Part shown: positions 1 through 64,000 of the stretch, in pieces
How positions within the stretch are numbered: position 1 is the stretch's first letter
How the letters are laid out: each line of letters starts with the position of its first letter
Source: Methanofastidiosum sp.
GTDB lineage: Archaea; Methanobacteriota_B; Thermococci; Methanofastidiosales; Methanofastidiosaceae
DNA: 64,000 bases
Direction of reading: 5' to 3'
Assembly: GCA_020854815.1 (NCBI GenBank)
Contig: JAHKLW010000019.1
Coordinates: 10,571 to 74,570, forward strand
The notes under the pieces: generated by a model
The model's input: only the letters and a program-made list of their open reading frames with translations
The model's database searches: none
Told to the model about the DNA's origin: nothing
Made by a program: the position numbers and the translations under genes

Positions 1-142
1 TTTTTTTATGATTATTTCTTGATTATTGAAATTTGTTTTGGTTTTGAAAATAATCTTAAATATTTTATTAGCTAATTCTAATAAAATTAGGATAACCGAA
101 AAATTTATATAGTATAATGATTGTATAGATAACGGTGATATA

Positions 143-658
143 ATGAGTGAATTAATAAAGAAAATATTAGTTCCAGTAGATGGATCTACACCTTCTCAAA
201 AGGCTGTAGAATATGCTGCATGGGTAGCAAGTAAGACTGGGGCTCAGGTAATGTTGCTCCAAGTAGTAGACGCAGATAAATTAAAACTAACATATGAAGC
301 AATGGATAGATTCTTGCCTGAGTGGGAAGATAAGATAAAAGGAACAGACGACATAAAGAGATACTCTCCTTTTTTTGATGAGCAGCTTAATTGTATGCTT
401 GAAGATCCATTATGTAAGAGGGCAAACAATATTCTAAAAGAAATGACAAAATATGCTGAAAAACTTAGCGTTAAGCCAAAGACAATGATGAAACTCGGAA
501 GAGTTGTCGATACAATTGTACAAACAGCAGAAGATGAAAAATGCGACCATATTATTGTTGGTAAAACAGGGCTTACCGGAATAAAGAGATTGGCCATGGG
601 ACATGTGGCAGAAGATGTAGCTAAATATGCTCCGTGCAGAGTTACAGTTGTCCCTTAA
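143..658 (+). CDS. Universal stress protein (UspA family)
   Basis: N-terminal 'KILVPVDGS...AVEYA' and C-terminal 'HIIVGKTG...GHVAEDV' match the USP family; about 171 aa. Confidence 0.75.
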   Translation: MSELIKKILVPVDGSTPSQKAVEYAAWVASKTGAQVMLLQVVDADKLKLTYEAMDRFLPEWEDKIKGTDDIKRYSPFFDEQLNCMLEDPLCKRANNILKEMTKYAEKLSVKPKTMMKLGRVVDTIVQTAEDEKCDHIIVGKTGLTGIKRLAMGHVAEDVAKYAPCRVTVVP

Positions 659-721
659 TTAAAATATCTTTTTTTTTACATTTTTAATATATACTATTTT
701 TTATTAGATATGAAAAGTAGA

Positions 722-1084
722 TCATAATTTAATTTCAGTATTACTATCAGAATGATGTTGAACTTCGTCAATCTCAATGTCTAAAAAGTAATTGATTACA
801 GTTCTTATGGCAACTATTGCACCTAAAATTGCAACTTCTTCTAAACTAGGTTTTAAAATAGTTCTTATTATATCAGCGGCTATAAGAAACTCCAATCCGA
901 GTAATAAATATGTTCCAAATGATAATCTAAGTATATCATTATCTTTTAGATAAATTTTAGCTTTGATTCTTTTAAGTTCATTATTAAGAAATTTCACAAA
1001 GGATATTATACTACCATAAATAATGACTGCTATTCCTACTAGTCCTATGGCCAAAGAAATATACTCAATAATTTGAACTAACAT
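722..1084 (-). CDS. Small integral membrane protein, DUF1622-like (from memory)
   Basis: About 120 aa with 3-4 hydrophobic helices, beginning 'MLVQIIEYISLAIGLVG'. I recognise this only loosely as the archaeal DUF1622 family. Confidence 0.4.
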   Translation of the reverse strand: MLVQIIEYISLAIGLVGIAVIIYGSIISFVKFLNNELKRIKAKIYLKDNDILRLSFGTYLLLGLEFLIAADIIRTILKPSLEEVAILGAIVAIRTVINYFLDIEIDEVQHHSDSNTEIKL

Positions 1085-1249
1085 CCACCCATCTCTTAGT
1101 TATTATAATACAGTTTCATATATTACTTTTACTATAGGCGTGCAGGAAGCCCAATACAAAATAAAAGTTTAATATTTTATTGATAAAATCAAGCAAAATT
1201 AGAAAAACTTAAAAATTAGAATATGTATAAATTATGTTGGAGGTTTCTT

Positions 1250-2512
1250 ATGTATAAATGTAATTTGGAAAGAATGCGTGATAAAATAAAAACATTTTCT
1301 GAATATGGTGATGCTGGACACGGGGGAATTACAAGATATTCACTTTCCCCAGAGGCAATTCAAGCAAGAAACGAATTTAAAAGAAGAATGGAGGCAATTG
1401 GTGCAACAATTGAAGTGGATGATATCGCCAACATGTACGCAACAATTCAAGGCACATCCCCAGACGCTAAGAGAATTGTAATGGCCTCTCATGTGGACTC
1501 TGTTAAAAATGGAGGTAACTATGATGGCATCTTGGGGGTTGTGTCTGCAATGGAAATTCTTGAAACTGTTAAAGAACAAAAGATTCCTCATAAACATCCG
1601 CTGACTGCTATGATCTGGACAAATGAGGAAGGTTCCCTATACCCACCTGCAATGATGGCATCCGGTATCGTATGTTATGATTACTTACCTGAGAAAATCC
1701 GTGGAAAGTTCAAATATGAAGATATGATGGCTTCAAAGAGTGTCTTAGATCCAACAAAAACTTTTAGAGAGGCTCTGGCCAAATCAGGATTTCAAGGAGA
1801 TAAGAAATATAGGCTCAATCCGGAAAACTATTTGTACATGTTTGAATTACATATTGAACAGGGACCAATTCTTGCGGATGCAGGTAATCATGTGGGTGTT
1901 GTTGACTGCGTACTGGGAATGTTTAATTATAGACTTAGATTTTATGGGCAGACGGTACACGCAGGCACCTTCCCAATGTCAAAGAGAAAAGATGCTTTCT
2001 TTGCTGCCGGACAGGCACTTTGTTATATCCATGCAGAGATCGATAAATTAAATATACCGGAGCTAGTTTATACGACTGGTGAGGTGACATGCCATCCATG
2101 TGTACATACCTGTGTTCCTGACTTCTTTGATTTTTGTATAGATGTAAGGCACGAAGATCCTAAGATACTTGAAAAAGTGCTTGCAATTGTCAAGAGTTGT
2201 GCAGACAGAGAGTGGGTAGGCTGCAAATGCGAAGTTGAAAAGGCATGGAACAGAGATACTGTTTACTTTGATAAGAAGCTCGTTGGATATGTAAAAGAGT
2301 CTGCAGAGAAAGCAGGCATCAAACATCAGTATATTCATTCCGGGGCAGGACATGATGCTCAGTTTGCATCTTATATGATCCCGACAACAATGATTTTTGT
2401 ACAGTCCAAAGACGGCTTATCCCATTGTGAACCAGAGTATTCCACAATTGAGCATTGCACGGAAGGTGCTACAGTTATGCTGAATGCAGTATTAAAAGCG
2501 GACAGAGACTAA
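1250..2512 (+). CDS. M20-family Zn-amidohydrolase (allantoate amidohydrolase / N-carbamoyl-L-amino-acid hydrolase family)
   Basis: 'GGITRYSLSPE', 'ASHVDSV.NGGNYDGILG', 'WTNEEGS' and 'HSGAGHDAQ' are typical of AmaB/AllC-type hydrolases. I place the start at the ATG at 1250, which sits 6 nt after a GGAGG at 1239-1243; the ORF track begins at 1223. Confidence 0.7.
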   Translation: MYKCNLERMRDKIKTFSEYGDAGHGGITRYSLSPEAIQARNEFKRRMEAIGATIEVDDIANMYATIQGTSPDAKRIVMASHVDSVKNGGNYDGILGVVSAMEILETVKEQKIPHKHPLTAMIWTNEEGSLYPPAMMASGIVCYDYLPEKIRGKFKYEDMMASKSVLDPTKTFREALAKSGFQGDKKYRLNPENYLYMFELHIEQGPILADAGNHVGVVDCVLGMFNYRLRFYGQTVHAGTFPMSKRKDAFFAAGQALCYIHAEIDKLNIPELVYTTGEVTCHPCVHTCVPDFFDFCIDVRHEDPKILEKVLAIVKSCADREWVGCKCEVEKAWNRDTVYFDKKLVGYVKESAEKAGIKHQYIHSGAGHDAQFASYMIPTTMIFVQSKDGLSHCEPEYSTIEHCTEGATVMLNAVLKADRD

Positions 2513-2713
2513 GAAGATTTAAGATTTCCTATGTATATCAATGAGGTCAGAGGTGTACGAGAAGCTAAACTTGAAATATTGATTAATAAGAACTATTGTA
2601 GTTGATGAAGCTTAAAAACAATTACTAGTATGATAAGAAGTCTAGCTTCTATATTCGTTGGAAAAATTTAAAAAGAAATCATAGTTTATAGGTTAAAAAT
2701 AGGAGGTGACTTT

Positions 2714-3718
2714 ATCGAAACTATTGTTGTTGCACTTGGTGGAAACGCCATAAAACAAGCTGACGAAAAAGGAACTCATGAAGAGCAGTTCAGAAACGTC
2801 GAAATTGCTTGTGAAGCTATTTTAAAATTAATAAAAGATGGATATGAAGTCGTGATTACACATGGTAATGGGCCTCAGTCAGGGAATCTGATGGTTCAGC
2901 AAGATGCTGCCTCAAACATTGTTCCACCGATGCCAATGGACGCTGTGGGTGCCATGACACAGGGACAAATAGGGTATATGATACAACAAACTCTTCAGAA
3001 TATGATGAAAGAGAAGAAGATGAATATACCAGTTGCCACTGTTGTCACCCAAGTGGTAGTATCAAAAGATGACCCTGATTTCCAAGACCCTTCGAAACCT
3101 GTAGGTAATTTTTTCACAGAGGTAGAAGCAAAAAAAATTGCTGCTGAAACAGGGTATGTGATTGATCCAAAACCCGGTCAAGATCATATTGACAAAAAGA
3201 TGAAAGGACACGTGATTAAGAAAGTAAAACCTACCGGAGACAAACCATACAGAAGAGTTGTTCCTTCTCCAGATCCAGTTAGACCTGCAGAAGCTGTTGC
3301 AATAAAAAAACTTGTAGACAGTAACGTTGTTGTTATTGCATCAGGCGGTGGTGGAGTGCCTGTCGTAGAGGACAAAAATGGTATGTTGATGGGAATTGAT
3401 GGGGTAATAGATAAAGATAAGGCCGGAGAAAGACTTGCAGAAGCGGTTGAAGCTGATATATTTTTAGTACTAACAGATGTAGAAGTGGCTTACTTAAACT
3501 TTGGAAAACCTGATCAAAAGCCTGTGAACAAGATGACAGTTGCCGAAGCTAAGAATTACTTAAAAGAAGGTCATTTTCTTGCAGGTAGTATGGGGCCAAA
3601 AGTTTTAGCTTGTATTAGATTCATAGAAGAAGCAAAGGGGAAAAAAGCTATTATTACATCTCTTAACAAGGCAGAAGATGCACTTATGGAAAAGACTGGG
3701 ACTACCATTGTTCCATAA
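2714..3718 (+). CDS. arcC: Carbamate kinase
   Basis: Very close to archaeal carbamate kinases: 'VVALGGNA', 'VVITHGNGPQ', 'VVPSPDP', 'ASGGGGVPV', 'GHFLAGSMGPKV'. The conserved N-terminus lies upstream of the first canonical start (GTG at 2852). The in-frame ATC at 2714 sits 6 nt after AGGAGGTGA at 2701-2709. Confidence 0.85.
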   Translation: METIVVALGGNAIKQADEKGTHEEQFRNVEIACEAILKLIKDGYEVVITHGNGPQSGNLMVQQDAASNIVPPMPMDAVGAMTQGQIGYMIQQTLQNMMKEKKMNIPVATVVTQVVVSKDDPDFQDPSKPVGNFFTEVEAKKIAAETGYVIDPKPGQDHIDKKMKGHVIKKVKPTGDKPYRRVVPSPDPVRPAEAVAIKKLVDSNVVVIASGGGGVPVVEDKNGMLMGIDGVIDKDKAGERLAEAVEADIFLVLTDVEVAYLNFGKPDQKPVNKMTVAEAKNYLKEGHFLAGSMGPKVLACIRFIEEAKGKKAIITSLNKAEDALMEKTGTTIVP

Positions 3719-3729
3719 GGAGGAGTTAT

Positions 3730-4080
3730 ATGGGAATGATAGTTAAATATGAGAAAGATACAACAATATTTACTCCAAATCTACATTTTGACTGTGATTC
3801 TCGTTGGTATTTTAAGAAGGGTGAGCCAACTGGAACTATGTCTGTCCTGAGGTCTGATTTTAAAAAAGGCGGCTGGGCAGACTGGCATGATCATGCAAGT
3901 GCAGACCAAGCATACTATGTCATAAAAGGAAAAGTAAGAGTTTGGATGGATAGTGAAGACAACTATGCGGACCTTGGTCCTGGTGATATGGTAATTTTCC
4001 CAATGGGGAGAAAGCATAAACTAAAGAATTTAACAGATGGAGAATTATCACTTGTAGCAATGAATGCGCCAGCTTTATAA
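3730..4080 (+). CDS. Cupin-domain protein
   Basis: 116 aa with 'WHDH...YYVIKG' and a 'GDMVIFPMG' cupin beta-barrel signature. Its stop is 8 nt downstream of the carbamate kinase stop, and it has its own GGAGG. Confidence 0.55.
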   Translation: MGMIVKYEKDTTIFTPNLHFDCDSRWYFKKGEPTGTMSVLRSDFKKGGWADWHDHASADQAYYVIKGKVRVWMDSEDNYADLGPGDMVIFPMGRKHKLKNLTDGELSLVAMNAPAL

Positions 4081-4160
4081 TTTTTAATTTTTATTATTGG
4101 ATTTTTTTCTCTTCTACAAATTACAACAACCTATATAAGGAATAAATTAAATCAAACTTT

Positions 4161-5729
4161 ATGAGATATGTGGTAGTTACCGGAGGAGTTATTTCTGGTC
4201 TGGGCAAGGGGGTGACTACTGCCTCTATAGCAAAAATAATTCAATCAATGGGACACAAAGTAACTGTTGTTAAAATAGATCCTTATGTTAACGTAGATGC
4301 AGGAACTATGTCTCCTTTTGAGCATGGAGAAGTTTTTGTTTTAGATGATGGAGGAGAGGTAGACCTAGACCTAGGAAATTATGAAAGATTTCTTAATATA
4401 CACCTGACTAAAGCACACAATATCACTACAGGAAAAGCTTATCTTAAAGTCATTGAAAAGGAAAGAAAGGGAGACTATCTTGGTAAAACTGTTCAGATTA
4501 TCCCTCATATCACTGACGAGATAAAAACTGAAATAAGAAATGTTGCAAGAGGTCATGATGTAACTATTATTGAAGTTGGGGGAACTGTGGGGGATATTGA
4601 GAGTATGCCCTTTCTTGAGGCTTTAAGGCAGCTTTCTATTGAAGAAGATGTTGTTTTTATTCATGTTACACTAGTGCCTACCCTAAGTGTTGTTGGAGAA
4701 CCAAAGACAAAACCAACTCAACATTCAGTAAAAGCACTAAGGGAAGTCGGAATTAGCCCGCATATAATTGTCTGTAGAAGTGTTGAAAAGTTAAATGAAA
4801 AATCAAAAGAAAAAATTGCACTTTTTACAAATGTGAAAGTTGATCATGTTATTAGCGCTCCTGATGTTGAAGATATTCATTATATACCTCTTATTTTTAA
4901 TGAAGAAAAGATAGGGCAGAAGATTTTGGATCAATTCAAAATGGATGGGAAACCAAATCTTTCGTTGTGGAAATCAATTCTTTGTAGAGACTATAAAAAA
5001 GACGTAAATCTTGCAATAGTAGGGAAATATGCGGATCTCCATGACTCCTATCTCAGTATATCCCAGGCACTTAAGCATGCTTCATTTAAAACGTGTTACA
5101 AGACCAGAATATCATGGATAGAGGCTGAAGATTTTGAAAATAAAGAAATATCAAATGAACTTGACAGGTTTGATGGTATATTGGTACCTGGAGGATTTGG
5201 ATCAAGGGGTGTAGAGGGAAAAATAAACGTAATAAAAAACGCTAGAGAAAACAACATTCCTTTTTTAGGAATATGTCTTGGTTTCCAGCTTGCTGTTATA
5301 GAATACGCTAGAAATGTCTGTGGTCTTAAAAGTGCCAATACTACCGAAGTTTGTGATACGCAACAGCCAGTTATTGATTTACTGCCAGAACAAAAAAAGA
5401 TTTCAGCCAAAGGTGGAACTATGAGACTTGGGGCTTCAGAAATTTTGCTTGATAAAGGTTCGATGATATATTCATTGTATAACACAGATAAAATATATGA
5501 GAGGCATAGACATAGGTATGAAGTTAACAAAGAGTATGTTGATATCATACTAAAGAATAAAGGCTTAATATTTTCAGGTAAATCGCCAAATGGTTTGATG
5601 GAAGTTCTAGAAATTAAAGACCATCCTTTCTACTTGGGAACTCAATTTCATCCTGAGTTTAAATCAAGAGTGGAGGCAGTTGCACCAACGTTCTATGGTC
5701 TTGTAAAAGCAATGGGTGAAAAACAATGA
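4161..5729 (+). CDS. pyrG: CTP synthase
   Basis: '[13 protein letters not shown]', '[10 protein letters not shown]', and a C-terminal class-I glutamine amidotransferase domain 'GICLGFQ...HRHRYEVN'; 522 aa. Confidence 0.95.
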
Positions 5730-6307
5730 ATGTAAAATCCTCTGTAAGGAACATAATATCTGAAATAAGTTCCGTTATGGAAGAAATTGATGAAAATACT
5801 GTTGAAGAAGTAATATCTGAGATTTTGAAAGCAAACAAAATATTTATTGTAGGTGCTGGTAGAAGTGGCCTTGTCGGAAAATCATTTGCTATGAGACTTA
5901 TGCAAATAGGTTTCAGAGTCTATGTTGTGGGGGAAACTATAACCCCATCGATGGAAGAAGGAGACTTACTTATTGCGATATCAAATTCTGGAGAAACAAA
6001 AAGTGTTTGTTTGGCATCGCAAATAGCTATGACAATTAAAGGAAACATAGTTGGAATTACTTCCAACAAAAATTCTAAGTTAGCAAAAAAATCTACAAAA
6101 ACAATAATAATAGATGCAAAACATAGGACAGATCCTGCTAGATTTGTGCAAAAAGGATTTCATAATGAAGTACCTTCATTTGCCCCGCTAGGTACGCTCT
6201 TTGAAGTTTCTACGTTTCTATTCTTTGAAGGATTAATAGGATCTCTAATGGAAAGAACTAATAGAAAAGAAGAAGATTTGAAAAAAATGCATTCTCTCCT
6301 TGAATAG
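5726..6307 (+). CDS. SIS-domain sugar-phosphate isomerase (6-phospho-3-hexuloisomerase-like)
   Basis: '[10 protein letters not shown]...ISNSGET' SIS fold, about 193 aa. Its ATG overlaps the pyrG stop (ATGA). Confidence 0.6.
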
Positions 6308-6342
6308 AGGAAATATTTTAATAATATCTTTTAGTAAAACAG

Positions 6343-6417
6343 GGGACCGTGGGGTAGCTTGGCCCATCCTTTTGGCTTCGGGAGCCAGAAACCTGAGTTC
6401 AAATCTCGGCGGTCCCA
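6343..6417 (+). tRNA. tRNA-Pro (anticodon CGG)
   Basis: I hand-folded it. Acceptor stem GGGACCG/CGGTCCC, U8, D-loop with A14/G18G19/A21, anticodon stem TTGGC/GCCAG with loop TTCGGGA (U33, CGG, G37), T-arm CTGAG-TTCAAAT-CTCGG, discriminator A. CCA is not encoded, and there is no intron. An AT-rich TATA-like stretch lies about 25 nt upstream. Confidence 0.7.
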
Positions 6418-6497
6418 TTAAATATATAAATATAAATCTCTTTAATCTATAAGGAATCCTATTTTTTTAGATTAGAGATATCTTGAGGTGTATTTTA

Positions 6498-7640
6498 ATG
6501 GCCGATAAATTGAGAGATGAAATAATGGAAAAAATAAAAAGTGCTACAGGTAATAAACCAACTTTTTGTGTAATAGGTGCCGGAAATGGCGGTCTTGCAA
6601 TGGCAGGATATCTTGCATATTATGGTTTTTCAGTTAACATATGGACCCGAGACAAGGTGAAGATGGAGGCGTTGGCAGCTGCAGGTGGCATTGAAGTTGA
6701 GGGAAAAATAGAAGGGTTTGGAGAGCTAAATAAAACAGATGTAGATTTTCAAAAGTCAATTGAAGATGTAGATGTAATAATGGTCGTCATACCTGCAAAC
6801 GGTCACAGGGAGATTGGTGAAAAACTTGTAAAATATGTAAGGCCTGGGCAAACTATTGTTTTAAATCCAGGCAGAACAGGTGGAGCGTTAGAGCTTTACA
6901 ACATGTTTAGGAAAGAAGGAAAAATAAGAGAAGACCTTATAATCGCAGAAGCTCAGACTTTCTTATTTGTCGCTAGAAAACTCGGAGTCCATAAAGTTAG
7001 GATATTTGATATTAAAAGATCAGTTCCAGTTTCTGCAGTTAGGTCCTATAAGAATCCTGATCTTATTAAAATATTGAGAATGGCATTTCCACAGTTTACT
7101 CCTACATCAGACGTTCTTCACACAAGTTTGGGAAATGTTGCAGTTATGTTCCACCCTGGAGTAATGCTACTTAATACTGGCTGGGTAGAAAATCATGGTA
7201 ATTTTGAATATTATTTAGAAGGGATTTCACCAGGAGTTGCTAAATTATTGGAACATATAGATATGGAAAGAATAAAAATTGCAGAGGCAGTTGGCATAAG
7301 AGTTCCTTCTTTGAAAGATTGGCTCTATTTCTCTTACGGTTCAACTGGTTCTGATCTCTACGAATCAGTACAAACTACCCCTGCGTATAAAGGTGTAATG
7401 GCCCCTCCAACTATCCACCATAGATACATCTTAGAAGACGTTCCAATGAGTCTTGTTCCAATGTCATCACTTGGTAAAAAATTTGGTGTTGAAACAAAAT
7501 GTATTGATTCCCTTATTAATATAGCATGTTGCCAGCAAGAAAGGGATTTTTGGTCTGAAGGCAGAACTGTAGAGCATATGGGGATTAAGAACTTCGACTT
7601 AAAAACAATAAAGAGGCTAATCGCAGGTGAGATAGTATGA
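6498..7640 (+). CDS. NAD(P)-dependent dehydrogenase of the opine (octopine/nopaline) dehydrogenase family
   Basis: N-terminal Rossmann motif 'FCVIGAGNGGLAMAGYLA', and the overall length and pattern resemble the Octopine_DH / ketopantoate-reductase-like fold. The ATG at 6498 follows GAGGTG at 6485-6490. Confidence 0.55.
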   Translation: MADKLRDEIMEKIKSATGNKPTFCVIGAGNGGLAMAGYLAYYGFSVNIWTRDKVKMEALAAAGGIEVEGKIEGFGELNKTDVDFQKSIEDVDVIMVVIPANGHREIGEKLVKYVRPGQTIVLNPGRTGGALELYNMFRKEGKIREDLIIAEAQTFLFVARKLGVHKVRIFDIKRSVPVSAVRSYKNPDLIKILRMAFPQFTPTSDVLHTSLGNVAVMFHPGVMLLNTGWVENHGNFEYYLEGISPGVAKLLEHIDMERIKIAEAVGIRVPSLKDWLYFSYGSTGSDLYESVQTTPAYKGVMAPPTIHHRYILEDVPMSLVPMSSLGKKFGVETKCIDSLINIACCQQERDFWSEGRTVEHMGIKNFDLKTIKRLIAGEIV

Positions 7641-9253
7641 GGGCAGTTCTTGCAACAATAGGGAATTGTATTCACGTTCAAGGAATAAAAAACTTTGAAA
7701 ATTTGTTGATTAGAAATAATATTGATACAGAATTTATTGGAGTATGTGTTGATACAGACAAACTGATAAAAATCATTTTAGAAAAAAATCCCGATATTAT
7801 AGGTCTAAGTTACAGGCTTGAACCCGAAACTGCTAAAATATTATTCAAAAAGTTGAAGAATTCTATTGAAGATAATAAAATTAAATCTAAGTTTTTCTTT
7901 GGAGGAACTCCTGCTGTGTGTGAAATTGCTGAAGAATCTGGACTATTTTCAGGGGTTTTTAGAGGAATAGAAACTGAAGAACAGATACTTGATAAAGTCC
8001 TTGGGAGAGAGGGCGAGTTTAATTCAGTAGAGTATTCTCAAGATCTCTATGAAAGAATTCAAAAATCTTATCCCTTTCCTTTGATAAGACATCATTTTGG
8101 GTTACCTTCTCTTGAAAAAACAATTGAAGGTGTTAAAGAAATTGCAAATAGTAAAACTCTTGATATCATATCCATAGGGCCAGATCAAATAGCACAAGAA
8201 TGTTTTTTTAATCAAGGAAATATTTGTAAAGAGTTCGAAGGTGGTGGTGGGGTACCCCTTCGAAAAAAGGAAGACTTAGGTTCTATATATGAGTCATCAA
8301 GAGTGGGTAACTATCCTCTTTTGAGATGCTATGCTGGCACAAATGATTTGATAAAATGGGGCGATATGTTAAAAGAAACAATTAATAACGCTTGGGGAGC
8401 AATACCCCTGTTCTGGTATTCAGAACTGGATGGGAGGTCAAAAAGGGATTTAGTTAGTGCAATTACTGAAAACCAAAAAACTATAAAATGGCATGCAGAG
8501 AACAATGTTCCAGTTGAGATTAATGATTCACACCAATGGGCCCTTAGAAAAACTACTGACCCCATTGAAGTTGCCTCTGCTTATATCGCAACATATAATG
8601 CTAGAGAACTAGGAGTTAAGTACTACATCCAACAGTTTATGATGAATGTGCCCCCAGAAATTTCTCCTGAGATGGATATTGCAAAAATGTTAGCAAAACT
8701 AGAGATTATATCCGAATTATCAAATGAAGATTTTACAATTCTAAAAATGATAAGAACAGGTCTTGCCTCTCTTTCTGTCGATGAAAACATAGCAAAAGGA
8801 GAACTTGCTTCGTCAATTACAATTGGTATGTATCTAAAACCACATATTGTTCATGTAGTGGGATATTCAGAAGCATATAACGTAGCAACGCCATACGTCA
8901 TCATTGAAAGCTCAAAAATTGCAAGAGGCGTAATAAAAAATTGTCTTAAAGGATTACCTAGCATAGAAGATAACAAGAGGATACTAAAAAGAAAAGAAGA
9001 GATAATCGAGGACACTCGATTGATTATTGAAACTTTGAAATTACTTGGCGAAAGTTCAGATCCTTTAAAAGATCCCTATTCTCTCTATAAAGCTGTTAAA
9101 GTTGGCCTTATGGATGCAGAAAATTTGAAGGGATTTGATCCCGCAAAGGGGACAATTAAAACAGCCGTGATAGATGGAATGGTTCGATGTATTGATGAAA
9201 ATAATGGAGAAGTACTATCTGAGAAGGAGAGAATTAAGAGATTACGTATATAA
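7637..9253 (+). CDS. Uncharacterised protein with N-terminal cobalamin (B12)-binding-like domain
   Basis: Residues 3-110 follow the B12-binding Rossmann pattern: 'AVLATIGNCIHVQG' (the DxHxxG position reads CxHxxG), 'DIIGLSYRL', 'FFFGGTP'. The C-terminal domain of about 400 aa is unassigned. The start overlaps the upstream gene (ATGA). Confidence 0.45.
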   Translation: MRAVLATIGNCIHVQGIKNFENLLIRNNIDTEFIGVCVDTDKLIKIILEKNPDIIGLSYRLEPETAKILFKKLKNSIEDNKIKSKFFFGGTPAVCEIAEESGLFSGVFRGIETEEQILDKVLGREGEFNSVEYSQDLYERIQKSYPFPLIRHHFGLPSLEKTIEGVKEIANSKTLDIISIGPDQIAQECFFNQGNICKEFEGGGGVPLRKKEDLGSIYESSRVGNYPLLRCYAGTNDLIKWGDMLKETINNAWGAIPLFWYSELDGRSKRDLVSAITENQKTIKWHAENNVPVEINDSHQWALRKTTDPIEVASAYIATYNARELGVKYYIQQFMMNVPPEISPEMDIAKMLAKLEIISELSNEDFTILKMIRTGLASLSVDENIAKGELASSITIGMYLKPHIVHVVGYSEAYNVATPYVIIESSKIARGVIKNCLKGLPSIEDNKRILKRKEEIIEDTRLIIETLKLLGESSDPLKDPYSLYKAVKVGLMDAENLKGFDPAKGTIKTAVIDGMVRCIDENNGEVLSEKERIKRLRI

Positions 9254-9267
9254 TAGTTATTAACTAA
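9254..9267. repeat. TAGTTATTAAC motif copy (candidate partition site)
   Basis: The same 10-11-mer recurs at 10436-10446 on the + strand and at 10461-10470 on the - strand, flanking the parA-RHH operon. Confidence 0.35.
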
Positions 9268-9312
9268 TATATATTAAATAATATCTATTATATAATAAAT
9301 ATTAATTAATAT

Positions 9313-9654
9313 TTATTTTAAAAGTGCAGGATCTCTTTTATCGATATATTCTTTTATTGCTTCTTCGACAGTTGAACTTCTTTCCCCAGTATTTAGTGCT
9401 ACTTTTATGGATCTTGGAATGCCCAACTTATCTTTTATTAACGTGTCTAGAGCATTTACAAGTTCTTCGTCAAGTGAAAAACTTTTAATTATCTTTTTCT
9501 TTTTATATAGAGACTTTTCTTCTTCTTTATGTGTAAAGCGTTGGGTCATTATTTCCTTTTTTTCCTTCTCGTGATCAATTTCCTCTTTAGTTAGGATAAC
9601 TCTTCTTTGTATTTCTTTCTCCAAATCATTCTTTAACCCGTCAGTTAAGGCCAT
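9313..9654 (-). CDS. Ribbon-helix-helix DNA-binding protein (ParG-like partner)
   Basis: C-terminal 'SFSLDEELVNALDTLIK' is a typical RHH beta-strand and helix. It lies immediately downstream of parA, with a TGATG start/stop overlap. The start is ambiguous between 9681, 9657 and 9654. Confidence 0.55.
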   Translation of the reverse strand: MALTDGLKNDLEKEIQRRVILTKEEIDHEKEKKEIMTQRFTHKEEEKSLYKKKKIIKSFSLDEELVNALDTLIKDKLGIPRSIKVALNTGERSSTVEEAIKEYIDKRDPALLK

Positions 9655-10397
9655 CATATCCCCTCCAATACTCTTTTGCACAATTGAATATAATCATAGG
9701 CTCCTCTTGAGTTCAAAGAATGTTCAAATATAGTCTTTCCAAGAGCGAAACTTTCAGATAATTTAGTATCAATTCGGATATATGGGCTTATTATGCCCTT
9801 AAAATGGTCCATCCCATCAAAGAATTCAAGATATTCTTTAGTTCTTTTTACCCTTTCATCTACAAATGTTGGAACAATAAGGTCTATTTTCAGATCTTTT
9901 TGGAAGTCTTCTCTTAAATCATAAATAAGTTTGTCAACTTTGAAAAGACCTTTTACTGAAAGATATTCCATTGAGACTGGCACAAGTAGCTTTTTACAAA
10001 AATTTAGTGCATTTTCGTTAAGTATTCCGAGTCCTGTTTGACAGTCTATGAGTGCAAAGTCATAGTTAATTCCTTCTAGGCGCTTCTTTAAAGCATTCTC
10101 TCTATTTCTCCAACCTACCATTTCTAGGGCAACTTGAGATATTGTTTCGTCTGATGCCAATAAATCCAAGTTCTTTCTAGCACCCACAATACATTCCTCA
10201 AAAGGTGCTTCGTCTTTTAGTAGATGATAAATGCTTTTAGTAAATTTAACTCCCAAACATTCTGCATCGTTACCTTGATCATCTATATCTATAATGAGTA
10301 CCTTTTTTCCAGTGAGCGCAAGCGCATGCCCTAGGTTTATAGTCGTGGTAGTTTTTCCAGTTCCACCTTTTTGATTGTATATGGCAATAGTTTCCAA
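9654..10397 (-). CDS. parA: ParA/ParF-type partition ATPase
   Basis: Deviant Walker A 'KGGTGKTTTTINLG' and 'IIDIDDQGN'. The likely start is the TTG at 10397, 4 nt after AGGTGA, giving '(M)ETIAIYNQKGG'. The track's ATG at 10433 adds 12 non-conserved residues. Confidence 0.8.
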   Translation of the reverse strand: METIAIYNQKGGTGKTTTTINLGHALALTGKKVLIIDIDDQGNDAECLGVKFTKSIYHLLKDEAPFEECIVGARKNLDLLASDETISQVALEMVGWRNRENALKKRLEGINYDFALIDCQTGLGILNENALNFCKKLLVPVSMEYLSVKGLFKVDKLIYDLREDFQKDLKIDLIVPTFVDERVKRTKEYLEFFDGMDHFKGIISPYIRIDTKLSESFALGKTIFEHSLNSRGAYDYIQLCKRVLEGI

Positions 10398-10435
10398 GAT
10401 ATCACCTATATTAATAAATATTATATAACACATAT

Positions 10436-10470
10436 TAGTTATTAATTGATATGTATTATATAATAACTAA
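10436..10470. repeat. Two TTAGTTATTA(A) motif copies in inverted orientation upstream of parA
   Basis: TTAGTTATTAA at 10436-10446 and its reverse complement at 10461-10470. Confidence 0.35.
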
Positions 10471-10637
10471 TAACATTATTTATAAGTGTTTTGGCCCTAA
10501 AAATGCATGTTTTTAACTGTTTAGAGTGGGCTAGTTAACGAAGAAACAACATTTAGACCAAGTATATAAATGAAGTGTAAAATATCTTCTATATGTAATA
10601 ATTAATAAATAATAAATATTAGCTAATAGCTATTAAT

Positions 10638-10931
10638 CTATTCAATTAGATTCCCATCTGGGTCTATTAGAATACCTTTTTTCTCAAGATTCTTTCTTAA
10701 TCTCCAAAAAGAAGTAGTTGAAATGCGTTTTTTTGCTTCTTTGAGAAATTTTTCAGCGTTTTTAGGGCTAATAAAGTGTCTTTTAACGAATTCTGTTTCT
10801 ACAAGCATTATCCTATTTTTTCTTCCGCCGCTACCTTTAGATTCTATTAATTTTATTTCACGTTCAATAGCTCTTATCAGTTCTTCTCTGGAAATACCAT
10901 ATTTTTTTGATAACTGGGTTTCTATATCCAA
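10638..10931 (-). CDS. Small basic putative DNA-binding protein
   Basis: 97 aa and Lys/Arg-rich, with a helical 'GISREELIRAIEREI' segment. No confident family assignment. Confidence 0.3.
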   Translation of the reverse strand: MDIETQLSKKYGISREELIRAIEREIKLIESKGSGGRKNRIMLVETEFVKRHFISPKNAEKFLKEAKKRISTTSFWRLRKNLEKKGILIDPDGNLIE

Positions 10932-11117
10932 TAATAAGCCTCCTGCATTTCAAAATTCTGTATTTTGAAATAGAAGAAGTTAATCTATTAATAAGTGTTA
11001 GCTTTTAGGGTTCTTATGCAAATTCGAGGCTTTTGCCGTTTTTGCAATAAAATTTCTTCTGGTTATGCATTTCGAGGTCTGGAATGTATTTTCTAAAAAT
11101 TTGATTAAAATAGGAGA

Positions 11118-11438
11118 GTGATAAATATGGAAAATGTAGAAAAAACAGATAAAAATATAAATAAAAAAGAAAATTCAAAAAGAAACGAAGATAAAGAAAA
11201 TGGAGATAATATGGTAAGAAAAAAAGCAATATCTCGACCGTTTAGAAGTTCTTTGGACATAGCCCCAGTGTTAATAGCTTTTGTAGCAGGTGCTATGTTT
11301 TTGACGGGATTTCTTTTTTCGATAGTTTACATATCAAAAGGAATATCGTCCATCATTGAATTTTTATCAAGTTTTGGTATGGTTATATTAGCCATTGCAC
11401 TTTTGGGGATAGCAATACTTTCGTTCATACGAAGATAG
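11118..11438 (+). CDS. Small membrane protein (inside IS element)
   Basis: Charged N-terminus followed by 2 TM helices. Confidence 0.35.
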   Translation: MINMENVEKTDKNINKKENSKRNEDKENGDNMVRKKAISRPFRSSLDIAPVLIAFVAGAMFLTGFLFSIVYISKGISSIIEFLSSFGMVILAIALLGIAILSFIRR

Positions 11439-11446
11439 GGATATTA

Positions 11447-11737
11447 ATGGATATTAATGACTTATTAAAAATACTTTTAGAAGAGTCAAAGATTAAAGTA
11501 TTTTTAGGAGTATTAATATTCATATTTTCACTTACAATTTATTCAAATTTTTACAAAAATGATTTAATGAGATTAACAGAAATAAATAGGTCTAATACTA
11601 TCGAAATGATTTTTCAAATGTTTATTATTGGGGCGATTCCTACTTTTTTGATAATTTTGATACTTACTAGTGGGTTATATTTACTTTATTATCTTGTAAC
11701 AAAACATCCAGAGGATAGATGGAGACCTACTCAATAG
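11447..11737 (+). CDS. Small membrane protein (inside IS element)
   Basis: 2-3 TM helices; no family recognised. Confidence 0.35.
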   Translation: MDINDLLKILLEESKIKVFLGVLIFIFSLTIYSNFYKNDLMRLTEINRSNTIEMIFQMFIIGAIPTFLIILILTSGLYLLYYLVTKHPEDRWRPTQ

Positions 11738-11921
11738 AAAATAAAAAATAAAAGTTACTGCTTTCTTACAACAATAACTTTCTCACCGTTCACAAACTCA
11801 ACATCCCAAGACAATGTGTCGCCGTTTTTTAGTTCCATCAACTGGCTTATTGCCGTTGGGATTATTGTCTTTAGGGAGTTGTACCCACTTTTTACATAAG
11901 ATACCTTGCTTGTTACCTTAC

Positions 11922-13088
11922 TCATCTTTTCACCTTAACACTCTGTTTGATAAGACCTTCCCACTTGTTGCCTTCCAAGCCCAGTTCAATGCCTGCCATC
12001 TGTGCGGGTGTCTTGCCATTCAAAGCTTGGTGTGGTCTTATGAAGTTGTAATACGCCTTGAAGCCGTCAACAAAGTCCTTTGAAGGCTCGACCTTCTTCA
12101 ATCCTCTCTGCACTTTGTTCCTCTGCCTCATCGAACCGTGAAGCCTTTCTATCTTGTTGTTGTTCCGTTCCTTGTTTGTGATTGCTATTTCCCTGATGTG
12201 CGTTGTGTTCCTCCCGTCGCCTTTTCGGTGTGTCTGGAACTCTTTTCTTACCGCTTCTTGGTAGGCATTAAGGCCGTCAGAAACTAAAATGGTTGGCGTA
12301 ATTCCAGTCACTTGCTTTGCCTCTTTCATCGGCAGTCTTGCGGTATCGACATCCCTTGTCTTACCTTCCGAAATCATGGACGAAATAAGAAAGCGTGTAT
12401 CCGTGTCCATCAAGTTCCAGAGCCAGTTCCATTCACCGTTACACTTCAAGGCCATCTCGTCTATCGCCCACATGCCGGACACGTCGGGAGTAAGTGTCCT
12501 TGTATAGTCTGAAATCAAGGATAGGTATTTTCTTATCCATCGTGATACTGTGGACTGATTGACGGTCACGTTGTAGAACTGTGCCAAGTGCTGTGCTATG
12601 TCGTTCTGTGACACGCCTTTGAAGTACAAATCAAGAGAGAGGACTATTACCCTCTGGTCGCTTGTGTTGTACTTGAACCCGTCATCAATAGAGAATCGCT
12701 TGTTACAGTCCTTGCACTGGTACATCTGCTTCATGTTGTTCTTATTCTTTCTAAATCCTTTCTTTGATAGATTGGTAGAGTTGCAGTTCGGGCATTTTGT
12801 TTTTGTGTCCTTTTTTGGTGTGAATATTCTTGCCTTTGCTTCATCTTCAATCCTGTTTTTCAACTTCATCCAGAATTTCACGGCGTTGATATGCTTGCAC
12901 TCTGCATGCCTATAGAAGTGGTCGGGACAATTGCATGTCCAGACTTTGTAGCCGTGCCTTACCAAATAATACCCTTTTCCACTTTGCGAGTGGATTTTAA
13001 ACTTGTCGTGACTGACCTCGATTGGTTCGTCACCCTTGGCTATGATTGCATAGCCCCTAATCATTCTACTGTTTGTGGTTAATACCAT
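11922..13088 (-). CDS. DDE transposase, IS6-family-like with N-terminal SWIM/zinc-ribbon extension
   Basis: Catalytic triad context 'WAIDEM', 'ILVSDGLNAY', and 'NNNKIERLHGSMRQR', an IS26-like E-x6-R signature. N-terminal 'CNCPDHFYRHAECKH' and 'CPNC...CKDC' zinc fingers. This block is about 47% GC against about 32% around it. Confidence 0.7.
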   Translation of the reverse strand: MVLTTNSRMIRGYAIIAKGDEPIEVSHDKFKIHSQSGKGYYLVRHGYKVWTCNCPDHFYRHAECKHINAVKFWMKLKNRIEDEAKARIFTPKKDTKTKCPNCNSTNLSKKGFRKNKNNMKQMYQCKDCNKRFSIDDGFKYNTSDQRVIVLSLDLYFKGVSQNDIAQHLAQFYNVTVNQSTVSRWIRKYLSLISDYTRTLTPDVSGMWAIDEMALKCNGEWNWLWNLMDTDTRFLISSMISEGKTRDVDTARLPMKEAKQVTGITPTILVSDGLNAYQEAVRKEFQTHRKGDGRNTTHIREIAITNKERNNNKIERLHGSMRQRNKVQRGLKKVEPSKDFVDGFKAYYNFIRPHQALNGKTPAQMAGIELGLEGNKWEGLIKQSVKVKR

Positions 13089-13178
13089 TTCATCGCCATA
13101 AACTTGTAGGCTTTTCTAGTATTTAAGCTTTACGGTAGGAATTACTACCTAAAATATAAGATAAAAGGAGGTTGTTGT

Positions 13179-13337
13179 ATGAGAAAAATAATTGGGATTC
13201 TAAACAAACAAGTAAATATAGGGCATGAAAGACATATGAAATTATGGGAAGTGTTATTTTTTATACTCACATTTTTTTGGGGAGTTATTCTTGTTGAGAT
13301 TATTGACTTCATCGTTGTTACTTTTTTGTTGGATTAG
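13179..13337 (+). CDS. Possible 52-aa membrane peptide with strong SD
   Basis: AAGGAGG at 13165-13171 sits 7 nt before the ATG. It is hydrophobic, and it overlaps the 3' end of the 13254..13811 ORF convergently. Confidence 0.25.
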   Translation: MRKIIGILNKQVNIGHERHMKLWEVLFFILTFFWGVILVEIIDFIVVTFLLD

Positions 13338-13811
13338 AGCCAATACAGTTAGTATGAATATTATTATCGCTATGGTAAGTACATAATAAAAAAATCTTAT
13401 TGCCTCTTTTGTTTTGTCAATAACATCAGTATAATTGGATATGCCTCCAACTATAATCGCGGAACTTGAACGCGTACAAACATTGAAAATACAAATAGAG
13501 AATGCTATTAATACAACATACATAAATTTGCTTAGTCTATACCTTTCTTCTTTATATAAATAGATTAATGCTATTAAAATAAATCCAAGTATTGTAAGGC
13601 TAGATTGAATCATTACAGAATTAAGCAACACTAACTTATCAATCAACAAATTATTAATGGATACGTTCTCATTTTGTTCGATGGGAATGATATTTAGAAC
13701 ACTATCTAAATCTGGTAAAACATATAAATTCATAATCACTAAAGCAAATATAATAAATCCAAGATCTAACCAATTATCTTCAATAAAATTTTTGACCTTT
13801 TCAAAACACAT
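13254..13811 (-). CDS. Integral membrane protein (inside IS element)
   Basis: 185 aa with about 5 TM helices; no family recognised. Confidence 0.4.
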   Translation of the reverse strand: MCFEKVKNFIEDNWLDLGFIIFALVIMNLYVLPDLDSVLNIIPIEQNENVSINNLLIDKLVLLNSVMIQSSLTILGFILIALIYLYKEERYRLSKFMYVVLIAFSICIFNVCTRSSSAIIVGGISNYTDVIDKTKEAIRFFYYVLTIAIIIFILTVLALIQQKSNNDEVNNLNKNNSPKKCEYKK

Positions 13812-13907
13812 ACATCATTTTTTTATCAACTACTTTATATTTTAACCCTACATTCTTTGCGAAAGTTTCAAATTATTTCAATTAATCTTATTAAGAAGCA
13901 AATTAAT

Positions 13908-13951
13908 CTATAATAGTCCGCTGAAAGTGGTTAAGGACATTTCATCGCCAT
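13908..13951 (-). pseudogene. Remnant of transposase 5' end
   Basis: The sequence ATGGCGATGAAATGtccTTAACCAC matches the 5' region ATGGCGATGAAATGgtaTTAACCAC of the intact transposase at 13078-13102. The reading frame ends after 10 codons. Confidence 0.6.
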
Positions 13952-14125
13952 GATTGTTCTTGCTACCAGCATAGGACTTTTTGCAATAAATTTACAACGA
14001 GACCTCGACTTGCATAAGGGATTTTAGTAAAAGTCTAGGTCACGAATTTGCATAAGAACCGCTTTTAGAGTATTAGGCTATAAATTAGTAATAAAATCTT
14101 TTATATATAAATTTATATATTATAA

Positions 14126-14740
14126 ATGTCAATCTTAATATCTGGTGTTCATTTGAAGATACAGGTATACGGATATATTGAAGGAAATGGAGTAAAACTA
14201 GTTGTTAAACCTGCGACTAAACTATTACCTGAAATGTTCAAAGAATATTTGAGAGATATGAAGAAATTTTTCTTTGTATATAACAGAAATATTGATGCCA
14301 ATGAAGTTACTATAAAGAATCCAAAACAGCTTGTAGCTCTATTAAACTATTTTGATAAAAATTATAGGGTTTCCGGAGAATTAGAAGGTACAAAATTATA
14401 CTCTTGGGAAGACATGGGGCTTTTTTTGAATGAGACTATAGATGTTCTAAAAATGAAATCTTTAGAAAGAAAGAATCATAAAATCATTGTTTATTGTTCT
14501 AGGATTGATACTCAATTTATGGTTAAAATATATGGTGAGAAATTGCCAGAATGGATGAGAACTTATGACAAAATAGACAGGGATAAAGTTGTAGAAGACT
14601 TACTTAATGAATCCAATATTAAATTCATCAAAGAAACTGTGGGAGATAAAAGGATATATTATATTGATGAAATCCCTGAAAAACTAGAAGAATGGTTGTC
14701 ACTTAAGGATAAGTTTATAGAGAAATATTCTGCATTATAA
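14126..14740 (+). CDS. Hypothetical protein
   Basis: 204 aa and soluble; family unknown. A 4-nt gap separates it from the next gene. Confidence 0.35.
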   Translation: MSILISGVHLKIQVYGYIEGNGVKLVVKPATKLLPEMFKEYLRDMKKFFFVYNRNIDANEVTIKNPKQLVALLNYFDKNYRVSGELEGTKLYSWEDMGLFLNETIDVLKMKSLERKNHKIIVYCSRIDTQFMVKIYGEKLPEWMRTYDKIDRDKVVEDLLNESNIKFIKETVGDKRIYYIDEIPEKLEEWLSLKDKFIEKYSAL

Positions 14741-14744
14741 AATA

Positions 14745-15185
14745 ATGCAAAAAGGAATCTATTCATTGATTTTAATACTTGAAAATGACCAATATATTGA
14801 AATAGGAAAACTAGGGAATTTTTTATTCAAGAAAGGTTATTATGTATATAACGGTAGCGCTCTTGGTGGATTTGGCAGGGTAAGATACCATCTAAATAAA
14901 AATAAACTTAAAAGGTGGCATATAGACTATCTTCTAGATAAGGCCAAAATAATTAAAATTATCACTTGTGAAATTAATAAAAATCTTGAGCATGATGTCT
15001 CAAAAGGCATGTCTGATAAAAAAGACGCAGAAATTTTGGTACCTGGATTTGGATCATCAGACTGCAGTAAAGGTTGTGCTTCACATTTAATTTATTTCAA
15101 AGAGATGCAACAAATAGATGAAATATATGAAAAATTGGGCCTAAATTTTTTTATCTTTGAAGAAGCTGATTTTAAGAACATATAG
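14745..15185 (+). CDS. GIY-YIG nuclease-superfamily protein (DUF123-like)
   Basis: 'KGIYSLIL...GKLGNF...KGYYVYNGSALGG' fits a GIY...YIG-type motif spacing. Confidence 0.45.
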   Translation: MQKGIYSLILILENDQYIEIGKLGNFLFKKGYYVYNGSALGGFGRVRYHLNKNKLKRWHIDYLLDKAKIIKIITCEINKNLEHDVSKGMSDKKDAEILVPGFGSSDCSKGCASHLIYFKEMQQIDEIYEKLGLNFFIFEEADFKNI

Positions 15186-15743
15186 AGTTTCAAAATCTAA
15201 CTTTAACTTATTTATTATATTATATCCAAAATTATTGTTTTGTAGGTAATTGGTAGTATTTTCCAAAGGATAAAGGGAAGATTGTAATAAGTAAGCAGTT
15301 CCATTGGTCGATAAAAAATAGCCTAAATCTTTTAAGAATAGACGTATGTGTTTCCCTCCATCGATACCTCCGTGATAGGATAAATCAATTAATTTTTGTG
15401 GAGGCAATTCAACTGGTAAATAAGGTGGATTAAAGACAATTAAGTCAAATAAAGCCCCAGGCCTAATTGAAGAAAAAATATTTGAGTAAAAAAGATGAAT
15501 ATTATTTATTGAATTGGCCATGGCATTTATTTTTGATTGAGATAAAGAAAACGGATTCACATCACAACCGAATACTGTATCTATTTCCTTTGCAAGATGC
15601 ATAGAAATAATCCCACTTCCGATACCTATTTCAAGAGCATTTATAGAATTTTTAGGATCAATCGACTCTATCAGTAGATAAGAATCCTCACTTGGAGGAT
15701 ATACTCTTTCATCATGGGTTATTATAAAATCATATATATCCAT
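15141..15743 (-). CDS. N5-glutamine methyltransferase (HemK/Mtq2 family)
   Basis: 'EIGIGSGIISMHLA' SAM motif I and 'VFNPPYLP' (NPPY), about 200 aa. This is the size of archaeal Mtq2. Confidence 0.7.
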   Translation of the reverse strand: MDIYDFIITHDERVYPPSEDSYLLIESIDPKNSINALEIGIGSGIISMHLAKEIDTVFGCDVNPFSLSQSKINAMANSINNIHLFYSNIFSSIRPGALFDLIVFNPPYLPVELPPQKLIDLSYHGGIDGGKHIRLFLKDLGYFLSTNGTAYLLQSSLYPLENTTNYLQNNNFGYNIINKLKLDFETLYVLKISFFKDKKI

Positions 15744-15843
15744 CTTATCACTTAAGACACCATAAAAATTAAATAAAATTATAAATGTAACTGAATATCA
15801 GAGTAACAGTAGACATAATTATAGATATCTAGGGGCCAATAAA

Positions 15844-16491
15844 ATGGTAAGTTTCAAAATGAACTTAATTAATGATGTTTTTTCTAAGGATTATATTAAC
15901 GATTATAATCATCAAATTAAGCATGTAAAAGATTCAGTTTTGACACTTGAAGAGGCGATAAAACTTCTAGAAAAAGAATGTATTTCTGAAATGGATGACA
16001 AATGCAAAATAGTAATGGAGCTAGAAAATGAAGCCAAATTCTATGAAGATAAACTAAAAAAAAGCTTTGAAAAGGGTCGATTACTAGGTCCGAACGGATC
16101 GAAATATGCTGAAATATCTAAAATTATGGGAAGTATTGGTGCAAAGGCCAGATCAGCCTCAGACTTATTGATTAATTTGAAAAATGATAAACTAACTAAA
16201 GATATTATTAGAGATTTAGTAAAGTTAGTAGAAACTGATGAGAGTATCACAAGGGAGATATATCTTACGATGAAAAAAGTAGAAGATATTGACGAAGAGA
16301 AAATTAATAGATTTTCTAAGAAAATAATAAAGAAGAAAATGGAAGTTGACGAGATATCTAGATTACTATTAAATAATTATACTAAACAAGCAGAAAAAGA
16401 AAATTTATCCGAGTCATTCAAGGACTTAATTATTATATTGAAAGATATCCCTGAAGATATAGAAAATGTAGCTTTAATACTTAATAGATAA
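15844..16491 (+). CDS. Hypothetical all-helical protein
   Basis: 215 aa, charged and coiled-coil-like. It lies immediately upstream of the ABC-2 transporter genes. Confidence 0.3.
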   Translation: MVSFKMNLINDVFSKDYINDYNHQIKHVKDSVLTLEEAIKLLEKECISEMDDKCKIVMELENEAKFYEDKLKKSFEKGRLLGPNGSKYAEISKIMGSIGAKARSASDLLINLKNDKLTKDIIRDLVKLVETDESITREIYLTMKKVEDIDEEKINRFSKKIIKKKMEVDEISRLLLNNYTKQAEKENLSESFKDLIIILKDIPEDIENVALILNR

Positions 16492-16504
16492 TCCAGGTAA
16501 TAAA

Positions 16505-17404
16505 ATGAAAGTGATAGAAATAGACAATGTTACGAAAAAATACAATGACAGAATAGCCGTGAATAATTTCTCTTTTATTGCTGAAAGTGGCAAAATTTAT
16601 GGATTTTTAGGTCCAAATGGAGCGGGGAAGACAACTACAATAAGAATGATAATGGGAATAATAGCTCCAGATTCGGGTAGTATCCAAGTATTTGGAAAAA
16701 AATTATCCGAAGAAAGTAAAGAAAGAATTGGGTATATACCTGAAGAGAGAGGTCTTTATAAGAAATATAAAGTTTCAGATCTTTTGCTTTATTTTGGGAG
16801 ACTTAAAGGTTTAAATTCAGAGGATGCTAGAAAAAACACGTTGCTATGGCTTGATAAAGTTGGCCTTAAAGATAGGGCCAATAGTAAAATAGAAGAACTT
16901 TCTAAAGGAATGCAACAAAACATTCAGCTTATTGTATCTCTGATAAATAATCCGGATCTAGTAATATTAGATGAACCTTTTGTAGGACTTGATCCGATCA
17001 ATACAAGGAATATGAAGGAAATTATTTATTCTTTGAAAGAATCAGGCAAAACAATAATTTTTTCTACTCACCAAATGAATGAAGCTGAGAGACTTTGCGA
17101 TCACATATTACTAATCAATAAAGGGACAAAGATAATAGACGAGCCTATAGAGGAAGTAAAAAAGAAATATTCAAAGAATTTTATTTCGGTTGAGTTTAGA
17201 AATAGGTTAGTAAATCTAGACGACATAGATATAATTCAAAATGTTTATTATGAAGGGAATAAAGCTGAGATAGAACTAAGAAAAAATACTAATTATAATG
17301 ATCTTTTGGAAGTCTTGATACACAAGGGAGATATAACTAAGTATGAAATCTCTGAATCTTCACTTGAGAGCATCTTTGTTGAGGTAGTGACAAATGGGAT
17401 CTAA
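16505..17404 (+). CDS. ABC transporter ATP-binding protein (ABC-2 type)
   Basis: Walker A 'GPNGAGKTTT', signature 'LSKGMQQ', Walker B 'ILDEP'. Confidence 0.9.
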   Translation: MKVIEIDNVTKKYNDRIAVNNFSFIAESGKIYGFLGPNGAGKTTTIRMIMGIIAPDSGSIQVFGKKLSEESKERIGYIPEERGLYKKYKVSDLLLYFGRLKGLNSEDARKNTLLWLDKVGLKDRANSKIEELSKGMQQNIQLIVSLINNPDLVILDEPFVGLDPINTRNMKEIIYSLKESGKTIIFSTHQMNEAERLCDHILLINKGTKIIDEPIEEVKKKYSKNFISVEFRNRLVNLDDIDIIQNVYYEGNKAEIELRKNTNYNDLLEVLIHKGDITKYEISESSLESIFVEVVTNGI

Positions 17405-18587
17405 AACAAAAATAGTTGCAGTAACTGAATTTCTGACTAATGTAAAAAGAAAGGAATTTATTATTCTCACCTTTCTTCTTCCTTTAATACTAGTAATGTC
17501 AATGATTATTCCGGTATTTTTCATGCAGACAATATCTCACGAGAAGGAATCACTTGGGGTAGTCGATGAAACAGGTATTGTTTTACCAATTCTTAAAGAA
17601 AGGTATAACGACTATATTATAAAAGACCTATTAAGCGCTGAAGAAGCCAGACAACTCCTTGAGAATAATAACATATCAGGCTATTTAATAATTCCAAGCG
17701 ATTTTATAAACGTTGGGAAAGTCTCATATTATTCAAAAGTTCAATTATCGACATTTTCATCGGCTAATATGAATCTCGAGGCTATACTCTCTGACATCGT
17801 TATTGAAGGCCTCCTAGAAGAAAAGAGGGTTTCTAAAGAAATCATAACAAAAGTTAAGAATCCGATTGAAATGGAAAGAATTACAGTAACTAAGAAAGGT
17901 GAAGAAGTTGAAACGCCTTTTTCTTTTGTCGGGAATTATCTTCTTCCACTATTTTTATTCATGTCAATTATGAATGCAGGAGGATACCTCCTAAATGGGA
18001 TAATTGAAGAAAAAGAAAACAAGGTAGTTGAGGTATTACTTTCAACAATATCGTCTAATGAACTACTCTCAGGAAAGATTTTAGGTTTAGGGGGTTTAGG
18101 GATATTACAGATTAGTATTTGGATGAGTGGGATAGTAATCATAACTTCATTCTTAAAAATCCCCTTAGTTTCTCTAGAAAAAGGTATCTTAATAATGGTA
18201 TTCTTCGTTTTGGGGTACCTATTCTATTCGTCATTATTTGCAATAATCGGTTCTATCTCAACTAGCACTAGAGACTCCCAGCAGATATCTGCATTGGTAT
18301 CGTTTTTAGTCTTTATCCCTCTATTATTGTTTTTTGGGATAGTTCAGAATCCAAATATGGCATTCATAAGATTGCTCGGTATGGTGCCCCCTTTTATTCC
18401 AACAATAATGATGATGAGGATTCTACTTTCTGAAGTTGCAGTAGTCGACATAATCATCTCAGTAATCATACTTTCTATTTCTCTGATAGTTTCAGTAAAA
18501 ATTGCATCGAAAATATTCAAAATAGGTATATTGAGATATGGAACTAAGCCCAGTTTCAATGAAGTATTAAGGTGGGTAAGGGGATAA
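17394..18587 (+). CDS. ABC-2 family transporter permease
   Basis: N-terminal TM helix, a large extracytoplasmic loop, then 5 C-terminal TM helices. Translationally coupled to the ATPase. Confidence 0.75.
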   Translation: MGSKTKIVAVTEFLTNVKRKEFIILTFLLPLILVMSMIIPVFFMQTISHEKESLGVVDETGIVLPILKERYNDYIIKDLLSAEEARQLLENNNISGYLIIPSDFINVGKVSYYSKVQLSTFSSANMNLEAILSDIVIEGLLEEKRVSKEIITKVKNPIEMERITVTKKGEEVETPFSFVGNYLLPLFLFMSIMNAGGYLLNGIIEEKENKVVEVLLSTISSNELLSGKILGLGGLGILQISIWMSGIVIITSFLKIPLVSLEKGILIMVFFVLGYLFYSSLFAIIGSISTSTRDSQQISALVSFLVFIPLLLFFGIVQNPNMAFIRLLGMVPPFIPTIMMMRILLSEVAVVDIIISVIILSISLIVSVKIASKIFKIGILRYGTKPSFNEVLRWVRG

Positions 18588-18593
18588 ATTCTC

Positions 18594-19376
18594 ATGAAAA
18601 GAATAGGGATAGTAGTATGCCAGATATTTGAGGATGAATTACTAGAAATACTTGGGAGTTTCCCCGAAATAGACAAGATATTGATTTATTATAATGAAGC
18701 CTCTAAAGCATTTCAGGAGATAGCTGCCAAAAATCTCCCTCCAGAAAAATTTAGGATAGTAAGAGAGTTATGTTCTGTGAGATTTTTGAAGAGAGAAAGT
18801 GACTTTGAAGTACTTTTGTACCTACTCCCTCTTGCCTTGCATGTAGATCCTCCATTGATAAAAAATGAAGTGGCTTCGGCAGCAAAAGAGTTAGAAAAAC
18901 ATGTTGATTACCTAGTAGTGTTTTTTGGACTTTGCGGGAATTCTCTTGGGGATGTTGAAGCTTTAATGAAAGAAAGCAAGGTAGAAGTTCCAGTTGTTAT
19001 ATTAAAAGATAGTCAAGGAGAAATTGTTGATGATTGTGTTTGTGCATTGATAGGATCAAGAAACAGCTACGTAGAAACAATAAATGAGGAACCTGGCACA
19101 TGGTTTATGACATACGGCTGGGCAAAATATTGGAGAGAGTTGTCATGCGAGACTGTGGGGTCCTTTGACATCAATAAAATGAAGCTTGTGTTTGATAAAA
19201 CAGGATATAAAAGAACTGTTGCTGTAGATCTTGATTTTGGAGACAAAGAGCTTTATTATGAAAGATGTAAAGAGTTTTCAGAGATTTTCAATCTACCAGT
19301 TTGTCATAAAAAAGGAGACATAAATATATTAAAGAAAGCCCTTGGAAAGGCCATAGAAGAGGTATTAGATGATTGA
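18594..19376 (+). CDS. Conserved Cys-motif protein, DUF1638-like (paralogue 1)
   Basis: Motifs 'IGIVVCQIFEDEL', 'GLCGNSLG', 'DDCVCALIGS', 'TYGWAKYW'. Clear paralogue of 39946..40761. Confidence 0.45.
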   Translation: MKRIGIVVCQIFEDELLEILGSFPEIDKILIYYNEASKAFQEIAAKNLPPEKFRIVRELCSVRFLKRESDFEVLLYLLPLALHVDPPLIKNEVASAAKELEKHVDYLVVFFGLCGNSLGDVEALMKESKVEVPVVILKDSQGEIVDDCVCALIGSRNSYVETINEEPGTWFMTYGWAKYWRELSCETVGSFDINKMKLVFDKTGYKRTVAVDLDFGDKELYYERCKEFSEIFNLPVCHKKGDINILKKALGKAIEEVLDD

Positions 19377-20580
19377 CCTTACAAATATCTTGTTGATATT
19401 TTTATTCGCAAAGATATTTGGCGATATTGCAGAAAGGAAAAATATTTCAAGTATTGTAGGCCATGTTATTTGTGGTATAGCATTTGGGCCATTTGTATTG
19501 GGGATAATTTATCCTGGTAAAGAAATAGAAGTGCTGGCCGATATCGGGCTTTTAGTGATAATGCTTTATGCTGGACTTACAAGTGAGTATAAGGAATTAT
19601 TAAAAGCCAAGTATACAGCCATTATTATTGGGGTATTCGGTGTCATTACTTCTTTTGTTTTATGTTTTTCAGTTCCCTGGCTTTTAGGGTTTGGGTTAAT
19701 TCCTTCCTTATTTGTTGGAATCATCCTTACAAACACTGCTGTTGAGATTATAGGGGGGATGGTAGCAAATGAAAGCAATCAGAACGTATCCCACATCCTC
19801 CTTGGGGCTTCTTTTTTTGATGATATAATTGCCATATACCTAGTTGGATTACTGTCAACTATTACAGTTAATCAATCAACATTTAGTCTAGTAGATATAG
19901 GAAACGTGACACTAAAAATAATAATCTTTTTTGTAATTACTATTCTGATAAGTGAATTTTTAATTTCTTCTAAGGGTAAAAGAATTGTTAAATATTTAGT
20001 TGAAGGTGACCAACACCAGTCCATTATGATTGTATTTATTTTCACACTGGTTTTTGCTCTTTTCGCATCTTTTATAGGGCTTCATGAAGTCATTGGTTCA
20101 TTTCTTGCCGGCCTTGTACTTAGCAGGATAAAAGAAAAAGAGGACCCAATGTTATCTTTTAGGATTAGATTTAATGAGGTAACTAGTGAGATGAATACTT
20201 TAATGAGATTTTTATTTATGCCACTATTTTTTGTATATATCGGGCTTTTGTTTAATCGTGAAAATACTCAGATAAATATTCCACTCATAATTTTATTGTT
20301 CATGGGGGCCATGGGTGGAAAGATAATAGGATGTGGTTTGGCCAGTAAACTTTGTAGACTGAACAACAGAAATTCACTTCTTATTGGGGTAGGAATGTGT
20401 GGCCGAGGATCTCTAGAACTTGCAATTGTAAGGTATGGATTTTCTAACGGTGTTATATCAAGTGACTTATACTCATCAATAGTGATAGTTACGCTGCTTT
20501 CTATACTAATTACACCAATCTTATTTGGTAGATTAATAAAGAAATCAGATGTGAATTTCTATGATGTCTCCGTCCCGTAA
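19369..20580 (+). CDS. Monovalent cation:proton antiporter (CPA family, Na+/H+ exchanger-like)
   Basis: About 12 TM helices and a CPA-like pattern. The start overlaps the upstream gene. Confidence 0.6.
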   Translation: MIDLTNILLIFLFAKIFGDIAERKNISSIVGHVICGIAFGPFVLGIIYPGKEIEVLADIGLLVIMLYAGLTSEYKELLKAKYTAIIIGVFGVITSFVLCFSVPWLLGFGLIPSLFVGIILTNTAVEIIGGMVANESNQNVSHILLGASFFDDIIAIYLVGLLSTITVNQSTFSLVDIGNVTLKIIIFFVITILISEFLISSKGKRIVKYLVEGDQHQSIMIVFIFTLVFALFASFIGLHEVIGSFLAGLVLSRIKEKEDPMLSFRIRFNEVTSEMNTLMRFLFMPLFFVYIGLLFNRENTQINIPLIILLFMGAMGGKIIGCGLASKLCRLNNRNSLLIGVGMCGRGSLELAIVRYGFSNGVISSDLYSSIVIVTLLSILITPILFGRLIKKSDVNFYDVSVP

Positions 20581-21711
20581 TACATGATCTGGCCCTACTC
20601 TCTGGCCATCAAATTTTGCTGAATCCCCCCAGACCCTAGCAAATTTGAAGTTTTTGTAGAGATTCTTATGAACTTTTTTGGCAGCGTCGAGTGCAGTAGA
20701 ATCTATTTTCATTGGCATGGCTTCGTTATCAATTTCACTACCTGGAGAACGTGTATAGACCCTAATAATTCCCAAAATAGAAAATATTTCAAAAGGTAAG
20801 ATATCGAGATTAACATTGTTAATTGCAGAAACTGGGATAACTTTGAAATTTTTTACATGTTTCTCGAGTCTTTCCAGGCCTTCTTTACTTCCAGGCAAAT
20901 CCCCTTTAGTTCCAATTATAATAGCTTTTTTATATTCTAAAGAACTATCCAAGACTTCAAAGATATCAGTTAAGGTTACAGGCTCTTTAATAGTAATTAT
21001 GGCATTGTGAACTCTTTCTTCTTGAAGAATCTTTTTAACATCCTGAGAATTGCATTCAACTAGAAAATTCTCACCGATGATTTCAATGCCTCCTGTTGGG
21101 ATTTTTTGAATTTCTATGTTAGGAACTTTTTTATTAATCCTCAAACCTTTTGCCTCGAGCTCTTTTAATATTAGTTCAAGGTCTTTTGCAGGATCAACTG
21201 ACAAATCAACTAGAATTACTATAGCATCGACAGCTCTTATTGCACTAATCAATGGCCCGCCCATGCCTTTCCCAAGGGAAACTCCTTCAATTAACCCAGG
21301 CATATCAACTAGCTGTATCTGTATACCTTTGTATTGAAGCATTGCAGGTGTAGGCTTAACTGTAGTAAAAGCGTAATGCCCAATATCTACATCTTTTCCT
21401 GTAAGCTTGTTTAAAATGGTTGATTTCCCTGAATTTGGAAGACCTGCCAAAGCAACTTGAGCTGCACCTTCTTTCCTAACAAAAAAACTAGTCCCCCCAG
21501 AACCGCCCTTCTTAAGTTCCTTTTCCTTTTCGACTTCCTTTTTTAGCTTTGATAAATTTCTTTTTATCTGAAGCTGCATCTTTTCTGTACCCTTGTGTTT
21601 AGGGATAGTGCTAAGCATAAGTTCGAGAGCAACAAGTTTTTCTTTGGGAGATTTAGCAGATTTATATGCGTCTTCTGCCTTTAGGTATTCGGGGGTAACA
21701 TTTGAGGGCAT
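20545..21711 (-). CDS. Developmentally regulated GTP-binding protein (DRG/Obg-like GTPase with TGS domain)
   Basis: G1 'GLPNSGKST', G2 'FTT', G3 'DMPG', and a C-terminal TGS-like 'DGDIIEI' segment. Confidence 0.8.
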   Translation of the reverse strand: MPSNVTPEYLKAEDAYKSAKSPKEKLVALELMLSTIPKHKGTEKMQLQIKRNLSKLKKEVEKEKELKKGGSGGTSFFVRKEGAAQVALAGLPNSGKSTILNKLTGKDVDIGHYAFTTVKPTPAMLQYKGIQIQLVDMPGLIEGVSLGKGMGGPLISAIRAVDAIVILVDLSVDPAKDLELILKELEAKGLRINKKVPNIEIQKIPTGGIEIIGENFLVECNSQDVKKILQEERVHNAIITIKEPVTLTDIFEVLDSSLEYKKAIIIGTKGDLPGSKEGLERLEKHVKNFKVIPVSAINNVNLDILPFEIFSILGIIRVYTRSPGSEIDNEAMPMKIDSTALDAAKKVHKNLYKNFKFARVWGDSAKFDGQRVGPDHVLRDGDIIEIHI

Positions 21712-21837
21712 GATATCAAACCAGAGTATTCATATTGATATAAAAAACTTATTTATACCCCTTTAAAAAAATTGAGATTATAAGTTATAGCGTAATGTAG
21801 AAATATAGGAAGAGTAAAACATAAACATATATCTGTA

Positions 21838-24800
21838 TCAATTTAGTTTTTTGATTCCAATCAAGAACTTGTCACCGTCTATTTCCCATTCTTTATCAAT
21901 ATAGTTATTATCTTTGGAAAATAGTAAGATTTTGCTTCTTGTTTCTCTCATAATGTAGTCTTCATGATTCTTTAAGTCGGATTCAAAGCTAGATTCAACG
22001 TAAGAGTTGATGTATTCCTCTACATTTAGATTTGCTTGTTTTCGCATTTCCTGTATTCTTCTTATAACTTCTCTTGCTATGGCCTCAGACTTCAGTTCTT
22101 CTGTAATTACTGTGTAAAGATAGACTTTTCCATTCTCAAACTCGCTTAATTCGTACCCTTGCGGTATAAGATAGTTAAAGTTAACATCTTCAAGGGATAT
22201 TTCAAATCCATCAAGATTGAAGAGGCCGTCTTTTTCAAATCCGGATTTTATGAGACAAGGATTATGAGACTTTAATAGCTCGACGACTTTTTTTGCATCT
22301 CCCTTAAATTTAGGGCCAATTGATTTATGATTTGGAAGGATTTCAAGCTCCTGTATTACTTCACCAATTACTATCTCTTTAACATTAATCTGTTTCTTCA
22401 TTATGCCAGATAATGTCTGAACAGCTCTTTTCACATTCTCGTCTTGAGTTTCAACTATGGCCTTCGAAATCGGCCATCTTAACTTAATACCAGCTTTTTG
22501 TCTGGCGTGAAGAGTGCCCTCAATTATGTTTCTAAGTATGGACATGTTTGATTCCAACTCAGAATCAATCAACGAGGAATCATGCGCATCCCAGTCTGAA
22601 AGATGGATTGAGGATTCTCCGACAAAGTTTTTGTATATAGCTTCAGAAATAAAGGGTGATATAGGCGCTAATAGTTTTGATAATCTCTTGAATACATAAA
22701 ATGAAGTAACATAAGCACTTATCTTTTCCTTGTCGTCACCCTCAAGCCACATCCTTTCCCTCACAAGACGAATATACCATCTTGAAAGATCTTCTAATAT
22801 GAATTCCTTTAATTTTCTAGGTATAAAATGTAAATCAAGTGTATCAAAGTTTTCTTCAACTTCTTTTGTAAGAGTATTTATTCTAGAGAGTATCCAACTA
22901 TCCTCGTCTTTTAGATATTTTTTTAGATCCTTTAGGGGTGTATTGATATCAAAGTTATCAAGAGACATGTAAAGGGTAACAAACTTGTAGGCATTCCATA
23001 ATATGTTAAAGGTTCTGTAAATACTTTCAACGTTCTCCCAGTTGAACTTTAGTTTATCCCAGGGTGCAATCTCCCATAGTAAATAGAATCTTGTGACATC
23101 AGCACCATATTTTGCTATGACATCTTTTGGATCAACTACATTTCCAAGAGACTTTGACATTTTCTGCCCAAACTGATCCAAGACGAAATCATTCATCAAA
23201 ACTTGATTGTATGGGGCTCTGTCAAAAACTATGAAGCTTTCAAGCATTAATGTGTAAAACCAACCTCTGGTCTGATCAAGCCCCTCAGTTATGAAATCCA
23301 TTGGAAAAAGTTCATTGAATTTCTCACTATTTTGAGGGTATCCTAGAGAACTCCATGTTGAAGCTCCTGAATCAAACCAGACATCCGCTATATCAGGAAC
23401 ACGCTTCATCTTTTCAGAACATTTAGGGCAGTTTAGAGAAACTTCATCGATATAGGGTTTATGAAGATCCTCTGGAACTTTTCCTCCTAACGATTTTATC
23501 TCATCAATAGAAGAAACAACAGTAATATTTCCACATGAGCATTCCCATATAGGCAAAGGTATACCCCAGAACCTCTGTCTTGAGATACACCAATCTCTTG
23601 CACCTTCAATCCAGTTGTGAAACCTCTTTTCACCGGCCCAATCAGGTACCCATTTTACTTTTTTATTTTCTTTCAATATCTGGTCTTTGATAGCCTCTAC
23701 CTTTACAAACCACTGGTCAGAAGCTCTGTATAACAAAGGAGATTTACATCTCCAACAGTGAGCGTATCTGTGAAAGACTGAATCTCTGAAAACAAGAAAT
23801 CCTTTGTCTTCAATATCATCGATAATAAGATCATTGGCATCTTTGATGTAGATGCCCTTATACTTCCCAGCTTCTTCTGTGAAGTTTCCAGTCCCATTTA
23901 CAGGAGAGAATATTGGAAGCTTAAATTCTACCCCGGCACTGTAATCTTCAGGCCCGTGCCCTGGGGCTGTGTGAACGCAACCAGTACCATCCTCCAATGT
24001 TACATAATTTGTAAGGATAATAGTATGTGCATTTGGCTCTTTGAACTGTTTGTGTATTGGTACATCATCATCAAGTATGTGCCTATATTTAAGGCCCAAT
24101 AGAGCCTCTCCTTTCAAAGTTTCAATGACCTCATAATCATCAACTTCGAATAAGTTCATTAGTTTGTCCAAAAGCTCCTTTGCAACTATCCATACCTCAT
24201 TCCCTGCTTTTACCCTGACATAATCATACCTTGAGTTTACTGCAATAGCAACATTTGCTGGAATAGTCCATGGAGTTGTTGTCCATATAATAATATATTC
24301 ATCTTTTCTGTCAACTAAGGGGAATTTGACATAAATTGAGTCATCTTCTACATCTTTGTACTCATCAGTTGACTCATAGCCGGAGAGTGGTGTTTCGCAT
24401 CTTGGACACCAAGCAACTGTGGCCTTGCCTTTATACAAAAGATTTTTTTCCCATGCTTTCTTAAAGAAGTACCAAGAGGATTCTATATATGAATTAGATA
24501 AGGTCATGTAAGGATTTTCAAAATCTCCAATCATTCCAAATCTCTTATAAAAATCAATCCATATCTTAAGGAAAGATAAGCCCCTCTCCTTGCATGCTTT
24601 TATGAATTTTTCAGTTCCTATTTTTTCTATATCGCTTTTTGTTTGGGTGCCTAATATTTCTTCAATTTTTACCTCTATGGGTAGCCCGTGCATATCAAAT
24701 CCTGGTTGATGCCAAACATTGTATCCATTCATTGACTTGTATTTCAGGACAGGATCTCTCAAAGCTCTTGTCCTAGCGTGACCAATATGTGGCAATCCAT

Positions 24801-24951
24801 TCATATACGGTGGCCCATCAAGAAAGAAATATTTAGGGCCATTTGCTCTTAACTGCTTTAATTTAGCATAGATGTCTATATCGCCCCAATCCTTTAGTAT
24901 TTTTGTTTCTAAAGAAACAGGATTATAGTCTTCAGGAACCTCAGAAACCAT
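21838..24951 (-). CDS. ileS: Isoleucyl-tRNA synthetase
   Basis: 'PPYMNGLPHIGHA' (HIGH) and 'KMSKS'. 1037 aa is the archaeal IleS size, and it has an editing domain and a C-terminal zinc region. Confidence 0.9.
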   Translation of the reverse strand: MVSEVPEDYNPVSLETKILKDWGDIDIYAKLKQLRANGPKYFFLDGPPYMNGLPHIGHARTRALRDPVLKYKSMNGYNVWHQPGFDMHGLPIEVKIEEILGTQTKSDIEKIGTEKFIKACKERGLSFLKIWIDFYKRFGMIGDFENPYMTLSNSYIESSWYFFKKAWEKNLLYKGKATVAWCPRCETPLSGYESTDEYKDVEDDSIYVKFPLVDRKDEYIIIWTTTPWTIPANVAIAVNSRYDYVRVKAGNEVWIVAKELLDKLMNLFEVDDYEVIETLKGEALLGLKYRHILDDDVPIHKQFKEPNAHTIILTNYVTLEDGTGCVHTAPGHGPEDYSAGVEFKLPIFSPVNGTGNFTEEAGKYKGIYIKDANDLIIDDIEDKGFLVFRDSVFHRYAHCWRCKSPLLYRASDQWFVKVEAIKDQILKENKKVKWVPDWAGEKRFHNWIEGARDWCISRQRFWGIPLPIWECSCGNITVVSSIDEIKSLGGKVPEDLHKPYIDEVSLNCPKCSEKMKRVPDIADVWFDSGASTWSSLGYPQNSEKFNELFPMDFITEGLDQTRGWFYTLMLESFIVFDRAPYNQVLMNDFVLDQFGQKMSKSLGNVVDPKDVIAKYGADVTRFYLLWEIAPWDKLKFNWENVESIYRTFNILWNAYKFVTLYMSLDNFDINTPLKDLKKYLKDEDSWILSRINTLTKEVEENFDTLDLHFIPRKLKEFILEDLSRWYIRLVRERMWLEGDDKEKISAYVTSFYVFKRLSKLLAPISPFISEAIYKNFVGESSIHLSDWDAHDSSLIDSELESNMSILRNIIEGTLHARQKAGIKLRWPISKAIVETQDENVKRAVQTLSGIMKKQINVKEIVIGEVIQELEILPNHKSIGPKFKGDAKKVVELLKSHNPCLIKSGFEKDGLFNLDGFEISLEDVNFNYLIPQGYELSEFENGKVYLYTVITEELKSEAIAREVIRRIQEMRKQANLNVEEYINSYVESSFESDLKNHEDYIMRETRSKILLFSKDNNYIDKEWEIDGDKFLIGIKKLN

Positions 24952-24992
24952 GAAGTCAATAACTATAAATGTTTTAAAGCCTTTTGGTAAAT

Positions 24993-25931
24993 CTAATCTT
25001 TTCTCTCTAAAACGAACTTTGGCACTGCGTGTTTTAATGGATCAAAATATTCTATATTCTTTATTTCAACACATTTCATTGAAACTTTAGAATGAAGCGT
25101 AGACGGGAGTCTCAATATTCTTTTTACGTCAACAGTGACTTTTCCATCAACTAGAGACCCATTAATTCGCTCTATATGTTGTAAGAATTCATTTTTTGTC
25201 TTATCCCCAATCCCTTTAATATCTAAAAAATCAACGTGGCGGTCTTTTATTTTTGAGATAATATTTTCTTTCTCTAAAAGAAGTGTATCTACGATATTTT
25301 TACTAAAAGGAAGATCCTTATCTTTCATTTTACCAAAGGTCAGAATAAACATTTTTCTGTAAACGGCGGGATACCCATGAGACAAGAAAAGGTCTTTGGG
25401 TTTTTTGGAACCTGTTACATATTCTAGTACTTCTGATCTTCTCTCAAGCGGGAGTACTTCTTTATCAACTACTCTTAAGTGATAGCCTCTACCAGAATAT
25501 ACTAAAAATAATCGTTTTATTCCCAAATCCCCCATCATTGTGTCCCGTATATGTAAAACGATTTCCTTGGCTTCCGATAGACATTTTTCACATACATTTC
25601 CTTGTTTGCAATCACAGGTTTTAACTACTAGATCTTTTGCATCAATATCAAAAACTAGTTCTGCGCCTTTCCAATCTTCTCGATTTTTAGGTTTAGAGTA
25701 ATATGAAACACTGGTACAAACTGCATAAGGAAAGTTTTTAATCAGAAAATCTGAAAATTGGCCAACGTTATCAAATCCTTTGTACCTGTCATTATATCCG
25801 TTTCCATCATGATCAAACGCAAATTCCCTTTCAGTTATTCGTTCGACTATAAATTCAGGAACATCTTTCTCTTTCCATTCTTCATGGTAATATAGTTTTC
25901 TCTCTCTGAGAGAAGCTTCCTTAAACTCCAT
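24993..25931 (-). CDS. priS: DNA primase small (catalytic) subunit PriS
   Basis: 'REFAFDHDGNGY' and 'AELVFDIDAKD' acidic catalytic motifs of archaeo-eukaryotic primase. Confidence 0.8.
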   Translation of the reverse strand: MEFKEASLRERKLYYHEEWKEKDVPEFIVERITEREFAFDHDGNGYNDRYKGFDNVGQFSDFLIKNFPYAVCTSVSYYSKPKNREDWKGAELVFDIDAKDLVVKTCDCKQGNVCEKCLSEAKEIVLHIRDTMMGDLGIKRLFLVYSGRGYHLRVVDKEVLPLERRSEVLEYVTGSKKPKDLFLSHGYPAVYRKMFILTFGKMKDKDLPFSKNIVDTLLLEKENIISKIKDRHVDFLDIKGIGDKTKNEFLQHIERINGSLVDGKVTVDVKRILRLPSTLHSKVSMKCVEIKNIEYFDPLKHAVPKFVLERKD

Positions 25932-25939
25932 AAATCACC

Positions 25940-27673
25940 TTATTTATGAGTTAAAATAACTGTAACTCCCTTCGAATCTATTTTGTCGACTCTTATAAAT
26001 CCAAAACGTTCAAATTGCACGATGTCGCCTTCTTTTAGAGATGCAATGCCTTCTTCTCCGTATCCGTTAATAGTGGTAAGAGAATTTGGATTAATATCCT
26101 CCCCTTCATATAAAATTCCACGGACTATAACAGATACATTGACATATTTATTAGATACCCATTGTATCTTTTTTATTTTAGAAAGTTCATCTTTAGAAGA
26201 TTTTTCGTCTGTGTGCATAGCTTTGATCAAATTAGGCTGGATATCTATAACGAAGATGTTGTATAGATCTTTCAATCGGAGTATCTGACCTTTAATTATT
26301 TCCTTGAAATCATTTCCTGAAATGTAAAATTTACCATTTATATTAATATTTCTAAAGCCCCTATCTATATCTGGATGGCGCCTTAATTGAATAATTTGAT
26401 ATGACGCATCGATGACGTCAAGAGCCATGGGATCGGCGACGAAGTAGTACCTATCAGAAGTAGAATCGATTACTTTTCTGTTAAGAGATTCGATAAGTGA
26501 CCAATCTATCTCAGGTTCTGATTTTGAAAGGCCAATCTCTTCGGCCACCATATGAATAGCTTCTGGGGTTATGCCTCTTCTTTTAAGACCACGAATTGTT
26601 ACAAGTCGTGGGTCATCCCATCCGGAGACAACATGTTCTTCAATCAAAGGTCTAATTAGTCTTTTAGATGTTGGCGCTCCCTTTACTGTAAATCTAGAAT
26701 ATTCAATAATCTTTGGATTTCTTAAATTTAGAAGACCTCTTATATAATCTTGTAATTCTATTCTAAGTGTAAATTCATTACTTCTGAGTACATGTGTTAC
26801 CCCAAGAACAGAATCTTCAATTGCGCATGCAAAGTCATAAACAGGCCATATCCTGTATTTGTCTCCTTGTATCGGGTGAGGATGATCAACGACTCTTAGC
26901 ATAGTTGGATCTCGCATTACAGTATTTTTCGAAGTCATATCTCCCCTAAGTCTAAGAGAATATTTTCCCTCTTCGGCAGTTTCCATTTCTTTCCAAAGAG
27001 AGAGATTGTCTTGAATTGAGTTAGAAACACACGGACAATCTTTTGAATCGTACCTAAGTTTGGATACATACTCTGCATCACAATTGCAAACATAAGCCCT
27101 ACCCAAATTAATTAAATCTAAGGCATACTTATAGTAAAGTTCCATATCGTCTGACATATTTCGTTCTTCATCCCAAGTTATTTTCAGCCATTTTAAGTCT
27201 TGTTTGATGGCATCATAATATTCAAGTTTTTCCTTTTTGGGATTTGTATCATCAAATCTTAGAATTACTTTACCCTCGTATTTTTTAGCATAATAATAAT
27301 TGAAATAAAATGACATGCCATGCCCGATGTGTGGATATCCATTTGGCTCTGGAGGGAGTCTTGTTACGACTTTTCCCATTTCTGCCCCTTCAAGTGGAGG
27401 GAGTGCTTTTGGGCCTTCTTTTTCCCTTGGTTTTTCCGAAAAATGTTCAGGATATACCTGTCTTAGTTTATATTCTATATCTTTGTTAGACATTTTTGAA
27501 ATCTGAGTAATTGCTTCTTCTACTGATGAGATTACATCCTTTGCCTGTTTTCTCATTTCAGGTAACTCAGCCATGATTTTTCCAGTAACGGCTTTAGAAT
27601 TTGGAGTACCGCCATACTGAAAGGCATTAATAAGAGCATATTTAAGTGCAAGTTTGCGTAAATCTTCACTCAT
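25940..27673 (-). CDS. gltX: Glutamyl-tRNA synthetase (archaeal type)
   Basis: 'PEPNGYPHIGHG' HIGH region; 577 aa is the archaeal GluRS size and domain order. Confidence 0.85.
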   Translation of the reverse strand: MSEDLRKLALKYALINAFQYGGTPNSKAVTGKIMAELPEMRKQAKDVISSVEEAITQISKMSNKDIEYKLRQVYPEHFSEKPREKEGPKALPPLEGAEMGKVVTRLPPEPNGYPHIGHGMSFYFNYYYAKKYEGKVILRFDDTNPKKEKLEYYDAIKQDLKWLKITWDEERNMSDDMELYYKYALDLINLGRAYVCNCDAEYVSKLRYDSKDCPCVSNSIQDNLSLWKEMETAEEGKYSLRLRGDMTSKNTVMRDPTMLRVVDHPHPIQGDKYRIWPVYDFACAIEDSVLGVTHVLRSNEFTLRIELQDYIRGLLNLRNPKIIEYSRFTVKGAPTSKRLIRPLIEEHVVSGWDDPRLVTIRGLKRRGITPEAIHMVAEEIGLSKSEPEIDWSLIESLNRKVIDSTSDRYYFVADPMALDVIDASYQIIQLRRHPDIDRGFRNININGKFYISGNDFKEIIKGQILRLKDLYNIFVIDIQPNLIKAMHTDEKSSKDELSKIKKIQWVSNKYVNVSVIVRGILYEGEDINPNSLTTINGYGEEGIASLKEGDIVQFERFGFIRVDKIDSKGVTVILTHK

Positions 27674-27738
27674 TTAATCACAAAAGATAATATAAGTTCA
27701 ATATTAAAAGGTTATCAATTGAATTGATATTAAAAAAA

Positions 27739-27951
27739 TTAATTAAGATTTTTTTGCGATTTTAACTTTTTTATTGAAGGTAGAAAATATGCTGAGCCCA
27801 TTAGTATAAATCCCAAAAATCCAAATGGGTGAGGTATAATAAATGCTACAAGTATGCCTATACCTGCCAATATCATTCCGTCTCTAGTACATAGAGGACA
27901 TCCTACTGTTGAACAAGATGTATCCTTATTTATAGAAGATTTTTCATCCAT
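27739..27951 (-). CDS. Small membrane protein with CPLC motif
   Basis: About 70 aa with a 'GCPLC' motif followed by 2 TM helices. Confidence 0.25.
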   Translation of the reverse strand: MDEKSSINKDTSCSTVGCPLCTRDGMILAGIGILVAFIIPHPFGFLGFILMGSAYFLPSIKKLKSQKNLN

Positions 27952-28128
27952 ACAAAGCACAAAGCATTAATATTTATAATAATTTCCGTGAATTATTTAT
28001 CACATAATAGTTTTTGTATTTTATATTCCAATAATTAATTATTCTATTAAATTACAGAGTTATAAATTGAAAGCGAAAGATTTATATACTTAATGTTAGG
28101 TTAACATATAGTGTAGGAAATACACGAG

Positions 28129-28599
28129 GTGAATCAAATGACTTGGTTTGATGTGATGGAAGATATGAGAAAAATGCAGGAAGAAATTGAGAGAGCGTTT
28201 CCTGAGTTTTGGAGAAGAACTCCTCTGCTAATTCCTGGAGAGTCTAAAGAAGGAGAAGTAGTAAAATATAGAAGACCATTGACAGATTTGAAAGAAACTG
28301 AAAATGAATTAATAATGGTTCTTGAAATGCCCGGTATAACAAAAGATGACATTGACATAAAAGTAACAGAAGACTCAATTGAGATAAAAGCAGAAAAGAA
28401 ATATGAAACTAAGGAAGAAGATGAGAAAAAAGGATATTTTTTCCAGGAAAGAAGATATCAAGGATTTTACCGATCAATTCCATTGCCATCTGGAATAAAG
28501 GCTGAAGAAACCGAAGCTAAATTTGATAATGGCATACTAGAGATAACGATGAAGAAAGCAGAAGAAAAAGAAAAGGCGCTAAAAGTAAATGTCAAATAA
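28129..28599 (+). CDS. Small heat-shock protein (Hsp20/alpha-crystallin family)
   Basis: Alpha-crystallin domain 'ELIMVLEMPG...KAEKKYE...GFYRSIPLP...NGILEI'. Confidence 0.85.
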   Translation: MNQMTWFDVMEDMRKMQEEIERAFPEFWRRTPLLIPGESKEGEVVKYRRPLTDLKETENELIMVLEMPGITKDDIDIKVTEDSIEIKAEKKYETKEEDEKKGYFFQERRYQGFYRSIPLPSGIKAEETEAKFDNGILEITMKKAEEKEKALKVNVK

Positions 28600-28627
28600 T
28601 TTTACTTTATTTTTTTAATTATTTAGT

Positions 28628-30070
28628 CTAAACAAGTCTATGTTGAATTGGAGGTACATAACTAGCTACTTTCTTGATTTTAAAATCATTTTCTAAAAGA
28701 GATTTAATCTGTAATGGCGGAACTCCCAAGGATATTTCTCTTGTTCTCCCATATCTTCCCTTACTAACAACTTTTGCGTTTAGAATACCAAGCATATCCA
28801 GTTCTGATATCAAATCAGATACTCTTCTTTGAGTAAGATTATCAAGTTTCAAAATATTGCTTAAGTCTTTGTATATGTTAAATACATCTCCTGTAATAAT
28901 CTCCCCAGGCATGTATTTTTCTAAAAGGTATACAGAATAAAGAATAAGTTTTGATTGTGTGGGAAGTGTTTTAATTACTTCAGAAATTCTATCCTGTTCA
29001 ATTCTATCCTTTGCAACTCTTACGTGAGGTTCTGTAACTTTTTTGGCATTTTGTCTTTCAGCTATCTCACCGGCTGTTCTTAAGAGGTCAAGAGCCCTCC
29101 TAGCGTCTCCGTGCTCTTGAGCTGCGAAAGCTGCACAAAGTGGTATTACACCAGGAGTGATTGCTGATTCATTAAACGATATTTTTGACCTATCTTCCAA
29201 TATATCCATTAGTTGCGGTGCATCATAAGGCGGAAATATAATTTCCTCTTCACCAAGAGAGCTCTTCACTCTAGGGTCCAAAAACTCGATGAATTTTAAA
29301 TCATTTGAAATGCCTATGATACTGACCCTAGCGTTTTCCAAGTCCCCATTAATTCTCGTTAAATTATAAAGAACATCATCTCCTCCTTTTTTGAGGAGCT
29401 GGTCAACTTCATCAAGAATAATAATAACAAGTTTCTTTTCACTATCAAGACTCTGAGAGAAAACGTCATAGATTTTATCTGTAGGCCAACCCGTAAGGGG
29501 AACTGACTGACCAAAGTATTCGGATAATTTTGATAGTAGCCTATATTGAGTATCTACTACTTCACAATTAATATAAATAAAAGTAATTGGCATATCCATT
29601 TTAACATTTGAATTAAGATCAGGTTTTGGAAGTCCTGTATTACAATCAATTGAAGGAGAAGTTTTCAAAAATGCCTTCCCACCAACTTTTTTTACAAGGC
29701 CGTTTCCAACATATTTTACAACGACTGTTTTACCTGTCCCAGTTTTACCATAAACAAAAATATTTGAAGGTGTTTCACCTTTAAGTGCGGATACTAATAT
29801 AGCTGCAAGTTTTTCAATTTCATTTTTTCTATGTGGTAATATTTCAGGAGTATATGAATGGCGTAAAACTTCTTTATTTTTAAAAATTGAATTAGACAAA
29901 AGAAGTTCATCAAATAAGTCATCGAGTGATGATTGTTTATTTGACATGAAATCTTCAACACTTGAAGCAATAGTATATTGTAGCTCCTCTTTGTCTGAAA
30001 CTTCAGAGAAAGTTTTTGTCTTAGAATTTTCGTCGTATTTTAAAGGTATTCCTGCGTTGTCACCATTCAA
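28628..30070 (-). CDS. orc1: Orc1/Cdc6 replication initiator
   Basis: 'LPHRKNEIEKLA', Walker A 'GKTGTGKT', Walker B 'IILDEVD', a sensor region, and a C-terminal winged helix. An N-terminal extension of about 70 aa. Confidence 0.9.
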   Translation of the reverse strand: MNGDNAGIPLKYDENSKTKTFSEVSDKEELQYTIASSVEDFMSNKQSSLDDLFDELLLSNSIFKNKEVLRHSYTPEILPHRKNEIEKLAAILVSALKGETPSNIFVYGKTGTGKTVVVKYVGNGLVKKVGGKAFLKTSPSIDCNTGLPKPDLNSNVKMDMPITFIYINCEVVDTQYRLLSKLSEYFGQSVPLTGWPTDKIYDVFSQSLDSEKKLVIIILDEVDQLLKKGGDDVLYNLTRINGDLENARVSIIGISNDLKFIEFLDPRVKSSLGEEEIIFPPYDAPQLMDILEDRSKISFNESAITPGVIPLCAAFAAQEHGDARRALDLLRTAGEIAERQNAKKVTEPHVRVAKDRIEQDRISEVIKTLPTQSKLILYSVYLLEKYMPGEIITGDVFNIYKDLSNILKLDNLTQRRVSDLISELDMLGILNAKVVSKGRYGRTREISLGVPPLQIKSLLENDFKIKKVASYVPPIQHRLV

Positions 30071-30119
30071 TTATATCACACTACTACTTTACTAATAACT
30101 ATCCTTTTTATATATTTCT

Positions 30120-30145
30120 CCCACCCCCTTATTTCCTTTGGAGAT
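30120..30145 (-). repeat. Origin recognition box (ORB-like) 1
   Basis: The reverse complement ATCTCCAAAGGAAATAAGGGGGTGGG carries a TCCA..GGA dyad plus a G-string, like archaeal ORB elements. Confidence 0.55.
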
Positions 30146-30149
30146 TTAC

Positions 30150-30395
30150 TTTAATAAAAAAAATTTGATTGAAAAGAAAAGAATCTGCACTATTTTAAAG
30201 AAACAGAGGTTAATTTGGCCTTTTCTATAATAATATCTTTTAGTTAAAATTTAAGATTATATAGATTTAATCTGTGTTTGTTTGCTCAAATGATTTTTAT
30301 GATAGGAAAAATTTATATAGTTAAAAAAACATATTTAATTAGGAATCTATAAAAATTTGTATTAGTTAGTAAAAACAAATAATAAAAATTTGTTT
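30150..30395. other. AT-rich duplex unwinding element of predicted oriC
   Basis: About 245 bp of more than 85% A+T, lying between inverted ORB-like boxes and next to orc1. Confidence 0.5.
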
Positions 30396-30420
30396 CGAGT
30401 GGAAGTAGAGGGGTATCCCT
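30396..30420 (+). repeat. ORB-like box 2 (mini-ORB)
   Basis: CGAGTGGAAGTAGAGGGGTATCCC shares a GGAAnTA..GGGGT core with box 1, in the opposite orientation. Confidence 0.5.
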
Positions 30421-30458
30421 GTAAATAATAATTTAAATGAATATTCCATTATTCTATT

Positions 30459-31355
30459 ATGCAAGACAATGATACTTACTTTGAAAGCTATCAAAAAGCT
30501 GGAGATATACTTAAGATTGTAAAAGAAGAATCAAGAAAACTAGTTTTAAATAATTACAAAGTAGTTGACTTGGTAGAATTTATAGAAAATAAAGTCATTG
30601 AAATGGGTGGGCTGCCAGCCTTTCCATGTAATATTTCTATTAATAGCGTAGCTGCACATTATACTCCGAATATCGATTCAGATTTAGTTCTTAAGAGTGG
30701 CGATTATGTAAAGATCGATATTGGATGCCATATCGATGGATGTATTGCTGATACTGCATATACTGTTAAAGTCGATGAGAATGATGATGATCTTATAAAG
30801 GCTTCACAAGAGGCCTTAAAAAACGCAATAGCAGCAGTCGAACCCGGCGTTAAGACCAATTATATTGGAAAGATAATAGAAGAAACAATTAAAGATTTTA
30901 ATTTTAATCCGATAAAAGAACTTTGTGGTCATGGTCTTAGGCCTTATGTTCTCCATTCAGGGATCACAATACCAAATTACAATAGTAACATTGGAACAAA
31001 ACTTAAGGAAGGAGACACTTTAGCAATAGAGCCTTTTGCATCCACTAAAGCTGGAAAGCTTAAGACTTCTGAAGAAGTTTACATTTTTAAATATCTTCAA
31101 GATAGACCCCTAAGAGATCCTGGCTCAAAGAAACTATTGAATGTTATTAAACAAAACTATAGAACTTTGCCTTTTGCAGAGAGATGGCTTGAAAAAAATC
31201 ATGCTGGCCTTAAAATTAACTTCTCTTTGAGAACACTTATTAGGGCAAATGTTATTTATCCTTATAATGTATTATTAGATAGTGAAGGAGGATTGGTGTC
31301 TCAGGCTGAAAATAGCTTGATTGTAACTTCAAGTGGCTGTGAAGTATACACCTAG
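30459..31355 (+). CDS. map: Methionine aminopeptidase, type 2 (archaeal)
   Basis: Pita-bread fold motifs 'AAHYTP', 'DYVKIDIGCHIDG', 'GHGL', and the typical archaeal size of 298 aa. Confidence 0.85.
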   Translation: MQDNDTYFESYQKAGDILKIVKEESRKLVLNNYKVVDLVEFIENKVIEMGGLPAFPCNISINSVAAHYTPNIDSDLVLKSGDYVKIDIGCHIDGCIADTAYTVKVDENDDDLIKASQEALKNAIAAVEPGVKTNYIGKIIEETIKDFNFNPIKELCGHGLRPYVLHSGITIPNYNSNIGTKLKEGDTLAIEPFASTKAGKLKTSEEVYIFKYLQDRPLRDPGSKKLLNVIKQNYRTLPFAERWLEKNHAGLKINFSLRTLIRANVIYPYNVLLDSEGGLVSQAENSLIVTSSGCEVYT

Positions 31356-31369
31356 ATAATATGATATGT

Positions 31370-31498
31370 ATGATTTGTGGAAAACAGGTCATTTACCCAT
31401 ATATATGCAGACTTTGTGGAAGAACAATATGCATATCATGTGTTTTAGAAGGGCAAATCTGCAAAGAATGCATAAAAACTGGAAAAAAATTTAAATAA
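31370..31498 (+). CDS. Possible 42-aa zinc-ribbon mini-protein
   Basis: Seven Cys in CxxC-type spacing (MICGKQVIYPYICRLCGRTICISCVLEGQICKECIK...). It is absent from the ORF track because of its size, and an overlapping alternative frame is also open. Confidence 0.3.
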   Translation: MICGKQVIYPYICRLCGRTICISCVLEGQICKECIKTGKKFK

Positions 31499-31597
31499 AA
31501 TATACTATTCGTTATATTTATTTAAACATATCGCTAATTCCGAAACTCTTTTATATGAATAATTATTAACAAAACACAATCCTAGGGGGTAATTTTA

Positions 31598-31999
31598 ATG
31601 AAACACATTGTTTTCGACGAAAAGAAATGCGCCGGTTGTAACCTCTGTGAATTATTTTGTTCATCCAAGTGGTACGATGCATTTAATCCAAGAAAATCTA
31701 GAATTAGAATTAAAACGGAAGATTATGTTGAGCCTAACTATAGCGTTTGTTTACAGTGCGACGATGCCCCATGTGTCGAAGCATGTCCAACAGATGCATT
31801 AGTAATTGATCAAGACTTAGAAAGAGTCGTTCTCATTGAAGATTTATGTATTGGTTGTAGATTATGTGTTAGAGCCTGCCCGTATGATGGTATTTATTGG
31901 CATAAAGATTACAAACTCCCAATTAAATGTAATTTATGTGAAGGGGATCCCGAATGCGTAAAGATATGTCCCAAAAAAGCCCTTGAGGTAGGTGAATAA
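31598..31999 (+). CDS. 4Fe-4S ferredoxin (polyferredoxin, 4 Cys clusters)
   Basis: Four CxxCxxCxxxCP-type motifs. The stop overlaps the aor start. Confidence 0.85.
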   Translation: MKHIVFDEKKCAGCNLCELFCSSKWYDAFNPRKSRIRIKTEDYVEPNYSVCLQCDDAPCVEACPTDALVIDQDLERVVLIEDLCIGCRLCVRACPYDGIYWHKDYKLPIKCNLCEGDPECVKICPKKALEVGE

Positions 32000-33818
32000 A
32001 ATGATTTATAGTTATACAGGTAAAATATTACATATAGATCTTACAACAGGAAAAACTGAAGTAGAAACTCCAAATGAACAATTTTATAGAAAATGGCTTG
32101 GTGGAAATGGATTTGTTATAAAATACCTTTATGATGGTCTAAAAAAAGGAACTGATCCTCTAGCTCCTGAAGCAGTTTCTGTTTTTGCATCTGGCCCTTT
32201 GAGTGGTACTTTGTCGCACGGTGCAGGTAGAACCCACTTTGGAGCGAAATCTCCTCAGACGGGATTACTTGCCGATAGTAGCGCTGGTGGAGGGCTTTCT
32301 GCAATGTTAAAATATGCAGGATATGACGCAGTTGTAATTAAAGGAAAAGCTGCTTCACCCGTAATGATAGTTATTAATAACGATAAAGTTGAGATAAGAG
32401 AAGCAGAGCGATTCTGGGGGCTTTTGACAATAGAAACACAACACAGACTCAAAAAAGAATTAACGCCAGAATATAAAATAGCCTGTATAGGACCAGCAGG
32501 TGAAAAGTTGGTACCTATGACTTCAGTTATTACTGATACTAGAGTTGCCGGAAGAAGTGGTAACGGGGCTGTTTGGGGATCAAAGAATCTTAAAGCTGTA
32601 GCTATATATGGGGACAACGACGTTAAAGTAGCGGACATGGAAAAAGTAAAAACATTATATGCTGAATTTGCTCAGAAGGCGAAGGAAACTTTAGTAGGTC
32701 TTTCAAAATACGGAACTACCGCTCTCCCTGCAAGTATTAATGCATTTGGAGGTATGGGAACAAGAAATAATCAGTTCGAAATATTTGAGCATGTTGATGG
32801 GATCGGAGGAGAAACACTTAATACCCAACATTTAATTAGACATAGATCATGTTTTAGTTGCTGTATCCACTGTGCAAAAGACTTCAAAGTCAACAAATGG
32901 GACAGTGTTTCTGAAGGGCCTGAATATGAAACTCAATTTTCTTATGGTAGTATGCCAGCTATAGCTGACGCTGATTATGTAATTGCGGCAGACAGACTTT
33001 CAGATGAGTATGGAATAGATACCATTTCTACAGGCGTAACTGCTTCAATGGTCATGGAGTTAATGGAGAGAGGTCTCTTAACAGAAAAGGACACTGGTGG
33101 CAAAACATACAAATTTGGCAATGGGGAAGATCTCTTAGAACTAGTTAGAATAATTGGAGAAAAGAGAGGGAAATTTGGAGAATTACTTGGAAAAGGGACA
33201 AGAGCACTAGCAGAAAAATTAGGCGGCGACGCTTATAAGTACGCATATAATGTTAAAGGCCTTGAACCTGCAGGTCACTCCCCAAGAGCCCAAAAGACAA
33301 TGTCGGTAGGATATGCAACCTCACCAAGAGGAGGAAGCCACCACGATGCAAGACCAATTGAATATGGATTACCTCCTGAGAAGAGAAACACGACAGAAGG
33401 GAGAGCATTGAATGCTTTTAATACACAGAACTGGACATGCCTAGGGGATTCACTTGTAGTTTGCCACTTTGAAGAGAAGATATATGGCACATCTGTTGCT
33501 CAAGTGCATTCGGACTGGATAAATGCAGTAACTGGGTGGGACACAACTCTTGACGAAGTAAAATTAATGGCAGAGAGAATATATAATCTTGAAAGATTAT
33601 TTACTATCAGAGAATCGGGAAAAGCAAGAACTGGTGACACGCTTCCATGGAGAGTCATGAACGAGCCAATCCCATCAGGAACTTCAAAAGGAATGTATAC
33701 TACACAAGAAGAACTTGACAAAATGCTCGATGAATACTATGATCTTAGGGGCTGGGACAGAAAAGGAGTTCCAACAAAGGCAACATTAAAAAGACTTGGA
33801 TTAGAAGAGTACTCTTAA
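31992..33818 (+). CDS. aor: Aldehyde:ferredoxin oxidoreductase (tungsten-containing AOR family)
   Basis: N-terminal 'YTGKILHIDLTTGK...WLGGNGF', a C-x-x-C cluster, and the full-length AOR pattern at 608 aa. Confidence 0.9.
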   Translation: MNKMIYSYTGKILHIDLTTGKTEVETPNEQFYRKWLGGNGFVIKYLYDGLKKGTDPLAPEAVSVFASGPLSGTLSHGAGRTHFGAKSPQTGLLADSSAGGGLSAMLKYAGYDAVVIKGKAASPVMIVINNDKVEIREAERFWGLLTIETQHRLKKELTPEYKIACIGPAGEKLVPMTSVITDTRVAGRSGNGAVWGSKNLKAVAIYGDNDVKVADMEKVKTLYAEFAQKAKETLVGLSKYGTTALPASINAFGGMGTRNNQFEIFEHVDGIGGETLNTQHLIRHRSCFSCCIHCAKDFKVNKWDSVSEGPEYETQFSYGSMPAIADADYVIAADRLSDEYGIDTISTGVTASMVMELMERGLLTEKDTGGKTYKFGNGEDLLELVRIIGEKRGKFGELLGKGTRALAEKLGGDAYKYAYNVKGLEPAGHSPRAQKTMSVGYATSPRGGSHHDARPIEYGLPPEKRNTTEGRALNAFNTQNWTCLGDSLVVCHFEEKIYGTSVAQVHSDWINAVTGWDTTLDEVKLMAERIYNLERLFTIRESGKARTGDTLPWRVMNEPIPSGTSKGMYTTQEELDKMLDEYYDLRGWDRKGVPTKATLKRLGLEEYS

Positions 33819-33954
33819 AAAAATATATTTTTCTATTTTAATTAATTTTTAAATCAACTATTTTTATATTATATTTCATTAATATCTCTTTAATTACTCA
33901 GTTTATTAATAATAGAAAAGTTTATATATAAACTAATAATTATATGTTTAAATA

Positions 33955-35073
33955 GTGGTAGTTATTATGAAGGATAAATCATTTTTCATAGTTTTAATTT
34001 TATTTTTCTTAGGAATATTTTTCATGCCAATCAATTCTCCAGTATTTCAAGAATCATTATTTAGCGCCTTTTACCTTCTTCACGACTATGCAAGATTACA
34101 TTTTCTGACATGTTTAGTTCCTGCAATGTTTATCGCTGGCGCAATAAGTATTTTTGTAAAAAAAGATGTTGTATTGAAATATCTTGGCAGTGAAAGTAGT
34201 AAACTTTATTCTTATTCAATAGCATCTGTTTCAGGATCTATACTTGCGGTATGTTCTTGTACCATACTCCCACTATTTGCATCAATTAGGAAAAGAGGTG
34301 CAGGATTAGGGCCTGCAATAACTTTCTTGTTTTCAGGACCTGCAATAAATATCGCCGCTATATTTCTTACTTTTAGTGTTTTAGGATTTGATATTGGATT
34401 AGCTAGAGTTATTTCTGCAGTTGGGCTGTCCATTATTGTTGGTTTATCAATGGCCTTAATTTTTAGAGAGAGATCGGAAGGTGGCAAACTTTATTTAGAA
34501 GAAAGTGCACAAGTTTCAGTTTCCTCAAAAATATTATCTATGTTTTTCTTATCATTAATAATGATCCTAGTAGTAAATGGTTTATCAATAGGCCTGCCTC
34601 TGAAATATACTCTCACAGGGATTCTAGTTTTAATCGTGGCTTTAATCGTGATTTTTAAGTTTTCTAAAGAAACTTCAAAGTCATGGCTCAATGAAACATG
34701 GCATTTTGCAAAAATGTTAATCCCTCTTCTTTTTATTGGTGTCTTTATAGCCGGATTCATAATGCCATTACTCCCACAACATTTGATAGAGCAGATAGTA
34801 GGTAAAAATAATCTCTTAGGAAATCTAATCGCTTCTGTCTTTGGAGCATTTATGTACTTCTCAACGTTGACTGAAATACCTATATTACAAGCACTAATAT
34901 CAAAAGGAATGGCCAAAGGCCCAGCTCTGGCCTTATTATTGGCTGGCCCTAGTTTGAGTTTACCTAATATGCTCGTGATTAGAAGGGTATTGGGTTCCAA
35001 AAGAACTATAGTTTATGTAATCCTAGTTGTTATATACTCCACAATCGCCGGATTTATATTTGGTATTTTATAA
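33955..35073 (+). CDS. Predicted permease (DUF318/UPF0718-like, 2x duplicated TM domain)
   Basis: About 10 TM helices and an internal 'SGSILAVCSCTILP' motif. This family often neighbours ArsR and redox-active disulfide proteins. Confidence 0.5.
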   Translation: MVVIMKDKSFFIVLILFFLGIFFMPINSPVFQESLFSAFYLLHDYARLHFLTCLVPAMFIAGAISIFVKKDVVLKYLGSESSKLYSYSIASVSGSILAVCSCTILPLFASIRKRGAGLGPAITFLFSGPAINIAAIFLTFSVLGFDIGLARVISAVGLSIIVGLSMALIFRERSEGGKLYLEESAQVSVSSKILSMFFLSLIMILVVNGLSIGLPLKYTLTGILVLIVALIVIFKFSKETSKSWLNETWHFAKMLIPLLFIGVFIAGFIMPLLPQHLIEQIVGKNNLLGNLIASVFGAFMYFSTLTEIPILQALISKGMAKGPALALLLAGPSLSLPNMLVIRRVLGSKRTIVYVILVVIYSTIAGFIFGIL

Positions 35074-35108
35074 TTTCTTATTGTTAAATATGTATAAATA
35101 TTTTATGA

Positions 35109-35558
35109 TTATGGCATCAAAACTTTGTCTATAGTATAGATTATTCCATTTGAGCAGCTTATATCCGGACTTATAACTGTTGAATTTTCAAGTTTGACAG
35201 TTTCAACGTCATTTGCGCAAAAACATAATATTGTTGGGGTCAGACTAACATCTTTCCCATTTAGGGTGATTAACTTATTTTTTTCTTCCTTCTTTATTTC
35301 TGCTATTTTTATAAGATCAGATACGGTGTATTTACCAGATACTATGTGAAACTTCAATATTTCTTCTAATTTAGTTTTATTATTTAAGAAATCCTTTAGG
35401 TCTCCTTCTTCTATTGTTGCAAATGCACTATCTTGTGGAACAAAGACTGTAAATGGACCATGGCTTGTTAAAAAATCCATTAATCCAGCAATTTTTACTG
35501 CATTGACAAAAGTATTAAAAATTCCTATATCTATAATAGTTTCAATAATATTCTTCAT
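35109..35558 (-). CDS. Fasciclin (FAS1) domain protein
   Basis: 'GPFTVFVPQDSAF' and 'LKFHIV...TLNG' FAS1 signatures. Confidence 0.7.
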   Translation of the reverse strand: MKNIIETIIDIGIFNTFVNAVKIAGLMDFLTSHGPFTVFVPQDSAFATIEEGDLKDFLNNKTKLEEILKFHIVSGKYTVSDLIKIAEIKKEEKNKLITLNGKDVSLTPTILCFCANDVETVKLENSTVISPDISCSNGIIYTIDKVLMP

Positions 35559-35600
35559 TAGATAACTTCCTATAGGGCTGTGATTATAAATTATATTTAA

Positions 35601-35924
35601 TTATTTCTTACATTCACAGTTTATGTTACCTTTTAGTATTTCTTTCCAATCCCCTAGTATATCATGTGTCCAACAATCGTCGGCGCCTGCAGCTTCTCTC
35701 ATCACCAAAGCAAAAATATAACTGAGTTCCTTTACTGTTGCCCCCGCTTCTAGAGCCCCTTTGAAATGTTTTAAGACACATGGTTTTGATCTAGCCTTAA
35801 TAGAAAGTGCAAAGCATATGAACTGATACGTCTTCTCATCTATTGTTCTTTTATCTTTGTATAGTTCGTCCATCTCGTCTAATAATTTTGTAAATTCAGG
35901 GAAGAATTCTTCTAACATTCTCAT
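35601..35924 (-). CDS. Carboxymuconolactone decarboxylase / AhpD-like family protein
   Basis: 107 aa with an AhpD-like helical core and a 'CxxH' region ('CWTHD'). Confidence 0.55.
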   Translation of the reverse strand: MRMLEEFFPEFTKLLDEMDELYKDKRTIDEKTYQFICFALSIKARSKPCVLKHFKGALEAGATVKELSYIFALVMREAAGADDCWTHDILGDWKEILKGNINCECKK

Positions 35925-35938
35925 ATATAATCCTCCAA

Positions 35939-36157
35939 TTATTTGATTCCAAGAATCTTATTAAGTTCCTCTTCTGATGGATTTCCAACTTTTACAACTT
36001 TTCCATCTATTAATATTGCTGGGCTACCCATTATACCTTCATTGATAAGATCATTAATATCAGAGCTGTATTCAACACTTGCATTTATTTTTTCCTCGTT
36101 TGCCATTCTTTTTATTTTTTCATACAGATTTTCGCACGTTGCACATCCACTTCCCAA
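35939..36157 (-). CDS. Thioredoxin-like small redox-active disulfide protein
   Basis: 72 aa, 'GSGCATCEN' CxxC and 'MGSPAILIDGKVV', a glutaredoxin/thioredoxin-fold mini-protein. Confidence 0.7.
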   Translation of the reverse strand: MGSGCATCENLYEKIKRMANEEKINASVEYSSDINDLINEGIMGSPAILIDGKVVKVGNPSEEELNKILGIK

Positions 36158-36176
36158 AACTTTTATTTTTATAGAA

Positions 36177-36449
36177 TCAATCCTCCTTATTTACTATATT
36201 TAGAATTTTCCCAACCCTAGGGTCTTTTATTTTATATAATATTTTTTTTCCATCTCTTCTTGATTCAATAATGTCCCAATCTTGTAATTTTGAGAGGTGC
36301 ATAGAAGTATTTGGCTGAGATCTTTTTATCAATTCAGGTATTTCACATGCACATCGTTCTCCAGAGACAAGTATACTTAGGATTTTGTATCTTGTAGCCT
36401 CTCCCATACCTTTAAGAAGTAGGATATTTCTTTTTTCATTTGAAGTCAT
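36177..36449 (-). CDS. ArsR/SmtB-family transcriptional regulator
   Basis: 'ATRYKILSILVSGERCACEI' HTH with a CxC metal/redox site. Confidence 0.8.
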   Translation of the reverse strand: MTSNEKRNILLLKGMGEATRYKILSILVSGERCACEIPELIKRSQPNTSMHLSKLQDWDIIESRRDGKKILYKIKDPRVGKILNIVNKED

Positions 36450-36650
36450 GTGCCATTATTTATATATTGATATATAAAGTTTTTCAAAAATATTTTCAAA
36501 AGATGATTTGTTGGATTAAATTATAAAACAATCTTTGATTTTGAATTATCAAAAACGTATTGTTTTGGATAATACCAAAATATTTATAAATATATTATAA
36601 ATAACTACTTATATGTTTATATATGAAATGCTACTCTGGAGGAATAAATA

Positions 36651-37148
36651 ATGAGAAAATACTTATCAATCCTTCTTATAATTACAACTTTATTAATATT
36701 TTCTGCATGTGTTAGCAACAGCGCAGAGAAGCCACAAACGAATACACAACCAAATACAAATCAAGGAAACACTAACACTGTTCCAGAAAAAGTAAATGTA
36801 TTAAAAGTTGAAGTAATTCATTTTCATCCAAGAGTAGGATGTGTCAGTTGTACTACATTAGGTGCATACACAGAAGAAACAGTTAATAAATATTTTTCAA
36901 AAGAGCTCCAATCTGGAAGAATTACTTTTAGACATGTTAATTATGAGCTAACAGAAAATCAGGAACTTGTCTTATTATATAGACCACCCGGCTCTGCATT
37001 GTGTATAGGGGTATACGATGATCAAGGTCACCTTTTCATTGAAGAAAACTATGGTGGCTGGTATCGACTTAACAATAAAGATACTTTTTTTCCCTATATG
37101 AAACAGCTTATTGAAATGAGACTGAATGGGGATCTTACCAAAATATAA
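36651..37148 (+). CDS. Lipoprotein with CxxC motif
   Basis: Signal peptide plus lipobox 'IFSAC', and 'VGCVSCTT'. Confidence 0.4.
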   Translation: MRKYLSILLIITTLLIFSACVSNSAEKPQTNTQPNTNQGNTNTVPEKVNVLKVEVIHFHPRVGCVSCTTLGAYTEETVNKYFSKELQSGRITFRHVNYELTENQELVLLYRPPGSALCIGVYDDQGHLFIEENYGGWYRLNNKDTFFPYMKQLIEMRLNGDLTKI

Positions 37149-37172
37149 TAGTCCTTTTTTATTGGTGATATT

Positions 37173-38138
37173 GTGGATCAATCTAACAATGATAAGATGC
37201 TGGATGATAAAATTCAACACTTGACAAAGTTATATCTTTCTCATGCTATTTCCAAAGACGAATTTGAATCTAGAAAGAAAGGGATACTGGCCTCATATTC
37301 GACAGATGTTATTAAAGACGAGAACAAAGAACTCCCTACAAAAAATAAATATCCAAATAAAATTTTATTAATAATTCCATTATTTGTTTTAATTATTGGG
37401 GCAGGATATTTATTCTTTACCAAAGGAAATACTATATCTTTAATGCCTTTATTTGAATCTTTAGGTAGAAGTAATATTCCTCTTATAGCAGCTTTCTTCA
37501 TAGGTTTAATGACTACAATAAGTCCGTGCCCACTTGCAACTAACATCACCGCTATAGCTTATATCTCTAAAAAAATAGGGAATAGTAAACACACAATTCT
37601 GGTAGGTATTATTTATACTATTGGTAGAATGATTGTATACATAGGTATAGCCGCAGTAATAGTATGGATTGGAATTAGTACATTTTCAATATCAATTATG
37701 CTTCAAAAATATGGGAAATTACTTTTAGGGCCACTTATGTTAGTTTTTGGTATTTTAATGCTTAACATCATCAATATTAGTTTTGGGAAAAGTAGCGAAA
37801 GAATGTCTAAGCTTAAGGAATATTTGTCTGAGAAAGGACTAATTGGGAGTCTATTATTGGGAATGTTATTCGCTTTAGCGTTCTGCCCAATAAGCGGTGT
37901 ATTTTACTTTGGCATGCTTATACCTTTGGCACTTCAGAACAGTGATCCAATCCTTATACCTTCGATATTTGCAATTGCAACAGGATTACCTGTAATCATA
38001 TTTTCACTAATATTAGTTTTCAGTGTTTCAAAGATTGGAGATGTTATGAAAAAAGTCCAAACTTTTGAAAAGTGGATGAGAAAAGCCGTTGCATTTATAT
38101 TTATTTTAGTTGGGGTCTATTATATGTTCCTTATATGA
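37173..38138 (+). CDS. CcdA/DsbD-family thiol:disulfide transporter with N-terminal SHOCT-like segment
   Basis: TM core 'LMTTISPCPLATNITAIAYIS' (DsbD_2 family) with 6 TM helices. The N-terminal 60 aa, 'ISKDEFESRKKGILASY', resembles a SHOCT motif. Confidence 0.6.
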   Translation: MDQSNNDKMLDDKIQHLTKLYLSHAISKDEFESRKKGILASYSTDVIKDENKELPTKNKYPNKILLIIPLFVLIIGAGYLFFTKGNTISLMPLFESLGRSNIPLIAAFFIGLMTTISPCPLATNITAIAYISKKIGNSKHTILVGIIYTIGRMIVYIGIAAVIVWIGISTFSISIMLQKYGKLLLGPLMLVFGILMLNIINISFGKSSERMSKLKEYLSEKGLIGSLLLGMLFALAFCPISGVFYFGMLIPLALQNSDPILIPSIFAIATGLPVIIFSLILVFSVSKIGDVMKKVQTFEKWMRKAVAFIFILVGVYYMFLI

Positions 38139-38270
38139 AGATAAACCTATAAGATTTTATTCTTTCTTAGGAATAATAAGTAGATTAAATAATGGTTAAT
38201 TTAATTTATAATAAAAAGCCTTTTATAATTAGTAATAATAGTTTAATAACTTACGATTGGAGGTAAAATT

Positions 38271-38762
38271 ATGAGAAAACTAATTGGAATATTCGTAGCA
38301 ATTATATTAACTGTTTCGATGTTGATAACGCCAATATATGCAGCCCAAAATACTCCGCCAACTCTCGAAGGCGGGGTTCTATTCTATACTTTCCAGGGAA
38401 ATACCTTTTCTTACAAATTTCAAGTTATGTATGAAGATGCCGATGGAGATTTACCTGCATATATGTTTGTCTACATTAACGGCTCTAGGAAATTAATGGA
38501 AAAACAAGATATTTCAGATAATAATTCAAAAGACGGCATTTTATATGTAGTACCATTATCTGAAAACGATTTATTTAAAATGGCCCCAAAGGCAAGAGGC
38601 TGGGAAATTGAATACTGGTTTAGAACTAACGATGGGCATGGTCCTGTAACTACTGCAAAATCAAACTTATTTGCATTAGACTATGATGCCATGGGTCTTG
38701 TATCCTCAAACTCTGCAGGCGGAAGCAGTTCTGGCGGTTGCAGTAGATGTGCAAGCGGATAA
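38271..38762 (+). CDS. Secreted hypothetical protein
   Basis: Signal peptide and a C-terminal Gly/Ser/Cys-rich tail. Confidence 0.3.
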   Translation: MRKLIGIFVAIILTVSMLITPIYAAQNTPPTLEGGVLFYTFQGNTFSYKFQVMYEDADGDLPAYMFVYINGSRKLMEKQDISDNNSKDGILYVVPLSENDLFKMAPKARGWEIEYWFRTNDGHGPVTTAKSNLFALDYDAMGLVSSNSAGGSSSGGCSRCASG

Positions 38763-38810
38763 TATTTTAATATTTATATTTTTTTATTCAATCCTTTGTA
38801 CGGTGTATAT

Positions 38811-39944
38811 ATGGAAGAAAATAAACATAAGAAAGGATTGGGTATATTTGAAAAATATCTCACTGTTTGGGTATTCCTCTGTATTGGCGCTGGAATAGTT
38901 TTAGGAAAAATAGCACCGACAGTTGCAGTAGCCATAGATTCATTTTCATATTATCAAGTTTCAATACCTATTGCAATCTGCCTATTCTTCATGATGTACC
39001 CTATAATGGTTAAGATTGATTTTTCAGAAGTTGTAAAAGCAGCAAAAACTCCAAAACCTGTTGGAATGACATTGTTTATCAACTGGGCGATAAAGCCTTT
39101 TTCTATGTTCGTCATAGCTTCATTTTTTCTTGGAGTTTTATTTAAAGGATACTTACCAGGAACTGAAATACTAATTACAGGCCAAGAAGTTGAACTTTGG
39201 AGAAGTTACATATCTGGAACAATTCTTTTGGGAATTGCGCCGTGTACTGCAATGGTCTTAGTTTGGAGTTATTTGGCTAGAGGAAACGATGGCCTTACCT
39301 TAGTAATGGTCGCCATAAATTCACTTACCATGCTATTCTTATATGCGCCTTTAGGTGGGCTATTACTTGGAGTAAACGCAATGCCAATACCCTGGCAAAC
39401 AATACTATTATCTGTTACAATATATGTTGGATTGCCACTACTTGCAGGCTATATTACAAGAAAACAACTTATTAAATCAAAAGGACTCCAATGGTTTAAA
39501 GAAAAATTCTTACATAGACTTACTCCTGTTAGTATTATTGCTCTTTTAATAACATTAGTGCTACTATTCTCTCTCAAAGGAGAATTAATAATTAATTATC
39601 CACTGACTATATTTTGGATTGCCATACCCTTGTTCATCCAGACTCTATTTATTTTTGCATTAGGATATTTTGCTCTGTCAAAAATCTTAAAACTTGGATA
39701 TAGAGATGCCGCTCCTGCATCAATGATAGGTGCTTCTAATCACTTTGAAGTTGCAATTGCAACAGCTACTACCTTGTTTGGTCTTTCATCTGGTGCAGCA
39801 CTTGCAACAGTTGTAGGTGTTTTAATAGAAGTGCCAACAATGTTACTTTTAGTTTCAATCTGTAAAAAAACATGCTACTTATTCCCAGGATGCGATCTTC
39901 CTTGGCCACAATGCAAAAAAAGTGCCAATAAATCTATTTTTTAA
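38811..39944 (+). CDS. acr3: Arsenite efflux transporter, ACR3 family
   Basis: '[20 protein letters not shown]' N-terminus and 10 TM helices, the ACR3 pattern. The start is trimmed to MEENK. Confidence 0.8.
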
Positions 39945-39945
39945 T

Positions 39946-40761
39946 TTATTTTTCTATTTCTTTCAAAGCTCTATTGAATGAATCTCTTAATGAATTAATA
40001 GTTCCTTCTCTTATTACAACTTCACTATTAAAATGCGATGCAAACTCTTTGCATTTGGCCCTAAAATTAGACTTATCAATAAAATCAAGTTCTATACCTA
40101 TTACTCTTTTATAGTCAGAGCTTCCAAGAGTCAGATTAAACTTTTCTTTAATATTCATCTCAGATAACTCGGCCATTCTTTTTGAGTCAAGATTTCTAGT
40201 CTTTTCTTCCAAAAGTCTTGCCCAGTGTTTTGCCCAACCAGGAGTCATAAAAAAATTATTTGTGGTCTGTTCTAACTCTTTTAGATAATTTTCACTTGAC
40301 CCTATAAGGGCGCAGATACAATCATCCATTATCTCTCCCTTTTCATTAGTTAGAATATCAAACGGGACTATTATTTTGTTATTAATCAGTAATTCTCGTA
40401 TAGAACCTAAGGCATTACCACACAGCCCATAAAGTAGGAGTATATAATCAACATGCTTTTCAATTTCTTTTGAGGCGTTTACCACTTCTCTTTTGATATC
40501 TTCTGCATATAAGTGAAGTGCAAAAGGCAGGATATTAACAACTACCTCAAGAGGGGCTTGTCTTTTTAGAAATCTTGTTGAGCATAACTCCCTTGCAATT
40601 GTAATTTTTTCATAGTTGTATTTAGTTTCAAGCATTTTTTGAAACTCTTTTGAAGAATCACTTGATACAAGTATGATCCTTCCTATATTATCATATTCAG
40701 ATAGTAACTTTAACAGTTCTTCTTCAAAGATTTCACATGCAACTATACCTATTCTCTTCAT
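39946..40761 (-). CDS. Conserved Cys-motif protein, DUF1638-like (paralogue 2)
   Basis: 'IGIVACEIFEEEL', 'GLCGNALG', 'DDCICALIGS', 'TPGWAKHW'. The start is trimmed to MKRIG, removing a hydrophobic N-terminal extension from the track. Confidence 0.45.
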   Translation of the reverse strand: MKRIGIVACEIFEEELLKLLSEYDNIGRIILVSSDSSKEFQKMLETKYNYEKITIARELCSTRFLKRQAPLEVVVNILPFALHLYAEDIKREVVNASKEIEKHVDYILLLYGLCGNALGSIRELLINNKIIVPFDILTNEKGEIMDDCICALIGSSENYLKELEQTTNNFFMTPGWAKHWARLLEEKTRNLDSKRMAELSEMNIKEKFNLTLGSSDYKRVIGIELDFIDKSNFRAKCKEFASHFNSEVVIREGTINSLRDSFNRALKEIEK

Positions 40762-40849
40762 AATCTCTTGTCTAACGTTATTAGGTTTATTTAAAAGAAT
40801 TCTTATTATAATAGAAATATTTATATATGCGCATATATACATAAATATT

Positions 40850-41131
40850 ATGGATATGCAGGTAGAGATATTCAAAGCACTAGGCGATGAAACTCGTCTT
40901 AAAATTGTTAAATGCCTATTAATTCAAGAGTACTGTGCATGCGAGTTCACGTTTGATATTCAAAAAGACCAGACTACAATATCGAGGCATCTTAAGATTT
41001 TAGTCGATGCGGGTATATTAAAATCTGAAAAGAAAGGTAGGAATATTATCTACAGTATAAAAGACAAGGCCACAATCGACATGTTAAAAAATTTTGGCGT
41101 TGAAGGAATGGCGTGTTGTGAGGGAGATTAA
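40850..41131 (+). CDS. arsR: ArsR-family regulator (arsenic-type, CxC)
   Basis: 'LGDETRLKIVKCLLIQEYCACEF' plus a C-terminal 'CC' pair. The ATG is at 40850. Confidence 0.8.
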   Translation: MDMQVEIFKALGDETRLKIVKCLLIQEYCACEFTFDIQKDQTTISRHLKILVDAGILKSEKKGRNIIYSIKDKATIDMLKNFGVEGMACCEGD

Positions 41132-41133
41132 AT

Positions 41134-41880
41134 ATGAGAGATGAAGATATTAAGAGAATTGTAAGAGAAAATTATTCAAAAATAGCATCTTCTAACTGTG
41201 ATTGCAATTGCGGATGTGGAGGTGGGAATAATAATGAACTAATTGCTAAATCATTGGGTTATTCAGACACACAGATTGGAAATGTATCTGAGGCCAATCT
41301 TGGATTGGGTTGTGGAAATCCTACTGCACTTGGCGAGATAAAGGAAGGAGAAACTGTACTAGATCTTGGTTCAGGGGCAGGACTTGACTGTTTTCTTGCT
41401 GCAGATAAAGTTGGAGAAAAAGGAAAGACAATAGGTGTCGACTTCACTGAGACAATGGTCCAAAAAGCAACGCAAAATGCAAAAAAATATGGATATAAGA
41501 ACGTTGAATTTAGACATGGCGACATAGAAAATCTTCCAATTGATGATGGTTCGGTAGATGTCATATTAAGTAATTGTGTGATTAATCTTGTGCCTGATAA
41601 GGCCAAAGCCTTCAATGAAGCTCACAGAGTTCTAAAGAAAGGAGGAAAAATGTACATATCAGATATAGTCTTGCTTCAAGATCTAAGTGATGATTTAAGA
41701 AAAAATGAGATGCTTCTTGTTAGCTGTATTGCGGGTGCAATATTAAAAGAAGATTACCTTAAAATAATCAAAGATACAGGATTTGAAATCTTTACTACCT
41801 CTAGTGATGAAGAAATAAGCATAAGGCAATATTATGGATTGCCTATTGAAAGTTTGAGCATTGTAGCAATAAAGAAATAA
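41134..41880 (+). CDS. arsM: Arsenite S-adenosylmethionine methyltransferase
   Basis: Cys-rich N-terminus 'CDCNCGCGGG', 'LGLGCGNP', SAM motif 'VLDLGSGAG', and 'ILSNCVINL'. Confidence 0.85.
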   Translation: MRDEDIKRIVRENYSKIASSNCDCNCGCGGGNNNELIAKSLGYSDTQIGNVSEANLGLGCGNPTALGEIKEGETVLDLGSGAGLDCFLAADKVGEKGKTIGVDFTETMVQKATQNAKKYGYKNVEFRHGDIENLPIDDGSVDVILSNCVINLVPDKAKAFNEAHRVLKKGGKMYISDIVLLQDLSDDLRKNEMLLVSCIAGAILKEDYLKIIKDTGFEIFTTSSDEEISIRQYYGLPIESLSIVAIKK

Positions 41881-41922
41881 ACAGTAATTATTATTATCTT
41901 CTTTACTTTGAGAATTAATAAT

Positions 41923-44104
41923 TCATGTTCCTACTCTCTTCTTTTTAATATCGAATAATTTTTTAGTATCTTTAAAAAATCTTTCTTGAATTACTAAAAA
42001 AGAGGGTAAAAACAACAGAGTTATCCCCGCGCAGCTGAATACACCAACAAAGAGAAGTTTACCCATAACATCAAGGAAATTAAGAGTTGCAGCTAGAATT
42101 GCCATAAATCCAAATCCGGATACAAAAGAAGAGAGAATAACTGGCTCAAATACACCTCTAACAGTATTTACTATCCTTTCAACCATAATGGGGCTTTTCT
42201 CTAATCTAAATCTGTTTATTGTTTGAATGGCAAAATCAATTCCAATCCCCGCCATAATTGACATAATTCCAACAAGTCCTGAGTCTATAGTTGTACCCAT
42301 AAATCCTGCTATACCCATCATCCAGATAACACCTACTCCTACGGATAGTAGAGGGATAATTCCATATCGAACTGACATAAAAGTCAACATTACACATGCT
42401 AAGATCCCAATTAATCCCAAAATTGAAAGTTTTGACATCTCTGGCATAATAATGTCTGTTAATTCTCTAATCATTGCCATAGTGCCACCAGGCTGAACTG
42501 AAAGGGGGGTCAAACTTAATACTTTTTTAACATCATCATAAACTTGAAGCTGATCAGCACCCTTAGAAACATCTAATCTTATGATGAGATATCCTAAACT
42601 ATCAGACACTTCAAGTCTTCTCTTTAAATCTTCCTTTGGTAGATATATGTCTTTAATATCTAAGTTGAATGAAGAGCCTTCAATACCATAAACATTAATC
42701 AGCTGATTATTTAGTAGATATACCTCTTTTAGTACATTTGAAGAGAGCACATTTTCTGATTTTATTAGAACTAACATTGAGTCATATCTCTGAAATTTAT
42801 CCTTTAAGATATTAAATACCTTTATCACTTCAGAATTTTCTGGCAATGAACTCTCTTCAGTTTCTTCTATGAATTTAAGATAATTTATGCCTGATGCGAG
42901 TAATAGTGTTATAAAAATACCGGCCACAAGAAAGGATTTTGGTCTTTTAGCCTGTAGCTCAGTAAATCTGACAATATTTTTATCTAATTTTTTATTTCTT
43001 ATTTCAATTCCACTAACACTCCATTCCTTCAAAGGCATTAGACATGGCAAAAAGAAAAAAGCCCCTATCAAGCAGTTTATTATGCCTAGCGATAGCGTCT
43101 GACCAAGATGCACAACTGAGAGCATACTAGAAAAAGTAAGGGCCGCAAAACCTGCAATAGTAGTGGTACTTGATCCAATAGTACCTTTACCAACACCCGC
43201 AACCATTGCGACTACTCTTGTCTCATTCGTTGCTCCTTTTTTTGCTTCCTCTCTGTACCTTGACATCATAAATATTCCATACTCAGTTCCAAGACCAATA
43301 ATAATGGCCCCAAAAGTCCCCGTGGCCATACTTATAGGTACGTCCATAAGGGCTAGTTGTCCTGTAGTCCAGATCATTCCAAGAAGAGGAGGTGCTATAA
43401 CTAAAAATGATTTTAAATGAAAAATCAAAGTCAACAGTATAAGTATGATTAACAATGCAAAGGCAACAGTTTTTATTATATCCTCTTATAGAATTTCTAG
43501 CAAAGTTTTAATCAGAATTGGGGATCCAGTAACATTATAATTTAACCCATAAAGATTTTCTTTTTCTACTTCTTCCTCGACTATTTTAATTATTGAATTA
43601 ATGCTTGTTTGATCATAAACAAAGCTAGTAGTCCTGACCAATACAATTGCTGCTGAATAGTCACTTGAGAGTAATTGGGGAATAGTATCTGCAAAATTTT
43701 TCAAATATGTATCATTATCAGGAATTTCTCCAAAAATAGAATAATAAACTGTCCCGGGGCCTAAAGAGTCCAGAATTTCCGGACGAGATTCTGACCTCTG
43801 CTCTAGCCTATATATACTTTCTAATGATTTTTTGTTTCTTATATCTGAAACTTCATTAAGATCAGTTTCTAAAAGGATAATTATGGCCTCTTCTGCGCCA
43901 AACTCATTTGTGATTAGCTCTTGAGTCTTTACTACATCAAACTCTTGAAGGTATTTCTTTCATTAAATCAGATTCAAAACTAAGATTTAGAGACTGGGCA
44001 GCGAAAAATACAGTTAGTATTAACATTACAATTACGATAATTTTAGAATATCTGTATTCCAATATACCTAATTTTCCCAGAGCAGTTTTTCTTAAATCAT
44101 ACAC
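41923..44104 (-). pseudogene. MMPL/RND-superfamily exporter gene disrupted by frameshift and in-frame TAA
   Basis: Three collinear pieces: an N-terminal TM1 piece (GTG at 44104), a periplasmic domain (through 43489), and the TM2-12 part (41923-43485). They are joined by a +1 frame change near 43940-43975 and an in-frame TAA at 43486-43488. Flanking residues 'LLEIL*EDIIKTVAF' continue in frame. Confidence 0.6.
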
Positions 44105-44483
44105 CGGACTACTTCCAATTATTTATTCATATTTTAAATGGCCTCTTAGTTATTAACATTTGTGATGAAAATAATTTTAATTATCCAAGTAAAATATTTA
44201 TAAAAGACCCATACTATAATTAGTATTATTACAACAAAAGAACCAAAGTGTCTTATATATGGCTCAGAAAAGATTTTTGTAATTATCTAAGGAATTCCAG
44301 GCCATGGTCTTTTAAAAAACTCTCAAAAAGGAGAATTTATCCTGGGTGGCTGTAAGACCAAACCAGAAGCGCCAAGATATCACTGCAAGAGATGTAAGAA
44401 CGAGTGGGGTAAGTTGAAGGATGGCCCTGAATATTTTTGAGTTAGAGATTAGTCAAAAAATAGAATAATTAAAGAAAAATAGA

Positions 44484-44699
44484 TTATTTTTTATCTTTTA
44501 ACTCTGCAAAACTTTTCCAACCTAATTCAGGCATTTCAGCTTGCATCATTGCCCTATCTGCCGAACCAAGACCATACATCTTGTCTATCGCCCTCAAAGC
44601 TTCACCAATTTCACCACTCATGTCGTTAGGTTTCGTCGTTGATTTATTCTCTCTTAATATTAGTAACCAATCTGTATAATTTTTTTCTACTGGCATGTG
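44484..44699 (-). CDS. Small hypothetical protein
   Basis: About 70 aa, starting from the internal Met 'MPVEKNYTDW'. Confidence 0.25.
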   Translation of the reverse strand, partial: HMPVEKNYTDWLLILRENKSTTKPNDMSGEIGEALRAIDKMYGLGSADRAMMQAEMPELGWKSFAELKDKK

Positions 44700-44973
44700 T
44701 ATCACCACATTAATTTTTCTTTTTATGTTTATAAATTTTTCGTCAATTACATTAAAAATAAATATTAATATCGACAATTCTAGGATTGCCTAAAATTATT
44801 TCCTTCACCTAATAAGCTATACAGATATCTAAAATAATAAAAAAATATTCCATAAACAGGTAAAAATCATTATATGGAACTTTTGGATATTATTCAAAGA
44901 ATCAATGATGTTATTTCTTTCTAGAATAAATCTTTACGGCATAGTTATTTCTAATCTTAAAATTAGGGCCAAA

Positions 44974-45879
44974 TCAAAACTTCATTAGTTCTTCTTCCCA
45001 TTCTTTTTTGCATTCACAATCGTACTCTAATATTTTTGCATCGTTATTAATTGAGAATCCTAAAATTTTTTTTTCAATTTCTCTATTACACCTCTTACAA
45101 TTTTTAGGGCCACGTGATCTACCAAATGCCACAGGATGGCAAATAATATCCGATCTCAATTTTGAAGTCTTTTTTAGAATTTCCAATATACTCCACCCCC
45201 AAGGTGGCGAATACTCTCCTTTTTTCCAGAGGTACTCAACAAGGGTATTCTTATGGACTGTCATAGGATTAAATGAAATCACATCAGCAATATTTTCAAT
45301 AGCTTTTGCAGAGTTTATCGCATCATGTATGGCTTCTTTCTCAGTTAGATATGGAGGCTTAATCATCAAATAGGCCTTATTTTTAACACCTAGATTTTTT
45401 AAAATATCACTTGCAGAAATATAATCTTCAAAGGTAAATCCCTTGTTGATTGAATGCTTTAGTATTTTGTTATTTGATGATTCCAATCCAATAGCAACTT
45501 CAATTTGAAGATCATTATTTCCTATTAATTCATTCAAGTAATCTTCTTCAATATATTCTGGCCTAGATTCTATTGTTACCTCTGAAATTCCATTCTCAGA
45601 AAGAAATGAAATTATTTTCTTTGCGCAATCAGAATTGACCTCTTTTAGGTCAAGAAAACTTCCAGATGTGAACAGTTTGACCTTCCTTATTTCCTCATCA
45701 TTAGCATTATTAAATTCATCAATAAATATGCTAAATATATCAATTGAAGAATCACTTGGAGAATCCTCAAAATATGAGCACATATTACACCTTCTCCACC
45801 TGCACCCAACAGTTGGGAGAATAATTGAAAGTGCTTTGGATTCTTTACCCTGAACTTTTTCTCTATTATAAAAGTACAT
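44974..45879 (-). CDS. Radical-SAM-like protein with CX4CX2C motif (archaeal TIGR01210/RaSEA-like, tentative)
   Basis: 'LPTVGCRWRRCNMCSY' near the N-terminus, a TIM-barrel-like middle, and a C-terminal Cys cluster 'CKRC...DCEC'. Confidence 0.4.
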   Translation of the reverse strand: MYFYNREKVQGKESKALSIILPTVGCRWRRCNMCSYFEDSPSDSSIDIFSIFIDEFNNANDEEIRKVKLFTSGSFLDLKEVNSDCAKKIISFLSENGISEVTIESRPEYIEEDYLNELIGNNDLQIEVAIGLESSNNKILKHSINKGFTFEDYISASDILKNLGVKNKAYLMIKPPYLTEKEAIHDAINSAKAIENIADVISFNPMTVHKNTLVEYLWKKGEYSPPWGWSILEILKKTSKLRSDIICHPVAFGRSRGPKNCKRCNREIEKKILGFSINNDAKILEYDCECKKEWEEELMKF

Positions 45880-45911
45880 TAACTTTTTTAATTAAATTCA
45901 GTTTAAAAACT

Positions 45912-46301
45912 TCACTCAAAGAGACAGTTCATGCAATTAACAGCTACAACTGAAATTACAAATGCAGCAATTGCAAATATAATCCAAATTCTTCTTCTAT
46001 AATACTTCTCAGAAATATAGATAACAAAAGCAGATGTTGAAATAAAGTAACATAATAATGGAAATATAGGCATCGTGACTAGTAAAAATAGATTATACCC
46101 CATCAGGTAAAGTGACCACTCAATACCGCTCCAGCTGATACCAATAAAAATGACGCCAAAAAGGAATAACTCTTCTGCTTTCTTGTAATTATTTTCCCTT
46201 AAAAAAAGAGAATAAATAATTAAAAAAGAGCTCAATATAGAGCTTAATATTGAATAGTGAAATCCTAGAGATTCGAGCCCCATTTTATTCCAACACTGCA
46301 C
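45912..46301 (-). CDS. Small membrane protein
   Basis: 129 aa with 4 TM helices. It is the last gene after ilvD, with a 17-nt overlap. Confidence 0.35.
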
Positions 46302-47934
46302 CCTTATCAGATGAAGACACTAGTTTTCTATATCTCAAGAGCATTCCTGGAATATTCTTCTTCGGCAGTTTTGCATTTTTTAGTCTCTGTTCTATTTCTT
46401 CATCTGTAAGTGCAACTTCAAGTTTTCTCTTTGGTATATCTATTTTGATTATATCCCCATCCTTTACAGCAGCTATTGCCCCTTTGTCAAAGGCTTCTGG
46501 GGATACATGGCCTATACATGGGCCTCTTGTCCCTCCTGAAAATCTTCCGTCTGTAATTAAGGCCACTGATTCAGACAGCCCCATGCCTGCTATCAAACTT
46601 GTTGGCTCTAACATCTCCCTCATTCCAGGTCCACCCTTTGGCCCTTCGTATCTTATGACAACAACCATTCCAGGTTTAATTTTACCTGAAAGTATGGCTT
46701 TTGTAGCTGTCTCTTCACTTTCAAAGACTTTGGCCTTACCCTCAAACTTCATTATCTTCTCACTAACAGCAGTCTGTTTCACAACAGAGCCTTTAGGAGC
46801 AAGATTTCCCTTAAGAATGGCAATTCCACCCTGTTTGTGGTAAGGATTATCAACATTTCGAATTGTTTGAGATTTTATTATCTTTACTTTCTTTAGTACG
46901 TCACCAAGTGTATTTCCCATAACTGTTTTTGTTTCAAGATTTAGTTTGTTCTTTAATCTTATGAGAATTTGTGGAATACCGCCGGCATCATCAAAGTCTC
47001 TCATAAAGAAAGGTCCACCTGGCCTTAGATTTACAAGGTGTGGCGTCTCTTTAGAAATCTTATCAAATAGTGTTAAGGGCAGGGCAATACCGAATGCATT
47101 AGCAACTGCTGGCAGATGCAGAACAGTGTTTGATGATCCACCTATTCCCATATCAACTCTAATTGCATTTTCAAAGCTCATCTTAGTAATTATGTCTTTT
47201 GGTTTCAAGTCCTTCTTAACAAGTTCTACTACAAGCTTCCCTGTTTGATAAGCTATTTCTTCTTTTCTCTTATCAGTTGCATGAACAGTAGCGCTCCCAG
47301 GAATTGAAAGACCCAACGCTTCAGTCATACAAGCCATTGAGTTTGCCGTAAATAGACCTGCACATGCTCCAGCACCTGGACAACTTCTCTTTTCTATTTC
47401 TCTAAGTTCCTTCTCATATATATCTCCTTTTTTAAAGCTACCAATGGCCTCAAAGATTGATATCAGATCAAGTTGCTTACCTTTGTATTCTCCTGGCTCC
47501 ATTGGGCCTCCAGTGACCATAACAGCTGGAATATTTATCCTACCGGCAGCCATAAGCATACCTGGCGTTATCTTGTCACAATTTGTAACTCCTACCCACC
47601 CATCAAAGAGATGAGAAGAAACCATAAGTTCAACAGAATCAGCAATTATGTCTCGTGATGGCAGAGAATATCTCATGCCTTGATGCCCCATAGCAATTCC
47701 ATCACATATGCCTGGCATACCAAATTCAAACGGGATACCACCCGCATCTCTAATACCTTTCTTTACAAGGTCTGTAAGTTTTCTAAGATTAATGTGGCCT
47801 GGCACTATTTCTGAATAAGCTGAGGCTACACCTATAAACGGTTTCTTAAAGTCCGCATCTTTTAGTCCATCAGCCCTCAACAGTCCTCTTGCCCCTGCCT
47901 TATCAATATCCTCTTTAATTATTGAACTTCTCAC
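46285..47934 (-). CDS. ilvD: Dihydroxy-acid dehydratase
   Basis: '[12 protein letters not shown]', '[11 protein letters not shown]', '[11 protein letters not shown]'. Confidence 0.95.
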
Positions 47935-49499
47935 TTACTCACATCCACAAACTTTGATAATCCATATTCAACGCTATCTACCAGAGAGTACCAGCTTGCT
48001 GTTATTATGTTTTCAGAAACTCCAACGGTATCCCACATCTTGTTGTAACCATGAGTCCTTATCAAAACTCTGACAACTGACCCAGTTCCTTCCTCACCTT
48101 CAAGAACCCTAACTTTATAGTCGGTAAGATTAAAGTTTTTTATTTCAGGATAAGCTCCAATTAGAGCTTTTCTTAGAGCCTTGTCCAGAGCATTTACAGG
48201 GCCGTTACCCTCTGCAGCTGTATGGAACTCTTTATCATTTACTCTAAGCTTTATTGTAGCTTCAGAGCGGGATTCCATATCTCCTCTTTTGTCAATAACA
48301 ACTCTAAATCCTTCAAGATCGAAGAACTTCTTGTAAGTTCCTAGAGCTTTCTTCATCAAAAGCTCAAATGAGGCCTCTGCACCTTCAAACTGATAACCTT
48401 CGTTTTCAAGTTTTTTTATCTTTTCAAGTATGAAATCAAGTTTAGCATCAGCAGATTCTAGGTCAACACCGTACTCTTTGGCCTTAAAAATAATATTGCT
48501 TCTACCTGATAATTCAGAAACTATGACTCTTGTCCTGTTTCCTACAAGTTCTGGTTTAATATGCTCATATGTATCCGGGTGTCTTTGAATAGCACTGACG
48601 TGTATTCCACCTTTATGAGCAAATGCACTTGAGCCCACATATGGTTGATGCATCTCAGGAGAGATATTCCCGAGTTCTGCTATGTATGCTGAAACATTCT
48701 TTAGTTTACTTAGCTGTTCATCTGAGATACAGTTAAGCTTCATCTTAATTTTAAGGCCAGGAATTATTGAGCAAAGATTTGCATTACCGCATCTCTCTCC
48801 ATATCCATTGATAGTCCCTTGAACATGTACCGCTCCATTTTTGACGGCTTCAAGTGAGTTTGCAACAGCGCATTCTGAATCATTATGGGCGTGAATACCA
48901 ATCTTACTTTTTACATCTGATTTAATTTCACTAATAATACTTCCAATCTCAAAGGGCAGGCTCCCTCCATTTGTATCACATAAAGATATGCAGTCTGCAC
49001 CCGCTTTGTCAGCTTCTTTAATTGTCGACATGGCATATTCTTTGTTTCTCTTATATCCGTCAAAGAAATGCTCCGCGTCGTAAATAACTTCAATTCCATG
49101 CTCCTTTAAGAATACAATAGAATCATAGATCATCTCTAAGTTCTTTTCAAGTGGAATTTTTAATGCTTCAATTACATGAAAATCCCAACTCTTTCCAAAA
49201 ATCGATGCAACTTCTGTGTCCACATCTATAATTGCCTTTAAGTTAGGATCATCTTCAGCCTTTAGCTTTGCTCTTCTTGTGCTCCCAAATGCACAAATTT
49301 TTGAAGTAGACAGAGAAAGAGCTTTGGCATTTTTAAAAAACTCTACATCCTTAGGATTTGAGCCAGGCCATCCACCCTCGATGTAATGTATTCCTAGTTC
49401 GTCAAGCTTTTCACATACCTTCAACTTATCATTAGCGGAGAAGGATATACCTTCTCCCTGTGTTCCGTCTCTCAAGGTTGTATCAAAAAGCCTTATCAT
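47931..49499 (-). CDS. cimA: (R)-citramalate synthase (CimA, GSU1798-type)
   Basis: '[10 protein letters not shown]', '[19 protein letters not shown]', '[16 protein letters not shown]', '[14 protein letters not shown]'. Matches the citramalate synthase subgroup of the LeuA family. Confidence 0.8.
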
Positions 49500-49509
49500 T
49501 TTTTTCTCC

Positions 49510-50634
49510 TTATTCTTTCATCTTCTTGACTATTTCATCTCCAACCTCAGTTGTCTTAGAAGTTCCACCAAGATCCTGTGTTCTTACCTTTCCTTCTTCC
49601 AATACTTTGACTACAGCCTTTTCAATCAATGCCGCTGTTTTTGGCTCTCCGATAGTTTCTAGCATCATAACTCCACTCAATATTGTGGCAAGTGGATTTG
49701 AAACATTCTTTCCCTTGTATTTTGGCGCAGAGCCATGTATTGGCTCAAACATTGAAACACCATCAGGATTAATATTTCCTCCAGCTGCAAGACCTAGACC
49801 TCCTTGGATCATAGCTCCAAGATCAGTGATTATATCTCCAAACATATTTGGAGCAACAACAACCTGGTACCACTGTGGCTGTTTCACAAACCACATTGTA
49901 ATCGCATCGACAAATGCGAATTCAGTTTCATAACCAGGATATTCCTTTGATACATCTTCAAAAACGTCTCTCCATAAACTGTAAATATTTGTCAAGACGT
50001 TGGCCTTATCAACAGATGTTACTCTTTTCTTACCCTTCATCTTAGCAAGTTCAAATGCATATCTTATAACCCTCTCAGAACCTGCTCTCGAGATCATACC
50101 TATTTGATATGCTATCTCTTCAGGTCTATCGATATCAATACCCATATTAAACTTTACTTCGTAAAGATCTCTTATTACCTCAAGTTCTTCTTTGTTCTTT
50201 GTTCCTTTGAACCTTCCACCAATTCCTATGTAGAAATCTTCTGTGTTCTCTCTAATAACGTGGAAGTTGATGTCTTTGTAGGATTTATCCTTTAGTGGAC
50301 AAGGAACATTTGGATAAGATACAATTGGTCTTAAATTTACATATTGATCAAAATAAAATCTCATCTTGAGGAGGATACCCTTTTCAAGTACTCCAGGGGC
50401 GACCCTTGGGTCACCAATAGCACCAAAGTATATTGCATCCTTTTTCTTAAGTTCCTTTAGAGTTTCTTCAGTAATTAATTCTCTAGTTTTTAAGTATTGT
50501 TCAGACCCGTTTTGGTAGTATTCCCATTCAATACCTAAACCTGTTATGTCGCATGCTGCGTCTATTACCTTCTTTCCTTCTTCGATTATCTCAGGTCCTA
50601 TGCCGTCACCGGGCATTATGGCTATTTTTTTCAT
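49510..50634 (-). CDS. leuB: 3-isopropylmalate dehydrogenase
   Basis: '[13 protein letters not shown]' and '[12 protein letters not shown]'. Confidence 0.85.
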
Positions 50635-51118
50635 TTAGAGCCTCCTTCACGTATTCCATCAACCCACCCTTTTCTACTATTTTAAGCAAAAAGGCAGGTA
50701 GTGGTTTGAATTCAAAGACCTCACCAGATCTTTTGTTCTTTATAGTTCCTCTTTTCAGATCGACTAAAAGTTCATCTCCTTCATTGGCCTTAATATCACA
50801 TTCAATTAATGTCAGACCTAAATTAATAGAATTTCTAAAAAATATTCTTGCATAACTTTTTGCAATAACACAAGATATGCCTGCTCCCATCAGCGCTCTT
50901 GGTGCATGTTCTCTGGAGGATCCACATCCAAAGTTTCTTCCAGCAACTATCATGTCACCTTGCTTTACTATATTTACGAATTCTGGCCTTACTTTTACAA
51001 AAGCGTTTTTTGCAAGTTCTTTGGGATCTCCAGTAACTAAAAATTCAGCAGGTATTATCTGATCAGTGTCAACATTGTCCCCGAATTTAATGGCTCTCCC
51101 TTCAAGAATTTCCTTCAT
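50606..51118 (-). CDS. leuD: 3-isopropylmalate dehydratase small subunit
   Basis: '[10 protein letters not shown]' and '[14 protein letters not shown]'. Confidence 0.9.
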
Positions 51119-52374
51119 TAAAGCACCTCTCGTGGATCAACTATTCTTCCTTCTAATGCAGAAGCCGTCACTACAGCAGGATTTGCTAAATAGACCTCTG
51201 AGTTCTTGTGGCCCATTCTCCCTATGAAGTTCCTGTTTGTAGTAGCAACACATTTTTCACCGTCAGCAAGTATACCCATGTATCCACCAAGGCATGCGCC
51301 ACATGTTGGTCCACAGACAAAACAGTCAGCCTTTTCAAAGATGTCAATTAATCCTTCTTTTAAAGCTTGGTAAAAGACTTCCTTTGTTGCAGGAACAACA
51401 AGCATTCTAACTTCTGGGTTAATCTTTCTACCCTTTAGAATTTCAGCTGCTATCCTTAAATCTTCAATTCTGCCGTTAGTGCAGGATCCAAGATATGCTT
51501 GGTCAATCTTCACGTCAACATCAGAAGCAGGGGCGGTGTTACTCGGTAAAAAGGGCTTTGCAACAGTAGGTGGTATATCTGCTGCATCATATTTTAGCTC
51601 TTCAATATAATAAGCATCAGCATCCGAATAAACTGGATTGTAGCTTCCCCTTACTCTTTCCTGAAGATATTCAAATACCTTATCATCTGGAGGTATAATG
51701 CCAGCTTTTCCTCCTGCCTCTATAGCCATATTTGAAATGGATATCCTATCAGAAAGTGTTAAGTTCTCAATAGTATTCCCATAATATTCCATAGCTTGAT
51801 ATAAAGCGCCCTCAACTCCAATATCTCCTATCACATGGAGTATGATATCTTTTCCATAAACATAATTGTCAAGCTTACCGTTGACTGTAATTTTAATGCT
51901 GTCAGGTACTTTTAACCAAAGCTTACCAATAGCCATAACAGCCGCAGCTTCAGTTGAACCTATACCTGTTGAGAATGCCCCTAAAGCACCGTAACTACAA
52001 GTATGTGAATCTGCACCTACAATTAGCCTACCTGGTGCAACAAACCCCTTCTCGATCATAAGTTGGTGACATACTCCACCCCTTCCAACCTCAAAGTAGT
52101 TTTCTATTTCATATTTTTTTGCAAAATCTCTCATCCTTTTTGCCTGCTCAGCAGAGGCAACATCCTTGTTAGGAACATAATGGTCTGGAATAAGGACTAT
52201 CTTCTCTTTAAACGGTTTTGTGCCTTTTGGGAGCTTTTCAAACTGCTCAAATGCAGGCAGTCCAGTTACGTCATTTACCATGACGTAATCCACATTAGCT
52301 TCAACTATCTGCCCAGCCTCAGTATTGACCCCGGCTTTATTTCCTATTATTTTTTCTGATATGGTCTTTCCCAT
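51118..52374 (-). CDS. leuC: 3-isopropylmalate dehydratase large subunit
   Basis: 'GADSHT', 'GSCTNGR' and 'CGPTCGAC' aconitase-family motifs. Confidence 0.9.
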   Translation of the reverse strand: MGKTISEKIIGNKAGVNTEAGQIVEANVDYVMVNDVTGLPAFEQFEKLPKGTKPFKEKIVLIPDHYVPNKDVASAEQAKRMRDFAKKYEIENYFEVGRGGVCHQLMIEKGFVAPGRLIVGADSHTCSYGALGAFSTGIGSTEAAAVMAIGKLWLKVPDSIKITVNGKLDNYVYGKDIILHVIGDIGVEGALYQAMEYYGNTIENLTLSDRISISNMAIEAGGKAGIIPPDDKVFEYLQERVRGSYNPVYSDADAYYIEELKYDAADIPPTVAKPFLPSNTAPASDVDVKIDQAYLGSCTNGRIEDLRIAAEILKGRKINPEVRMLVVPATKEVFYQALKEGLIDIFEKADCFVCGPTCGACLGGYMGILADGEKCVATTNRNFIGRMGHKNSEVYLANPAVVTASALEGRIVDPREVL

Positions 52375-52408
52375 AAAAATCAACTAAAAAATAAAAATTT
52401 AAATTATT

Positions 52409-53404
52409 TTATTTTTTTTCAGGTTTTAAGAACATTTTCCGGATGTCCTTACCTACTTCTTCTATGAGTTTTTCGCTACCCTCTTTTCTTGCTCTTGTGA
52501 GAACAGGTCTTCCTGTGTAGTTCTCCATCATGAATTCTCTTGCAAATTCACCTGATTTGATGTTATCAAGAACTTCGTACATTCTTTCTCTGACTGAGTC
52601 ATCGATTATCATTGGACCTCTTGTTCTTCCACCATATTCTGCGGTGTTTGAAACTCTTTCCCACATTAGCTCTAGCCCACCTTCATAGAAAAGATCTACA
52701 ATTAACTTCATTTCATTCAAACATTCAAAATAAGCAATTTCTGGCTGGTAACCTTCACTTACCAATGTTTCAAAACCAGCTGTGATAAGTTCCGTAATTC
52801 CACCACAAAGAACACATTGCTCTCCAAATATATCGGTTATAGCTTCTTCTTCAAATGTAGTTTCAACTACCCCTGCTTTTGTTAAGTTCATTGCTTTTGC
52901 CATTGCAAGTGCGGTATGTTTTGCCTTTCCAGTGTAATCCTGCTCAACAGCTAAAAGCGCTGGAGCTCCAAAGCCTTCCTTGTAAAGTCTTCTAAGTTCA
53001 CTACCTGGTGTTTTAGGCGCAACCATTACTACATCAACAAATTCTGGTGGCTTAATCTGATTAAATGTTATATTAAATCCATGAGAAAAGCTAAGAACAT
53101 CGCCTTCCTTTAGATTGTCTTTTATGTATTTTGAGTATACATGTGGCTGGACCTCATCAGGTATCAAGATGTGAACGATGTCTCCTGCCTTTGCAGCATC
53201 TTCAACACTCATCGTCTTAATCCCCGCATCCTTAGCACAGTTCCATGACTTTCCACCTTCATTTACTCCAACGACAACGTCAATACCGCTATCGTGTAAA
53301 CATAGGGCCTGTGCCCTTCCTTGATTTCCGTAACCTATTACTGCTACCTTTTTACCTTGTAAATATTTAAGGTCTGCATCACAATCATAATACATTGTTG
53401 CCAT
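52409..53404 (-). CDS. ilvC: Ketol-acid reductoisomerase
   Basis: 'VAVIGYGNQGRAQA' and 'GGITELI'. Confidence 0.95.
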   Translation of the reverse strand: MATMYYDCDADLKYLQGKKVAVIGYGNQGRAQALCLHDSGIDVVVGVNEGGKSWNCAKDAGIKTMSVEDAAKAGDIVHILIPDEVQPHVYSKYIKDNLKEGDVLSFSHGFNITFNQIKPPEFVDVVMVAPKTPGSELRRLYKEGFGAPALLAVEQDYTGKAKHTALAMAKAMNLTKAGVVETTFEEEAITDIFGEQCVLCGGITELITAGFETLVSEGYQPEIAYFECLNEMKLIVDLFYEGGLELMWERVSNTAEYGGRTRGPMIIDDSVRERMYEVLDNIKSGEFAREFMMENYTGRPVLTRARKEGSEKLIEEVGKDIRKMFLKPEKK

Positions 53405-53407
53405 AAT

Positions 53408-53905
53408 TTAACCTCCGCTTTTCTTTTCAATATCCCTAGAAATGGCAGTAACTCCCGTCCTGAAGAGTTCTTTTATGCCAAAGTTCTTCATTGTCTCAAC
53501 AAATCTGTCAATATCAAGCGGGTCTGCTGTTATCTCTAGGGTTATTGTTCTTATACTAATATCTACTATATTTGATTTAAATGCATTGGCTATTTCTATA
53601 ACCTCTGCCCTATTTTCCTTGTCAGCATAAACCTTCAATAGACATAGATCCCTTACTACAGATGTATTCGTATCCAAGATATTTACTTTAACAACCTCTA
53701 TGAGTTTGTTTAGTTGTTTTTCTATCTTTTCGATTTCTCGTTCATCCCCAGTCATTACTATAGTCATTCGGCTCATACCTTCTTTTTCTGAAGGAGAAAC
53801 AGTTAAGGAATGAATATTAATACCTCTTCTAGAAAACATCCCACTCATCCTCGTTAGGGATCCTGCTTCATCTTCCACTAGAACTGATATTATCTGTGTT
53901 GGCAT
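53408..53905 (-). CDS. ilvN: Acetolactate synthase small (regulatory) subunit
   Basis: ACT domain 'ISVLVEDEAGSLTRMSGMFSRRGINI'. Confidence 0.9.
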   Translation of the reverse strand: MPTQIISVLVEDEAGSLTRMSGMFSRRGINIHSLTVSPSEKEGMSRMTIVMTGDEREIEKIEKQLNKLIEVVKVNILDTNTSVVRDLCLLKVYADKENRAEVIEIANAFKSNIVDISIRTITLEITADPLDIDRFVETMKNFGIKELFRTGVTAISRDIEKKSGG

Positions 53906-55605
53906 CTTCCCACTCCTATCATCTCATCAACACTGCCTCCAGGCGGGATCATTGGAAGAATATTTGTTTCAGACTCTATCTTAAAATCTAAGACTGAAAC
54001 AACGCCCGAATCAAAAGCATTTTTCAGTGCCTTTTCGATGTCACTTGCCTTTTCAACTCTTTCTCCATATGCACCAAAAGATTCTGCAAGTTTTACAAAG
54101 TCAGGTATTGTTCCAAGTTTTGTTCCAGCATATCTCTTATCCCAGAATAACTCCTGCCACTGTCTAACCATACCTAGGAATGAGTTGTTTAATACAGCGA
54201 CAACTACAGGTATATTTTCAGCCATTGCAGTTGCTAACTCTTGACAGACCATTAAAAATGACCCGTCACCAGCAATATCCAAAACTTGACTATCTGGCTT
54301 TGCAACCTTTGCCCCAATTGCAGCTGGGAACCCAAATCCCATCGTTCCAAGTCCCCCTGAGGACATAAACTGCCTTGGCTTTTTTGTAATATAGTAGTGA
54401 GCTGCAAACATCTGATTCTGGCCTACCTCTGTAGTGACAATAGCATTGTCGTCAAGGAAATTATTAATTGTCTTAATTATAAGTTCAGGTGTAAGCTTCC
54501 CATTATGTTTTACGGTTTCACATTCTTCACACATGCTATGAAGCTGATTGACTCTCTTTCTCCAAATATTTGTGTCTTTTTTAACATCTTCATATTTCTT
54601 GATAAATTTAATTAAGTCCCTTATCACAAGATTGGCATCTCCTACAAGTGGGAAATCTACAGGGATATTTTTGTTTAATTCTGAAGAATCTATATCACAG
54701 TGAATTTTTATTGCATCAGGTGCGAAAGATTCAAGACCCCAACCTGTTGTTCTATCGGAGAATCTACATCCAATGACTAATAGAACATCACAGTTATTGA
54801 TCATTTTATTTGCACCAAGTCTCCCATGCATCCCTACCATCCCAAGAGAAAGAGGGTGAGTTTCAGCTATAGCACCCTTCCCCATTAGAGTAGTCGCTAC
54901 TCCAGCCCCGAGATACTCTGCCAAAATCCTTAAGTCTTCAGAGGCGTTTGCAAGTATTACCCCCCCTCCTGCAAGGATTAAAGGTCTTTCTGCCTCAACA
55001 AGTTTTTGTGCAATTCTCTTAAGCTGAAGTGGATTTGGAACTATGCTTGGATTATACCCGGCAAATTTTACCTCTCCGTGATGATACTCTTTCGATGTTT
55101 TTTGTTGGACATCATTAGGCAAATCTATAACTACTGCACCTTTCCTGCCTGTATTTGCTATCTTAAATGCACCTTTGATTGTCCTGGATAAATGGTCTGT
55201 AGATTTTACCAAGAAGTTGTGCTTTGTTATAGGCATCGTGATTCCAAATGTGTCTGCCTCTTGAAATGCATCAGTACCAATTGCTTTAGTTGAAACTTGA
55301 GCTGTAAAAGCCACAATAGGAATAGAGTCCATTGTCGCATTCAATAAACCAGTTATAAGATTAGTCGCACCAGGGCCGGAAGTTGCCATACAAACTCCCG
55401 GACCTCCAGATGCCCTAGCATAACCATCAGCAGCGTGAGCCGCTCCTTGCTCATGTCTCACAAGGATACTTCTAATATCCTTTTCTTCATAAAGTTCATC
55501 ATAAAGAGGTATTAATTGGCCTCCGGGAAACCCAAAGATATGTTTAACATTTTCCTCTTTTAGACATTTGACAACGATTTCTGTTCCTTTTAGACCATCA
55601 TTCAT
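53890..55605 (-). CDS. ilvB: Acetolactate synthase large subunit
   Basis: TPP motif 'GDGSFLM...NN' and an N-terminal 'GFPGG' (truncated quote). Confidence 0.9.
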   Translation of the reverse strand: MNDGLKGTEIVVKCLKEENVKHIFGFPGGQLIPLYDELYEEKDIRSILVRHEQGAAHAADGYARASGGPGVCMATSGPGATNLITGLLNATMDSIPIVAFTAQVSTKAIGTDAFQEADTFGITMPITKHNFLVKSTDHLSRTIKGAFKIANTGRKGAVVIDLPNDVQQKTSKEYHHGEVKFAGYNPSIVPNPLQLKRIAQKLVEAERPLILAGGGVILANASEDLRILAEYLGAGVATTLMGKGAIAETHPLSLGMVGMHGRLGANKMINNCDVLLVIGCRFSDRTTGWGLESFAPDAIKIHCDIDSSELNKNIPVDFPLVGDANLVIRDLIKFIKKYEDVKKDTNIWRKRVNQLHSMCEECETVKHNGKLTPELIIKTINNFLDDNAIVTTEVGQNQMFAAHYYITKKPRQFMSSGGLGTMGFGFPAAIGAKVAKPDSQVLDIAGDGSFLMVCQELATAMAENIPVVVAVLNNSFLGMVRQWQELFWDKRYAGTKLGTIPDFVKLAESFGAYGERVEKASDIEKALKNAFDSGVVSVLDFKIESETNILPMIPPGGSVDEMIGVGRCQHR

Positions 55606-57167
55606 TTCGTTTTCGCCTCTTTACCTATTTTTCTTAGTTTATTTATGGCTTCAATTGCCGCATTGACACTTGTCATGACTATATCCGAGCCAACACTCTT
55701 TCCAATTGCCTTAATACTGTCCTCATTTATTATCCTGACAGATACTTGACATAGCGCATCAGATCCACCTGTGATTGCTTCAAGTCTGTACTCTTCAAGT
55801 GTGATCTTTTCAGGAACAATAGATTTTATTGCATTTAAAGCCGCATCAACTGCACCATTGCCTATGTTTGAACCAATCTTTTTGTTTCCATTGATATTTA
55901 GAATTGCTGTCGCTGTTGGTGTAATATGAAGGCCCGATATTATTGACATCTCTTCAAGTTTTACTTCTTTCTCTTCATCTGGTACCTTTCCGACATATCC
56001 TGCAGCTATTGCTATTAAGTCTTCATCTGTGATCTTCTTGCCACTCTCTCTTATTCTCTTTACATCATCGACAATCTCAAGAACCTGTTCTTTTGTGAGA
56101 CCAATTCCAAAGTCCTTAAGTTTTTTTTCAACAGCATGTATACCTGTATGTTTTCCAACAACAATCTCGCTTTCCCTTCCAACTAACTTAGGTGTGAGGG
56201 GTTCATAACAGAAGGCTTTGCTTAATACACCATGGACATGTATGCCCGATTCATGGGCAAAAGCATTTTCACCAACAATAGCCTTATTCGGTTGTACAAC
56301 AACACCTGATATTCTTGAAACTAGTTTAGAGATATATGTTAGTCTTGTGGTATCAAGAGAGAATCTGACACCGTAAAGTGCCATGAGGCTCATAACTGTT
56401 TCCTCTAATGAAGCATTTCCTGCTCTCTCCCCAAGACCATTAATTGTGCAGTGGACCTGTTTGGCACCACTTTCAACTGAAGCAAGAGAATTAGCAACTG
56501 CAAGACCAAAATCATTATGGCAATGGACACTTATTGGTACATTGATATCATCAACAAGTTCTTTTATCAGGTATCTCATTGCTTTTGGCATAATTGTACC
56601 AACGGTATCTGGGACATTGATATAATCTACACCTGCATCTCTTACAGCCCTATGCATCTCTTTAAGGTACTCAAGTTCAGTTCGAGTTGCATCTTCACAT
56701 GAAAATTCTACTTCAACGCCGTGATCCTTTGCATATTCAACACCCTCTATGGCTTTATCCATAATTTCTTCTTTAGACATCTTGAGCTTAAACTCACGAT
56801 GTAGGGGGGATGTAGCAATAAAAGTGTGAACTCTATCAACATTACATTCTAATGCGATGTCAATATCTTTTTTGTTAGATCTTGCAAGGCCGCAAACCTT
56901 TGCCTTTAAACCCATATCGCATACTTTTTTAATAGCATCTTTCTCTCCGGCAGATGTTATGGGAAATCCAGCCTCAATAGCATCAACCCCTAATAGATCA
57001 AGACTTTCAGCTATCTTCATCTTTTCCTCTATGTTAAATGCTACTCCAGGGGTCTGTTCTCCATCTCTAAGAGTTGTATCAAATATCTTGATACCTTGAA
57101 TATTCATCTTTTCTAGTACTTTCTTATTATAGTCGCTTACACAAATAACTTCTTCCATATTATCCAC
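55602..57167 (-). CDS. leuA: 2-isopropylmalate synthase
   Basis: '[14 protein letters not shown]', 'HCHNDFGLAVANSL', and a C-terminal LeuA-dimer domain. Confidence 0.85.
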   Translation of the reverse strand: MDNMEEVICVSDYNKKVLEKMNIQGIKIFDTTLRDGEQTPGVAFNIEEKMKIAESLDLLGVDAIEAGFPITSAGEKDAIKKVCDMGLKAKVCGLARSNKKDIDIALECNVDRVHTFIATSPLHREFKLKMSKEEIMDKAIEGVEYAKDHGVEVEFSCEDATRTELEYLKEMHRAVRDAGVDYINVPDTVGTIMPKAMRYLIKELVDDINVPISVHCHNDFGLAVANSLASVESGAKQVHCTINGLGERAGNASLEETVMSLMALYGVRFSLDTTRLTYISKLVSRISGVVVQPNKAIVGENAFAHESGIHVHGVLSKAFCYEPLTPKLVGRESEIVVGKHTGIHAVEKKLKDFGIGLTKEQVLEIVDDVKRIRESGKKITDEDLIAIAAGYVGKVPDEEKEVKLEEMSIISGLHITPTATAILNINGNKKIGSNIGNGAVDAALNAIKSIVPEKITLEEYRLEAITGGSDALCQVSVRIINEDSIKAIGKSVGSDIVMTSVNAAIEAINKLRKIGKEAKTK

Positions 57168-57411
57168 CTATCAAAATAAATTATATAGTAAGTTCTCTCA
57201 AATGAAAAAAAATCACTTACAATCTTGATATTGCAGGTAAGACTACGGAGAAAATTTATACAGAATTTATACCTTTGCGAGGGGCAAAAATGCACCCCCC
57301 CTAATCACTAACTCCATAGTATGCACCTAATGCATTTTAATGCCAATTTATTTCTTTTTAAAGGTTTCGGTTATTTTTGCCTAAAATTTAAAAGAAAATA
57401 AAAATATTTTA

Positions 57412-60150
57412 TTATATAGTAGTTTTTTTAGTTTCTAGTTTTCTAGCAATGTATTTTTCTATTTCAACCACAATGAAGCTTGTTGTTGCGACTAGAGTTA
57501 AAGGAATCCACCATATTGCTGGAAACGGAGCAGTTCTAAAAGGACTTGTTCCGAACAAAGGCTCTGAGTAGACTAAGATGACTTGTAAGACCAAAGTAGT
57601 CAATGCCCCAAGTATTAACCATTTATTTCTAAGTGGATTTATTTTAAACGCAGTACCCTTTAGAGATCTTGCTGTGAAAAGATACCCTACTTCAATCATT
57701 ATTATTGTTGTGAATGCAATTGTCTGTGCCTGTGGCATAAATTCAAGAGCATTATCTACAGTCTTAAAGAATAGCAGAAACATTGAAAATATCATTGTCA
57801 CTTCAATGATAGAAACTATTCCTACTCTTCTTATAAAGAACTTGTTGAATAGTTTTTCATTGGGGTCTCTTGGCGGTCTTTGTAATAATCCTTTTTCAGC
57901 TGGCTCCCATATAAGAGGAATTGCGCATGCAATAGCGATAATTAAATTGACCCATAATATCTGTACTGGCTCTATTGGTAATCTATGGCTAAAAACTGGT
58001 ATTAATGGAGCTAAGAATAATGCACCTGCCATCGCAAGTCCTTGACCTCCATTTGTTGGCATTATGTACAAGATAACTTTCCAGATATTATCATAGACGT
58101 GTCTACCTTCTTCAACAGCATCAACAATAGTAGCAAAATTATCATCAGCTAAAATTATGTCCGATGCTTCCTTGCTTACCTCAGTTCCACCAATACCCAT
58201 AGCAACGCCTATATCTGCAGCCTTCAAAGCTGGGGCATCATTCACACCATCTCCTGTCATTGCAACTATATGTCCTTTTCTCTGAAGTTGTTTTGTAATT
58301 CTATACTTATGCTCTGGCTCGACTCTTGCGTATACTGAAACATTATTAACTACTTCGAAAAGTTGATCATCTGTCATTTCTGAAATCTCTTTTCCTGTCA
58401 ATACTTCGTCTTCACCATCACCTATCTTTAGTTGCCTTGCAACAGCTTTTGCTGTTAAGGCATGGTCTCCAGTAATCATTATGGAACGAATCCCTGCTGT
58501 TTTACATTTTTCTATTGCATCAATAGCTTCTTTTCTGGGCGGATCTATCATACCTTGGGCGCCAACAAAAGTTAAATCAGAGATATCTTTTTCATCGAGT
58601 GAAAGTTTATCTTTAGGAACTTTCTTATAAGCCATGGCCAATACCCTCAAGGCATCCTTGGCCATATCTTCTACATTCTTCAATATTAATTCTTTATCTA
58701 ACGGTAATTTTTTCCCATCAACTAGTTGATTCTTGCAAGATTTTAGAATTCTTTCGGGAGAACCTTTTACATAGATGATGTTCTCTTCCCCATCTTCATG
58801 CAATGTTGCCATGTACTGCTGTTTTGGCTCAAATGGTATTTCATCTAATTTTAGAAGTTTTTCATCGACACCAGCTTTGATTGCAGAAACAACCAATGCT
58901 GCTTCTGTATGACTTCCTTTAGCAATATATCTTTCTTTTTCTTTTAAAATCCCAGAATTATTGCATAGAAATCCGGTTCTTAAAGTTTGTATTAATTCAG
59001 GTGTTAACTTTGCTTGAGTATTTCCATCTTTTTCTAAGATTTGGCCTACTGGTTCGTATCCTACACCTTCAATAAAATACATTTTGTTTCCACTAAACAT
59101 TCGGACAGCTGTCATCTCATTTTTGGTCAGAGTTCCAGTTTTATCCGAACATATTACTGTCACACTTCCTAAAGTTTCTGCAGCTGGTAAGTTTCTGACA
59201 ATAGCATTTTTTCTTGCCATAACGGTGGAACCGACTGCAAAAGCAGCGATTATAGCTCCAGCAAGTCCTTCTGGTATCAATGCCACAATCATACCAATCA
59301 TGGCGAGAAACATATAGACAATTTCGTATCCCTCTAGTATTCCCAACCCAAACATCAGTACTCCAAATGAAACAATTGAAATAATCAATAACTTGACAAA
59401 TGCAGAAATCTTTTTTAGTATTGGAGGAGTTGTCTGGCCAGAGCTTTTCATGAGCTTTGCTATTTTTCCAATTTCAGTTTCTTCTGCTGTTGCATATACG
59501 ATACCTTGCCCTCTTCCACTAATTACAAAGGTTCCCCCATAAGCCATGCAGTATTTTCCTTCATTATTTTTATTATTAGGATCGTCCTCAGGCCCTTTTC
59601 GAACTGGCATGGACTCTCCTGTAAGCATTGATTCATCTAAGTGCAAACTCTTTGAAGATAGTATCCTAAGGTCGGCAGGGATTTTATCTCCAGATTCTAT
59701 AATTACGATGTCTCCTGGGACAAGTTCTATTGCAGGGATAATCTTGTGTTCTCCATCTCTTATTACCTTGCATTTATCAACAAGCATATCCTTAAGAGCG
59801 TCAATTGAGGCTTCAGCTTTCCCTTCTTGGATAAAACCAATAATTGCTGTTGCTAAAACAACACCTACGATAACCCACATGTCCATTATAATGTCTTCTT
59901 CTCCCATGAAAGCCCATAGGAAAAAGCATGCCAATGCTGCAACTATAAGAACAATTAGTAAAGGATTATTAAATTGCATTAAAAATCTTATAAGCGGCCC
60001 TCTTTTCTTGAATTTAATTTCATTATATCCATATTTTTCGAGTCTTTTGGTCGCTTCATCAGAAGAGAGACCGCCCGTGGATGTTCCCAACTTCTTTAGT
60101 ATGTCATTACTAGTTAATTTACACCAATCTAATTTTGTTTCCACAAACAT
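57412..60150 (-). CDS. P-type cation-transporting ATPase (P2-type)
   Basis: 'DKTGTLT', 'TGDHALTA', 'MTGDGVNDAPAL', 'PEGL' in TM4; 912 aa with 10 TM helices. Confidence 0.85.
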   Translation of the reverse strand: MFVETKLDWCKLTSNDILKKLGTSTGGLSSDEATKRLEKYGYNEIKFKKRGPLIRFLMQFNNPLLIVLIVAALACFFLWAFMGEEDIIMDMWVIVGVVLATAIIGFIQEGKAEASIDALKDMLVDKCKVIRDGEHKIIPAIELVPGDIVIIESGDKIPADLRILSSKSLHLDESMLTGESMPVRKGPEDDPNNKNNEGKYCMAYGGTFVISGRGQGIVYATAEETEIGKIAKLMKSSGQTTPPILKKISAFVKLLIISIVSFGVLMFGLGILEGYEIVYMFLAMIGMIVALIPEGLAGAIIAAFAVGSTVMARKNAIVRNLPAAETLGSVTVICSDKTGTLTKNEMTAVRMFSGNKMYFIEGVGYEPVGQILEKDGNTQAKLTPELIQTLRTGFLCNNSGILKEKERYIAKGSHTEAALVVSAIKAGVDEKLLKLDEIPFEPKQQYMATLHEDGEENIIYVKGSPERILKSCKNQLVDGKKLPLDKELILKNVEDMAKDALRVLAMAYKKVPKDKLSLDEKDISDLTFVGAQGMIDPPRKEAIDAIEKCKTAGIRSIMITGDHALTAKAVARQLKIGDGEDEVLTGKEISEMTDDQLFEVVNNVSVYARVEPEHKYRITKQLQRKGHIVAMTGDGVNDAPALKAADIGVAMGIGGTEVSKEASDIILADDNFATIVDAVEEGRHVYDNIWKVILYIMPTNGGQGLAMAGALFLAPLIPVFSHRLPIEPVQILWVNLIIAIACAIPLIWEPAEKGLLQRPPRDPNEKLFNKFFIRRVGIVSIIEVTMIFSMFLLFFKTVDNALEFMPQAQTIAFTTIIMIEVGYLFTARSLKGTAFKINPLRNKWLILGALTTLVLQVILVYSEPLFGTSPFRTAPFPAIWWIPLTLVATTSFIVVEIEKYIARKLETKKTTI

Positions 60151-60424
60151 CCCTCCTTTATTATTTTTATTTTACCAGATGAGGTAATTAACTTCTATTT
60201 ATAAAATTTTCGTTTACCCTAATTTTTCTCCTATTCATTACGTTTTCATGAAATGTTTCAACCTGAGATATTATATTCAAAAAACTAATCACTGCCTATT
60301 TGTTCAACTTATTAAATATTTCATGAATATATATTTAATTTATTTATAATTATTAATCCGTAATCTTTATAAATCTCCAAAATTTTGACCATTTGTTCCT
60401 TAGTAGAACTAGGAGGATGTTCTG

Positions 60425-61141
60425 ATGGTAAGAGAATTAATAAAAAATCTAAACCAAAGGAGCATTTTAACACTCCCAATTCTCTCTATTTTAGTTTTGG
60501 GAATGATAGGATGTGTCTTTGAAAAAGATAGTGTATCAGAAAGCGAATTACTAATAGTTAAGGCAAATCAAGAGCTTATACAATCTACCAAAAACTTGGA
60601 TATATATCTTGAGAACATATTAGGATTAAACGAAGAGGATCTAGCTACTTACATTTTTGACTTCAGAACTTACGAAGAAGGTATAGCAAAAGGCCAATAT
60701 TTTGTGAATAATTACAACTTCTTCGATGAACATAAATTACTCTTAGAAGAGATAGAAGTCAATAACAGTAAAGCTTTAGAATTATTCGACCAAGCTTTAA
60801 ATACAGGCCCTGATAGCGTTGAAGAAGAATATATCCTAATGAAGATATCAGTGATTAGTAAATATAAAGAGGCAGTTACTATTTCAAAAAATCTTACTGA
60901 AAAACAGGAAACATTTAAACGCTACCTTGATAATTCGCTCAGTCAAAGCATGACTACATGTACCCCATGTGGGGATGTACCAAAAGCGATTGGATGGAAA
61001 ACTGCAATACCTGCTGACTGGATGAATGCCAACATTTTTTCATTAAAGAACCAGATATCACAAACGCTTGCTGAAGCTAAAACTATCGATAACGAAGCAG
61101 AAGAGTTCTGGAATTTAAAATCTAAATCCAAATTAGAATAA
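60425..61141 (+). CDS. Putative lipoprotein
   Basis: Signal peptide with an 'LGMIGC' lipobox-like site; helical soluble domain. Confidence 0.35.
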   Translation: MVRELIKNLNQRSILTLPILSILVLGMIGCVFEKDSVSESELLIVKANQELIQSTKNLDIYLENILGLNEEDLATYIFDFRTYEEGIAKGQYFVNNYNFFDEHKLLLEEIEVNNSKALELFDQALNTGPDSVEEEYILMKISVISKYKEAVTISKNLTEKQETFKRYLDNSLSQSMTTCTPCGDVPKAIGWKTAIPADWMNANIFSLKNQISQTLAEAKTIDNEAEEFWNLKSKSKLE

Positions 61142-61243
61142 ATATTTTATTTCTTAATTTTTAATTAAAAATTGAACTCTAAATTCCGGATTCAATAATA
61201 ACTTATTTAAACAATTTAATAATATAGTGATAGGCTGAGACTT

Positions 61244-62098
61244 ATGGAATCCATTATTAATAATTCTAATGATCGTTCAACAAAAGGAATTATTTATTTT
61301 GTATTAATTACCTTTATCGTTACATATCTAATGCTTGCATTTGTTTATATTAATGGTGGGCTTACATACCAGAATACATTTGCATTTCTAATTGCCATGA
61401 TGTTTGTGCCTCTAATTGTATCTGTTATACTTACCAAATTCTATCTTAAAAGAAAACTTTCATCTTTTGGAATAAACAGAGGCAAGAGTATTAAATATTA
61501 TTTAGCAGCATACTTCTATCCTTTTTTAGCCATTGGACTCGGAGTTCTTCTTTTTCTAATAATGGGTCTTGGAACTCTTAGAACTGACATTAATTTAATA
61601 TTCCCAAATCAGTTGGGCATTCCTATCTATATTTTTTTAATCAACTATTCAATTGCGCCTATTTTTCCGAACTCTATATTTGCATTTGGTGAAGAGTATG
61701 GATGGCGTGGATACCTTCAAGATCTTTTACTTGAAAAATTTTCTATTCTAAAAACTCTAGTGATAACAGGAGTTATCTGGGGACTATGGCACGCACCTTT
61801 AATTGCAATGGGATATAACTATCACCAATATCCTTTACCGGGCGTATTTCTCTTCACACTTTGGACTATATTTGTAGGGATATTTTTTGGGTGGTTAAAA
61901 ATTAAATCAAAATCAGTTTTGACTGCAGCACTTGGGCACGGTGCAATAAACGCCTATGTTGGATTTGGGATAATCTTTGCACAAACTAATAACCAGCTCT
62001 TAGGGGTACCTTTTGGAATACCGGGGCTACTAGCATTCCTACTACTTGCAATAATATTTCTTTGGGATCTAAAGAGAAGTTATCCCAAGGAGTTCTGA
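61244..62098 (+). CDS. CPBP-family intramembrane metalloprotease (CAAX protease/Abi)
   Basis: 'FGEEYGWRGYL', 'GLWHAP', 'GHGAINA'. Confidence 0.75.
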   Translation: MESIINNSNDRSTKGIIYFVLITFIVTYLMLAFVYINGGLTYQNTFAFLIAMMFVPLIVSVILTKFYLKRKLSSFGINRGKSIKYYLAAYFYPFLAIGLGVLLFLIMGLGTLRTDINLIFPNQLGIPIYIFLINYSIAPIFPNSIFAFGEEYGWRGYLQDLLLEKFSILKTLVITGVIWGLWHAPLIAMGYNYHQYPLPGVFLFTLWTIFVGIFFGWLKIKSKSVLTAALGHGAINAYVGFGIIFAQTNNQLLGVPFGIPGLLAFLLLAIIFLWDLKRSYPKEF

Positions 62099-63118
62099 TA
62101 TTGCCGTCTCTAAGATATCAATGGATTTAAGATACTCGTCAGTGTCGATACATTCCATATCTGTATGATCTAAAGATGAGTCACCTGGACCATAGGTAAC
62201 TATGTTCTCTGTCAATCTAACAAGGAGATTCATATCGGAAGATCCTGTTTTTTTCTTATATTTCGGGGAAAATCCATTTTCCCTTATAGCCTTTACTAAT
62301 GTTTTTGCAAGTATGTTATTCTTTGAAGTGATTACTCCATTGACGCCTTCGACTAGCTCAATTTCACCATCAAGCAGTTGGTTTATTTCTTTCAATACCT
62401 CCTGATGTGATAATCCTGGAGGAACTCTAAAATCTATGGTAACTCTACATTCACTTGGTACCACATTACTATCGGACTCTGCGCATATTGAAGTTGGCGA
62501 GTAACTAAGTGACTCAAAAAGAGTATTTCCTTTATGTAAATTAGAAACTTTATTTGAAAAATCTATGAACTTTTGGATTGGATTTTCTTCTTCTGAAGAT
62601 GAGTGTGAAGCCTTACCTTCGAACAATACCTTCAGTAGCAATCTGCCTTTGTAACCTATTGTGATACCATCAGCAGAACCGGGTTCACCTAAGAATATGA
62701 AATCTGCTTTTACTTTTTTCATTAATTCCATAGTGCCCCTGGAATTTGGGGCCTCTTCCCCAGTAACCCCAGCAAAGATAAGTGTTCCTTTAAATTTTTT
62801 ATTTTTGAACCTAATAAAGGCAGAAAGTAGAGCTGCAAGAGGCGATTTGGCATCACATGCACCTCTACCGTATATCTTTTTATCTTCAACTCTAAAAGGA
62901 ACTTCTCCACTAACTGTATCCATGTGACTTGTTAGAAGAATGTAAGGCGAGCCGGAACCAATCGTTGAAATAACATTCCATTCCTTATCCTGCTCAACAT
63001 TAAATTTTATATTTTTAAGAAAATTAAACAAAAAATCAGAAACTTCTTTCTCCTTTCCCGATGGACTATAAATTTTTATTATATCTTCAAGTAGTTTAAT
63101 TTCTTCCAATAATTTCAC
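62069..63118 (-). CDS. M20 peptidase family deacetylase (ArgE/LysK-type)
   Basis: 'LLTSHMDTV', 'GRGACDAKS', 'GEEAPNSRG'. It overlaps the upstream aminotransferase by 23 nt. Confidence 0.65.
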   Translation of the reverse strand: MKLLEEIKLLEDIIKIYSPSGKEKEVSDFLFNFLKNIKFNVEQDKEWNVISTIGSGSPYILLTSHMDTVSGEVPFRVEDKKIYGRGACDAKSPLAALLSAFIRFKNKKFKGTLIFAGVTGEEAPNSRGTMELMKKVKADFIFLGEPGSADGITIGYKGRLLLKVLFEGKASHSSSEEENPIQKFIDFSNKVSNLHKGNTLFESLSYSPTSICAESDSNVVPSECRVTIDFRVPPGLSHQEVLKEINQLLDGEIELVEGVNGVITSKNNILAKTLVKAIRENGFSPKYKKKTGSSDMNLLVRLTENIVTYGPGDSSLDHTDMECIDTDEYLKSIDILETAISELLGITSL

Positions 63119-64000
63119 CCGTTGCCTCTACAACCCTATCAATATGTTCCTTTTCAATTATTAAAGGCGGGAGGTATCGGACTACAAGTTTCCCTGCTGT
63201 AAGTGCAAGTACTTTTTTCTCCATAAGTTGTGCAAGATAGGGCCCTACCTTCTGCTTCATCTCAATTCCAATCATAAGGCCAAAACCTCTTATATCTTTG
63301 TATACACTTTCATCGATATTCTTCTTCAGCTGACCTAAGAAGTATTCTCCGTTTTCTTTTGATCTTTCTACAAGCTTTTCTTCCATTAGAGTCCTTATTG
63401 CTGCAAGTGACGCGTTACATGCAAGAGGATTTCCCCCAAATGTAGAACCGTGTTCGCCCTTATCAAGATTTGATAGATCTTCCCTGATAACAGTCGCTCC
63501 CATAGGTATACCGCCGGCTATTCCTTTTCCAAGACATAATATATCTGGTGAAACATTGTATCTATTTATTGCAAAAAGTTCTCCAGTTCTCCCAAATCCT
63601 GTCTGGACCTCATCCACAATCATCAATATTCCTTTTTGATCACAAATTTCTCTGATACCTTTCATAAACTCCACGTTGGCGGGTTTAACTCCACCCTCCC
63701 CTTGGATGGGCTCTACAATAATTGCAGCGGTATCGTCTGTAATTAACTCTTGAAGTTTTTCTAAATTATTGTAAGCTGTATGGCAAAAACCTGGTATCAG
63801 GGGCAAGAAAGGTTTTTTGTATTCAGCCTTCCATGTAGCTGAAAGTGCCCCCATTGTTCTTCCATGAAACCCAAATGTGAATGAAACAATGTCAGTCTTT
63901 CCAGTGATTTTTCTTGAAAACTTTAATGCAGCTTCAACAGCTTCCGCACCAGAGTTTGATAAAAATGATTTTGTAAGCCCTTTCGGAGTAATTTCAGCTA
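63096..64000 (-). CDS. argD: Acetylornithine / LysW-aminoadipate-semialdehyde aminotransferase (class III), 5' end beyond window
   Basis: 'IVDEVQTGFGRTGELFA', PLP Lys 'LCLGKGIAGG'. The reading frame stays open to position 64000. Confidence 0.8.
   Translation of the reverse strand, partial: AEITPKGLTKSFLSNSGAEAVEAALKFSRKITGKTDIVSFTFGFHGRTMGALSATWKAEYKKPFLPLIPGFCHTAYNNLEKLQELITDDTAAIIVEPIQGEGGVKPANVEFMKGIREICDQKGILMIVDEVQTGFGRTGELFAINRYNVSPDILCLGKGIAGGIPMGATVIREDLSNLDKGEHGSTFGGNPLACNASLAAIRTLMEEKLVERSKENGEYFLGQLKKNIDESVYKDIRGFGLMIGIEMKQKVGPYLAQLMEKKVLALTAGKLVVRYLPPLIIEKEHIDRVVEATGEIIGRN

Follow-up and report, generated by a model that had tools for sequence, protein, structure and literature searches.

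An intact carbamate kinase gene with putative AUC or AUA initiation across the archaeal genus Methanofastidiosum

The carbamate kinase (CK) gene of Methanofastidiosum is, as judged from comparison with its relatives, intact and devoid of a normal start codon. Methanofastidiosia (WSA2) is a class-level lineage of uncultured methanogens. An earlier note on the DNA analysed here had pointed out that the conserved N-terminus of this CK is encoded ahead of any canonical start codon. Beyond that note, the comparisons presented below indicate that this state is shared by the whole genus, that ATC and ATA alternate at the start position, and that both are derived from an ancestral ATG. We consider it likely that Shine-Dalgarno (SD)-guided initiation at the near-cognate codon, AUC in the sequence studied and AUA in a sister clade, yields the complete and predicted functional enzyme.

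Results

The window, i.e. the whole stretch of DNA that was analysed, comprises 64 kb and was assigned to Methanofastidiosum by a scan across GTDB with a single genome for each species. The features relevant to the start of the CK gene are the following:

1223..2512, forward strand: upstream gene, encoding an M20 enzyme resembling allantoate amidohydrolase / N-carbamoyl-amino-acid hydrolase (NF006771, 440 bits)
2669..2671, forward strand: in-frame TAA that closes the CK frame on its 5' side
2701..2709, forward strand: SD sequence AGGAGGTGA, perfectly complementary to the archaeal 16S 3' end over 9 nt
2714..2716, forward strand: ATC, putative near-cognate CK start codon, aligned with the M of outgroup METIVVALGGNA; ATC/ATA in 16/16 complete Methanofastidiosum coding sequences (CDS)
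2714..3718, forward strand: full-length CK CDS, 334 codons plus TAA stop, supported by TIGR00746 arcC, the match to 1E19 and dN/dS
2732..2749, forward strand: N-terminal glycine-rich loop ALGGNA (codons 7-12), which corresponds to VIALGGNA in the alignment with 1E19 and 3KZF
2852..2854, forward strand: GTG, first canonical in-frame codon (codon 47), wrongly picked by ORF and gene callers, giving 288 aa
3730..4080, forward strand: downstream gene for a cupin, starting with ATG behind a separate AGGAGG SD and belonging to a conserved CK-cupin-pyrG-hxlB block

As the earlier note had stated, the CK frame is open from 2672, directly behind the TAA, and it continues to the stop codon at 3716-3718. 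No in-frame ATG, GTG or TTG is present in 2672-2851. Since the first canonical in-frame start is GTG 2852, located about 46 residues into the protein as previously noted, the ORF listing shows only a 288-aa product. Translation of the window DNA from the ATC at 2714 gives IETIVVALGGNAIKQ. A start at the GTG would, according to the alignment with 1E19 and 3KZF, remove the ALGGNA loop, which bears out the concern that this codon would delete the glycine-rich segment. The loop is invariant across all CK orthologues compared.

The identity of the product and the position of its N-terminus were derived from family and structure comparisons. The whole protein passes the curated NCBIfam equivalog cut-off of TIGR00746 (arcC) with 392 bits against a threshold of 358.25, residues 3-333 corresponding to model positions 2-308, and it matches Pfam PF00696 (AA_kinase) with E = 2.8e-25. 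The best match among solved structures is P. furiosus CK 1E19 (E = 1.4e-93), whose residue 5 (in VVIALGGNA) is aligned to residue 4 of the 334-aa CK. Both alignments place the family N-terminus within one residue of the ATC codon, in agreement with the earlier view that the encoded residues represent the extreme N-terminus of CK. The motifs ALGGNA, THGNGPQ, ASGGGGVP, IDKD and GSMGPK are all kept in the alignment to 1E19 and 3KZF.

For comparison within the genus, 30 related loci with the CK start region were obtained from exact-protein look-ups, a genome collection with one genome per GTDB species, and a metagenome collection. They represent 16 distinct complete CDS and one partial sequence and include nine GTDB species representatives of Methanofastidiosum. 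The start position is occupied by ATC or ATA in all 30 loci and in each of the 16 distinct complete CDS. None of these 30 loci has ATG, GTG, TTG or ATT there, and the orthologue comparison suggested by the earlier note consequently yielded no Methanofastidiosum gene with an ATG at this site. The core GGTGAY followed by three nucleotides (TYY: TTT, TTC or TCC) precedes the ATH codon in all 30 loci, and the upstream region beyond this core varies between lineages. In the 13 related loci that were read from the upstream stop to the conserved N-terminus, an in-frame canonical codon is absent. In clade B, which carries ATA, an in-frame TAA stop lies only four codons ahead of the ATA, which leaves no room for a canonical start on its 5' side. 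The separate contig L027 holds an identical CK copy, in which the ATC and the 45 nt ahead of it are unchanged as well.

Outside the genus, ATG is found at the same codon. This applies to L016, from an archaeon of the Methanofastidiosia (82% identity at the amino-acid level), and to L047 (encoding P0003), both of which encode METIVVALGGNA, as well as to L044 (79% identity), which has an identical context, AGGTGATTTT-ATG. As these three outgroups retain ATG, its loss predates the split of the genus, i.e. the ancestral ATG was lost before or at the base of Methanofastidiosum. In a neighbour-joining tree built from the aligned codons, with L016 as the root, one clade has ATA only and another mostly ATC, and the ATA lineage L028 is nested inside the ATC clade. 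This topology indicates that the third base has switched at least two times and that G was never regained. The partial sequence L041 combines ATA with the upstream context of clade A. The 298-aa protein P0012 from a sister lineage was considered as a second, independent start loss and rejected, since its gene has a normal ATG and is truncated by an in-frame TAG where Glu24 would be encoded; P0020 is cut by a contig end.

Selection was assessed as dN/dS by the Nei-Gojobori method, separately for codons 2-46, located 5' of the first canonical codon, and for the remainder of the gene. Codons 2-46 gave values of 0.04-0.09 where nonsynonymous changes exist, with zero such changes in the two closest pairs; the remainder gave 0.02-0.065. 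With dS between lineages of approximately 0.16-1.4 or saturated, synonymous sites are near saturation. Codons 2-46 are, by these estimates, under purifying selection on a par with the rest of the gene despite this divergence, and their low dN/dS argues that this N-terminal segment is translated. All 16 distinct CDS keep an uninterrupted frame of 332-335 codons. Directly 5' of the ATH, the codon varies nonsynonymously between TTT, TTC and TCC (Phe, Phe and Ser); together with the clade B stop four codons upstream, this variation suggests that coding starts at the ATH and not further 5'. The downstream candidates vary as well: codon 8 is CTT, TTG or TTA, codon 37 is TTA, TTG or TTT, and codon 47 is GTG, GTT or GTA, with GTT in L009 and GTA in L010 and L007. 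Canonical starts at codons 8, 37 and 47 are hence limited to some lineages and not conserved. The earlier note had regarded orthologues that begin at the GTG and lack the glycine-rich loop as evidence against an upstream start; no orthologue was found to lack the loop.

The placement of the SD and the ATC described previously at a favourable spacing was confirmed, whereas the distance of 6 nt given for it was not: 4 nt separate AGGAGGTGA from the ATC, and 7 nt lie between the GGAGG core and this codon. Canonical starts in the window follow the A of GGTGA at 3-6 nt, and the 4 nt of CK falls within this range. The 9-mer AGGAGGTGA occurs once in the window (0.35 occurrences expected, both strands, 64 kb). 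Among the 56 gene starts scored in the window, none matches the anti-SD complement AGGAGGTGATCC over as many nucleotides as that of CK; the runner-up reaches 7 nt. In an SD scan of the window, the CK SD was the only one located outside other genes that precedes a long ORF and yet has no canonical start codon within working range. The open stretch before the first canonical start is 60 codons in CK and at most 32 codons in the other ORFs, those at the window edges left out, and none of these other ORFs stands behind an SD that lacks a canonical start. Within these 64 kb, the missing canonical start is specific to the CK gene. A genome-wide relaxed use of start codons was therefore rejected, CK alone standing out in both scans of the window. 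The two nearest outgroups with ATG have weaker SDs (GTGATC and GTGAT).

The surroundings of the gene were screened for other determinants of initiation. The end of the M20 gene is 201 nt away from the ATC. In relatives, the upstream gene encodes an OTCase-family protein (L007 and L008) or, in clade B, an aldehyde:ferredoxin oxidoreductase (AFOR), and its distance to CK ranges from approximately 50 to 250 nt across lineages. As the upstream gene differs by lineage and lies this far away, translational coupling was rejected. An OTCase-family or allantoate-amidohydrolase-like neighbour is consistent with the predicted activity (carbamoyl phosphate + ADP <-> carbamate + ATP). RNA around the start folds no more stably than shuffled controls (z = -0.3 to -1.0), and an Rfam scan of the window detected tRNA-Pro only and nothing at the CK start region; on these two results, a regulatory RNA or structure at the start was rejected. 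An unusual tRNA nearby was rejected as well, the only tRNA of the window being tRNA-Pro(CGG).

Discussion

The gene anatomy, its conservation, the translation of the N-terminal region as indicated by selection, and the lack of a canonical alternative can be regarded as established by the comparisons above. They support the rare AUC start that the earlier note had offered as one of its options, now backed by the genus-wide ATC/ATA, the SD and the selection on the N-terminal codons. We propose that strong pairing of the SD, AGGAGGUGA here and AGGUGAU in relatives, would position the 30S subunit, with the pairing ending 4 nt upstream of the codon. The initiator Met-tRNA with its anticodon CAU would then pair with the first two bases, the mismatch at the third position being tolerated, and the resulting protein would begin with Met-Glu-Thr-Ile-Val-Val-Ala-Leu-Gly-Gly-Asn-Ala. 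In evolutionary terms, an ancestral ATG in the same context changed to ATH before Methanofastidiosum diversified, and ATH has been retained since.

Initiation at exactly the ATH codon, Met as the first residue and a lower output are what we infer from this constellation. The weak start probably lowers CK output, and its likely effect would be to hold CK translation well under the level expected from the strong SD. Initiation efficiency could even be very low, given that aIF1 reportedly disfavours start codons other than the canonical ones (PMC6237735). It is tempting to regard the strong SD as a compensation for the weak codon, but L044 has a strong SD together with ATG. The strong SD is thus ancestral, and the idea of its strengthening as compensation was dropped.

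Among the other explanations, a different mode of initiation at the same codon fares best, although we consider it improbable. The mRNA might be leaderless and start at or near the ATH, for which TATA-like A/T runs could speak that lie, in clade A as well as in the window, approximately 22-31 nt upstream of this codon; such runs are, however, expected by chance in an intergenic region of about 80% A+T, and a leader is implied by the SD, which is conserved and suitably spaced. Moreover, archaeal leaderless mRNAs have been described with AUG, GUG or UUG at their 5' end (PMC7531240). Alternatively, Ile might be inserted first by a non-initiator tRNA, against which stands the N-terminal Met obtained with an AUC start in E. 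coli (bioRxiv 10.1101/063800). The two cases predict different N-terminal tryptic peptides: initiation by Met at AUH would give METIVVALGGNAIK, possibly acetylated, from a translated N-terminus (M)ETIVVALGGNAIK, and initiation by Ile would give IETIVVALGGNAIK.

A translation start further downstream, at GTG 2852, at the TTG of codon 8 present in some relatives, or at the conserved Met60, with the upstream part untranslated, is very improbable. Gene callers other than that of NCBI choose such codons and arrive at 327, 298, 289, 288 or 275 aa, and the ATG at codon 60 is conserved. This Met, however, sits within the conserved motif GNLMVQQ, none of the candidate codons has an SD, and codons 8, 37 and 47 are canonical in some lineages only. 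In addition, codons 2-46 combine their low dN/dS with many synonymous changes, and the products would lose ALGGNA, the loop for which solved CK structures show an aligned counterpart.

Recoding has just as slim a chance in our estimation. Translation would begin out of frame, either with the GTG contained in the SD or with some other codon upstream, and enter the CK frame by a frameshift or by termination-reinitiation. The GTG at 2706-2708 is indeed conserved, but as part of GGTGA, and in clade B a short frame, GTG-ATT-TCA-TAG, ends overlapping the ATA. However, no other canonical triplet upstream is conserved, and this GTG is out of frame and lacks a separate SD. The frame that it opens comprises 15 codons in clade A versus three in clade B, with neither its structure nor a slippery site conserved; significant RNA structure at the site was not detected.

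The two remaining explanations can practically be dismissed. An error of sequencing or assembly, or a mutation that arose recently in one strain, at a codon that is one base from ATG and is ATG in close outgroups conflicts with the presence of ATC/ATA in 30 loci, which stem from numerous independent metagenomes and metagenome-assembled genomes, with 16 distinct CDS at near-saturated synonymous divergence, and with the recurrence of the same gene and context on contig L027; of the two possibilities raised by the earlier note, the error is accordingly refuted, while a real change from ATG to ATH did take place and is old, predating the split of the genus. A decaying pseudogene, for which loss of the ATG would be a common first step, is at odds with the intact frame in all distinct sequences, a dN/dS of 0.02-0.09 over a long divergence, the conserved SD and a score above the arcC equivalog cut-off. 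Conservation, selection and the unconserved downstream codons taken together effectively rule out sequencing error, pseudogene and downstream start.

Returning to SD-guided initiation at AUC or AUA, the question arises why the near-cognate codon has persisted. Selection might maintain it as a built-in weak start by which CK output is set or, e.g. via the level of aIF1, conditionally gated, but we regard this as a tentative and rather doubtful idea. Of the 11 clade A sequences, 10 have ATC at the start, and in none of 22 ordinary columns with invariant Ile does ATC reach 10 of 11; its share is 15.6% of the Ile codons of the window and 14% of the invariant-Ile codons in clade A CK. ATT is the commonest Ile codon in the CK gene, yet it is absent at the start position. 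A reversion to ATG has not occurred across a genus with saturated synonymous sites. Constraint on the third base of the start is only suggested by these observations, as the independent events are few. If selection does maintain the codon, this would be the first natural, evolutionarily kept AUH start codon documented in Archaea.

The start codon is handled differently by the annotation resources. NCBI proteins of 334 or 335 aa starting with M, among them MEN6378932.1, HII95956.1, MDY1591498.1, HNV94554.1 and HOM95758.1, are identical, the first residue aside, to the translations from ATC (L009, L014, L025) and ATA (L012, L013, L001); the NCBI annotation thus already accepts ATC/ATA starts. 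In JGI/IMG, ENA and Logan as well as in the original gene calls of Ca. Methanofastidiosum methylothiophilum (e.g. KYC54471.1), the protein is shortened to 327, 298, 289, 288 or 275 aa. This holds for every non-NCBI gene call retrieved for the clade, and hundreds of contigs carry shortened calls. The 327-aa call begins inside the loop (LGGNA...), and all other shortened calls drop the phosphate-binding glycine loop entirely. Given how widespread these calls are, metabolic reconstructions of this uncultured methanogen class could treat CK as defective. A conserved N-terminus upstream of the first canonical codon, combined with an adjoining strong SD, may serve as a workable signature in searches for further cases. 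If it has relied on AUC/AUA for as long as the genus has been diversifying, the gene would furthermore be a natural substrate for studies of start-codon fidelity by aIF1/aIF2, and CK would also exemplify the tuning of expression via the start codon.

Comparison with known systems

The solved CKs of P. furiosus (1E19), Giardia (3KZF) and E. faecalis (1B7B) are homologous to the Methanofastidiosum CK over the full length (E = 1e-93 to 1e-70) and share with it the VxALGGNA loop and the GNGPQ, SGGGG and GSMGPK motifs. In contrast to 1E19, the Methanofastidiosum CK carries approximately 16 extra residues (156-171) that HMMER left unaligned, and its gene, unlike those of the solved CKs, is missing a canonical start codon. 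Our literature search found no paper on the start codon of CK and none that links Methanofastidiosa with carbamate kinase.

Near-cognate initiation as such has been described for Bacteria, the situation in Archaea being less clear. A 2020 review of archaeal initiation gives only AUG, GUG and UUG as start codons (PMC7531240). In Haloferax volcanii, ribosome profiling assigned about 30% of the putative alternative start sites to near-cognate codons, which the authors set aside to limit false positives (PMC7261190). The likeness to CK lies in the apparent use of near-cognates of AUG for initiation by archaeal ribosomes; the sites in Haloferax are, however, alternative or extra, whereas the near-cognate of CK would be the sole available start of a conserved enzyme. 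In Listeria monocytogenes, mutations of ATG to ATA or ATT lower the translation of rsbW, which nevertheless continues (PMC13068326). As in CK, the same base position is changed and the state of the start codon follows clades. The Listeria cases are recent within-species variants tested with reporters, while the state in CK is fixed genus-wide over saturating synonymous divergence and known from sequence.

The closest parallels are infC (encoding IF3) and pcnB, both with AUU and the only confirmed natural cases in E. coli, where translation from AUA, AUC and AUU reaches about 1-2% of that from AUG and the product of an AUC start was confirmed to carry Met at its N-terminus (bioRxiv 10.1101/063800). 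Like CK, both genes have a conserved near-cognate AUH behind an SD, with a third-position mismatch to the CAU anticodon, and no canonical alternative, the presumed effect being reduced translation (bioRxiv 10.1101/063800). CK differs in being archaeal, with start selection by aIF1/aIF1A/aIF2, and in using AUC or AUA and never AUU. It is also a metabolic enzyme with no evident autoregulatory tie to initiation fidelity, and its case is drawn from sequence comparison. The kind of system is therefore not new, and CK is an archaeal addition to the known AUH near-cognate starts that is comparable to infC and pcnB.

Gene neighbourhood of the carbamate kinase gene

The identity of the gene directly 5' of the carbamate kinase (CK) gene varies among Methanofastidiosum lineages, as seen in the window and at the related loci L007, L008 and L001, the last of which belongs to the clade with ATA at the CK start position (clade B). 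The following genes adjoin CK upstream:

Window 1223-2512: allantoate-amidohydrolase-like M20 enzyme
L007/L008 1731-2842: carbamoyltransferase of the OTCase family
L001 912-2735 (clade B): aldehyde:ferredoxin oxidoreductase

The upstream sequence of the window is common to two further Methanofastidiosum loci, L014 and L038, and all lineages compared keep the CK-(cupin)-pyrG-hxlB block downstream. This combination of a variable upstream gene with a constant downstream block suggests that CK serves different carbamoyl-phosphate-producing pathways in different species.

Apparently interrupted genes and gene starts

The CK of a sister lineage, P0012 (L048 1198-1275), has a normal start, AGGTGATTTT-ATG, and carries an in-frame TAG at the position of Glu24 of its relatives. 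This stop codon, whether due to sequencing error or to nonsense mutation, therefore shortens its gene call, unlike in the Methanofastidiosum CK, where the start codon is the cause. The CTP synthase gene pyrG, a single 522-aa gene in the window and the other loci, was split by the gene call in L007 (4433-5909) into a 139-aa and a 329-aa piece; the probable cause is sequencing error or a frameshift in the L007 contig.

A membrane-transporter-like gene on the minus strand of the window (41923-44104) also appears fragmented, with a 510-aa ORF and, upstream of it, ORFs of 72 aa and 55 aa in a 1.5-kb stretch devoid of long ORFs; it could be a pseudogene or reflect a frameshift or assembly problem. 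For the Octopine_DH-family gene (window 6483-6500), the listed start is TTG 6483, but ATG 6498, preceded at a distance of 7 nt by GAGGTG, is the more likely true start and would give a protein of 380 aa; the L001 homologue was called with 381 aa.

The only RNA gene detected by ARAGORN and Rfam across the 64-kb window was tRNA-Pro(CGG) at 6343-6417. Two convergent genes, with ends at 9253 and 9313, are separated by an intergenic gap that holds a tandem repeat composed exclusively of A/T (9247-9317; periods 14, 21 and 28; about 2-5 copies).

Comparison with known carbamate kinases

The CK of the window comprises 334 aa versus about 310-316 aa in typical CKs because of approximately 16 additional residues (QDHIDKKMKGHVIKKV; residues 156-171, window 3179-3226), which are present in Methanofastidiosum CK and near relatives and were left unaligned by HMMER to the P. 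furiosus CK of known structure (1E19).

Follow-up and report, generated by a model that had tools for sequence, protein, structure and literature searches.

The window, by which we mean the whole 64,000-nucleotide stretch of Methanofastidiosum DNA analyzed here, carries a translationally coupled gene pair on the forward strand, in which an opine dehydrogenase (ODH) gene is followed by the gene of a 538-residue protein predicted to be a fused cobalamin-dependent mutase. The features of the locus are as follows.

6343..6417, + strand: tRNA-Pro (anticodon cgg), detected by ARAGORN; a neighbor outside the module
6418..6497, + strand: AT-rich 5' region of the operon, with a Shine-Dalgarno-like AGGTG at 6486-6490, read from the sequence
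6498..7640, + strand: ODH gene, 380 aa counted from ATG 6498; the ORF opens at TTG 6483
7625..7640, + strand: coupling junction, AGGTGA at 7625-7630 followed by ATGA, with ATG 7637 over TGA 7638-7640
7637..9253, + strand: gene of the predicted fused cobalamin-dependent mutase (538 aa), with a B12-binding domain ahead of a GlmE-like TIM barrel
7637..8011, + strand: predicted cobalamin-binding Rossmann domain, ~aa 1-125
7661..7684, + strand: G9-N-C11-I-H13-V-Q-G16, a variant of DxHxxG, located by MetH alignment
8072..8956, + strand: predicted (beta/alpha)8 barrel, ~aa 146-440, GlmE homologue, with invariant residues at or just past the predicted strands
8957..9250, + strand: predicted C-terminal helical/beta cap, ~aa 441-538, equivalent to the GlmE C-terminus by hhalign and secondary structure

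Both reading frames are as the first-pass annotation had described them, and the start codon of the mutase overlaps the ODH stop codon in the tetranucleotide ATGA. Overlapping or abutting ODH-mutase junctions are also present at five related loci (L001, L003, L007, L091 and L093). Judged from the Shine-Dalgarno-like AGGTG, which sits 7 nt before ATG 6498, this codon is a likelier start of the ODH than TTG 6483. A protein of Candidatus Methanofastidiosum (P0001) matches the 538-aa protein with 100% identity. The tRNA gene noted directly upstream of the pair is indeed there. Most of the related loci scanned with Rfam have no tRNA beside the pair, and the CTP synthase and SIS genes upstream of it are common to other Methanofastidiosa loci only; thus the tRNA adjacency looks incidental.

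Domain architecture of the 538-aa protein

Pfam analysis assigned residues 2-103 to the B12-binding family of the base-off/His-on type (PF02310), with 39.2 bits against a curated cut-off of 32.1, and the same family was matched by 26 of 26 homologues. The N-terminal B12-binding-like domain proposed from the sequence is thereby supported, the match being to B12-binding rather than to a non-cobalamin Rossmann family, which had been named beforehand as the assignment that would overturn the proposal. Alignment against MetH placed C11, H13 and G16 on the Asp, His and Gly of DxHxxG, respectively; the 26 homologues show no variation at G9, C11 and H13 and at least 90% conservation at G16. The site suggested for DxHxxG is therefore correctly positioned but differs in its residues, as the Asp is absent and an invariant Cys (C11) takes its place to give CxHxxG. 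The suggested S-x-L motif (IIGLSYRL) holds for its Ser, the invariant S58 being aligned with the Ser of MetH, whereas the Leu position is occupied by an invariant Arg60 (S-Y-R-L). The GG motif (FFFGGTP) stands as proposed, with G89-G90-T91 invariant in the 26 homologues and G89-G90 aligned with MetH. By these sequence criteria, the 538-aa protein carries a genuine B12-binding domain that is predicted to bind a corrinoid, with His13 as the presumed lower axial ligand of cobalt. In addition, the 26 homologues have no invariant or nearly invariant Lys within residues 1-135 of the mutase. By contrast, the mutases OraSE and KamDE have PLP bound to a Lys of the Rossmann domain, and a PLP aminomutase of the OraE/KamE type was rejected on this ground.

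The remaining 400 residues had been left without a family by the first-pass annotation. This holds at the level of sequence, where PDB searches with either the single protein or a 26-sequence profile placed the B12 domain only, but not at the level of fold, as a fold search returned the TIM-barrel fold of the glutamate mutase E subunit for the C-terminal 400 residues. The window protein has no match to PF06368 (Met_asp_mut_E) at E<=0.1, and of the NCBIfam methylaspartate mutase models only that of the S subunit was hit, below threshold (18.5 bits vs 110). Comparison of the family profile with a 12-sequence GlmE profile by hhalign covered the second half only, with an E-value of 0.037 and a probability of 1.4%, and the same profile gave no usable hhalign alignment with the single E. 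coli GlmE sequence. In the low-probability profile alignment, the invariant E412 falls on GlmE E330, which contacts the adenosyl ribose, and G490/D493 are paired with GlmE G402/D405. The half that hhalign did not align was compared by manual motif matching, in which D176..D183..Q187 matches GlmE D89..D96..R100, so that Arg100 corresponds to an invariant Gln187. In this manual match, which lacks hhalign support, R151 and R230 may correspond to GlmE R66 and R149, and no acidic residue lies opposite E171. From the 1CCW/1I9C literature, we take Arg66, Arg100 and Arg149 of glutamate mutase to bind the substrate and Glu171 to be catalytic. Since Arg100 is replaced by Gln187 and Glu171 has no counterpart in the manual match, the glutamate-binding residues seem not all to be kept, and the substrate may be something other than free glutamate.

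Glutamate mutase (GlmS/GlmE, or MutS/MutE; EC 5.4.99.1; PDB 1cb7, 1ccw and 1i9c) shares 15% identity with the 538-aa protein and differs from it in several respects. [quoted passage not shown] Moreover, the obligatory partner of the 538-aa family is an ODH. The glm operon of E. coli O157 also contains genes for the MutL/GlmL chaperone and methylaspartase, which are absent near the pair in 85 loci.

The opine dehydrogenase partner

The window ODH matches Pfam Octopine_DH (PF02317) with 152.7 bits and PDB 1bg6, an N-(1-D-carboxyethyl)-L-norvaline dehydrogenase, with 243 bits, in agreement with its earlier description as an NAD(P) dehydrogenase of the octopine/nopaline-DH fold. It contains the GxGxxG motif, and its His219, Arg309 and Asp314 (ATG numbering) align with the catalytic H212/R324/D329 of octopine dehydrogenase; these catalytic residues are invariant in 79 mutase-linked ODHs. 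The Arthrobacter enzyme ArODH/CENDH (PDB 1bg6) prefers hydrophobic amino acids and NADH, whereas the window ODH carries the determinants for acidic amino acids and NADPH: Arg126 at the position of ArODH A111, Ala215 at N198 and Thr50-Arg51 at D34-I35. Among the mutase-linked ODHs, Arg is found at ArODH position 111 in 79/79 and at position 35 in 76/79, and position 198 is Gly in 71 and Ala in 8, the latter being the window ODH and the other Methanofastidiosa ODHs. An Arg at position 111 together with a small residue at 198 leads to a preference for acidic amino acids, and Arg35 to the use of NADPH (Telek et al. 2024, PMC10787698). From these residues, the window ODH is predicted to be an NADPH-type enzyme of the mODH subclass, which acts on acidic amino acids and pyruvate.

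The metagenomic enzymes mODH-45, -47, -48, -49, -55 and -582 have been characterized as biocatalysts and prefer L-Asp and pyruvate (Telek et al. 2024). Of these, mODH-48 converted 75.9% of L-Asp compared to 2.1% of L-Glu, with pyruvate as the preferred keto acid. It is 44% identical to the window ODH and has Arg111, the small residue at 198, Arg35 and the catalytic His/Arg/Asp in common with it. Moreover, a gene whose product matches mODH-48 at 98% and a 540-aa B12/Met_asp_mut_E gene overlap one another. Telek et al. did not include 3-methylaspartate among the substrates and made no mention of B12, gene context or physiology.

Distribution, neighbors and regulation of the pair

In bacteria and archaea, 84 of 87 informative loci retain the pair. 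Of 89 loci, 81 have the ODH immediately upstream of the mutase and three more have it immediately downstream; two of the 89 have no room upstream of the mutase, and at L023, L045 and L055 the mutase has no ODH in the stretch examined. In the reverse look-up from the ODH, the mutase was adjacent in 4/4 cases. Relatives are found in at least 589 species, several archaeal phyla included, and the pair occurs in Methanofastidiosa, Thermoplasmata and Asgard archaea.

The literature searched yielded neither a characterized pathway that pairs the two domain types, as the first-pass annotation had anticipated, nor a characterization of the mutase. The pairing itself is already known. [quoted passage not shown] They proposed neither a function nor a fold for the rest of the protein. 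The 538-aa protein belongs to this family, and the B12 domain, the adjacency to pfam02317 and the Ddl/AsnB neighbors are all reproduced here. Beyond that description, the present analysis adds the spread over at least 589 species and into archaeal phyla, the GlmE-like barrel for the C-terminal 400 residues, and the regulatory and biochemical links. Three links appear to be new: the identity of the L-Asp-preferring ODHs as partners of the mutase, the c-di-AMP and nhaA-I riboswitches, and the MscS or Na+/H+ exchanger neighbors.

Scanning for T-box or amino-acid riboswitches near the loci, as a clue to the substrate, returned none, and the c-di-AMP riboswitch turned up in the same scan. This riboswitch (Rfam RF00379) lies directly 5' of the operon in 8/8 Firmicutes loci scanned first, and in 27 bacterial loci in total according to a custom covariance model (R1). 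Ten of these 27 were scanned with Rfam and all ten were confirmed, at 84-118 bits, where the gathering score is 38. The Caldanaerobacter locus is laid out as promoter, aptamer, terminator and ribosome-binding site. In two lineages apart from the c-di-AMP riboswitch loci, nhaA-I (Li+/Na+) riboswitches precede the operon: at L026 both 5' of the ODH and 5' of an AsnB-like gene, and at L023 5' of the mutase gene. At L026 the next genes on the same strand encode a CBS-domain protein and a Na+/H+ exchanger. In addition, seven loci have MscS genes no more than a few kb from the pair, in most cases directly adjacent.

Genes for Ddl-like ATP-grasp and AsnB-like proteins stand beside the pair in many loci, and most of the AsnB-like proteins have no N-terminal catalytic Cys (M[S/A/E/I/P]GIAG). 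At Tepidanaerobacter-type loci, canonical Ddl genes lie 2-3 kb away, probably by coincidence. Clusters of glycosyltransferase and UDP-sugar genes surround the pair in Methanobacterium and Methanoculleus. Of the module, the Methanofastidiosum window holds the enzyme pair alone: R1 found no c-di-AMP riboswitch in the window, and no osmotic-stress gene lies beside the pair, which counts against a solute as its product. The role of the pair in the window is extrapolated from orthology.

Candidate function and competing explanations

As the bacterial pair is wired to salt- and osmotic-stress switches, it probably makes a protective small molecule that has not been described. We favor, at about even weight, a self-contained two-enzyme pathway for a salt-induced anionic opine-type solute. 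In bacteria, a c-di-AMP OFF riboswitch or a nhaA-I riboswitch would control the operon and switch the pathway on under salt or osmotic stress. The 538-aa protein would bind adenosylcobalamin base-off/His-on via His13 and employ the 5'-deoxyadenosyl radical in its GlmE-like barrel, so that rearrangement of a glutamate-type C5 skeleton gives a branched skeleton of the aspartate type, for instance 3-methylaspartate. The NADPH-dependent ODH would then reductively condense the aspartate-type amino acid with pyruvate, a step that has partly been shown in vitro for orthologues, to yield an N-(1-carboxyethyl) tricarboxylate, and thereby pull the mutase equilibrium forward. Alternatively, the ODH might act before the mutase, which would then rearrange the N-substituted glutamate. 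The chemistry of both steps is inferred for the pair itself. In some lineages, the product might be further amidated or ligated, either by a Ddl-like ATP-grasp ligase or by an AsnB-like enzyme in which the glutaminase Cys is missing, and at osmotic downshift the solute could leave through the MscS channels of neighboring genes. The product, derived from an acidic amino acid and pyruvate, would most likely be anionic and of the opine type, and serve as a compatible solute or K+ counter-ion. Several observations count against a solute. The mODHs are modest on L-Asp in vitro, with kcat of ~0.1-1.8 s-1 and Km of 0.5-25 mM (PMC10787698), and the c-di-AMP riboswitch regulon also covers cell-wall genes. 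The Thermotogales have been surveyed for solutes by NMR, and to our knowledge no such opine was reported.

The proposed solute pathway has parallels among known systems. The genes ablA and eam, whose radical aminomutases make the osmolytes beta-lysine and beta-glutamate, are under the control of c-di-AMP and Na+ riboswitches (PMC9337991). As proposed for the pair, which shares this control in its bacterial loci, these systems render an abundant amino acid metabolically inert by radical isomerization and then cap it. The enzymes are radical-SAM/PLP 2,3-aminomutases unrelated in sequence, whereas the pair would use cobalamin as radical source and the ODH as capping enzyme. A further compatible solute, N-acetylglutaminylglutamine amide (NAGGN), is reportedly made by Ngg, an ATP-grasp enzyme, and AsnO, which is asparagine-synthetase-like. 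It thus involves an ATP-grasp ligase and an AsnB-like amidotransferase, both accessory enzyme types found beside the pair, but neither a B12 enzyme nor an ODH, and the AsnB-like proteins beside the pair mostly lack the N-terminal catalytic Cys.

More specifically, and only tentatively, we suggest the first cobalamin-dependent compatible-solute pathway together with a new adenosylcobalamin mutase reaction, in which a fused GlmE-like mutase, with CxHxxG as a Cys-His motif for cobalt ligation, and an aspartate-type ODH would produce a hitherto undescribed branched tricarboxylic opine, such as N-(1-carboxyethyl)-3-methylaspartate, accumulated under salt stress by bacteria and by archaea, namely methanogen relatives, Thermoplasmata and Asgard. 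If so, B12 availability would be tied to osmoadaptation in anoxic habitats, with a new osmolyte class and a new physiological reason for the B12 dependence of anaerobic communities, and ODHs already under development for reductive amination would gain a physiological role. About a dozen adenosylcobalamin isomerases are known, and a new reaction is rare. The B12 family of 2009, an orphan since then despite its presence in both prokaryotic domains, the aspartate-preferring ODHs of 2024 and the regulons of the c-di-AMP and Li+/Na+ riboswitches, previously unconnected, now fit together.

A B12 mutase followed by an NAD(P) dehydrogenase also recalls the anaerobic fermentation of ornithine (OraSE, then 2,4-diaminopentanoate dehydrogenase) and lysine (KamDE, then 3,5-diaminohexanoate dehydrogenase), so the role of the pair might instead be catabolic, with an acidic amino acid or an opine as the substrate. 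We consider this unlikely. The dehydrogenases of those catabolic operons, Ord and Kdd, are outside the ODH family, and the Rossmann domain of the mutase has no invariant PLP-binding Lys. No thiolase, ammonia-lyase, CoA-transferase or uptake genes are conserved beside the pair, the accessory genes encode ATP-consuming ligases, and the NADPH signature of the ODHs suggests biosynthesis. Moreover, the c-di-AMP OFF and nhaA-I riboswitches, MscS and the Na+/H+ exchanger point to ion or osmotic stress, not to nutrient supply. It is somewhat less probable still that the pair supplies an unusual amino acid or opine for incorporation into peptidoglycan, pseudomurein or a surface glycan, with the Ddl-like and AsnB-like enzymes attaching or amidating it. 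Such a role would suit the cell-wall remodeling genes of the c-di-AMP riboswitch regulon, the many adjoining Ddl-like and AsnB-like genes, and the sugar clusters around the pair in Methanobacterium and Methanoculleus; yet most loci have no envelope genes nearby, the pair occurs in the Methanofastidiosa, Thermoplasmata and Asgard archaea, which are not known to have peptidoglycan, characterized ODH partners use free amino acids, and the association with nhaA-I, the exchanger and MscS is left unexplained.

The proposed tricarboxylic secondary amine could also bind or buffer metal cations as an opine-type polycarboxylate akin to staphylopine or pseudopaline, a use that we regard as improbable. 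CntM, an enzyme of metallophore synthesis, is a member of the ODH family (bioRxiv 10.1101/641969), and nhaA-I senses cations. Against this, the conserved neighbors include neither a nicotianamine-synthase-like (CntL) gene nor an exporter or importer, and the c-di-AMP control and MscS neighbors are better suited to osmotic homeostasis. Two further candidates were rejected. An isoleucine route (glutamate via methylaspartate to 2-oxobutyrate, or 2-hydroxyglutarate to 3-methylmalate) misfits the salt-linked regulation, and the window already has a full branched-chain operon, which includes two LeuA/CimA paralogues. The pyrrolysine-like logic of a mutase, an ATP-grasp enzyme and a dehydrogenase is an analogy only, with no homology to PylB, PylC or PylD.

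Finally, the replacements of Asp by Cys in DxHxxG and of Leu by Arg in SxL could mean that the N-terminal domain no longer binds cobalamin, and that the protein is a cofactor-independent TIM-barrel enzyme or a regulator. This is highly improbable, as His13, G16, S58 and G89-G90-T91 show little or no variation across archaea and bacteria, the Pfam score exceeds the curated cut-off, and the barrel retains E412, the counterpart of GlmE E330. That the Cys, too, is invariant points to selection and not to decay; its replacement of the Asp in the His-Asp-Ser ligand triad poses a separate question for B12 enzymology.

Organization of the pair and architecture of the mutase

The first-pass annotation had singled out a translationally coupled opine dehydrogenase (ODH) and a protein with a cobalamin-binding-like N-terminus; the pair is real, and this reading was essentially correct. 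The pair is organized as follows:

6343-6417, tRNA-Pro(cgg), upstream of the pair
6483/6498-7640, ODH open reading frame, same strand as the mutase frame (ORF analysis)
7637-9253, mutase open reading frame, 538 aa, same strand as the ODH frame (ORF analysis)

The ODH frame opens at TTG 6483; ATG 6498 is the likelier start, because it is preceded by AGGTG at 6486-6490. The mutase starts at ATG 7637 within the ATGA that closes the ODH gene, with AGGTGA at 7625-7630. The direct neighbors of the Methanofastidiosum pair are housekeeping genes, and P0001, a protein from a Candidatus Methanofastidiosum MAG, is 100% identical to the 538-aa protein, which assigns the window to that archaeon.

Residues 2-103 of the mutase match the Pfam B12-binding domain with 39.2 bits, against a curated cut-off of 32.1. 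Alignment with MetH placed C11, H13 and G16 on the Asp, His and Gly of the DxHxxG motif; it also matched S58 to the SxL Ser and G89-G90 to the GG motif. Thus the DxHxxG-like motif had been assigned to the right position, but it actually reads CxHxxG with an invariant Cys; likewise, the proposed SxL motif retains its Ser58, whereas the Leu is replaced by an invariant Arg. G9, C11, H13, S58-Y-R-L61 and G89-G90-T91 are unchanged throughout 26 homologues of 47-84% identity. The Cys that takes the place of Asp in the cobalamin His-Asp-Ser ligand triad (GxCxHxxG, window 7661-7684) is invariant in both archaea and bacteria, and may be redox- or metal-sensitive. No other B12 enzyme family is known to carry a Cys there. 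The Rossmann domain has no conserved Lys among the 26 homologues, so the enzyme does not belong to the OraE/KamE type of PLP aminomutases.

The C-terminal 400 residues of the window mutase have no sequence match in Pfam or PDB; weak Met_asp_mut_E matches were found in 12 of the 26 homologues, with a best E-value of 1.2e-6. The AlphaFold2 model computed from the alignment, with a mean pLDDT of 91.2, predicts a barrel for this part. In the 538-aa protein, the S and E parts of an adenosylcobalamin-type mutase are thus joined in one chain that begins with the B12 domain, and its cofactor would be adenosylcobalamin. For comparison with glutamate mutase, a GlmE profile was built after mapping the E. 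coli O157 sequence to the Clostridium cochlearium numbering. Using hhalign, residues 269-521 of the mutase were aligned to GlmE 184-433 in a sensible register with weak statistics (E 0.037), in which GlmE E330, a contact of the adenosyl ribose, is matched by the invariant E412, G402 by G490 and D405 by D493. For the first half, manual matching set D176..D183..Q187 in parallel with D89..D96..R100 of GlmE. By this matching, Arg100 of glutamate mutase would be replaced by an invariant Gln, and Glu171 would have no acidic equivalent. The invariant residues (R151, H152, H153, D183, Q184, R209, R230, D265, R267, R270, E294, H299, R304, Q333, R373, H406 and E412) are located at the predicted strands of the barrel or directly after them, a placement to be expected of a functional active site with an anionic substrate.

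The dehydrogenase and its assayed relatives

The window ODH consists of an N-terminal NAD(P) Rossmann domain and an Octopine_DH domain (Pfam, 152.7 bits). Its nearest solved structure is the Arthrobacter N-(1-D-carboxyethyl)-L-norvaline dehydrogenase ArODH (PDB 1bg6), with 243 bits over the full length, and the catalytic His212, Arg324 and Asp329 of the Pecten octopine dehydrogenase align with His, Arg and Asp, respectively.

Six hot-spring metagenomic ODHs of ~40% identity to ArODH have been assayed by Telek et al. 2024 (PMC10787698). With pyruvate, they favor acidic L-amino acids, L-Asp best and then L-cysteate and L-Glu, and most of them use NADPH; Arg at ArODH position 111 and Gly at 198 were identified as specificity determinants, and Arg at 35 as that of NADPH use. 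One of them, mODH-48, converted 75.9% of L-Asp versus 2.1% of L-Glu, and 3-methylaspartate was absent from the substrates tried. That work is silent on B12, gene context and physiology. The mODH-48 sequence, taken from a machine-read copy of the supplement, is a 98% match to the protein P0241. The matching gene (L091, 2256-3344) lies between an Asn_synthase-like gene upstream and an overlapping 540-aa B12-binding/Met_asp_mut_E gene (3337-4959); the Mesotoga prima orthologue is arranged in the same way. All 79 mutase-linked ODHs that were aligned have Arg at position 111, and 76 have Arg at position 35; at position 198, Gly is found in 71 and Ala in the other eight, which include the window ODH. 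By these signature residues, the window ODH belongs to the assayed Asp-preferring subclass.

Conservation, neighbors and leader RNAs of the pair

The mutase has more than 3,500 homologues and is encoded in at least 589 species-representative genomes. Its carriers include, among bacteria, Thermoanaerobacter, Caldanaerobacter, Tepidanaerobacter, Clostridium ultunense, Oxobacter, Bacteroidota, Thermotogae, Atribacteria and Aminicenantes, and among archaea Methanoculleus, Methanobacterium, Thermoplasmata, Theionarchaea, Thorarchaeota and Promethearchaeota. Of 89 loci, 81 have an ODH homologue directly upstream in the same orientation and three have one directly downstream; in two the upstream stretch is too short to hold one, and the last three have no ODH within the stretch examined. 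The reverse look-up from ODHs found an adjoining mutase in 4 of 4 cases, and partner ODHs outside Methanofastidiosa are of 38-48% identity. The pair is a member of the orphan B12-dependent family flagged by Zhang et al. 2009 (PMC2667541), and the literature searched yielded no characterization of the mutase since then.

Across 85 loci the only recurrent neighbors are asparagine-synthetase-like genes (19 loci, mostly adjacent) and short Ddl-like ATP-grasp genes; the rest vary. The AsnB-like proteins have mostly replaced the catalytic N-terminal Cys, reading M[S/A/E/I/P]GIAG instead of MCG (L017, L021, L024, L026, L029, L031, L034, L047, L051, L053, L070, L080 and L082), and MCG is kept only in L023, L037 and L067. 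The Cys-less proteins recall beta-lactam synthetase and carbapenam synthetase, both of which act on secondary-amine carboxylates.

Further gene contexts were seen at individual loci. In a Theionarchaea MAG (L066), the genes after that of the mutase encode an NAD-synthase-type PP-loop amidotransferase (9613-10398) and a Ddl-like ATP-grasp protein (10428-11345), another amide-forming pair. Aspartate-pathway genes adjoin the module in Mesotoga (L092, 226-4270) and an Atribacterota MAG (L094, 8700-12913): both have aspartokinase, homoserine kinase and threonine synthase; the aspartokinase of L092 is a fusion with homoserine dehydrogenase, and aspartate-semialdehyde dehydrogenase is present only in L094. 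These neighbors may hint at an aspartate-derived substrate, or be coincidental. In Pseudothermotoga (L093, 10380-13080), the genes that come after ODH-mutase-ATP-grasp encode RNase HII, glutamine synthetase, a response regulator and two TrkA-domain (K+ uptake) proteins. In Methanobacterium and Methanoculleus (L002/L005), the pair lies within glycosyltransferase and UDP-sugar gene clusters, with a convergent ATPgrasp_Ter-type ligase gene directly 3'. In a bacterial MAG (L003), the N-terminus of the ODH (6433-8004) is a PTS_EIIA_2 domain, and the gene after the mutase (9661-12273) encodes a fusion of SBF (Na+-dependent transporter family) and AMP-binding parts.

In all eight Firmicutes loci scanned, a c-di-AMP riboswitch (RF00379) lies immediately 5' of the ODH; the gathering score is 38, and these hits reach 93-118 bits. 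With a covariance model derived from them, a riboswitch was located in 27 of 87 sources, every time on the coding strand just 5' of the operon, including one 5' of AsnB-like-ODH-mutase in L053; those of L053 and L049 were confirmed with Rfam. The Caldanaerobacter leader reads promoter, aptamer, terminator hairpin, ribosome-binding site and ODH. In Desantisbacteria (L026), nhaA-I RNAs (RF03057) precede both the ODH and the AsnB-like gene, and CBS-domain and Na+/H+ exchanger genes lie directly 3' of the mutase on the same strand. In Planctomycetia (L023), an nhaA-I RNA precedes the mutase gene and MscS channel genes lie on the flanks. Overall, seven loci of four phyla have MscS genes no more than a few kb from the pair, and in most of these loci they are directly adjacent. 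Neither the archaeal loci nor the window showed any of these elements. White et al. 2022 (PMC9337991) describe osmotic-stress genes as switched off by c-di-AMP riboswitches, and Na+ as the ion sensed by nhaA-I variants; the two types also control ablA and eam, radical aminomutases whose products, beta-lysine and beta-glutamate, are osmolytes. A Thermoanaerobacterales MAG (L083) has tandem c-di-AMP aptamers 5' of the ODH gene (6553-6673 and 6759-6884), and a Clostridiales MAG (L087, 9688-9801) has an FMN riboswitch just 3' of the mutase gene, which presumably belongs to the next gene.

Proposed function and other features of the window

We propose that the mutase would catalyze a glutamate-mutase-like 1,2-carbon shift, and that the ODH would condense the aspartate-type product with pyruvate, yielding a putative compatible solute or K+ counter-ion. 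The order of mutase before ODH is favored because the partner mODH-48 accepts Asp-length, not Glu-length substrates. The equilibrium of glutamate mutase lies ~10:1 toward glutamate, and an NADPH-driven step would pull it forward, which also favors this order. Given the apparent residue changes at the positions of Arg100 and Glu171, the mutase may alternatively act on an N-substituted glutamate.

As to the physiological role, the pair might instead serve catabolism, or make a cell-envelope building block or a metallophore. Each of these rivals fails to account for the combination of c-di-AMP and nhaA-I control and MscS and Na+/H+ exchanger neighbors with the NADPH signature and the presence in wall-less archaea. 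By orthology, the osmotic solute reading would extend to the Methanofastidiosum pair. The pair is best classed with the adenosylcobalamin mutases and the radical-isomerase osmolyte pathways, as a new variant whose function we infer and which is now sharply testable.

Elsewhere in the window, a ParA/MinD-type ATPase (AAA_31) with a small upstream ORF (9313-10433, minus strand) is convergent to the mutase gene and kept in seven Methanofastidiosa loci. It is followed by an IS240-family DDE transposase (11922-13088, minus strand), whose N-terminus is Cys/His-rich in the translation as read by eye. An Orc1/Cdc6 gene with Cdc6_C, Cdc6_lid and AAA domains (28628-30070, minus strand) adjoins the GluRS and IleRS genes, and the flanking intergenic DNA (about 27700-28600 and 30070-30460) may hold a chromosomal replication origin. 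A complete branched-chain amino-acid operon (46285-57167, minus strand) comprises ilvD, two LeuA/CimA-type synthases, leuB, leuC, a probable leuD, ilvC, ilvB and a probable ilvN; as the presence of two synthase paralogues suggests, isoleucine may be made by way of citramalate. A P-type cation ATPase is encoded at 57412-60150.

Follow-up and report, generated by a model that had tools for sequence, protein, structure and literature searches.

The par locus described here is a core, syntenic and chromosomal feature of the methanogen-related archaeon Candidatus Methanofastidiosum, in which the gene of a small ParA-type ATPase is followed by an overlapping gene for a 113-aa partner and the pair is flanked by arrays of 7-bp repeats. 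With moderate confidence, we interpret it as a positioning or partition module that is based on ParA, belongs to the chromosomal core of this genus, has a type Ib/SegAB-like layout and uses omega-like heptad sites as centromere and operator. In the window, by which we mean the whole 64-kb stretch of DNA that was analysed, the locus comprises the following elements.

9251-9313, no strand: downstream heptad array, nine perfect contiguous TAWTANN units, including the TAGTTATTAA copy at 9254-9263
9313-9654, minus strand: partner gene, 113 aa, downstream of parA, stop codon at 9313-9315
9654-10397, minus strand: parA, a 247-aa deviant-Walker ATPase of ParA/Soj type, TTG start, TGA stop at 9654-9656
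10402-10406, minus strand: Shine-Dalgarno-like GGTGA, 4 nt upstream of the parA TTG
10412-10474, no strand: promoter-proximal heptad array, about nine in-phase, partly degenerate units, candidate operator
10476-10494, minus strand: candidate archaeal promoter, purine-rich BRE-like CCAAAACAC followed by the TATA-like box TTATAAATAA
10519-10539, minus strand: conserved non-repeat block TAACTAGCCCACTCTAAACAG, kept in four of five lineages
10562-10570, minus strand: another TATA-like box, TTTATATAC, a short way downstream from the distal array
10596-10637, no strand: distal upstream array of heptads, with six TAWTANN units in a row, or seven with a degenerate unit from 10589
10638-10931, minus strand: 97-aa gene, genus-only, always immediately upstream of the par operon

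Organization and conservation of the locus

The first-pass annotation had described a ParA gene with an overlapping small partner and flanking repeats, and this type Ib cassette layout was borne out. The sequence ATGATG spans the parA TGA, and the partner start and the parA stop overlap by either 1 or 4 nt. This overlap is common to all lineages and implies that the two genes are co-expressed. The TTG start of parA is conserved in the orthologues, one of which carries an ATG at the aligned position, and the sequence AGGTG ahead of it is invariant in all six aligned sequences. An alternative ATG at 10433 is located within a stretch that is absent from two lineages.

At least four further Methanofastidiosum lineages keep the order of the 97-aa gene, parA and the partner gene, amid housekeeping genes, and the contigs that encode the partner reach 1.58 Mb. 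Such conserved chromosomal synteny fits the chromosomal positioning system that the first-pass annotation had offered as an option. An Orc1/Cdc6 gene with ORB-like inverted boxes upstream of it is located about 18 kb (18-20 kb) from the par operon.

The assignment of 10476-10494 as a candidate promoter follows from the archaeal BRE/TATA consensus, and its TTATAAA is invariant in the six-sequence alignment. The second TATA-like box, which is present in the window and in loci L011 and L005, is a possible distal promoter. Searches of the 240-bp upstream intergenic region returned no Rfam match and no conserved RNA fold.

Heptad arrays flanking the operon

The TAGTTATTAA copies noticed at first pass are pieces of three arrays of 7-bp repeats, each consisting of TAWTA plus 2 nt (TAWTANN) in mixed orientation, and this 7-bp period had been missed. 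The individual copies are real: exact TAGTTATTAA is found at 9254-9263 and 10436-10445, and TTAGTTATTA is found, inverted, at 10461-10470. Two details had to be corrected, as TAGCTAATAGCTATTAA is located at 10620-10636, one base away from its earlier placement, and the copy at 9253 is ATAGTTATTA, not TTAGTTATTA.

The downstream array occupies the entire intergenic space between two convergent stop codons. Its units alternate strictly in orientation, its lag-7 and lag-14 identities are 0.67 and 0.78, respectively, and TRF reports periods of 14, 21 and 28. The distal upstream array, which includes TAGCTAATAGCTATTAA, starts immediately behind the 97-aa gene's stop codon and has a TRF period of 7 and a lag-7 identity of 0.68. 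The promoter-proximal array sits between the TATA-like box and the parA start codon. It contains three perfect units (10454-10474) and an inverted pair, TAGTTATTA (10436-10444) and TAATAACTA (10461-10469), and its lag-7 identity of 0.54 exceeds the background maximum of 0.52; the block is conserved in all lineages. For the distal upstream and downstream arrays the lag-7 identity spans 0.62-0.81, against 0.37 ± 0.07 (maximum 0.52) in 55 other AT-rich segments, none of which reaches the lag-7 signal of the arrays. The transitions in heptad orientation number 27 (><), 25 (<>), 24 (>>) and 10 (<<).

The motif is specific to the locus, and the concern that it might be equally frequent elsewhere was not borne out in either the 64-kb window or five orthologous loci. 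Three consecutive TAWTANN units have 12 matches in 64 kb, all at the operon flanks, where shuffled sequence gives an expectation of 0.00. Four units with at most two mismatches have 17 matches, all in 9251-9318, 10412-10472 and 10589-10635, for an expectation of 0.07. Taken singly, TAGTTATTAA occurs four times in the window versus 0.49 expected, and TAGNTATTA occurs 16 times versus 6.1 ± 2.6 expected. Six of these TAGNTATTA copies are at par, whereas the other ten are single copies, not clearly above chance and none of them part of an array.

A more independent comparison was made with five orthologous Methanofastidiosum loci of 6-16 kb each and 73-84% DNA identity. They contain four to six TAGNTATTA copies per locus, all within the two par intergenic regions, and arrays of at least three TAWTANN units occur in them solely around the par operon. 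All five orthologous lineages have the downstream array in this same place; in L004 a tRNA replaces the neighbouring gene, yet the array stays with the operon. The distal upstream array has five to eight units at the same position in all lineages and is duplicated in L001 and L004.

The repeats might, in principle, be chance low-complexity AT-rich DNA without a specific function. About 65% of the genome is A+T, its intergenic DNA is very AT-rich, and the motif was chosen after inspection of these very regions, which makes the within-window enrichment of TAGNTATTA (6 copies in 356 bp of par intergenic DNA versus 4 in 4,950 bp of other AT-rich segments) a circular test. The shuffles, the lag-7 background and the independent replication in five diverged loci, where all matches are at the par flanks and synonymous sites are saturated (pS 0.64-0.83 between lineages), refute a chance origin, and we regard it as extremely improbable. 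The heptad arrays are probably binding sites of the operon's own system. Other proteins, such as TBP, chromatin proteins or the 97-aa neighbour, might bind them as well, given that the heptad core TAWTA is similar to a TATA box and very rich in A and T.

A scan of public genomes for six consecutive TAWTANN units returned no Methanofastidiosum locus among the matches listed. The matches listed were 7-mer repeat tracts of cyanobacteria, Bacteroidota and others, and they carry no information on how the arrays are distributed.

ParA belongs to the Soj-like chromosomal type

The ParA protein carries the Walker A motif QKGGTGKT, matches Pfam AAA_31 with an E-value of 1.4e-42 and is 100% identical to an NCBI entry named "AAA family ATPase [Candidatus Methanofastidiosum sp.]". 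It aligns end to end with the Myxococcus xanthus ParA (8ray, 7e-32) and the Thermus thermophilus Soj (4e-30), and the full-length matches to chromosomal ParA/Soj proteins, which include 8ray, 1wcv and the Helicobacter pylori Soj, span 7e-32 to 7e-26. The alignments with Soj/ParA structures begin at residues 3-4, and an N-terminal HTH is absent. ParF (4dzz), on the other hand, matches over the P-loop only (residues 1-43, E = 1e-6). By sequence, ParA is thus of the Soj/chromosomal type and not of the ParF type, and the ParF/ParG-like family assignment of the first-pass annotation had to be abandoned.

The closest relatives of ParA outside the genus are 45-48% identical and adjoin a canonical ParB, while others, at 42-44% identity, are encoded within flagellar operons. 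Since the nearest relatives either pair with ParB or lie in flagellar operons, the subfamily alone predicts neither an RHH partner nor a DNA cargo. Identity to plasmid ParAs is about 37% at best, which is below the identity to ParB-linked metagenomic ParAs. For ParA and both small proteins, there are no relatives of intermediate identity outside the genus.

The 113-aa partner

The partner is highly charged, with 25 K+R and 24 D+E residues, and contains no Trp. Its predicted layout consists of an N-terminal helical region, a Lys-rich linker (YKKKK) and a C-terminal domain. Homologues were detected at the genus level only, with none outside the genus; an exhaustive HMMER search of 1.84 billion representatives gave three matches, all of them same-genus sequences or fragments. 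Purifying selection acts on the gene no less strongly than on parA (dN/dS of about 0.02-0.03).

Sub-threshold HMM matches weakly suggest that the C-terminal domain has a ribbon-helix-helix (RHH) fold. The full protein matches Pfam RHH_1 with E = 0.039, and its C-terminal 60 aa match the same family with 0.0009-0.0026, which is under the gathering score. The top four Pfam families for this C-terminal part, RHH_1, RHH_3 (0.003), VapB_antitoxin and 56B_RHH, are all sub-threshold and all named RHH or RHH-type antitoxin, and the top PHROG is "Arc-like repressor" (0.0047). The best sequence match in the PDB is SvtR/56B, an RHH protein, at E = 0.1-0.3 over the last helix only. The AlphaFold models are of low confidence (pLDDT of 61 over the whole protein and of 72 over the C-terminal domain) and, as a point against this fold, place an additional helix between the two canonical RHH helices, according to which the domain may be an RHH with an inserted short helix. 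Three fold searches gave nothing significant. We also considered the N-terminal GLK of the partner as a ParB-like ParA-binding motif and rejected it, as the resemblance is too weak.

Comparison with known partition systems

The closest parallel to the cis sites is provided by the delta/omega system of pSM19035, which likewise combines a small Walker ParA with a small partner (here possibly an RHH protein). In pSM19035, parS consists of 7-10 contiguous 7-bp repeats, direct or inverted, which overlap promoters; one RHH dimer binds per repeat, and at least four contiguous units are required (PMC9499535). The Methanofastidiosum sites are also contiguous 7-bp repeats in which direct and inverted units are mixed, and the arrays are of similar size, with 6, about 9 and 9 units versus 7-10 (PMC9499535). 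The arrays of six and nine perfect units both exceed four contiguous repeats, and the degenerate one of about nine units overlaps the candidate promoter. As in pSM19035, the same sites could therefore act as both operator and centromere. The two systems differ in their heptads, which are TAWTANN in Methanofastidiosum and WATCACW in pSM19035, and in their proteins: delta (2oze) matches ParA only distantly (E = 2.5e-4), and a comparison of the partner with omega detected no similarity and no match to Omega_Repress or omega. The N-terminal region of the partner is predicted to be helical, whereas that of omega is disordered. Furthermore, the Methanofastidiosum system is chromosomal and archaeal, unlike pSM19035.

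Among type Ib systems, par2 of pB171 has an upstream iteron cluster that doubles as operator, and its iterons are 6 bp long, not heptads. In TP228 ParF/ParG, repeats lie upstream of the genes for a small ParA and, after it, another small protein, which has an N-terminus that is flexible or activating and an RHH at its C-terminus. The pB171 centromeres are found on both sides of the operon, in the order parC1-parA-parB-parC2, and these clusters flank the genes of ParA and a small ParB as the arrays do in Methanofastidiosum (PMC4270457). The ParF/ParG layout has been summarised as well (PMC8682754). The locus shares with type Ib systems the small Walker ParA, the small gene directly downstream in the operon and the flanking repeats, and lacks the ParF sequence clade and plasmid carriage. 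In addition, pB171 par2 is a plasmid system of Enterobacteria whose sequence has no detected relationship with the partner, and the Methanofastidiosum system, in contrast to TP228, is chromosomal. Family searches with the partner found no ParG or ParG-like family.

SegAB is an archaeal system of Sulfolobales that also occurs in Thermococcus and Methanobacteriales. SegB, an RHH protein, has a tail at its N-terminus that activates SegA; its gene overlaps segA, the operon is near an origin, and SegB binds sites upstream of segA (PMC8682754, PMC12139799). The Methanofastidiosum locus is likewise an archaeal chromosomal operon of a ParA-type ATPase and an overlapping gene for an archaea-specific protein of about 110 aa. 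This resemblance in gene overlap, upstream sites and archaeal chromosomal location is architectural only. A regular expression search of the partner for the SegB signature (K/R)(D/N)P(K/R)I(G/T)(V/L)WS(Y/P)(P/E) (PMC12139799) was negative, and SegB was not recovered when all PDB chains were searched with a profile at E ≤ 10. SegA (7dut) matches ParA with 6e-9 over residues 4-159 only, about 20 orders of magnitude worse than bacterial Soj at 1e-30, and SegB sites are 23-bp imperfect palindromes rather than heptad arrays. The KRDP of the partner, taken alone, resembles the start of the SegB motif.

With bacterial ParABS (Soj/Spo0J) the locus has in common the ParA sequence family, whose nearest members outside the genus are ParB-linked, and a location near a candidate origin. 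A tblastn search of the 64-kb window with two ParB sequences found no ParB (ParB_N/HTH_ParB). The 113-aa partner contains no ParB domain and is unrelated to ParB, and the window has one match to the parS palindrome TGTTNCACGTGAAACA with three mismatches, where 1.42 are expected by chance.

Proposed mechanism and its significance

In the mechanism we propose, the partner would dimerise via its C-terminal, probably RHH-like, domain and bind the TAWTANN heptads cooperatively, with one dimer per heptad or heptad pair, like omega on pSM19035 parS. The long arrays of six and nine units that flank the operon would form the partition complex and thus serve as the centromere. The degenerate array between the TATA-like box and the start codon would be the operator, at which the partner might repress its own operon by blocking the recruitment of RNA polymerase. 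The Soj-like ParA, as an ATP dimer, would bind the nucleoid non-specifically, and its ATP hydrolysis would be stimulated by the partner's conserved N-terminal region (L5-V21, including K10, K15 and R19R20). With the chromosome as the presumed cargo, the resulting diffusion-ratchet movement would separate the sister copies of a region about 18-20 kb from Orc1/Cdc6.

As to its origin, the system could be built around an ancestral bacterial chromosomal-type ParA without ParB, which was either lost or never present, paired on heptad arrays about 20 kb from oriC with a newly evolved, genus-only DNA-binding protein. We put this scenario forward tentatively, as somewhat less than an even chance. It would amount to a natural replacement of the centromere-binding protein on a conserved ParA motor and to a third independently evolved archaeal segregation machinery beside SegAB and AspA/ParB/ParA of pNOB8.

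Archaeal chromosome segregation is largely unknown beyond Sulfolobales, where only SegAB has been studied. The locus is a compact, well-defined euryarchaeal candidate, with two or three small proteins and repeat arrays of 42-63 bp, and lends itself to tests carried out wholly in vitro or in a heterologous host despite the lack of a cultured organism. If the proposal is correct, a Soj-type ParA whose relatives normally act with a CTPase ParB works here with an unrelated small partner and heptad centromeres. It would then bear on how ParA motors exchange partners in evolution and on whether the pSM19035 rule of at least four contiguous heptads extends to other systems.

Alternative explanations

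The first option of the first-pass annotation was that an integrated plasmid had left a remnant here; more broadly, the partition cassette could be what is left on the chromosome of such a plasmid or of another mobile element. Its type Ib-like layout is indeed typical of plasmids, an IS6-like transposase is found 1 kb from the 97-aa gene and a tRNA-Pro 2.9 kb away, and the absence of intermediate-identity relatives is compatible with a single acquisition. However, at least four further lineages share the housekeeping synteny described above without change, and the IS sits in a lineage-specific insertion of 3,086 bp that is missing from the orthologous loci. Genes for an integrase, for replication or for conjugation were not called at any of the loci, and the window contains no further repeat of the tRNA-Pro of at least 12 nt that might indicate a site of integration. 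A search of 72,556 plasmids gave no match to the partner, and ParA is only about 37% identical to plasmid ParAs. The strong purifying selection on both genes shows that the cassette is not decaying. The synteny, the lineage-specific IS insertion and the lack of a plasmid match largely refute a recent plasmid integration, and we consider the remnant explanation highly unlikely. A different role for the same proteins deserves more weight, although it is still unlikely: the ATPase may position a non-DNA cargo, for instance the division site or some protein complex, in the manner of McdAB, MipZ, FlhG and other ParA/MinD relatives. The 113-aa protein would then be a lineage-specific adaptor and the heptad arrays mere transcriptional operators or terminators. 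That this ParA subfamily has taken on non-DNA roles is shown by the relatives in flagellar operons. A high charge and a restriction to one lineage are common among the adaptors of ParA systems that position cargo, and the partner has both; moreover, its fold searches were negative and its DNA binding is inferred only. On the other hand, an operator requires only a few units near a promoter, whereas this operon has six contiguous units at a distance of about 200 bp upstream of its start codon and nine contiguous ones downstream, both conserved across lineages. The sole family signals of the partner, though sub-threshold, are to DNA-binding RHH families, and the operon is close to the Orc1/Cdc6 gene.

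The proposed partition module might also have three components. The 97-aa protein, a possible third component of the par system, would recognise the heptads like AspA of pNOB8, while the main task of the 113-aa protein would be to form a bridge to ParA and to activate it. For an extra archaeal DNA-binding adaptor, pNOB8 is a precedent (cited in PMC12139799). The 97-aa gene invariably adjoins the operon, has homologues at the genus level only and is under purifying selection (dN/dS of 0.03-0.09), and the distal array starts right after its stop codon. The sole family hint for its product, which the first-pass annotation had called a small DNA-binding protein, comes from a Fur-regulator model (E = 0.003), of which it matches the N-terminal half, the winged-helix DNA-binding part; family and fold searches with the 97-aa protein gave nothing significant. 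Moreover, 240-390 bp with their own TATA-like boxes separate the gene from parA, so that it does not belong to the overlapping operon. The RHH-type signals, too, belong to the 113-aa protein, and we judge an arrangement of this kind rather improbable.

Heptad arrays around the par operon

The decamer singled out in the first-pass annotation is present at essentially the places reported for it, although TAGCTAATAGCTATTAA lies one base off. Judging by the phasing of the sequence, it is part of a 7-bp repeat made up of the pentamer TAWTA, standing for TATTA and its reverse complement TAATA, and two variable bases. Runs of at least three consecutive TAWTANN units are found in only three places in 64 kb, which are listed here after the decamer copies.

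9254-9263 and 10436-10445: exact copies of TAGTTATTAA
10461-10470: inverted copy, TTAGTTATTA
10620-10636: TAGCTAATAGCTATTAA
9251-9313: downstream array, nine perfect units occupying the whole gap between convergent stop codons
10454-10474: promoter-proximal three-unit run
10596-10637: distal array, six units that immediately follow the stop codon of an upstream gene encoding a 97-aa protein

The three-unit pattern has 12 matches in the window, with 0.00 expected from dinucleotide shuffles, and the four-unit pattern with at most two mismatches has 17, with 0.07 expected. All 17 are confined to 9251-9318, 10412-10472 and 10589-10635. Hence, the promoter-proximal region, with its matches at 10412-10472, likewise forms an array of some nine units, in phase but in part degenerate. 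In the distal-upstream and downstream intergenic regions, the lag-7 identity ranges over 0.62-0.81 across all five lineages examined, against 0.37 ± 0.07 (maximum 0.52) for 55 AT-rich segments located elsewhere in the window. The units of the downstream array alternate strictly (><><><><>). Overall, the orientations are mixed, the transitions over 108 heptads from five lineages being ><27, <>25, >>24 and <<10.

As the motif was chosen from these very regions, its enrichment in the window is circular, and the independent test comes from orthologous loci in other Methanofastidiosum lineages, five in number and 6-16 kb long. Their DNA is 73-84% identical to the window and synonymous sites are saturated between lineages (pS 0.64-0.83; dS >1.4 or not computable). 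Neutral intergenic sequence is not expected to remain recognisable at such divergence. Each locus contains 4-6 copies of TAGNTATTA, all of them in the two intergenic regions on either side of this operon, as are all heptad arrays. The remaining AT-rich DNA (1.1-2 kb) and the rest of the five loci have neither. The outcome that the first-pass annotation named as a refutation, a motif equally frequent elsewhere, was seen neither in the window nor in the five loci.

The positions of the arrays and their unit numbers vary by lineage (5-8 units upstream, 4-9 downstream). In two orthologous loci, L001 (6862-7095) and L004 (same region), about 230 bp of the parA upstream region carry a copy of the heptad block TAGTTATTAATTATTAATTAATATTTATTA at each end, the distal array being duplicated in this lineage. 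The neighbouring genes are missing from L004, yet the downstream array is still attached to the operon, beside a tRNA. Because the arrays stay at the operon while positions, unit numbers and neighbours change, they belong to it.

Structure of the operon

Both genes, parA and that of its partner, are on the minus strand.

9313-9654, minus: partner gene, 113 aa, starting inside an ATGATG that spans the parA TGA
9654-10397, minus: parA, 247 aa, TTG start at 10397 with GGTGA upstream
10494->10476, minus: conserved candidate BRE/TATA-like element, separated from the start codon by the degenerate heptad array
10519-10539, minus: GC-richer conserved block TAACTAGCCCACTCTAAACAG midway in the intergenic region upstream of parA, present in 4/5 lineages
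10562-10570, minus: second TATA-like box TTTATATAC, near the archaeal consensus and just downstream of the distal array, conserved in three lineages

The position of the ATGATG means that the partner start and the parA stop overlap, as had been noted previously. All orthologues retain this start, which is an ATG in one of them, together with its Shine-Dalgarno sequence, and two lineages do not have the stretch containing the upstream ATG at 10433. Hence, that ATG was rejected and the TTG is the real start. The second TATA-like box may mean that the operon has two promoters, or it may give rise to an additional transcript. Neither an Rfam match nor a conserved RNA fold was found for the TAACTAGCCCACTCTAAACAG block, to which another factor such as the 97-aa protein may bind.

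ParA and its partner

The window belongs to Candidatus Methanofastidiosum, the genus named for the homologues of the partner and for an NCBI protein that matches ParA with 100% identity. ParA has a deviant Walker A motif (QKGGTGKT) and matches Pfam AAA_31 (1.4e-42). Its full-length alignments are with bacterial chromosomal ParA/Soj proteins (M. xanthus ParA, 8ray, 7e-32; T. thermophilus Soj, 4e-30; H. pylori Soj, 7e-26), whereas the match to Sulfolobus SegA reaches only 6e-9 and that to ParF (1e-6) covers the P-loop alone. The ParF/ParG-like assignment of the first-pass annotation is not supported as family membership: the system falls outside that group in both its ParA clade and its replicon. 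Among 5.8 billion proteins, those of the genus reach at least 90% identity to ParA, and the next ones down stand at 48%.

The homologues of the partner found by a word-based search all belong to the genus (86-93% identity). A profile run exhaustively with HMMER against 1.84 billion cluster representatives gave three hits, of which one is the genus cluster and two are fragments. Its dN/dS of ~0.02-0.03 is the same as that of parA, and the gene is real and constrained despite its narrow distribution. The partner contains neither the SegB signature motif (PMC12139799) nor any tryptophan, and its identification as SegB was rejected. Homologues of the 97-aa protein are likewise found within the genus only.

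Proposed mechanism and alternatives

In its working, the system may be likened to type Ib/omega-type partition systems and to archaeal SegAB, the closest functional analogue being delta/omega of pSM19035. There, parS consists of 7-10 contiguous 7-bp repeats, direct or inverted, that overlap promoters; one RHH dimer binds each repeat, and activation of ParA requires four or more contiguous units (PMC9499535). Centromeres at both sides of an operon are known from pB171 par2 (PMC4270457). By analogy, partner dimers would coat the six- and nine-unit arrays to form a partition complex, their binding to the degenerate array between the BRE/TATA-like element and the start codon would repress the operon, and the partner's conserved N-terminal part would stimulate a nucleoid-bound Soj-type ParA. 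The sequence data show the anatomy, locus specificity, conservation and selection as well as the ParA subfamily; binding, autoregulation, activation of the ATPase and the nature of the cargo are inferred.

A cargo other than DNA, with the arrays serving merely as operators, is the least improbable of the alternatives, though still unlikely. One clade of ParA homologues (42-44% identity; bacterial contigs L016, L138 and L139) has its genes placed between fliM and fliN-like genes in flagellar export operons; in the two closest relatives outside the genus, the gene next downstream is that of a canonical ParB (domains ParB_N and HTH_ParB). We doubt rather more that the system has three components with the 97-aa protein recognising the heptads, although the 97-aa gene, parA and the partner gene keep this order in all lineages for which sufficient flanking DNA is available. 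The integrated-plasmid remnant suggested earlier is very unlikely. The IS counted towards it, an IS6-like transposase, sits within a 3,086-bp insertion (11007-14092) that is absent from three orthologous loci (L011, L005 and L001), no integrase was found among the called genes and no repeat of the tRNA in the window, and a search of 72,556 plasmids gave no relative of the partner. That the heptad repeats arose by chance, for which the AT-rich setting might speak, is scarcely credible next to their recurrence in the five loci.

The insertion contains the following genes.

11118-11737, plus: two small membrane ORFs
11755-11925, minus: 56-aa AbrB/MazE-like ORF overlapping the transposase start
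11922-13088, minus: IS6-like transposase
13254-13811, minus: 185-aa membrane ORF

Partition by the partner and ParA, which we favour, would follow an already familiar principle, but the system differs from each of those it was compared with. Unlike SegAB, it has no signature motif, no partner homology and an ATPase that is not a SegA orthologue; unlike ParABS, it has neither ParB nor parS in the 64-kb window; its heptad differs from that of the omega system, and its partner shows no homology to omega. No publication on ParA systems of Methanofastidiosa came to light. What appears to be new, on sequence grounds, is the combination, in an archaeal chromosome, of a Soj-type ParA with a small-protein family and a heptad centromere-like element that are both new. 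As a clean case that lends itself to tests in vitro, it is relevant to the question of how euryarchaea segregate their chromosomes.

Chromosomal context

The neighbours are ordinary chromosomal genes, with CTP synthase, a SIS-domain protein and tRNA-Pro on one side and DUF123, a methyltransferase and an ABC transporter on the other, and the partner protein is found on contigs of up to 1.58 Mb. About 20 kb from the operon, the AT-rich region (30071-30458) upstream of an Orc1/Cdc6 gene contains an inverted pair of ORB-like boxes around ~265 bp of AT-rich DNA. This region is a candidate replication origin, the box pattern having been chosen post hoc from this window.

28628-30070, minus: Orc1/Cdc6 gene (Cdc6_C 4e-29, Cdc6_lid 3e-28)
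30123-30136, minus: ORB-like box GGAAATAAGGGGGT
30401-30414, plus: ORB-like box GGAAGTAGAGGGGT

Next to the downstream array, 7637-9253 (plus) encodes a conserved 538-aa protein whose sole recognisable domain is an N-terminal B12-binding one (7e-10), the other ~430 residues being without a match in Pfam or NCBIfam. An octopine-DH/NAD_Gly3P_dh-like gene (6483-7640; 381 aa) overlaps with its stop the start of this 538-aa ORF. Comparison of L004 (8343-8504) with the window (6343-9253) shows that the pair is absent from L004, where the downstream array abuts tRNA-Pro directly; the pair therefore represents an insertion or a deletion beside the tRNA gene.

Follow-up and report, generated by a model that had tools for sequence, protein, structure and literature searches.

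A passenger-carrying, IS6-related element in Candidatus Methanofastidiosum sp. and an archaeal clade of relatives inserted beside host promoters

Gene content and boundaries of the element

Direct reading of the 64-kb window (the whole stretch of DNA analysed here, assigned through the NCBI entries MCC7572065-74 to Candidatus Methanofastidiosum sp.) delimited an element of 3,052 bp with five genes at positions 11009-14060. Its left, transposase-distal end is an 18-bp inverted repeat, GGTTCTTATGCAAATTCG (11009-11026, plus strand), whose exact reverse complement forms the right, transposase-proximal end (14043-14060, minus strand), and one copy of the 8-bp direct repeat GCTTTTAG abuts each of them (11001-11008 and 14061-14068, respectively); both pairs of repeats had been proposed in a preceding sequence-only reading and were borne out. 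With up to three mismatches allowed, the window contains no match to the 18-mer beyond these two (0.07 expected by shuffling, with two reached in none of 100 shuffles). A second copy of the element was not found in the window, nor a further 18-mer inside the element, even with five mismatches; an identical 18-mer terminates the sister elements in L101, L112 and L117. Each end also carries a subterminal copy of a related motif, at 11062-11080 (plus strand; GGTTATGCATTTCGAGGTC) and 14000-14018 (minus strand); the two copies, previously described as a motif of about 19 bp, are real and mutually 89% complementary over 11063-11080 and 14000-14017, and the related elements MF and L011 show the same terminal and subterminal layout at both ends. 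The subterminal copy is probably a second binding site of the transposase. The further motif claimed to be common to both ends, TTTTTGCAATAAA(A)TT, was found as TTTTTGCAATAAAATT between the terminal and subterminal repeats at 11039-11054 (plus strand), with a second copy at 13978-13993; it is kept in L101, L112 and the right end of MF and is a possible TATA-like promoter element driving inward transcription.

The transposase gene (11922-13088, minus strand) encodes an IS6-related DDE protein of 388 amino acid residues. Its N-terminal parts are a SWIM-like CxCx9CxH motif (C52-H66), a zinc ribbon (C99/C102/C125/C128) and a helix-turn-helix (HTH); the zinc-binding domains are kept in all 19 aligned relatives, in which the DDE domain residues D210, D271, E314 and R321 are likewise invariant. 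The protein matched the Pfam family DDE_Tnp_IS240 (PF13610) with 58.8 bits (cut-off 27, E=8.7e-16), and its top-scoring transposase model was NCBIfam transpos_IS6 (NF033587; E=5.6e-33), with 114.4 bits against an equivalog cut-off of 125 bits. The whole-protein IS1 model gave 68.6 of the 100 bits needed, the zinc ribbon matched the IS1/IS1595 N-terminal model NF050000 (31.6 bits, cut-off 28), a Pfam search returned no IS1 DDE match, and one relative is named 'IS1/IS6 family transposase' by NCBI. The nearest annotated relatives are ISCpe7/IS6-family transposases (ISCpe7-family, 28% identity over residues 86-367, E=5e-26), and the identity to ISCpe7, IS1216 and ISS1-type transposases is only 21-28%, below the level of about 40% or more within the bacterial group (PMC7986276). 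The best fold matches of the predicted model are DDE transposases and integrases. Ends of the IS6 family are described as inverted repeats of 15-20 bp with a GG start and cTGTt and caaa motifs (PMC7986276), and GGTTCTTATGCAAATTCG contains both GG and TGCAAA. The IS6 affinity proposed earlier is thus backed by the two domain scores, the ISCpe7 relatives, the ends and the 8-bp duplication; given the sub-cut-off score and the low identity, the family membership of the transposase is, as judged from its sequence, peripheral.

The neighboring gene (11755-11925, minus strand) starts within the transposase stop, with 4 bp of overlap. It encodes a SpoVT/AbrB-like protein of 56 residues that the sequence-only reading overlooked, its inventory of a transposase and three membrane-protein genes being otherwise correct. 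The protein shares 76, 89, and 56% identity with its counterparts in MF, L011 and L015, respectively; a profile search against structures recovered AbrB/SpoVT only, weakly (E 0.03-0.4), and three relatives matched Pfam MazE_antitoxin (up to 2.7e-6). Coupled to and co-conserved with the transposase gene, it is likely a DNA-binding accessory or regulator. A near-palindrome, GGTAGGAATTACTACC (13134-13149), which immediately precedes the region of the transposase promoter, recurs at the equivalent place in MF (where it is perfect), L034, L041 and L085, and is a candidate operator.

The three remaining genes encode proteins that are all hydrophobic in Kyte-Doolittle windows, from which their membrane segments were estimated, in agreement with their earlier description. 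The first (11118-11438, plus strand; 106 residues, or 103 from the ATG at 11127) has a Lys-rich N-terminus and two hydrophobic segments, and is 28% identical to the product of a 103-aa gene of MF, located there at the opposite end. The second (11447-11737, plus strand; 96 residues) has about three segments and no Pfam or NCBIfam family above cut-off. The third (13254-13811, minus strand; 185 residues) has about four segments and is a near-orphan, with only four relatives at E<=1e-3 among 1.84 billion representatives and 23-30% identity to passengers of MF and L011. The database record gives the genes of the element as hypothetical proteins only. Relatives carry defence and toxin-antitoxin cargo, and by analogy one may guess at an addiction or exclusion role for these membrane passengers. 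Upstream of the 185-aa gene lies a module of about 150 bp (13820-13976, minus strand), which includes a likely TATA box, TTAAAATATAAAG, and is 91-92% identical in L001-L007 and L011, whereas the coding regions are unalignable at the DNA level. The same region contains, at 13927-13951 (minus strand), an 88% copy of a 25-nt stretch at the 5' end of the transposase gene (13075-13099, minus strand), which is either a capture scar or a shared regulatory site.

Empty sites and the unit-transposon reading

The comparison with an empty site suggested by the sequence-only reading was possible in three related Methanofastidiosum contigs (L151, L152 and L153), which carry an uninterrupted site with both flanking genes adjacent. 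Their intergenic DNA corresponds to the left flank of the window, one copy of the 8-mer and the right flank, colinear and gap-free, and the entire 3,052 bp, passengers included, is missing. These sites contradict the alternative in which related genomes would have the 3 kb in place but no repeats. Because such empty sites exist in related strains and sister elements carry their own 8-bp duplications elsewhere, the insertion is genuine.

Besides a transposon-like IS with passengers, the sequence-only reading had considered a rearranged composite, in which two IS copies, or one IS and a solo end, trapped host membrane-protein genes. Such an origin would fit the difference in GC content between the core of transposase and AbrB-like genes (43%) and the flanking cargo (27-28%), the duplicated fragment of the transposase 5' end near the right end, and the occurrence of solo ends and transposase-less cassettes among the relatives. 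A composite (compound) transposon, however, needs two complete IS copies, and the element has one transposase gene and no further inverted-repeat copies at up to five mismatches; the perfect inverted repeats and the duplication are at its outer ends, the whole unit is missing from the empty sites, and the order cargo-core-cargo within one inverted-repeat pair and one duplication recurs in 40 elements. We regard the composite as highly improbable, and of the two earlier options the transposon-like one stands: passengers unrelated to transposition lie inside a single inverted-repeat pair and moved as a unit. It is very likely that an intact unit transposon related to IS6, with its cargo, occupies 11009-14060 in the chromosome of Candidatus Methanofastidiosum sp. 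Assignment to the Tn3-family unit transposons, with inverted repeats of about 38 bp, a 5-bp duplication, a large TnpA and a resolvase/res system, was rejected on account of the 18-bp repeats, the 8-bp duplication and the 388-aa IS6-type transposase; no recombinase or resolvase gene was found among the element ORFs. That the inverted and direct repeats are chance features of the host locus, for which nothing speaks beyond its low-complexity, AT-rich surroundings, is a negligible prospect in view of the shuffling expectation, the empty sites and the homologous ends in other genomes.

Archaeal relatives and their insertion sites

The transposase has 384 matches across Archaea. About 115 loci with a match were examined, and 40 elements were delimited by IS6-type ends and perfect 8-bp duplications (including 35 from 84 loci, plus L137 and L144), the other loci being truncated contigs or having no clean duplication; the data come throughout from metagenome assemblies, in which chimeras are possible at repeats. 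Hosts include Methanofastidiosum, Methanothrix, Methanoregula, Bathyarchaeia, Thermoplasmatota, Nitrososphaerales and Archaeoglobaceae. The delimited elements measure 2,234-6,570 bp (median 3,996), members of the clade carry three to nine extra genes, and in all 40 the transposase gene is flanked to either side by variable cargo. Large, cargo-bearing size is the rule throughout this large and apparently undescribed archaeal clade of gene-carrying transposons. The ends mostly begin with GGTTCTG, position 7 being T in the window element and G in most members (GGTTCTGTTGC...), and the small DNA-binding partner genes are of AbrB-like, DUF2080 or RHH type. Sister elements include MF (3,162 bp, duplication CTTCAGCT), L117 (2,716 bp, CATAACGG) and L120 (2,877 bp, CCGTGGTT). 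The MF contigs have one junction in common and differ at the other, where the duplication is lacking, which could be due to inter-copy recombination or an assembly chimera. Cargo is often of restriction-modification or toxin-antitoxin type: among 124 passenger ORFs, Pfam identified N6_N4_Mtase and SocA_Panacea (four each), MazE (three), PIN (two), and single cases of MvaI_BcnI, Eco57I, GmrSD_N, Fic, HEPN and Mrr. Transposase-less relatives of 713 and 735 bp have similar inverted repeats and one ORF each.

The insertion sites follow a common rule. After removal of orthologous sites (L017/L019/L068; L117/L120/L011), a BRE/TATA-like motif was found at a distance of exactly 5 bp from the outer edge of the duplication in 17 of 37 independent sites with a strict pattern (P=1e-24) and in 26 with a relaxed one (P=2e-22). 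This offset was noticed post hoc, which is answered by ten held-out sites (strict 4/10, P=1.9e-6; relaxed 7/10) and by P values far beyond correction for about 90 offsets. The histogram of motif positions has a single peak at -13/+13, and the oriented sequence logo, wAAnn-YTTAWAWA, agrees with BRE/TATA. In 17 of 30 sites a host ORF of 150 residues or more begins within 100 nt on the TATA side and reads outward; on the other side, such an ORF is present in three of 30. The promoters affected include those of thermosome (four times, in four lineages and with different duplications), EF-2, proteasome and Hsp20 genes. Orthologous promoters were hit at the same position with different 8-mers (L117 versus L120, L018 versus L137), and repeated insertion has produced arrays of elements spaced by an identical 8-mer. 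TATA-like 8-mers are present in coding regions at a rate of 0.5% per position, yet no insertion into one was observed. A TATA-like box is absent at five delimited elements (L029, L044, L045, L085 and L092), and the Bathyarchaeial elements have a variant box, CTTAATAG / CCTATTAA, which may mirror the promoter consensus found locally. Members of the clade thus insert with the duplicated 8 bp ending 5 bp upstream of the BRE/TATA-like motif of a host gene, which reads away from the element and whose promoter is preserved by the duplication.

The window element follows this rule. It lies in the divergent promoter region between a 97-aa/ParA operon and a conserved 195-aa gene, where a host TATA-like box facing the minus strand (10988-10995, TTAATAAG on the plus strand) is followed by 5 bp and then by the duplication. 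The box is a weak match, with two mismatches to the strict pattern, and is kept in the empty sites. It is the presumed promoter of the 97-aa/ParA operon, which has a Shine-Dalgarno sequence (AGGAGG) and a TTG start 69 nt from the duplication, and reads away from the element.

Target choice and comparison with known systems

In the mechanism we propose, the transposase, bound to the terminal and subterminal repeats, would cut the target with an 8-bp stagger like that of the IS6 family, and movement would probably proceed via cointegrates subsequently resolved by host recombination. The AbrB-like protein would regulate the transposase promoter via the adjacent palindrome, and cargo would be swapped by recombination within the conserved end modules. 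As for target choice, we give even odds to tethering to a bent promoter bound by TBP/TFB.

An alternative that competes with this tethering step only, and not with the rest of the explanation, is that the SWIM/zinc-ribbon/HTH N-terminus itself reads wAAnn-YTTAWAWA and cuts 5 bp away, promoters being simply the best matches. The motif is well defined, its distance is fixed to a single base, the zinc-binding domains are kept in all 19 aligned relatives, and all insertions are at strong consensus promoters, as both models predict. Nevertheless, transposases only 37-45% identical and with different inverted repeats all target the general promoter consensus, the Bathyarchaeial variant box may follow a local version of it, and coding regions are spared despite their TATA-like 8-mers; an asymmetric motif outside the duplication is also unusual as a recognition site of DDE transposases. 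We rate direct readout at slightly less than an even chance. Barely credible, by comparison, is random insertion without targeting, with selection retaining only harmless intergenic copies upstream of promoters: insertions sparing promoter and gene should indeed be better tolerated, and the data are standing copies throughout rather than de novo events, but selection cannot produce single-base-exact 5-bp spacing, and neither the same position in orthologous promoters with different 8-mers (L117/L120, L018/L137 and the four thermosome promoters) nor stacking with identical 8-bp spacers is accounted for.

Integration tethered to promoters or factors is known in eukaryotes and bacteria, as for Ty3, which integrates at Pol III start sites via TFIIIB, for Ty1 and Tf1, and for Tn7 at attTn7. 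Like these, the archaeal elements keep a short and constant spacing to a landmark of the transcription machinery, a 'safe haven' position in which the gene is left unharmed and the site can be used again; unlike them, they have other enzyme families and hosts and an archaeal BRE/TATA landmark with a presumptive TBP/TFB role, and the resemblance is mechanistic rather than one of membership. Returning to the tethering model, we tentatively suggest, at somewhat under even odds, that these are the first promoter-tethered archaeal DNA transposons: the zinc-finger N-terminus would dock on TBP/TFB-DNA and integrate at its upstream edge, and strong or stress promoters (thermosome, EF-2, proteasome, Hsp20) would serve as reusable safe-haven landing pads where cargo transposons carrying defence, toxin-antitoxin or orphan membrane genes accumulate and exchange cassettes.

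The DDE_Tnp_IS240 domain, the N-terminal CxxC zinc-binding extension and the HTH are shared with the IS6/IS26 long-transposase branch, the ISCpe7 group (clade h of Varani et al., 2021; clade VII of Harmer and Hall, 2019), and the GG start, TGCAAA and 8-bp duplication with the IS6 family at large, whereas the extra SWIM-like domain and the small DNA-binding partner genes set the elements apart from the ISCpe7 group. Catalogued archaeal IS6 types (ISPfu group, halobacterial) likewise have archaeal hosts, GG ends of about 18 bp and 8-bp duplications (PMC6807381, PMC7986276), but are short, with transposase genes of about 700-750 bp (clades Ai, Aii) and no reported zinc-finger extension or cargo; judged by domain architecture, the window transposase is nearer to the clostridial long branch. 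With five genes in 3,052 bp, and 2.2-6.6 kb in the clade, the elements exceed the known IS6 members (0.7-1.8 kb, one ORF) and resemble transporter IS (tIS) and bacterial unit transposons, which enclose passengers in a single inverted-repeat pair with one transposase and carry restriction-modification, toxin-antitoxin and defence cargo; in contrast to Tn3, the window element has no resolvase or res site, and it also lacks TnsABC-type machinery. The 713- and 735-bp relatives resemble mobile insertion cassettes (MICs) and MITEs, the window element itself being autonomous.

Cargo carriage, the rule for this whole archaeal clade, is known from a single IS6-family member, ISDsp3, in reviews (PMC7986276), no sequence-specific target is described for the family (PMC7986276, PMC6807381), and DNA transposons with diverse passenger genes were undetected in archaea in a 2019 survey (PMC6563490). 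Because much of the cargo consists of restriction-modification and toxin-antitoxin genes, the clade may plausibly serve uncultured archaea in the exchange of defence genes. For the window, the gain is a clean mobile-element annotation in place of hypothetical proteins. The fixed insertion point, 5 bp upstream of BRE/TATA, provides a target rule that lends itself to sharp tests, predicts where new insertions should be sought, explains assembly breaks at highly expressed genes and might be used as a site-directed integration tool for methanogens. If host factors mediate the targeting, transposition would be linked to the archaeal pre-initiation complex; and if tethering is true, the clade would parallel Ty3/TFIIIB targeting in a prokaryote and be the archaeal equivalent of the cargo transposons of bacteria.

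Boundaries, insertion site and genes of the window element

The window element occupies 3,052 bp (11009-14060) and begins with GGTTCTTATGCAAATTCG at 11009-11026, the exact reverse complement of which was read directly at 14043-14060, while the 8-bp sequence GCTTTTAG lies immediately outside both inverted repeats (IRs), at 11001-11008 and 14061-14068. A repeat finder likewise reported the 18/18 IR arms, together with a subterminal pair at 11063-11080 and 14000-14017 (89%) and a TTTTTGCAATAAA(A)TT motif common to both ends. Within the 64-kb window no further match to the 18-mer was found, even at three mismatches (0.07 expected from shuffles). Direct reading, repeat finder and shuffles thus confirm the perfect 18-bp IRs and the 8-bp duplication described in the sequence-only reading, and the repeat finder also recovers the second, subterminal motif and the shared TTTTTGCAATAAA motif that it had placed at each end.

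The source is a Candidatus Methanofastidiosum sp. MAG, in which the genes of the element are annotated as hypothetical proteins. All metagenome contigs with identical flanks carry the window element, and an exact-match scan of metagenome contigs for the empty-site pattern found none. Empty sites were located through homologues of the flanking 204-aa gene, a conserved Methanofastidiosum gene, rather than through the exact pattern. On three contigs of relatives (L151, L152 and L153) these homologues, approximately 85% identical, are divergent from the neighbouring 97-aa gene at a distance of 161 nt, and the intergenic DNA aligns without gaps to the left flank of the window element, one 8-mer and the right flank. 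The uninterrupted site for which the sequence-only reading had suggested looking is therefore present in L151-L153 and, judged by this alignment, the window element is a genuine insertion. It is situated in a divergent promoter region between two gene sets (window 9313-10931 and 14126-15185), with 97-aa, ParA-type ATPase and 122-aa genes, all on the minus strand, on one side, and the conserved 195-204-aa gene followed by a GIY-YIG (DUF123) gene on the other; flanking gene order is unchanged to left and right in contig L153, which lacks the element. The only Rfam match in the window is a tRNA at 6343-6417. In assembly ENA ERZ27252305, contigs L093 and L096 are separated by a break inside the transposase gene and overlap at window 12692-12716. 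Contig L097 ends exactly at the element boundary, 11008. Such breaks would be expected if copies in the community were repeated or polymorphic.

Five genes are contained in the 3,052 bp. Two hydrophobic passengers of 106 and 96 aa are encoded on the plus strand; the minus strand encodes a hydrophobic 185-aa passenger, the 388-aa transposase (11922-13088) and a 56-aa SpoVT/AbrB-like gene (11755-11925), whose start overlaps the transposase stop by 4 bp. The palindrome GGTAGGAATTACTACC (13134-13149) is a putative site for the AbrB-like protein. The transposase combines a SWIM-like CxCx9CxH motif, a four-cysteine zinc ribbon matching the IS1/IS1595 N-terminal domain, an HTH and a DDE_Tnp_IS240 domain, with D210, D271, E314 and R321 invariant across 19 relatives. 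Its best match is the NCBIfam IS6 model (114 bits, under the 125-bit cut-off of the model), and its nearest annotated counterparts are transposases of clostridial ISCpe7-type IS6 elements (28% identity), followed by those of IS1216, ISS1 and related IS6-family members (21-25%). An exact look-up in protein records did not return an identical 388-aa protein, a sequence search of solved structures found nothing, and the AlphaFold model, of moderate quality (pLDDT 70), matched only the folds of generic DDE transposases/integrases. The profile of the 56-aa protein matched AbrB/SpoVT structures only, and weakly, and three relatives match Pfam MazE_antitoxin.

Sister elements, cargo and the archaeal clade

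The closest transposases are 85-86% identical to that of the window element. One belongs to a 3,162-bp sister element with ends GGTTCTTATTCGTTTTCG, hereafter the MF element, present in seven Methanofastidiosum contigs. In two of them (L001 and L004) it has CTTCAGCT on both sides and its left flank is an aminotransferase gene; the other five (L002, L003, L005, L006 and L007) share the right junction but have another left flank, the A-type ATPase ahaH side, and no duplication. The latter junctions could be the result of recombination or IS-mediated rearrangement between copies, or of assembly chimeras. Further sister elements are found in L117 (2,716 bp, duplication CATAACGG) and L120 (2,877 bp, duplication CCGTGGTT). 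The 18-mer of the window element also terminates elements in L101 and L112. The former, from the same sample as the window-locus contigs L095 and L102 but with a different flank, matches the window element over 126 bp at 93% identity and then continues with a different ORF from the same start codon; the latter is 83% related. Finally, a 713-bp transposase-less unit with a single 120-aa ORF (L099:1736-2448, the same DNA as L103:2607-3319) has IS6-type ends, GGTTCTTATTCATTTTCG / GGTTCTTATGCAAATTCG, with subterminal repeats. No matching 8-bp duplication surrounds it; in appearance it resembles a mobile insertion cassette belonging to the same transposon family. These elements and the L099/L103 unit establish that other copies and a short non-autonomous version exist. 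The sequence-only reading had suggested counting copies and looking for a short form devoid of passengers; no passenger-free autonomous version was found.

Eighteen IR matches were obtained in the metagenome scan, with L102 representing the window locus and L101, L112 and L099/L103 the informative relatives. Those in L104, L110 and L113 are chance matches inside a repetitive gene, which is composed of numerous repeats with a 21-nt period (GGTTCTTATGCNAAYTCN...) and has no relation to the transposon, and the remainder were discarded as isolated matches with no similarity past the IR. Among viral contigs, the left junction was not found, and the IR was found only in L012 and L013, by chance in both.

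Comparison of the window, MF and L011 elements revealed transposases 85-86% and AbrB-like proteins 76-89% identical to those of the window element, together with membrane passengers that are homologous but only 23-30% identical; approximately 115-150 bp upstream of the 185/186-aa gene are 91-92% identical. The cargo modules of the MF element lie at opposite ends relative to those of the window element, and the placement of the end structures with respect to the transposase is unchanged; inversion of the core (transposase plus AbrB-like gene) relative to the ends was rejected, as the aligned ends show that the cargo modules swapped sides. In all three elements the 185/186-aa module is preceded by a 25-nt copy of the transposase 5' end (window 13075-13099 and 13927-13951), which matches the element's own transposase start in the window, L001 and L011 elements and is found inverted at the opposite end of the MF element. 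The L011 element has an additional 187-aa gene. The 185-aa family is a near-orphan, with four matches among 1.84 billion representatives in a full HMMER scan; a word-indexed search with this passenger returned only itself. Overall, the cargo appears, from these comparisons, to behave as exchangeable cassettes. The GC content of the window element is 43% in the core and 27-28% in the cargo, against 35% for the window overall. The contrast between core (window 11750-13130) and cargo recurs in the MF and L011 elements, and suggests a core moving between AT-rich shells, or one that is constrained differently.

A profile of 19 transposases, searched against species-representative genomes, returned 384 relatives, nearly all in archaeal MAGs, and 79 loci were kept; at the protein level relatives number about 500 clusters. 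Requiring inverted repeats flanking the transposase and perfect 8-bp flank identity delimited 40 elements (35 plus those of the window, L117, L120, L137 and L144), the majority of whose ends start with the IS6 signature GGTTCTG. The same transposase profile detected five loci in viral contigs, none of them delimitable. Whereas reviews of the IS6 family give lengths of 0.7-1.8 kb and a single passenger-carrying member (PMC7986276, PMC6807381), the delimited elements carry cargo and span 2,234-6,570 bp (median 3,996), with no bare IS among the 40. Pfam analysis of 124 passenger ORFs identified DNA methylases (four), SocA/Panacea (four), MazE (three) and PIN (two), and single matches that include MvaI/BcnI, Eco57I, MmeI-type, GmrSD, Mrr, HNH, Fic, HEPN and ParB_N. 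Small DNA-binding genes often adjoin the transposase: AbrB-like, DUF2080 ('putative transposon-encoded protein') or RHH. In two transposase subclade groups, P0110 (L131-L136) and P0104 (L137-L143), a DUF2080 or RHH gene replaces the AbrB-like one; P0110 elements also possess a 640-aa SMC_N-like gene, and no pair of IR and duplication was found at the P0110 loci. In a 2019 survey, DNA transposons with passengers still counted as a class undetected in archaea (PMC6563490), and a literature search for SWIM/IS6 cargo transposons, this clade or TATA-targeted insertion in archaea found no description, which suggests, not conclusively, that the clade was previously undescribed.

Insertion beside BRE/TATA elements and stacking of elements

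Alignment of the flanks revealed two patterns: at many sites a TATA-like box at a constant distance, and at others the IR of a neighbouring element exactly 8 bp away. At 14 of 29 discovery sites a TATA-like 8-mer (at most one mismatch to TTTAWAWA on either strand, 0.5% of host positions) is separated from the outer edge of the duplication by exactly 5 bp, and this offset is the only peak in the positional histogram. After removal of orthologous sites the proportions were 17/37 (strict, P=1e-24) and 26/37 (relaxed, P=2e-22), and the ten sites found after the hypothesis gave 4/10 (P=1.9e-6) and 7/10, respectively. Oriented to the box, the consensus reads duplication, wAAnn, YTTAWAWA, with a purine as the last duplication base in 23/30; wAAnn-YTTAWAWA corresponds, by its sequence, to a predicted archaeal BRE/TATA. 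Host ORFs of 150 aa or more that start within 100 nt and read away from the element were found on the TATA side at 17/30 sites and on the other side at 3/30. These ORFs rule out insertion between TATA and start site with the host promoter reading into the element; insertion therefore occurs at the upstream edge of the core promoter, which the duplication keeps intact. Thermosome subunit promoters were targeted in four lineages, each with its own duplicated 8-mer, and the EF-2 promoter in two related genomes, again with different 8-mers. Other targets are genes for Hsp20, a proteasome subunit, ArsR/TrmB-type regulators, a beta-CASP RNase, a radical-SAM protein, an aminotransferase and a 2-oxoacid-dehydrogenase-like protein. 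Both orientations occur at one site (L117 versus L120/L011; L017 versus L068). The elements in L029 and L044 are without a TATA-like box, and their right flanks adjoin similar G/C-rich palindromes (CCCCCCAGGGGGTGGGGGGG...), possibly representing a further repeat family or an alternative kind of target.

Outward from its left duplication, the window element is followed by TGTTA and TTAATAAG (10988-10995), a box conserved in the empty sites L151-L153, and the AGGAGG Shine-Dalgarno and TTG start of the 97-aa/ParA operon lie 69 nt from this duplication. Its transposase-distal end faces the 97-aa/ParA promoter, and the element has the geometry of the family, with a weak box.

Insertion leaves one copy of the duplication, the TATA-proximal one, at the original 5-bp distance from the box, so the site is reusable. 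Wherever one flank of an element abuts another element, the opposite flank carries a TATA-like box, albeit a weak one in L025 and L056. The array at L017:1693-7049 consists of CTTTATCA, an end fragment with a 735-bp single-gene cassette (168-aa ORF), CTTTATCA, a 4,259-bp element and a third CTTTATCA, followed by 5 bp, TTTAATAG and a proteasome-subunit gene; in related Bathyarchaeia (L019 and L068) this host site is likewise occupied by elements, one of them reversed in orientation. In L117, the 2,716-bp element is separated from the IR of a solo end by exactly its 8-bp duplication CATAACGG. This solo end (L117:4065-4176), 92% identical to the left end of the window element over 87 aligned bp, adjoins a tRNA-like sequence recognized by eye. 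The promoter-adjacent rule, derived from standing insertions in metagenome assemblies, needs experimental confirmation.

Proposed mechanism and family placement

Transposition would follow IS6-like chemistry, host recombination resolving the cointegrates. The window element has no resolvase gene, and the MF junctions without duplication fit such cointegrates and do not prove them. Selection of the target through TBP/TFB-bound DNA has, in our estimation, about an even chance of being correct, and direct readout of the DNA is a serious possibility of somewhat less than even probability. The idea that TATA recognition is based on mimicry by the IR was discarded, since the inner IR motifs vary among subclades and the target motif is constant. 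The AbrB-like protein would regulate the transposase at the palindrome 13134-13149, and cargo may be exchanged by recombination in the conserved end modules.

The sequence-only reading of this locus as an IS6-like element with passengers describes a real feature and was right in its main interpretation. The window harbors a discrete element bounded by IS6-type ends and a target duplication; it encodes an intact DDE transposase, to whose gene an AbrB-like gene is coupled, and its cargo is variable. Agreeing with the IS6 family in some membership tests and departing from it in others, it is a peripheral member of that family. The most fitting description is a new variant, namely a cargo-carrying IS6-like transposon of archaea that follows a promoter-adjacent target rule.
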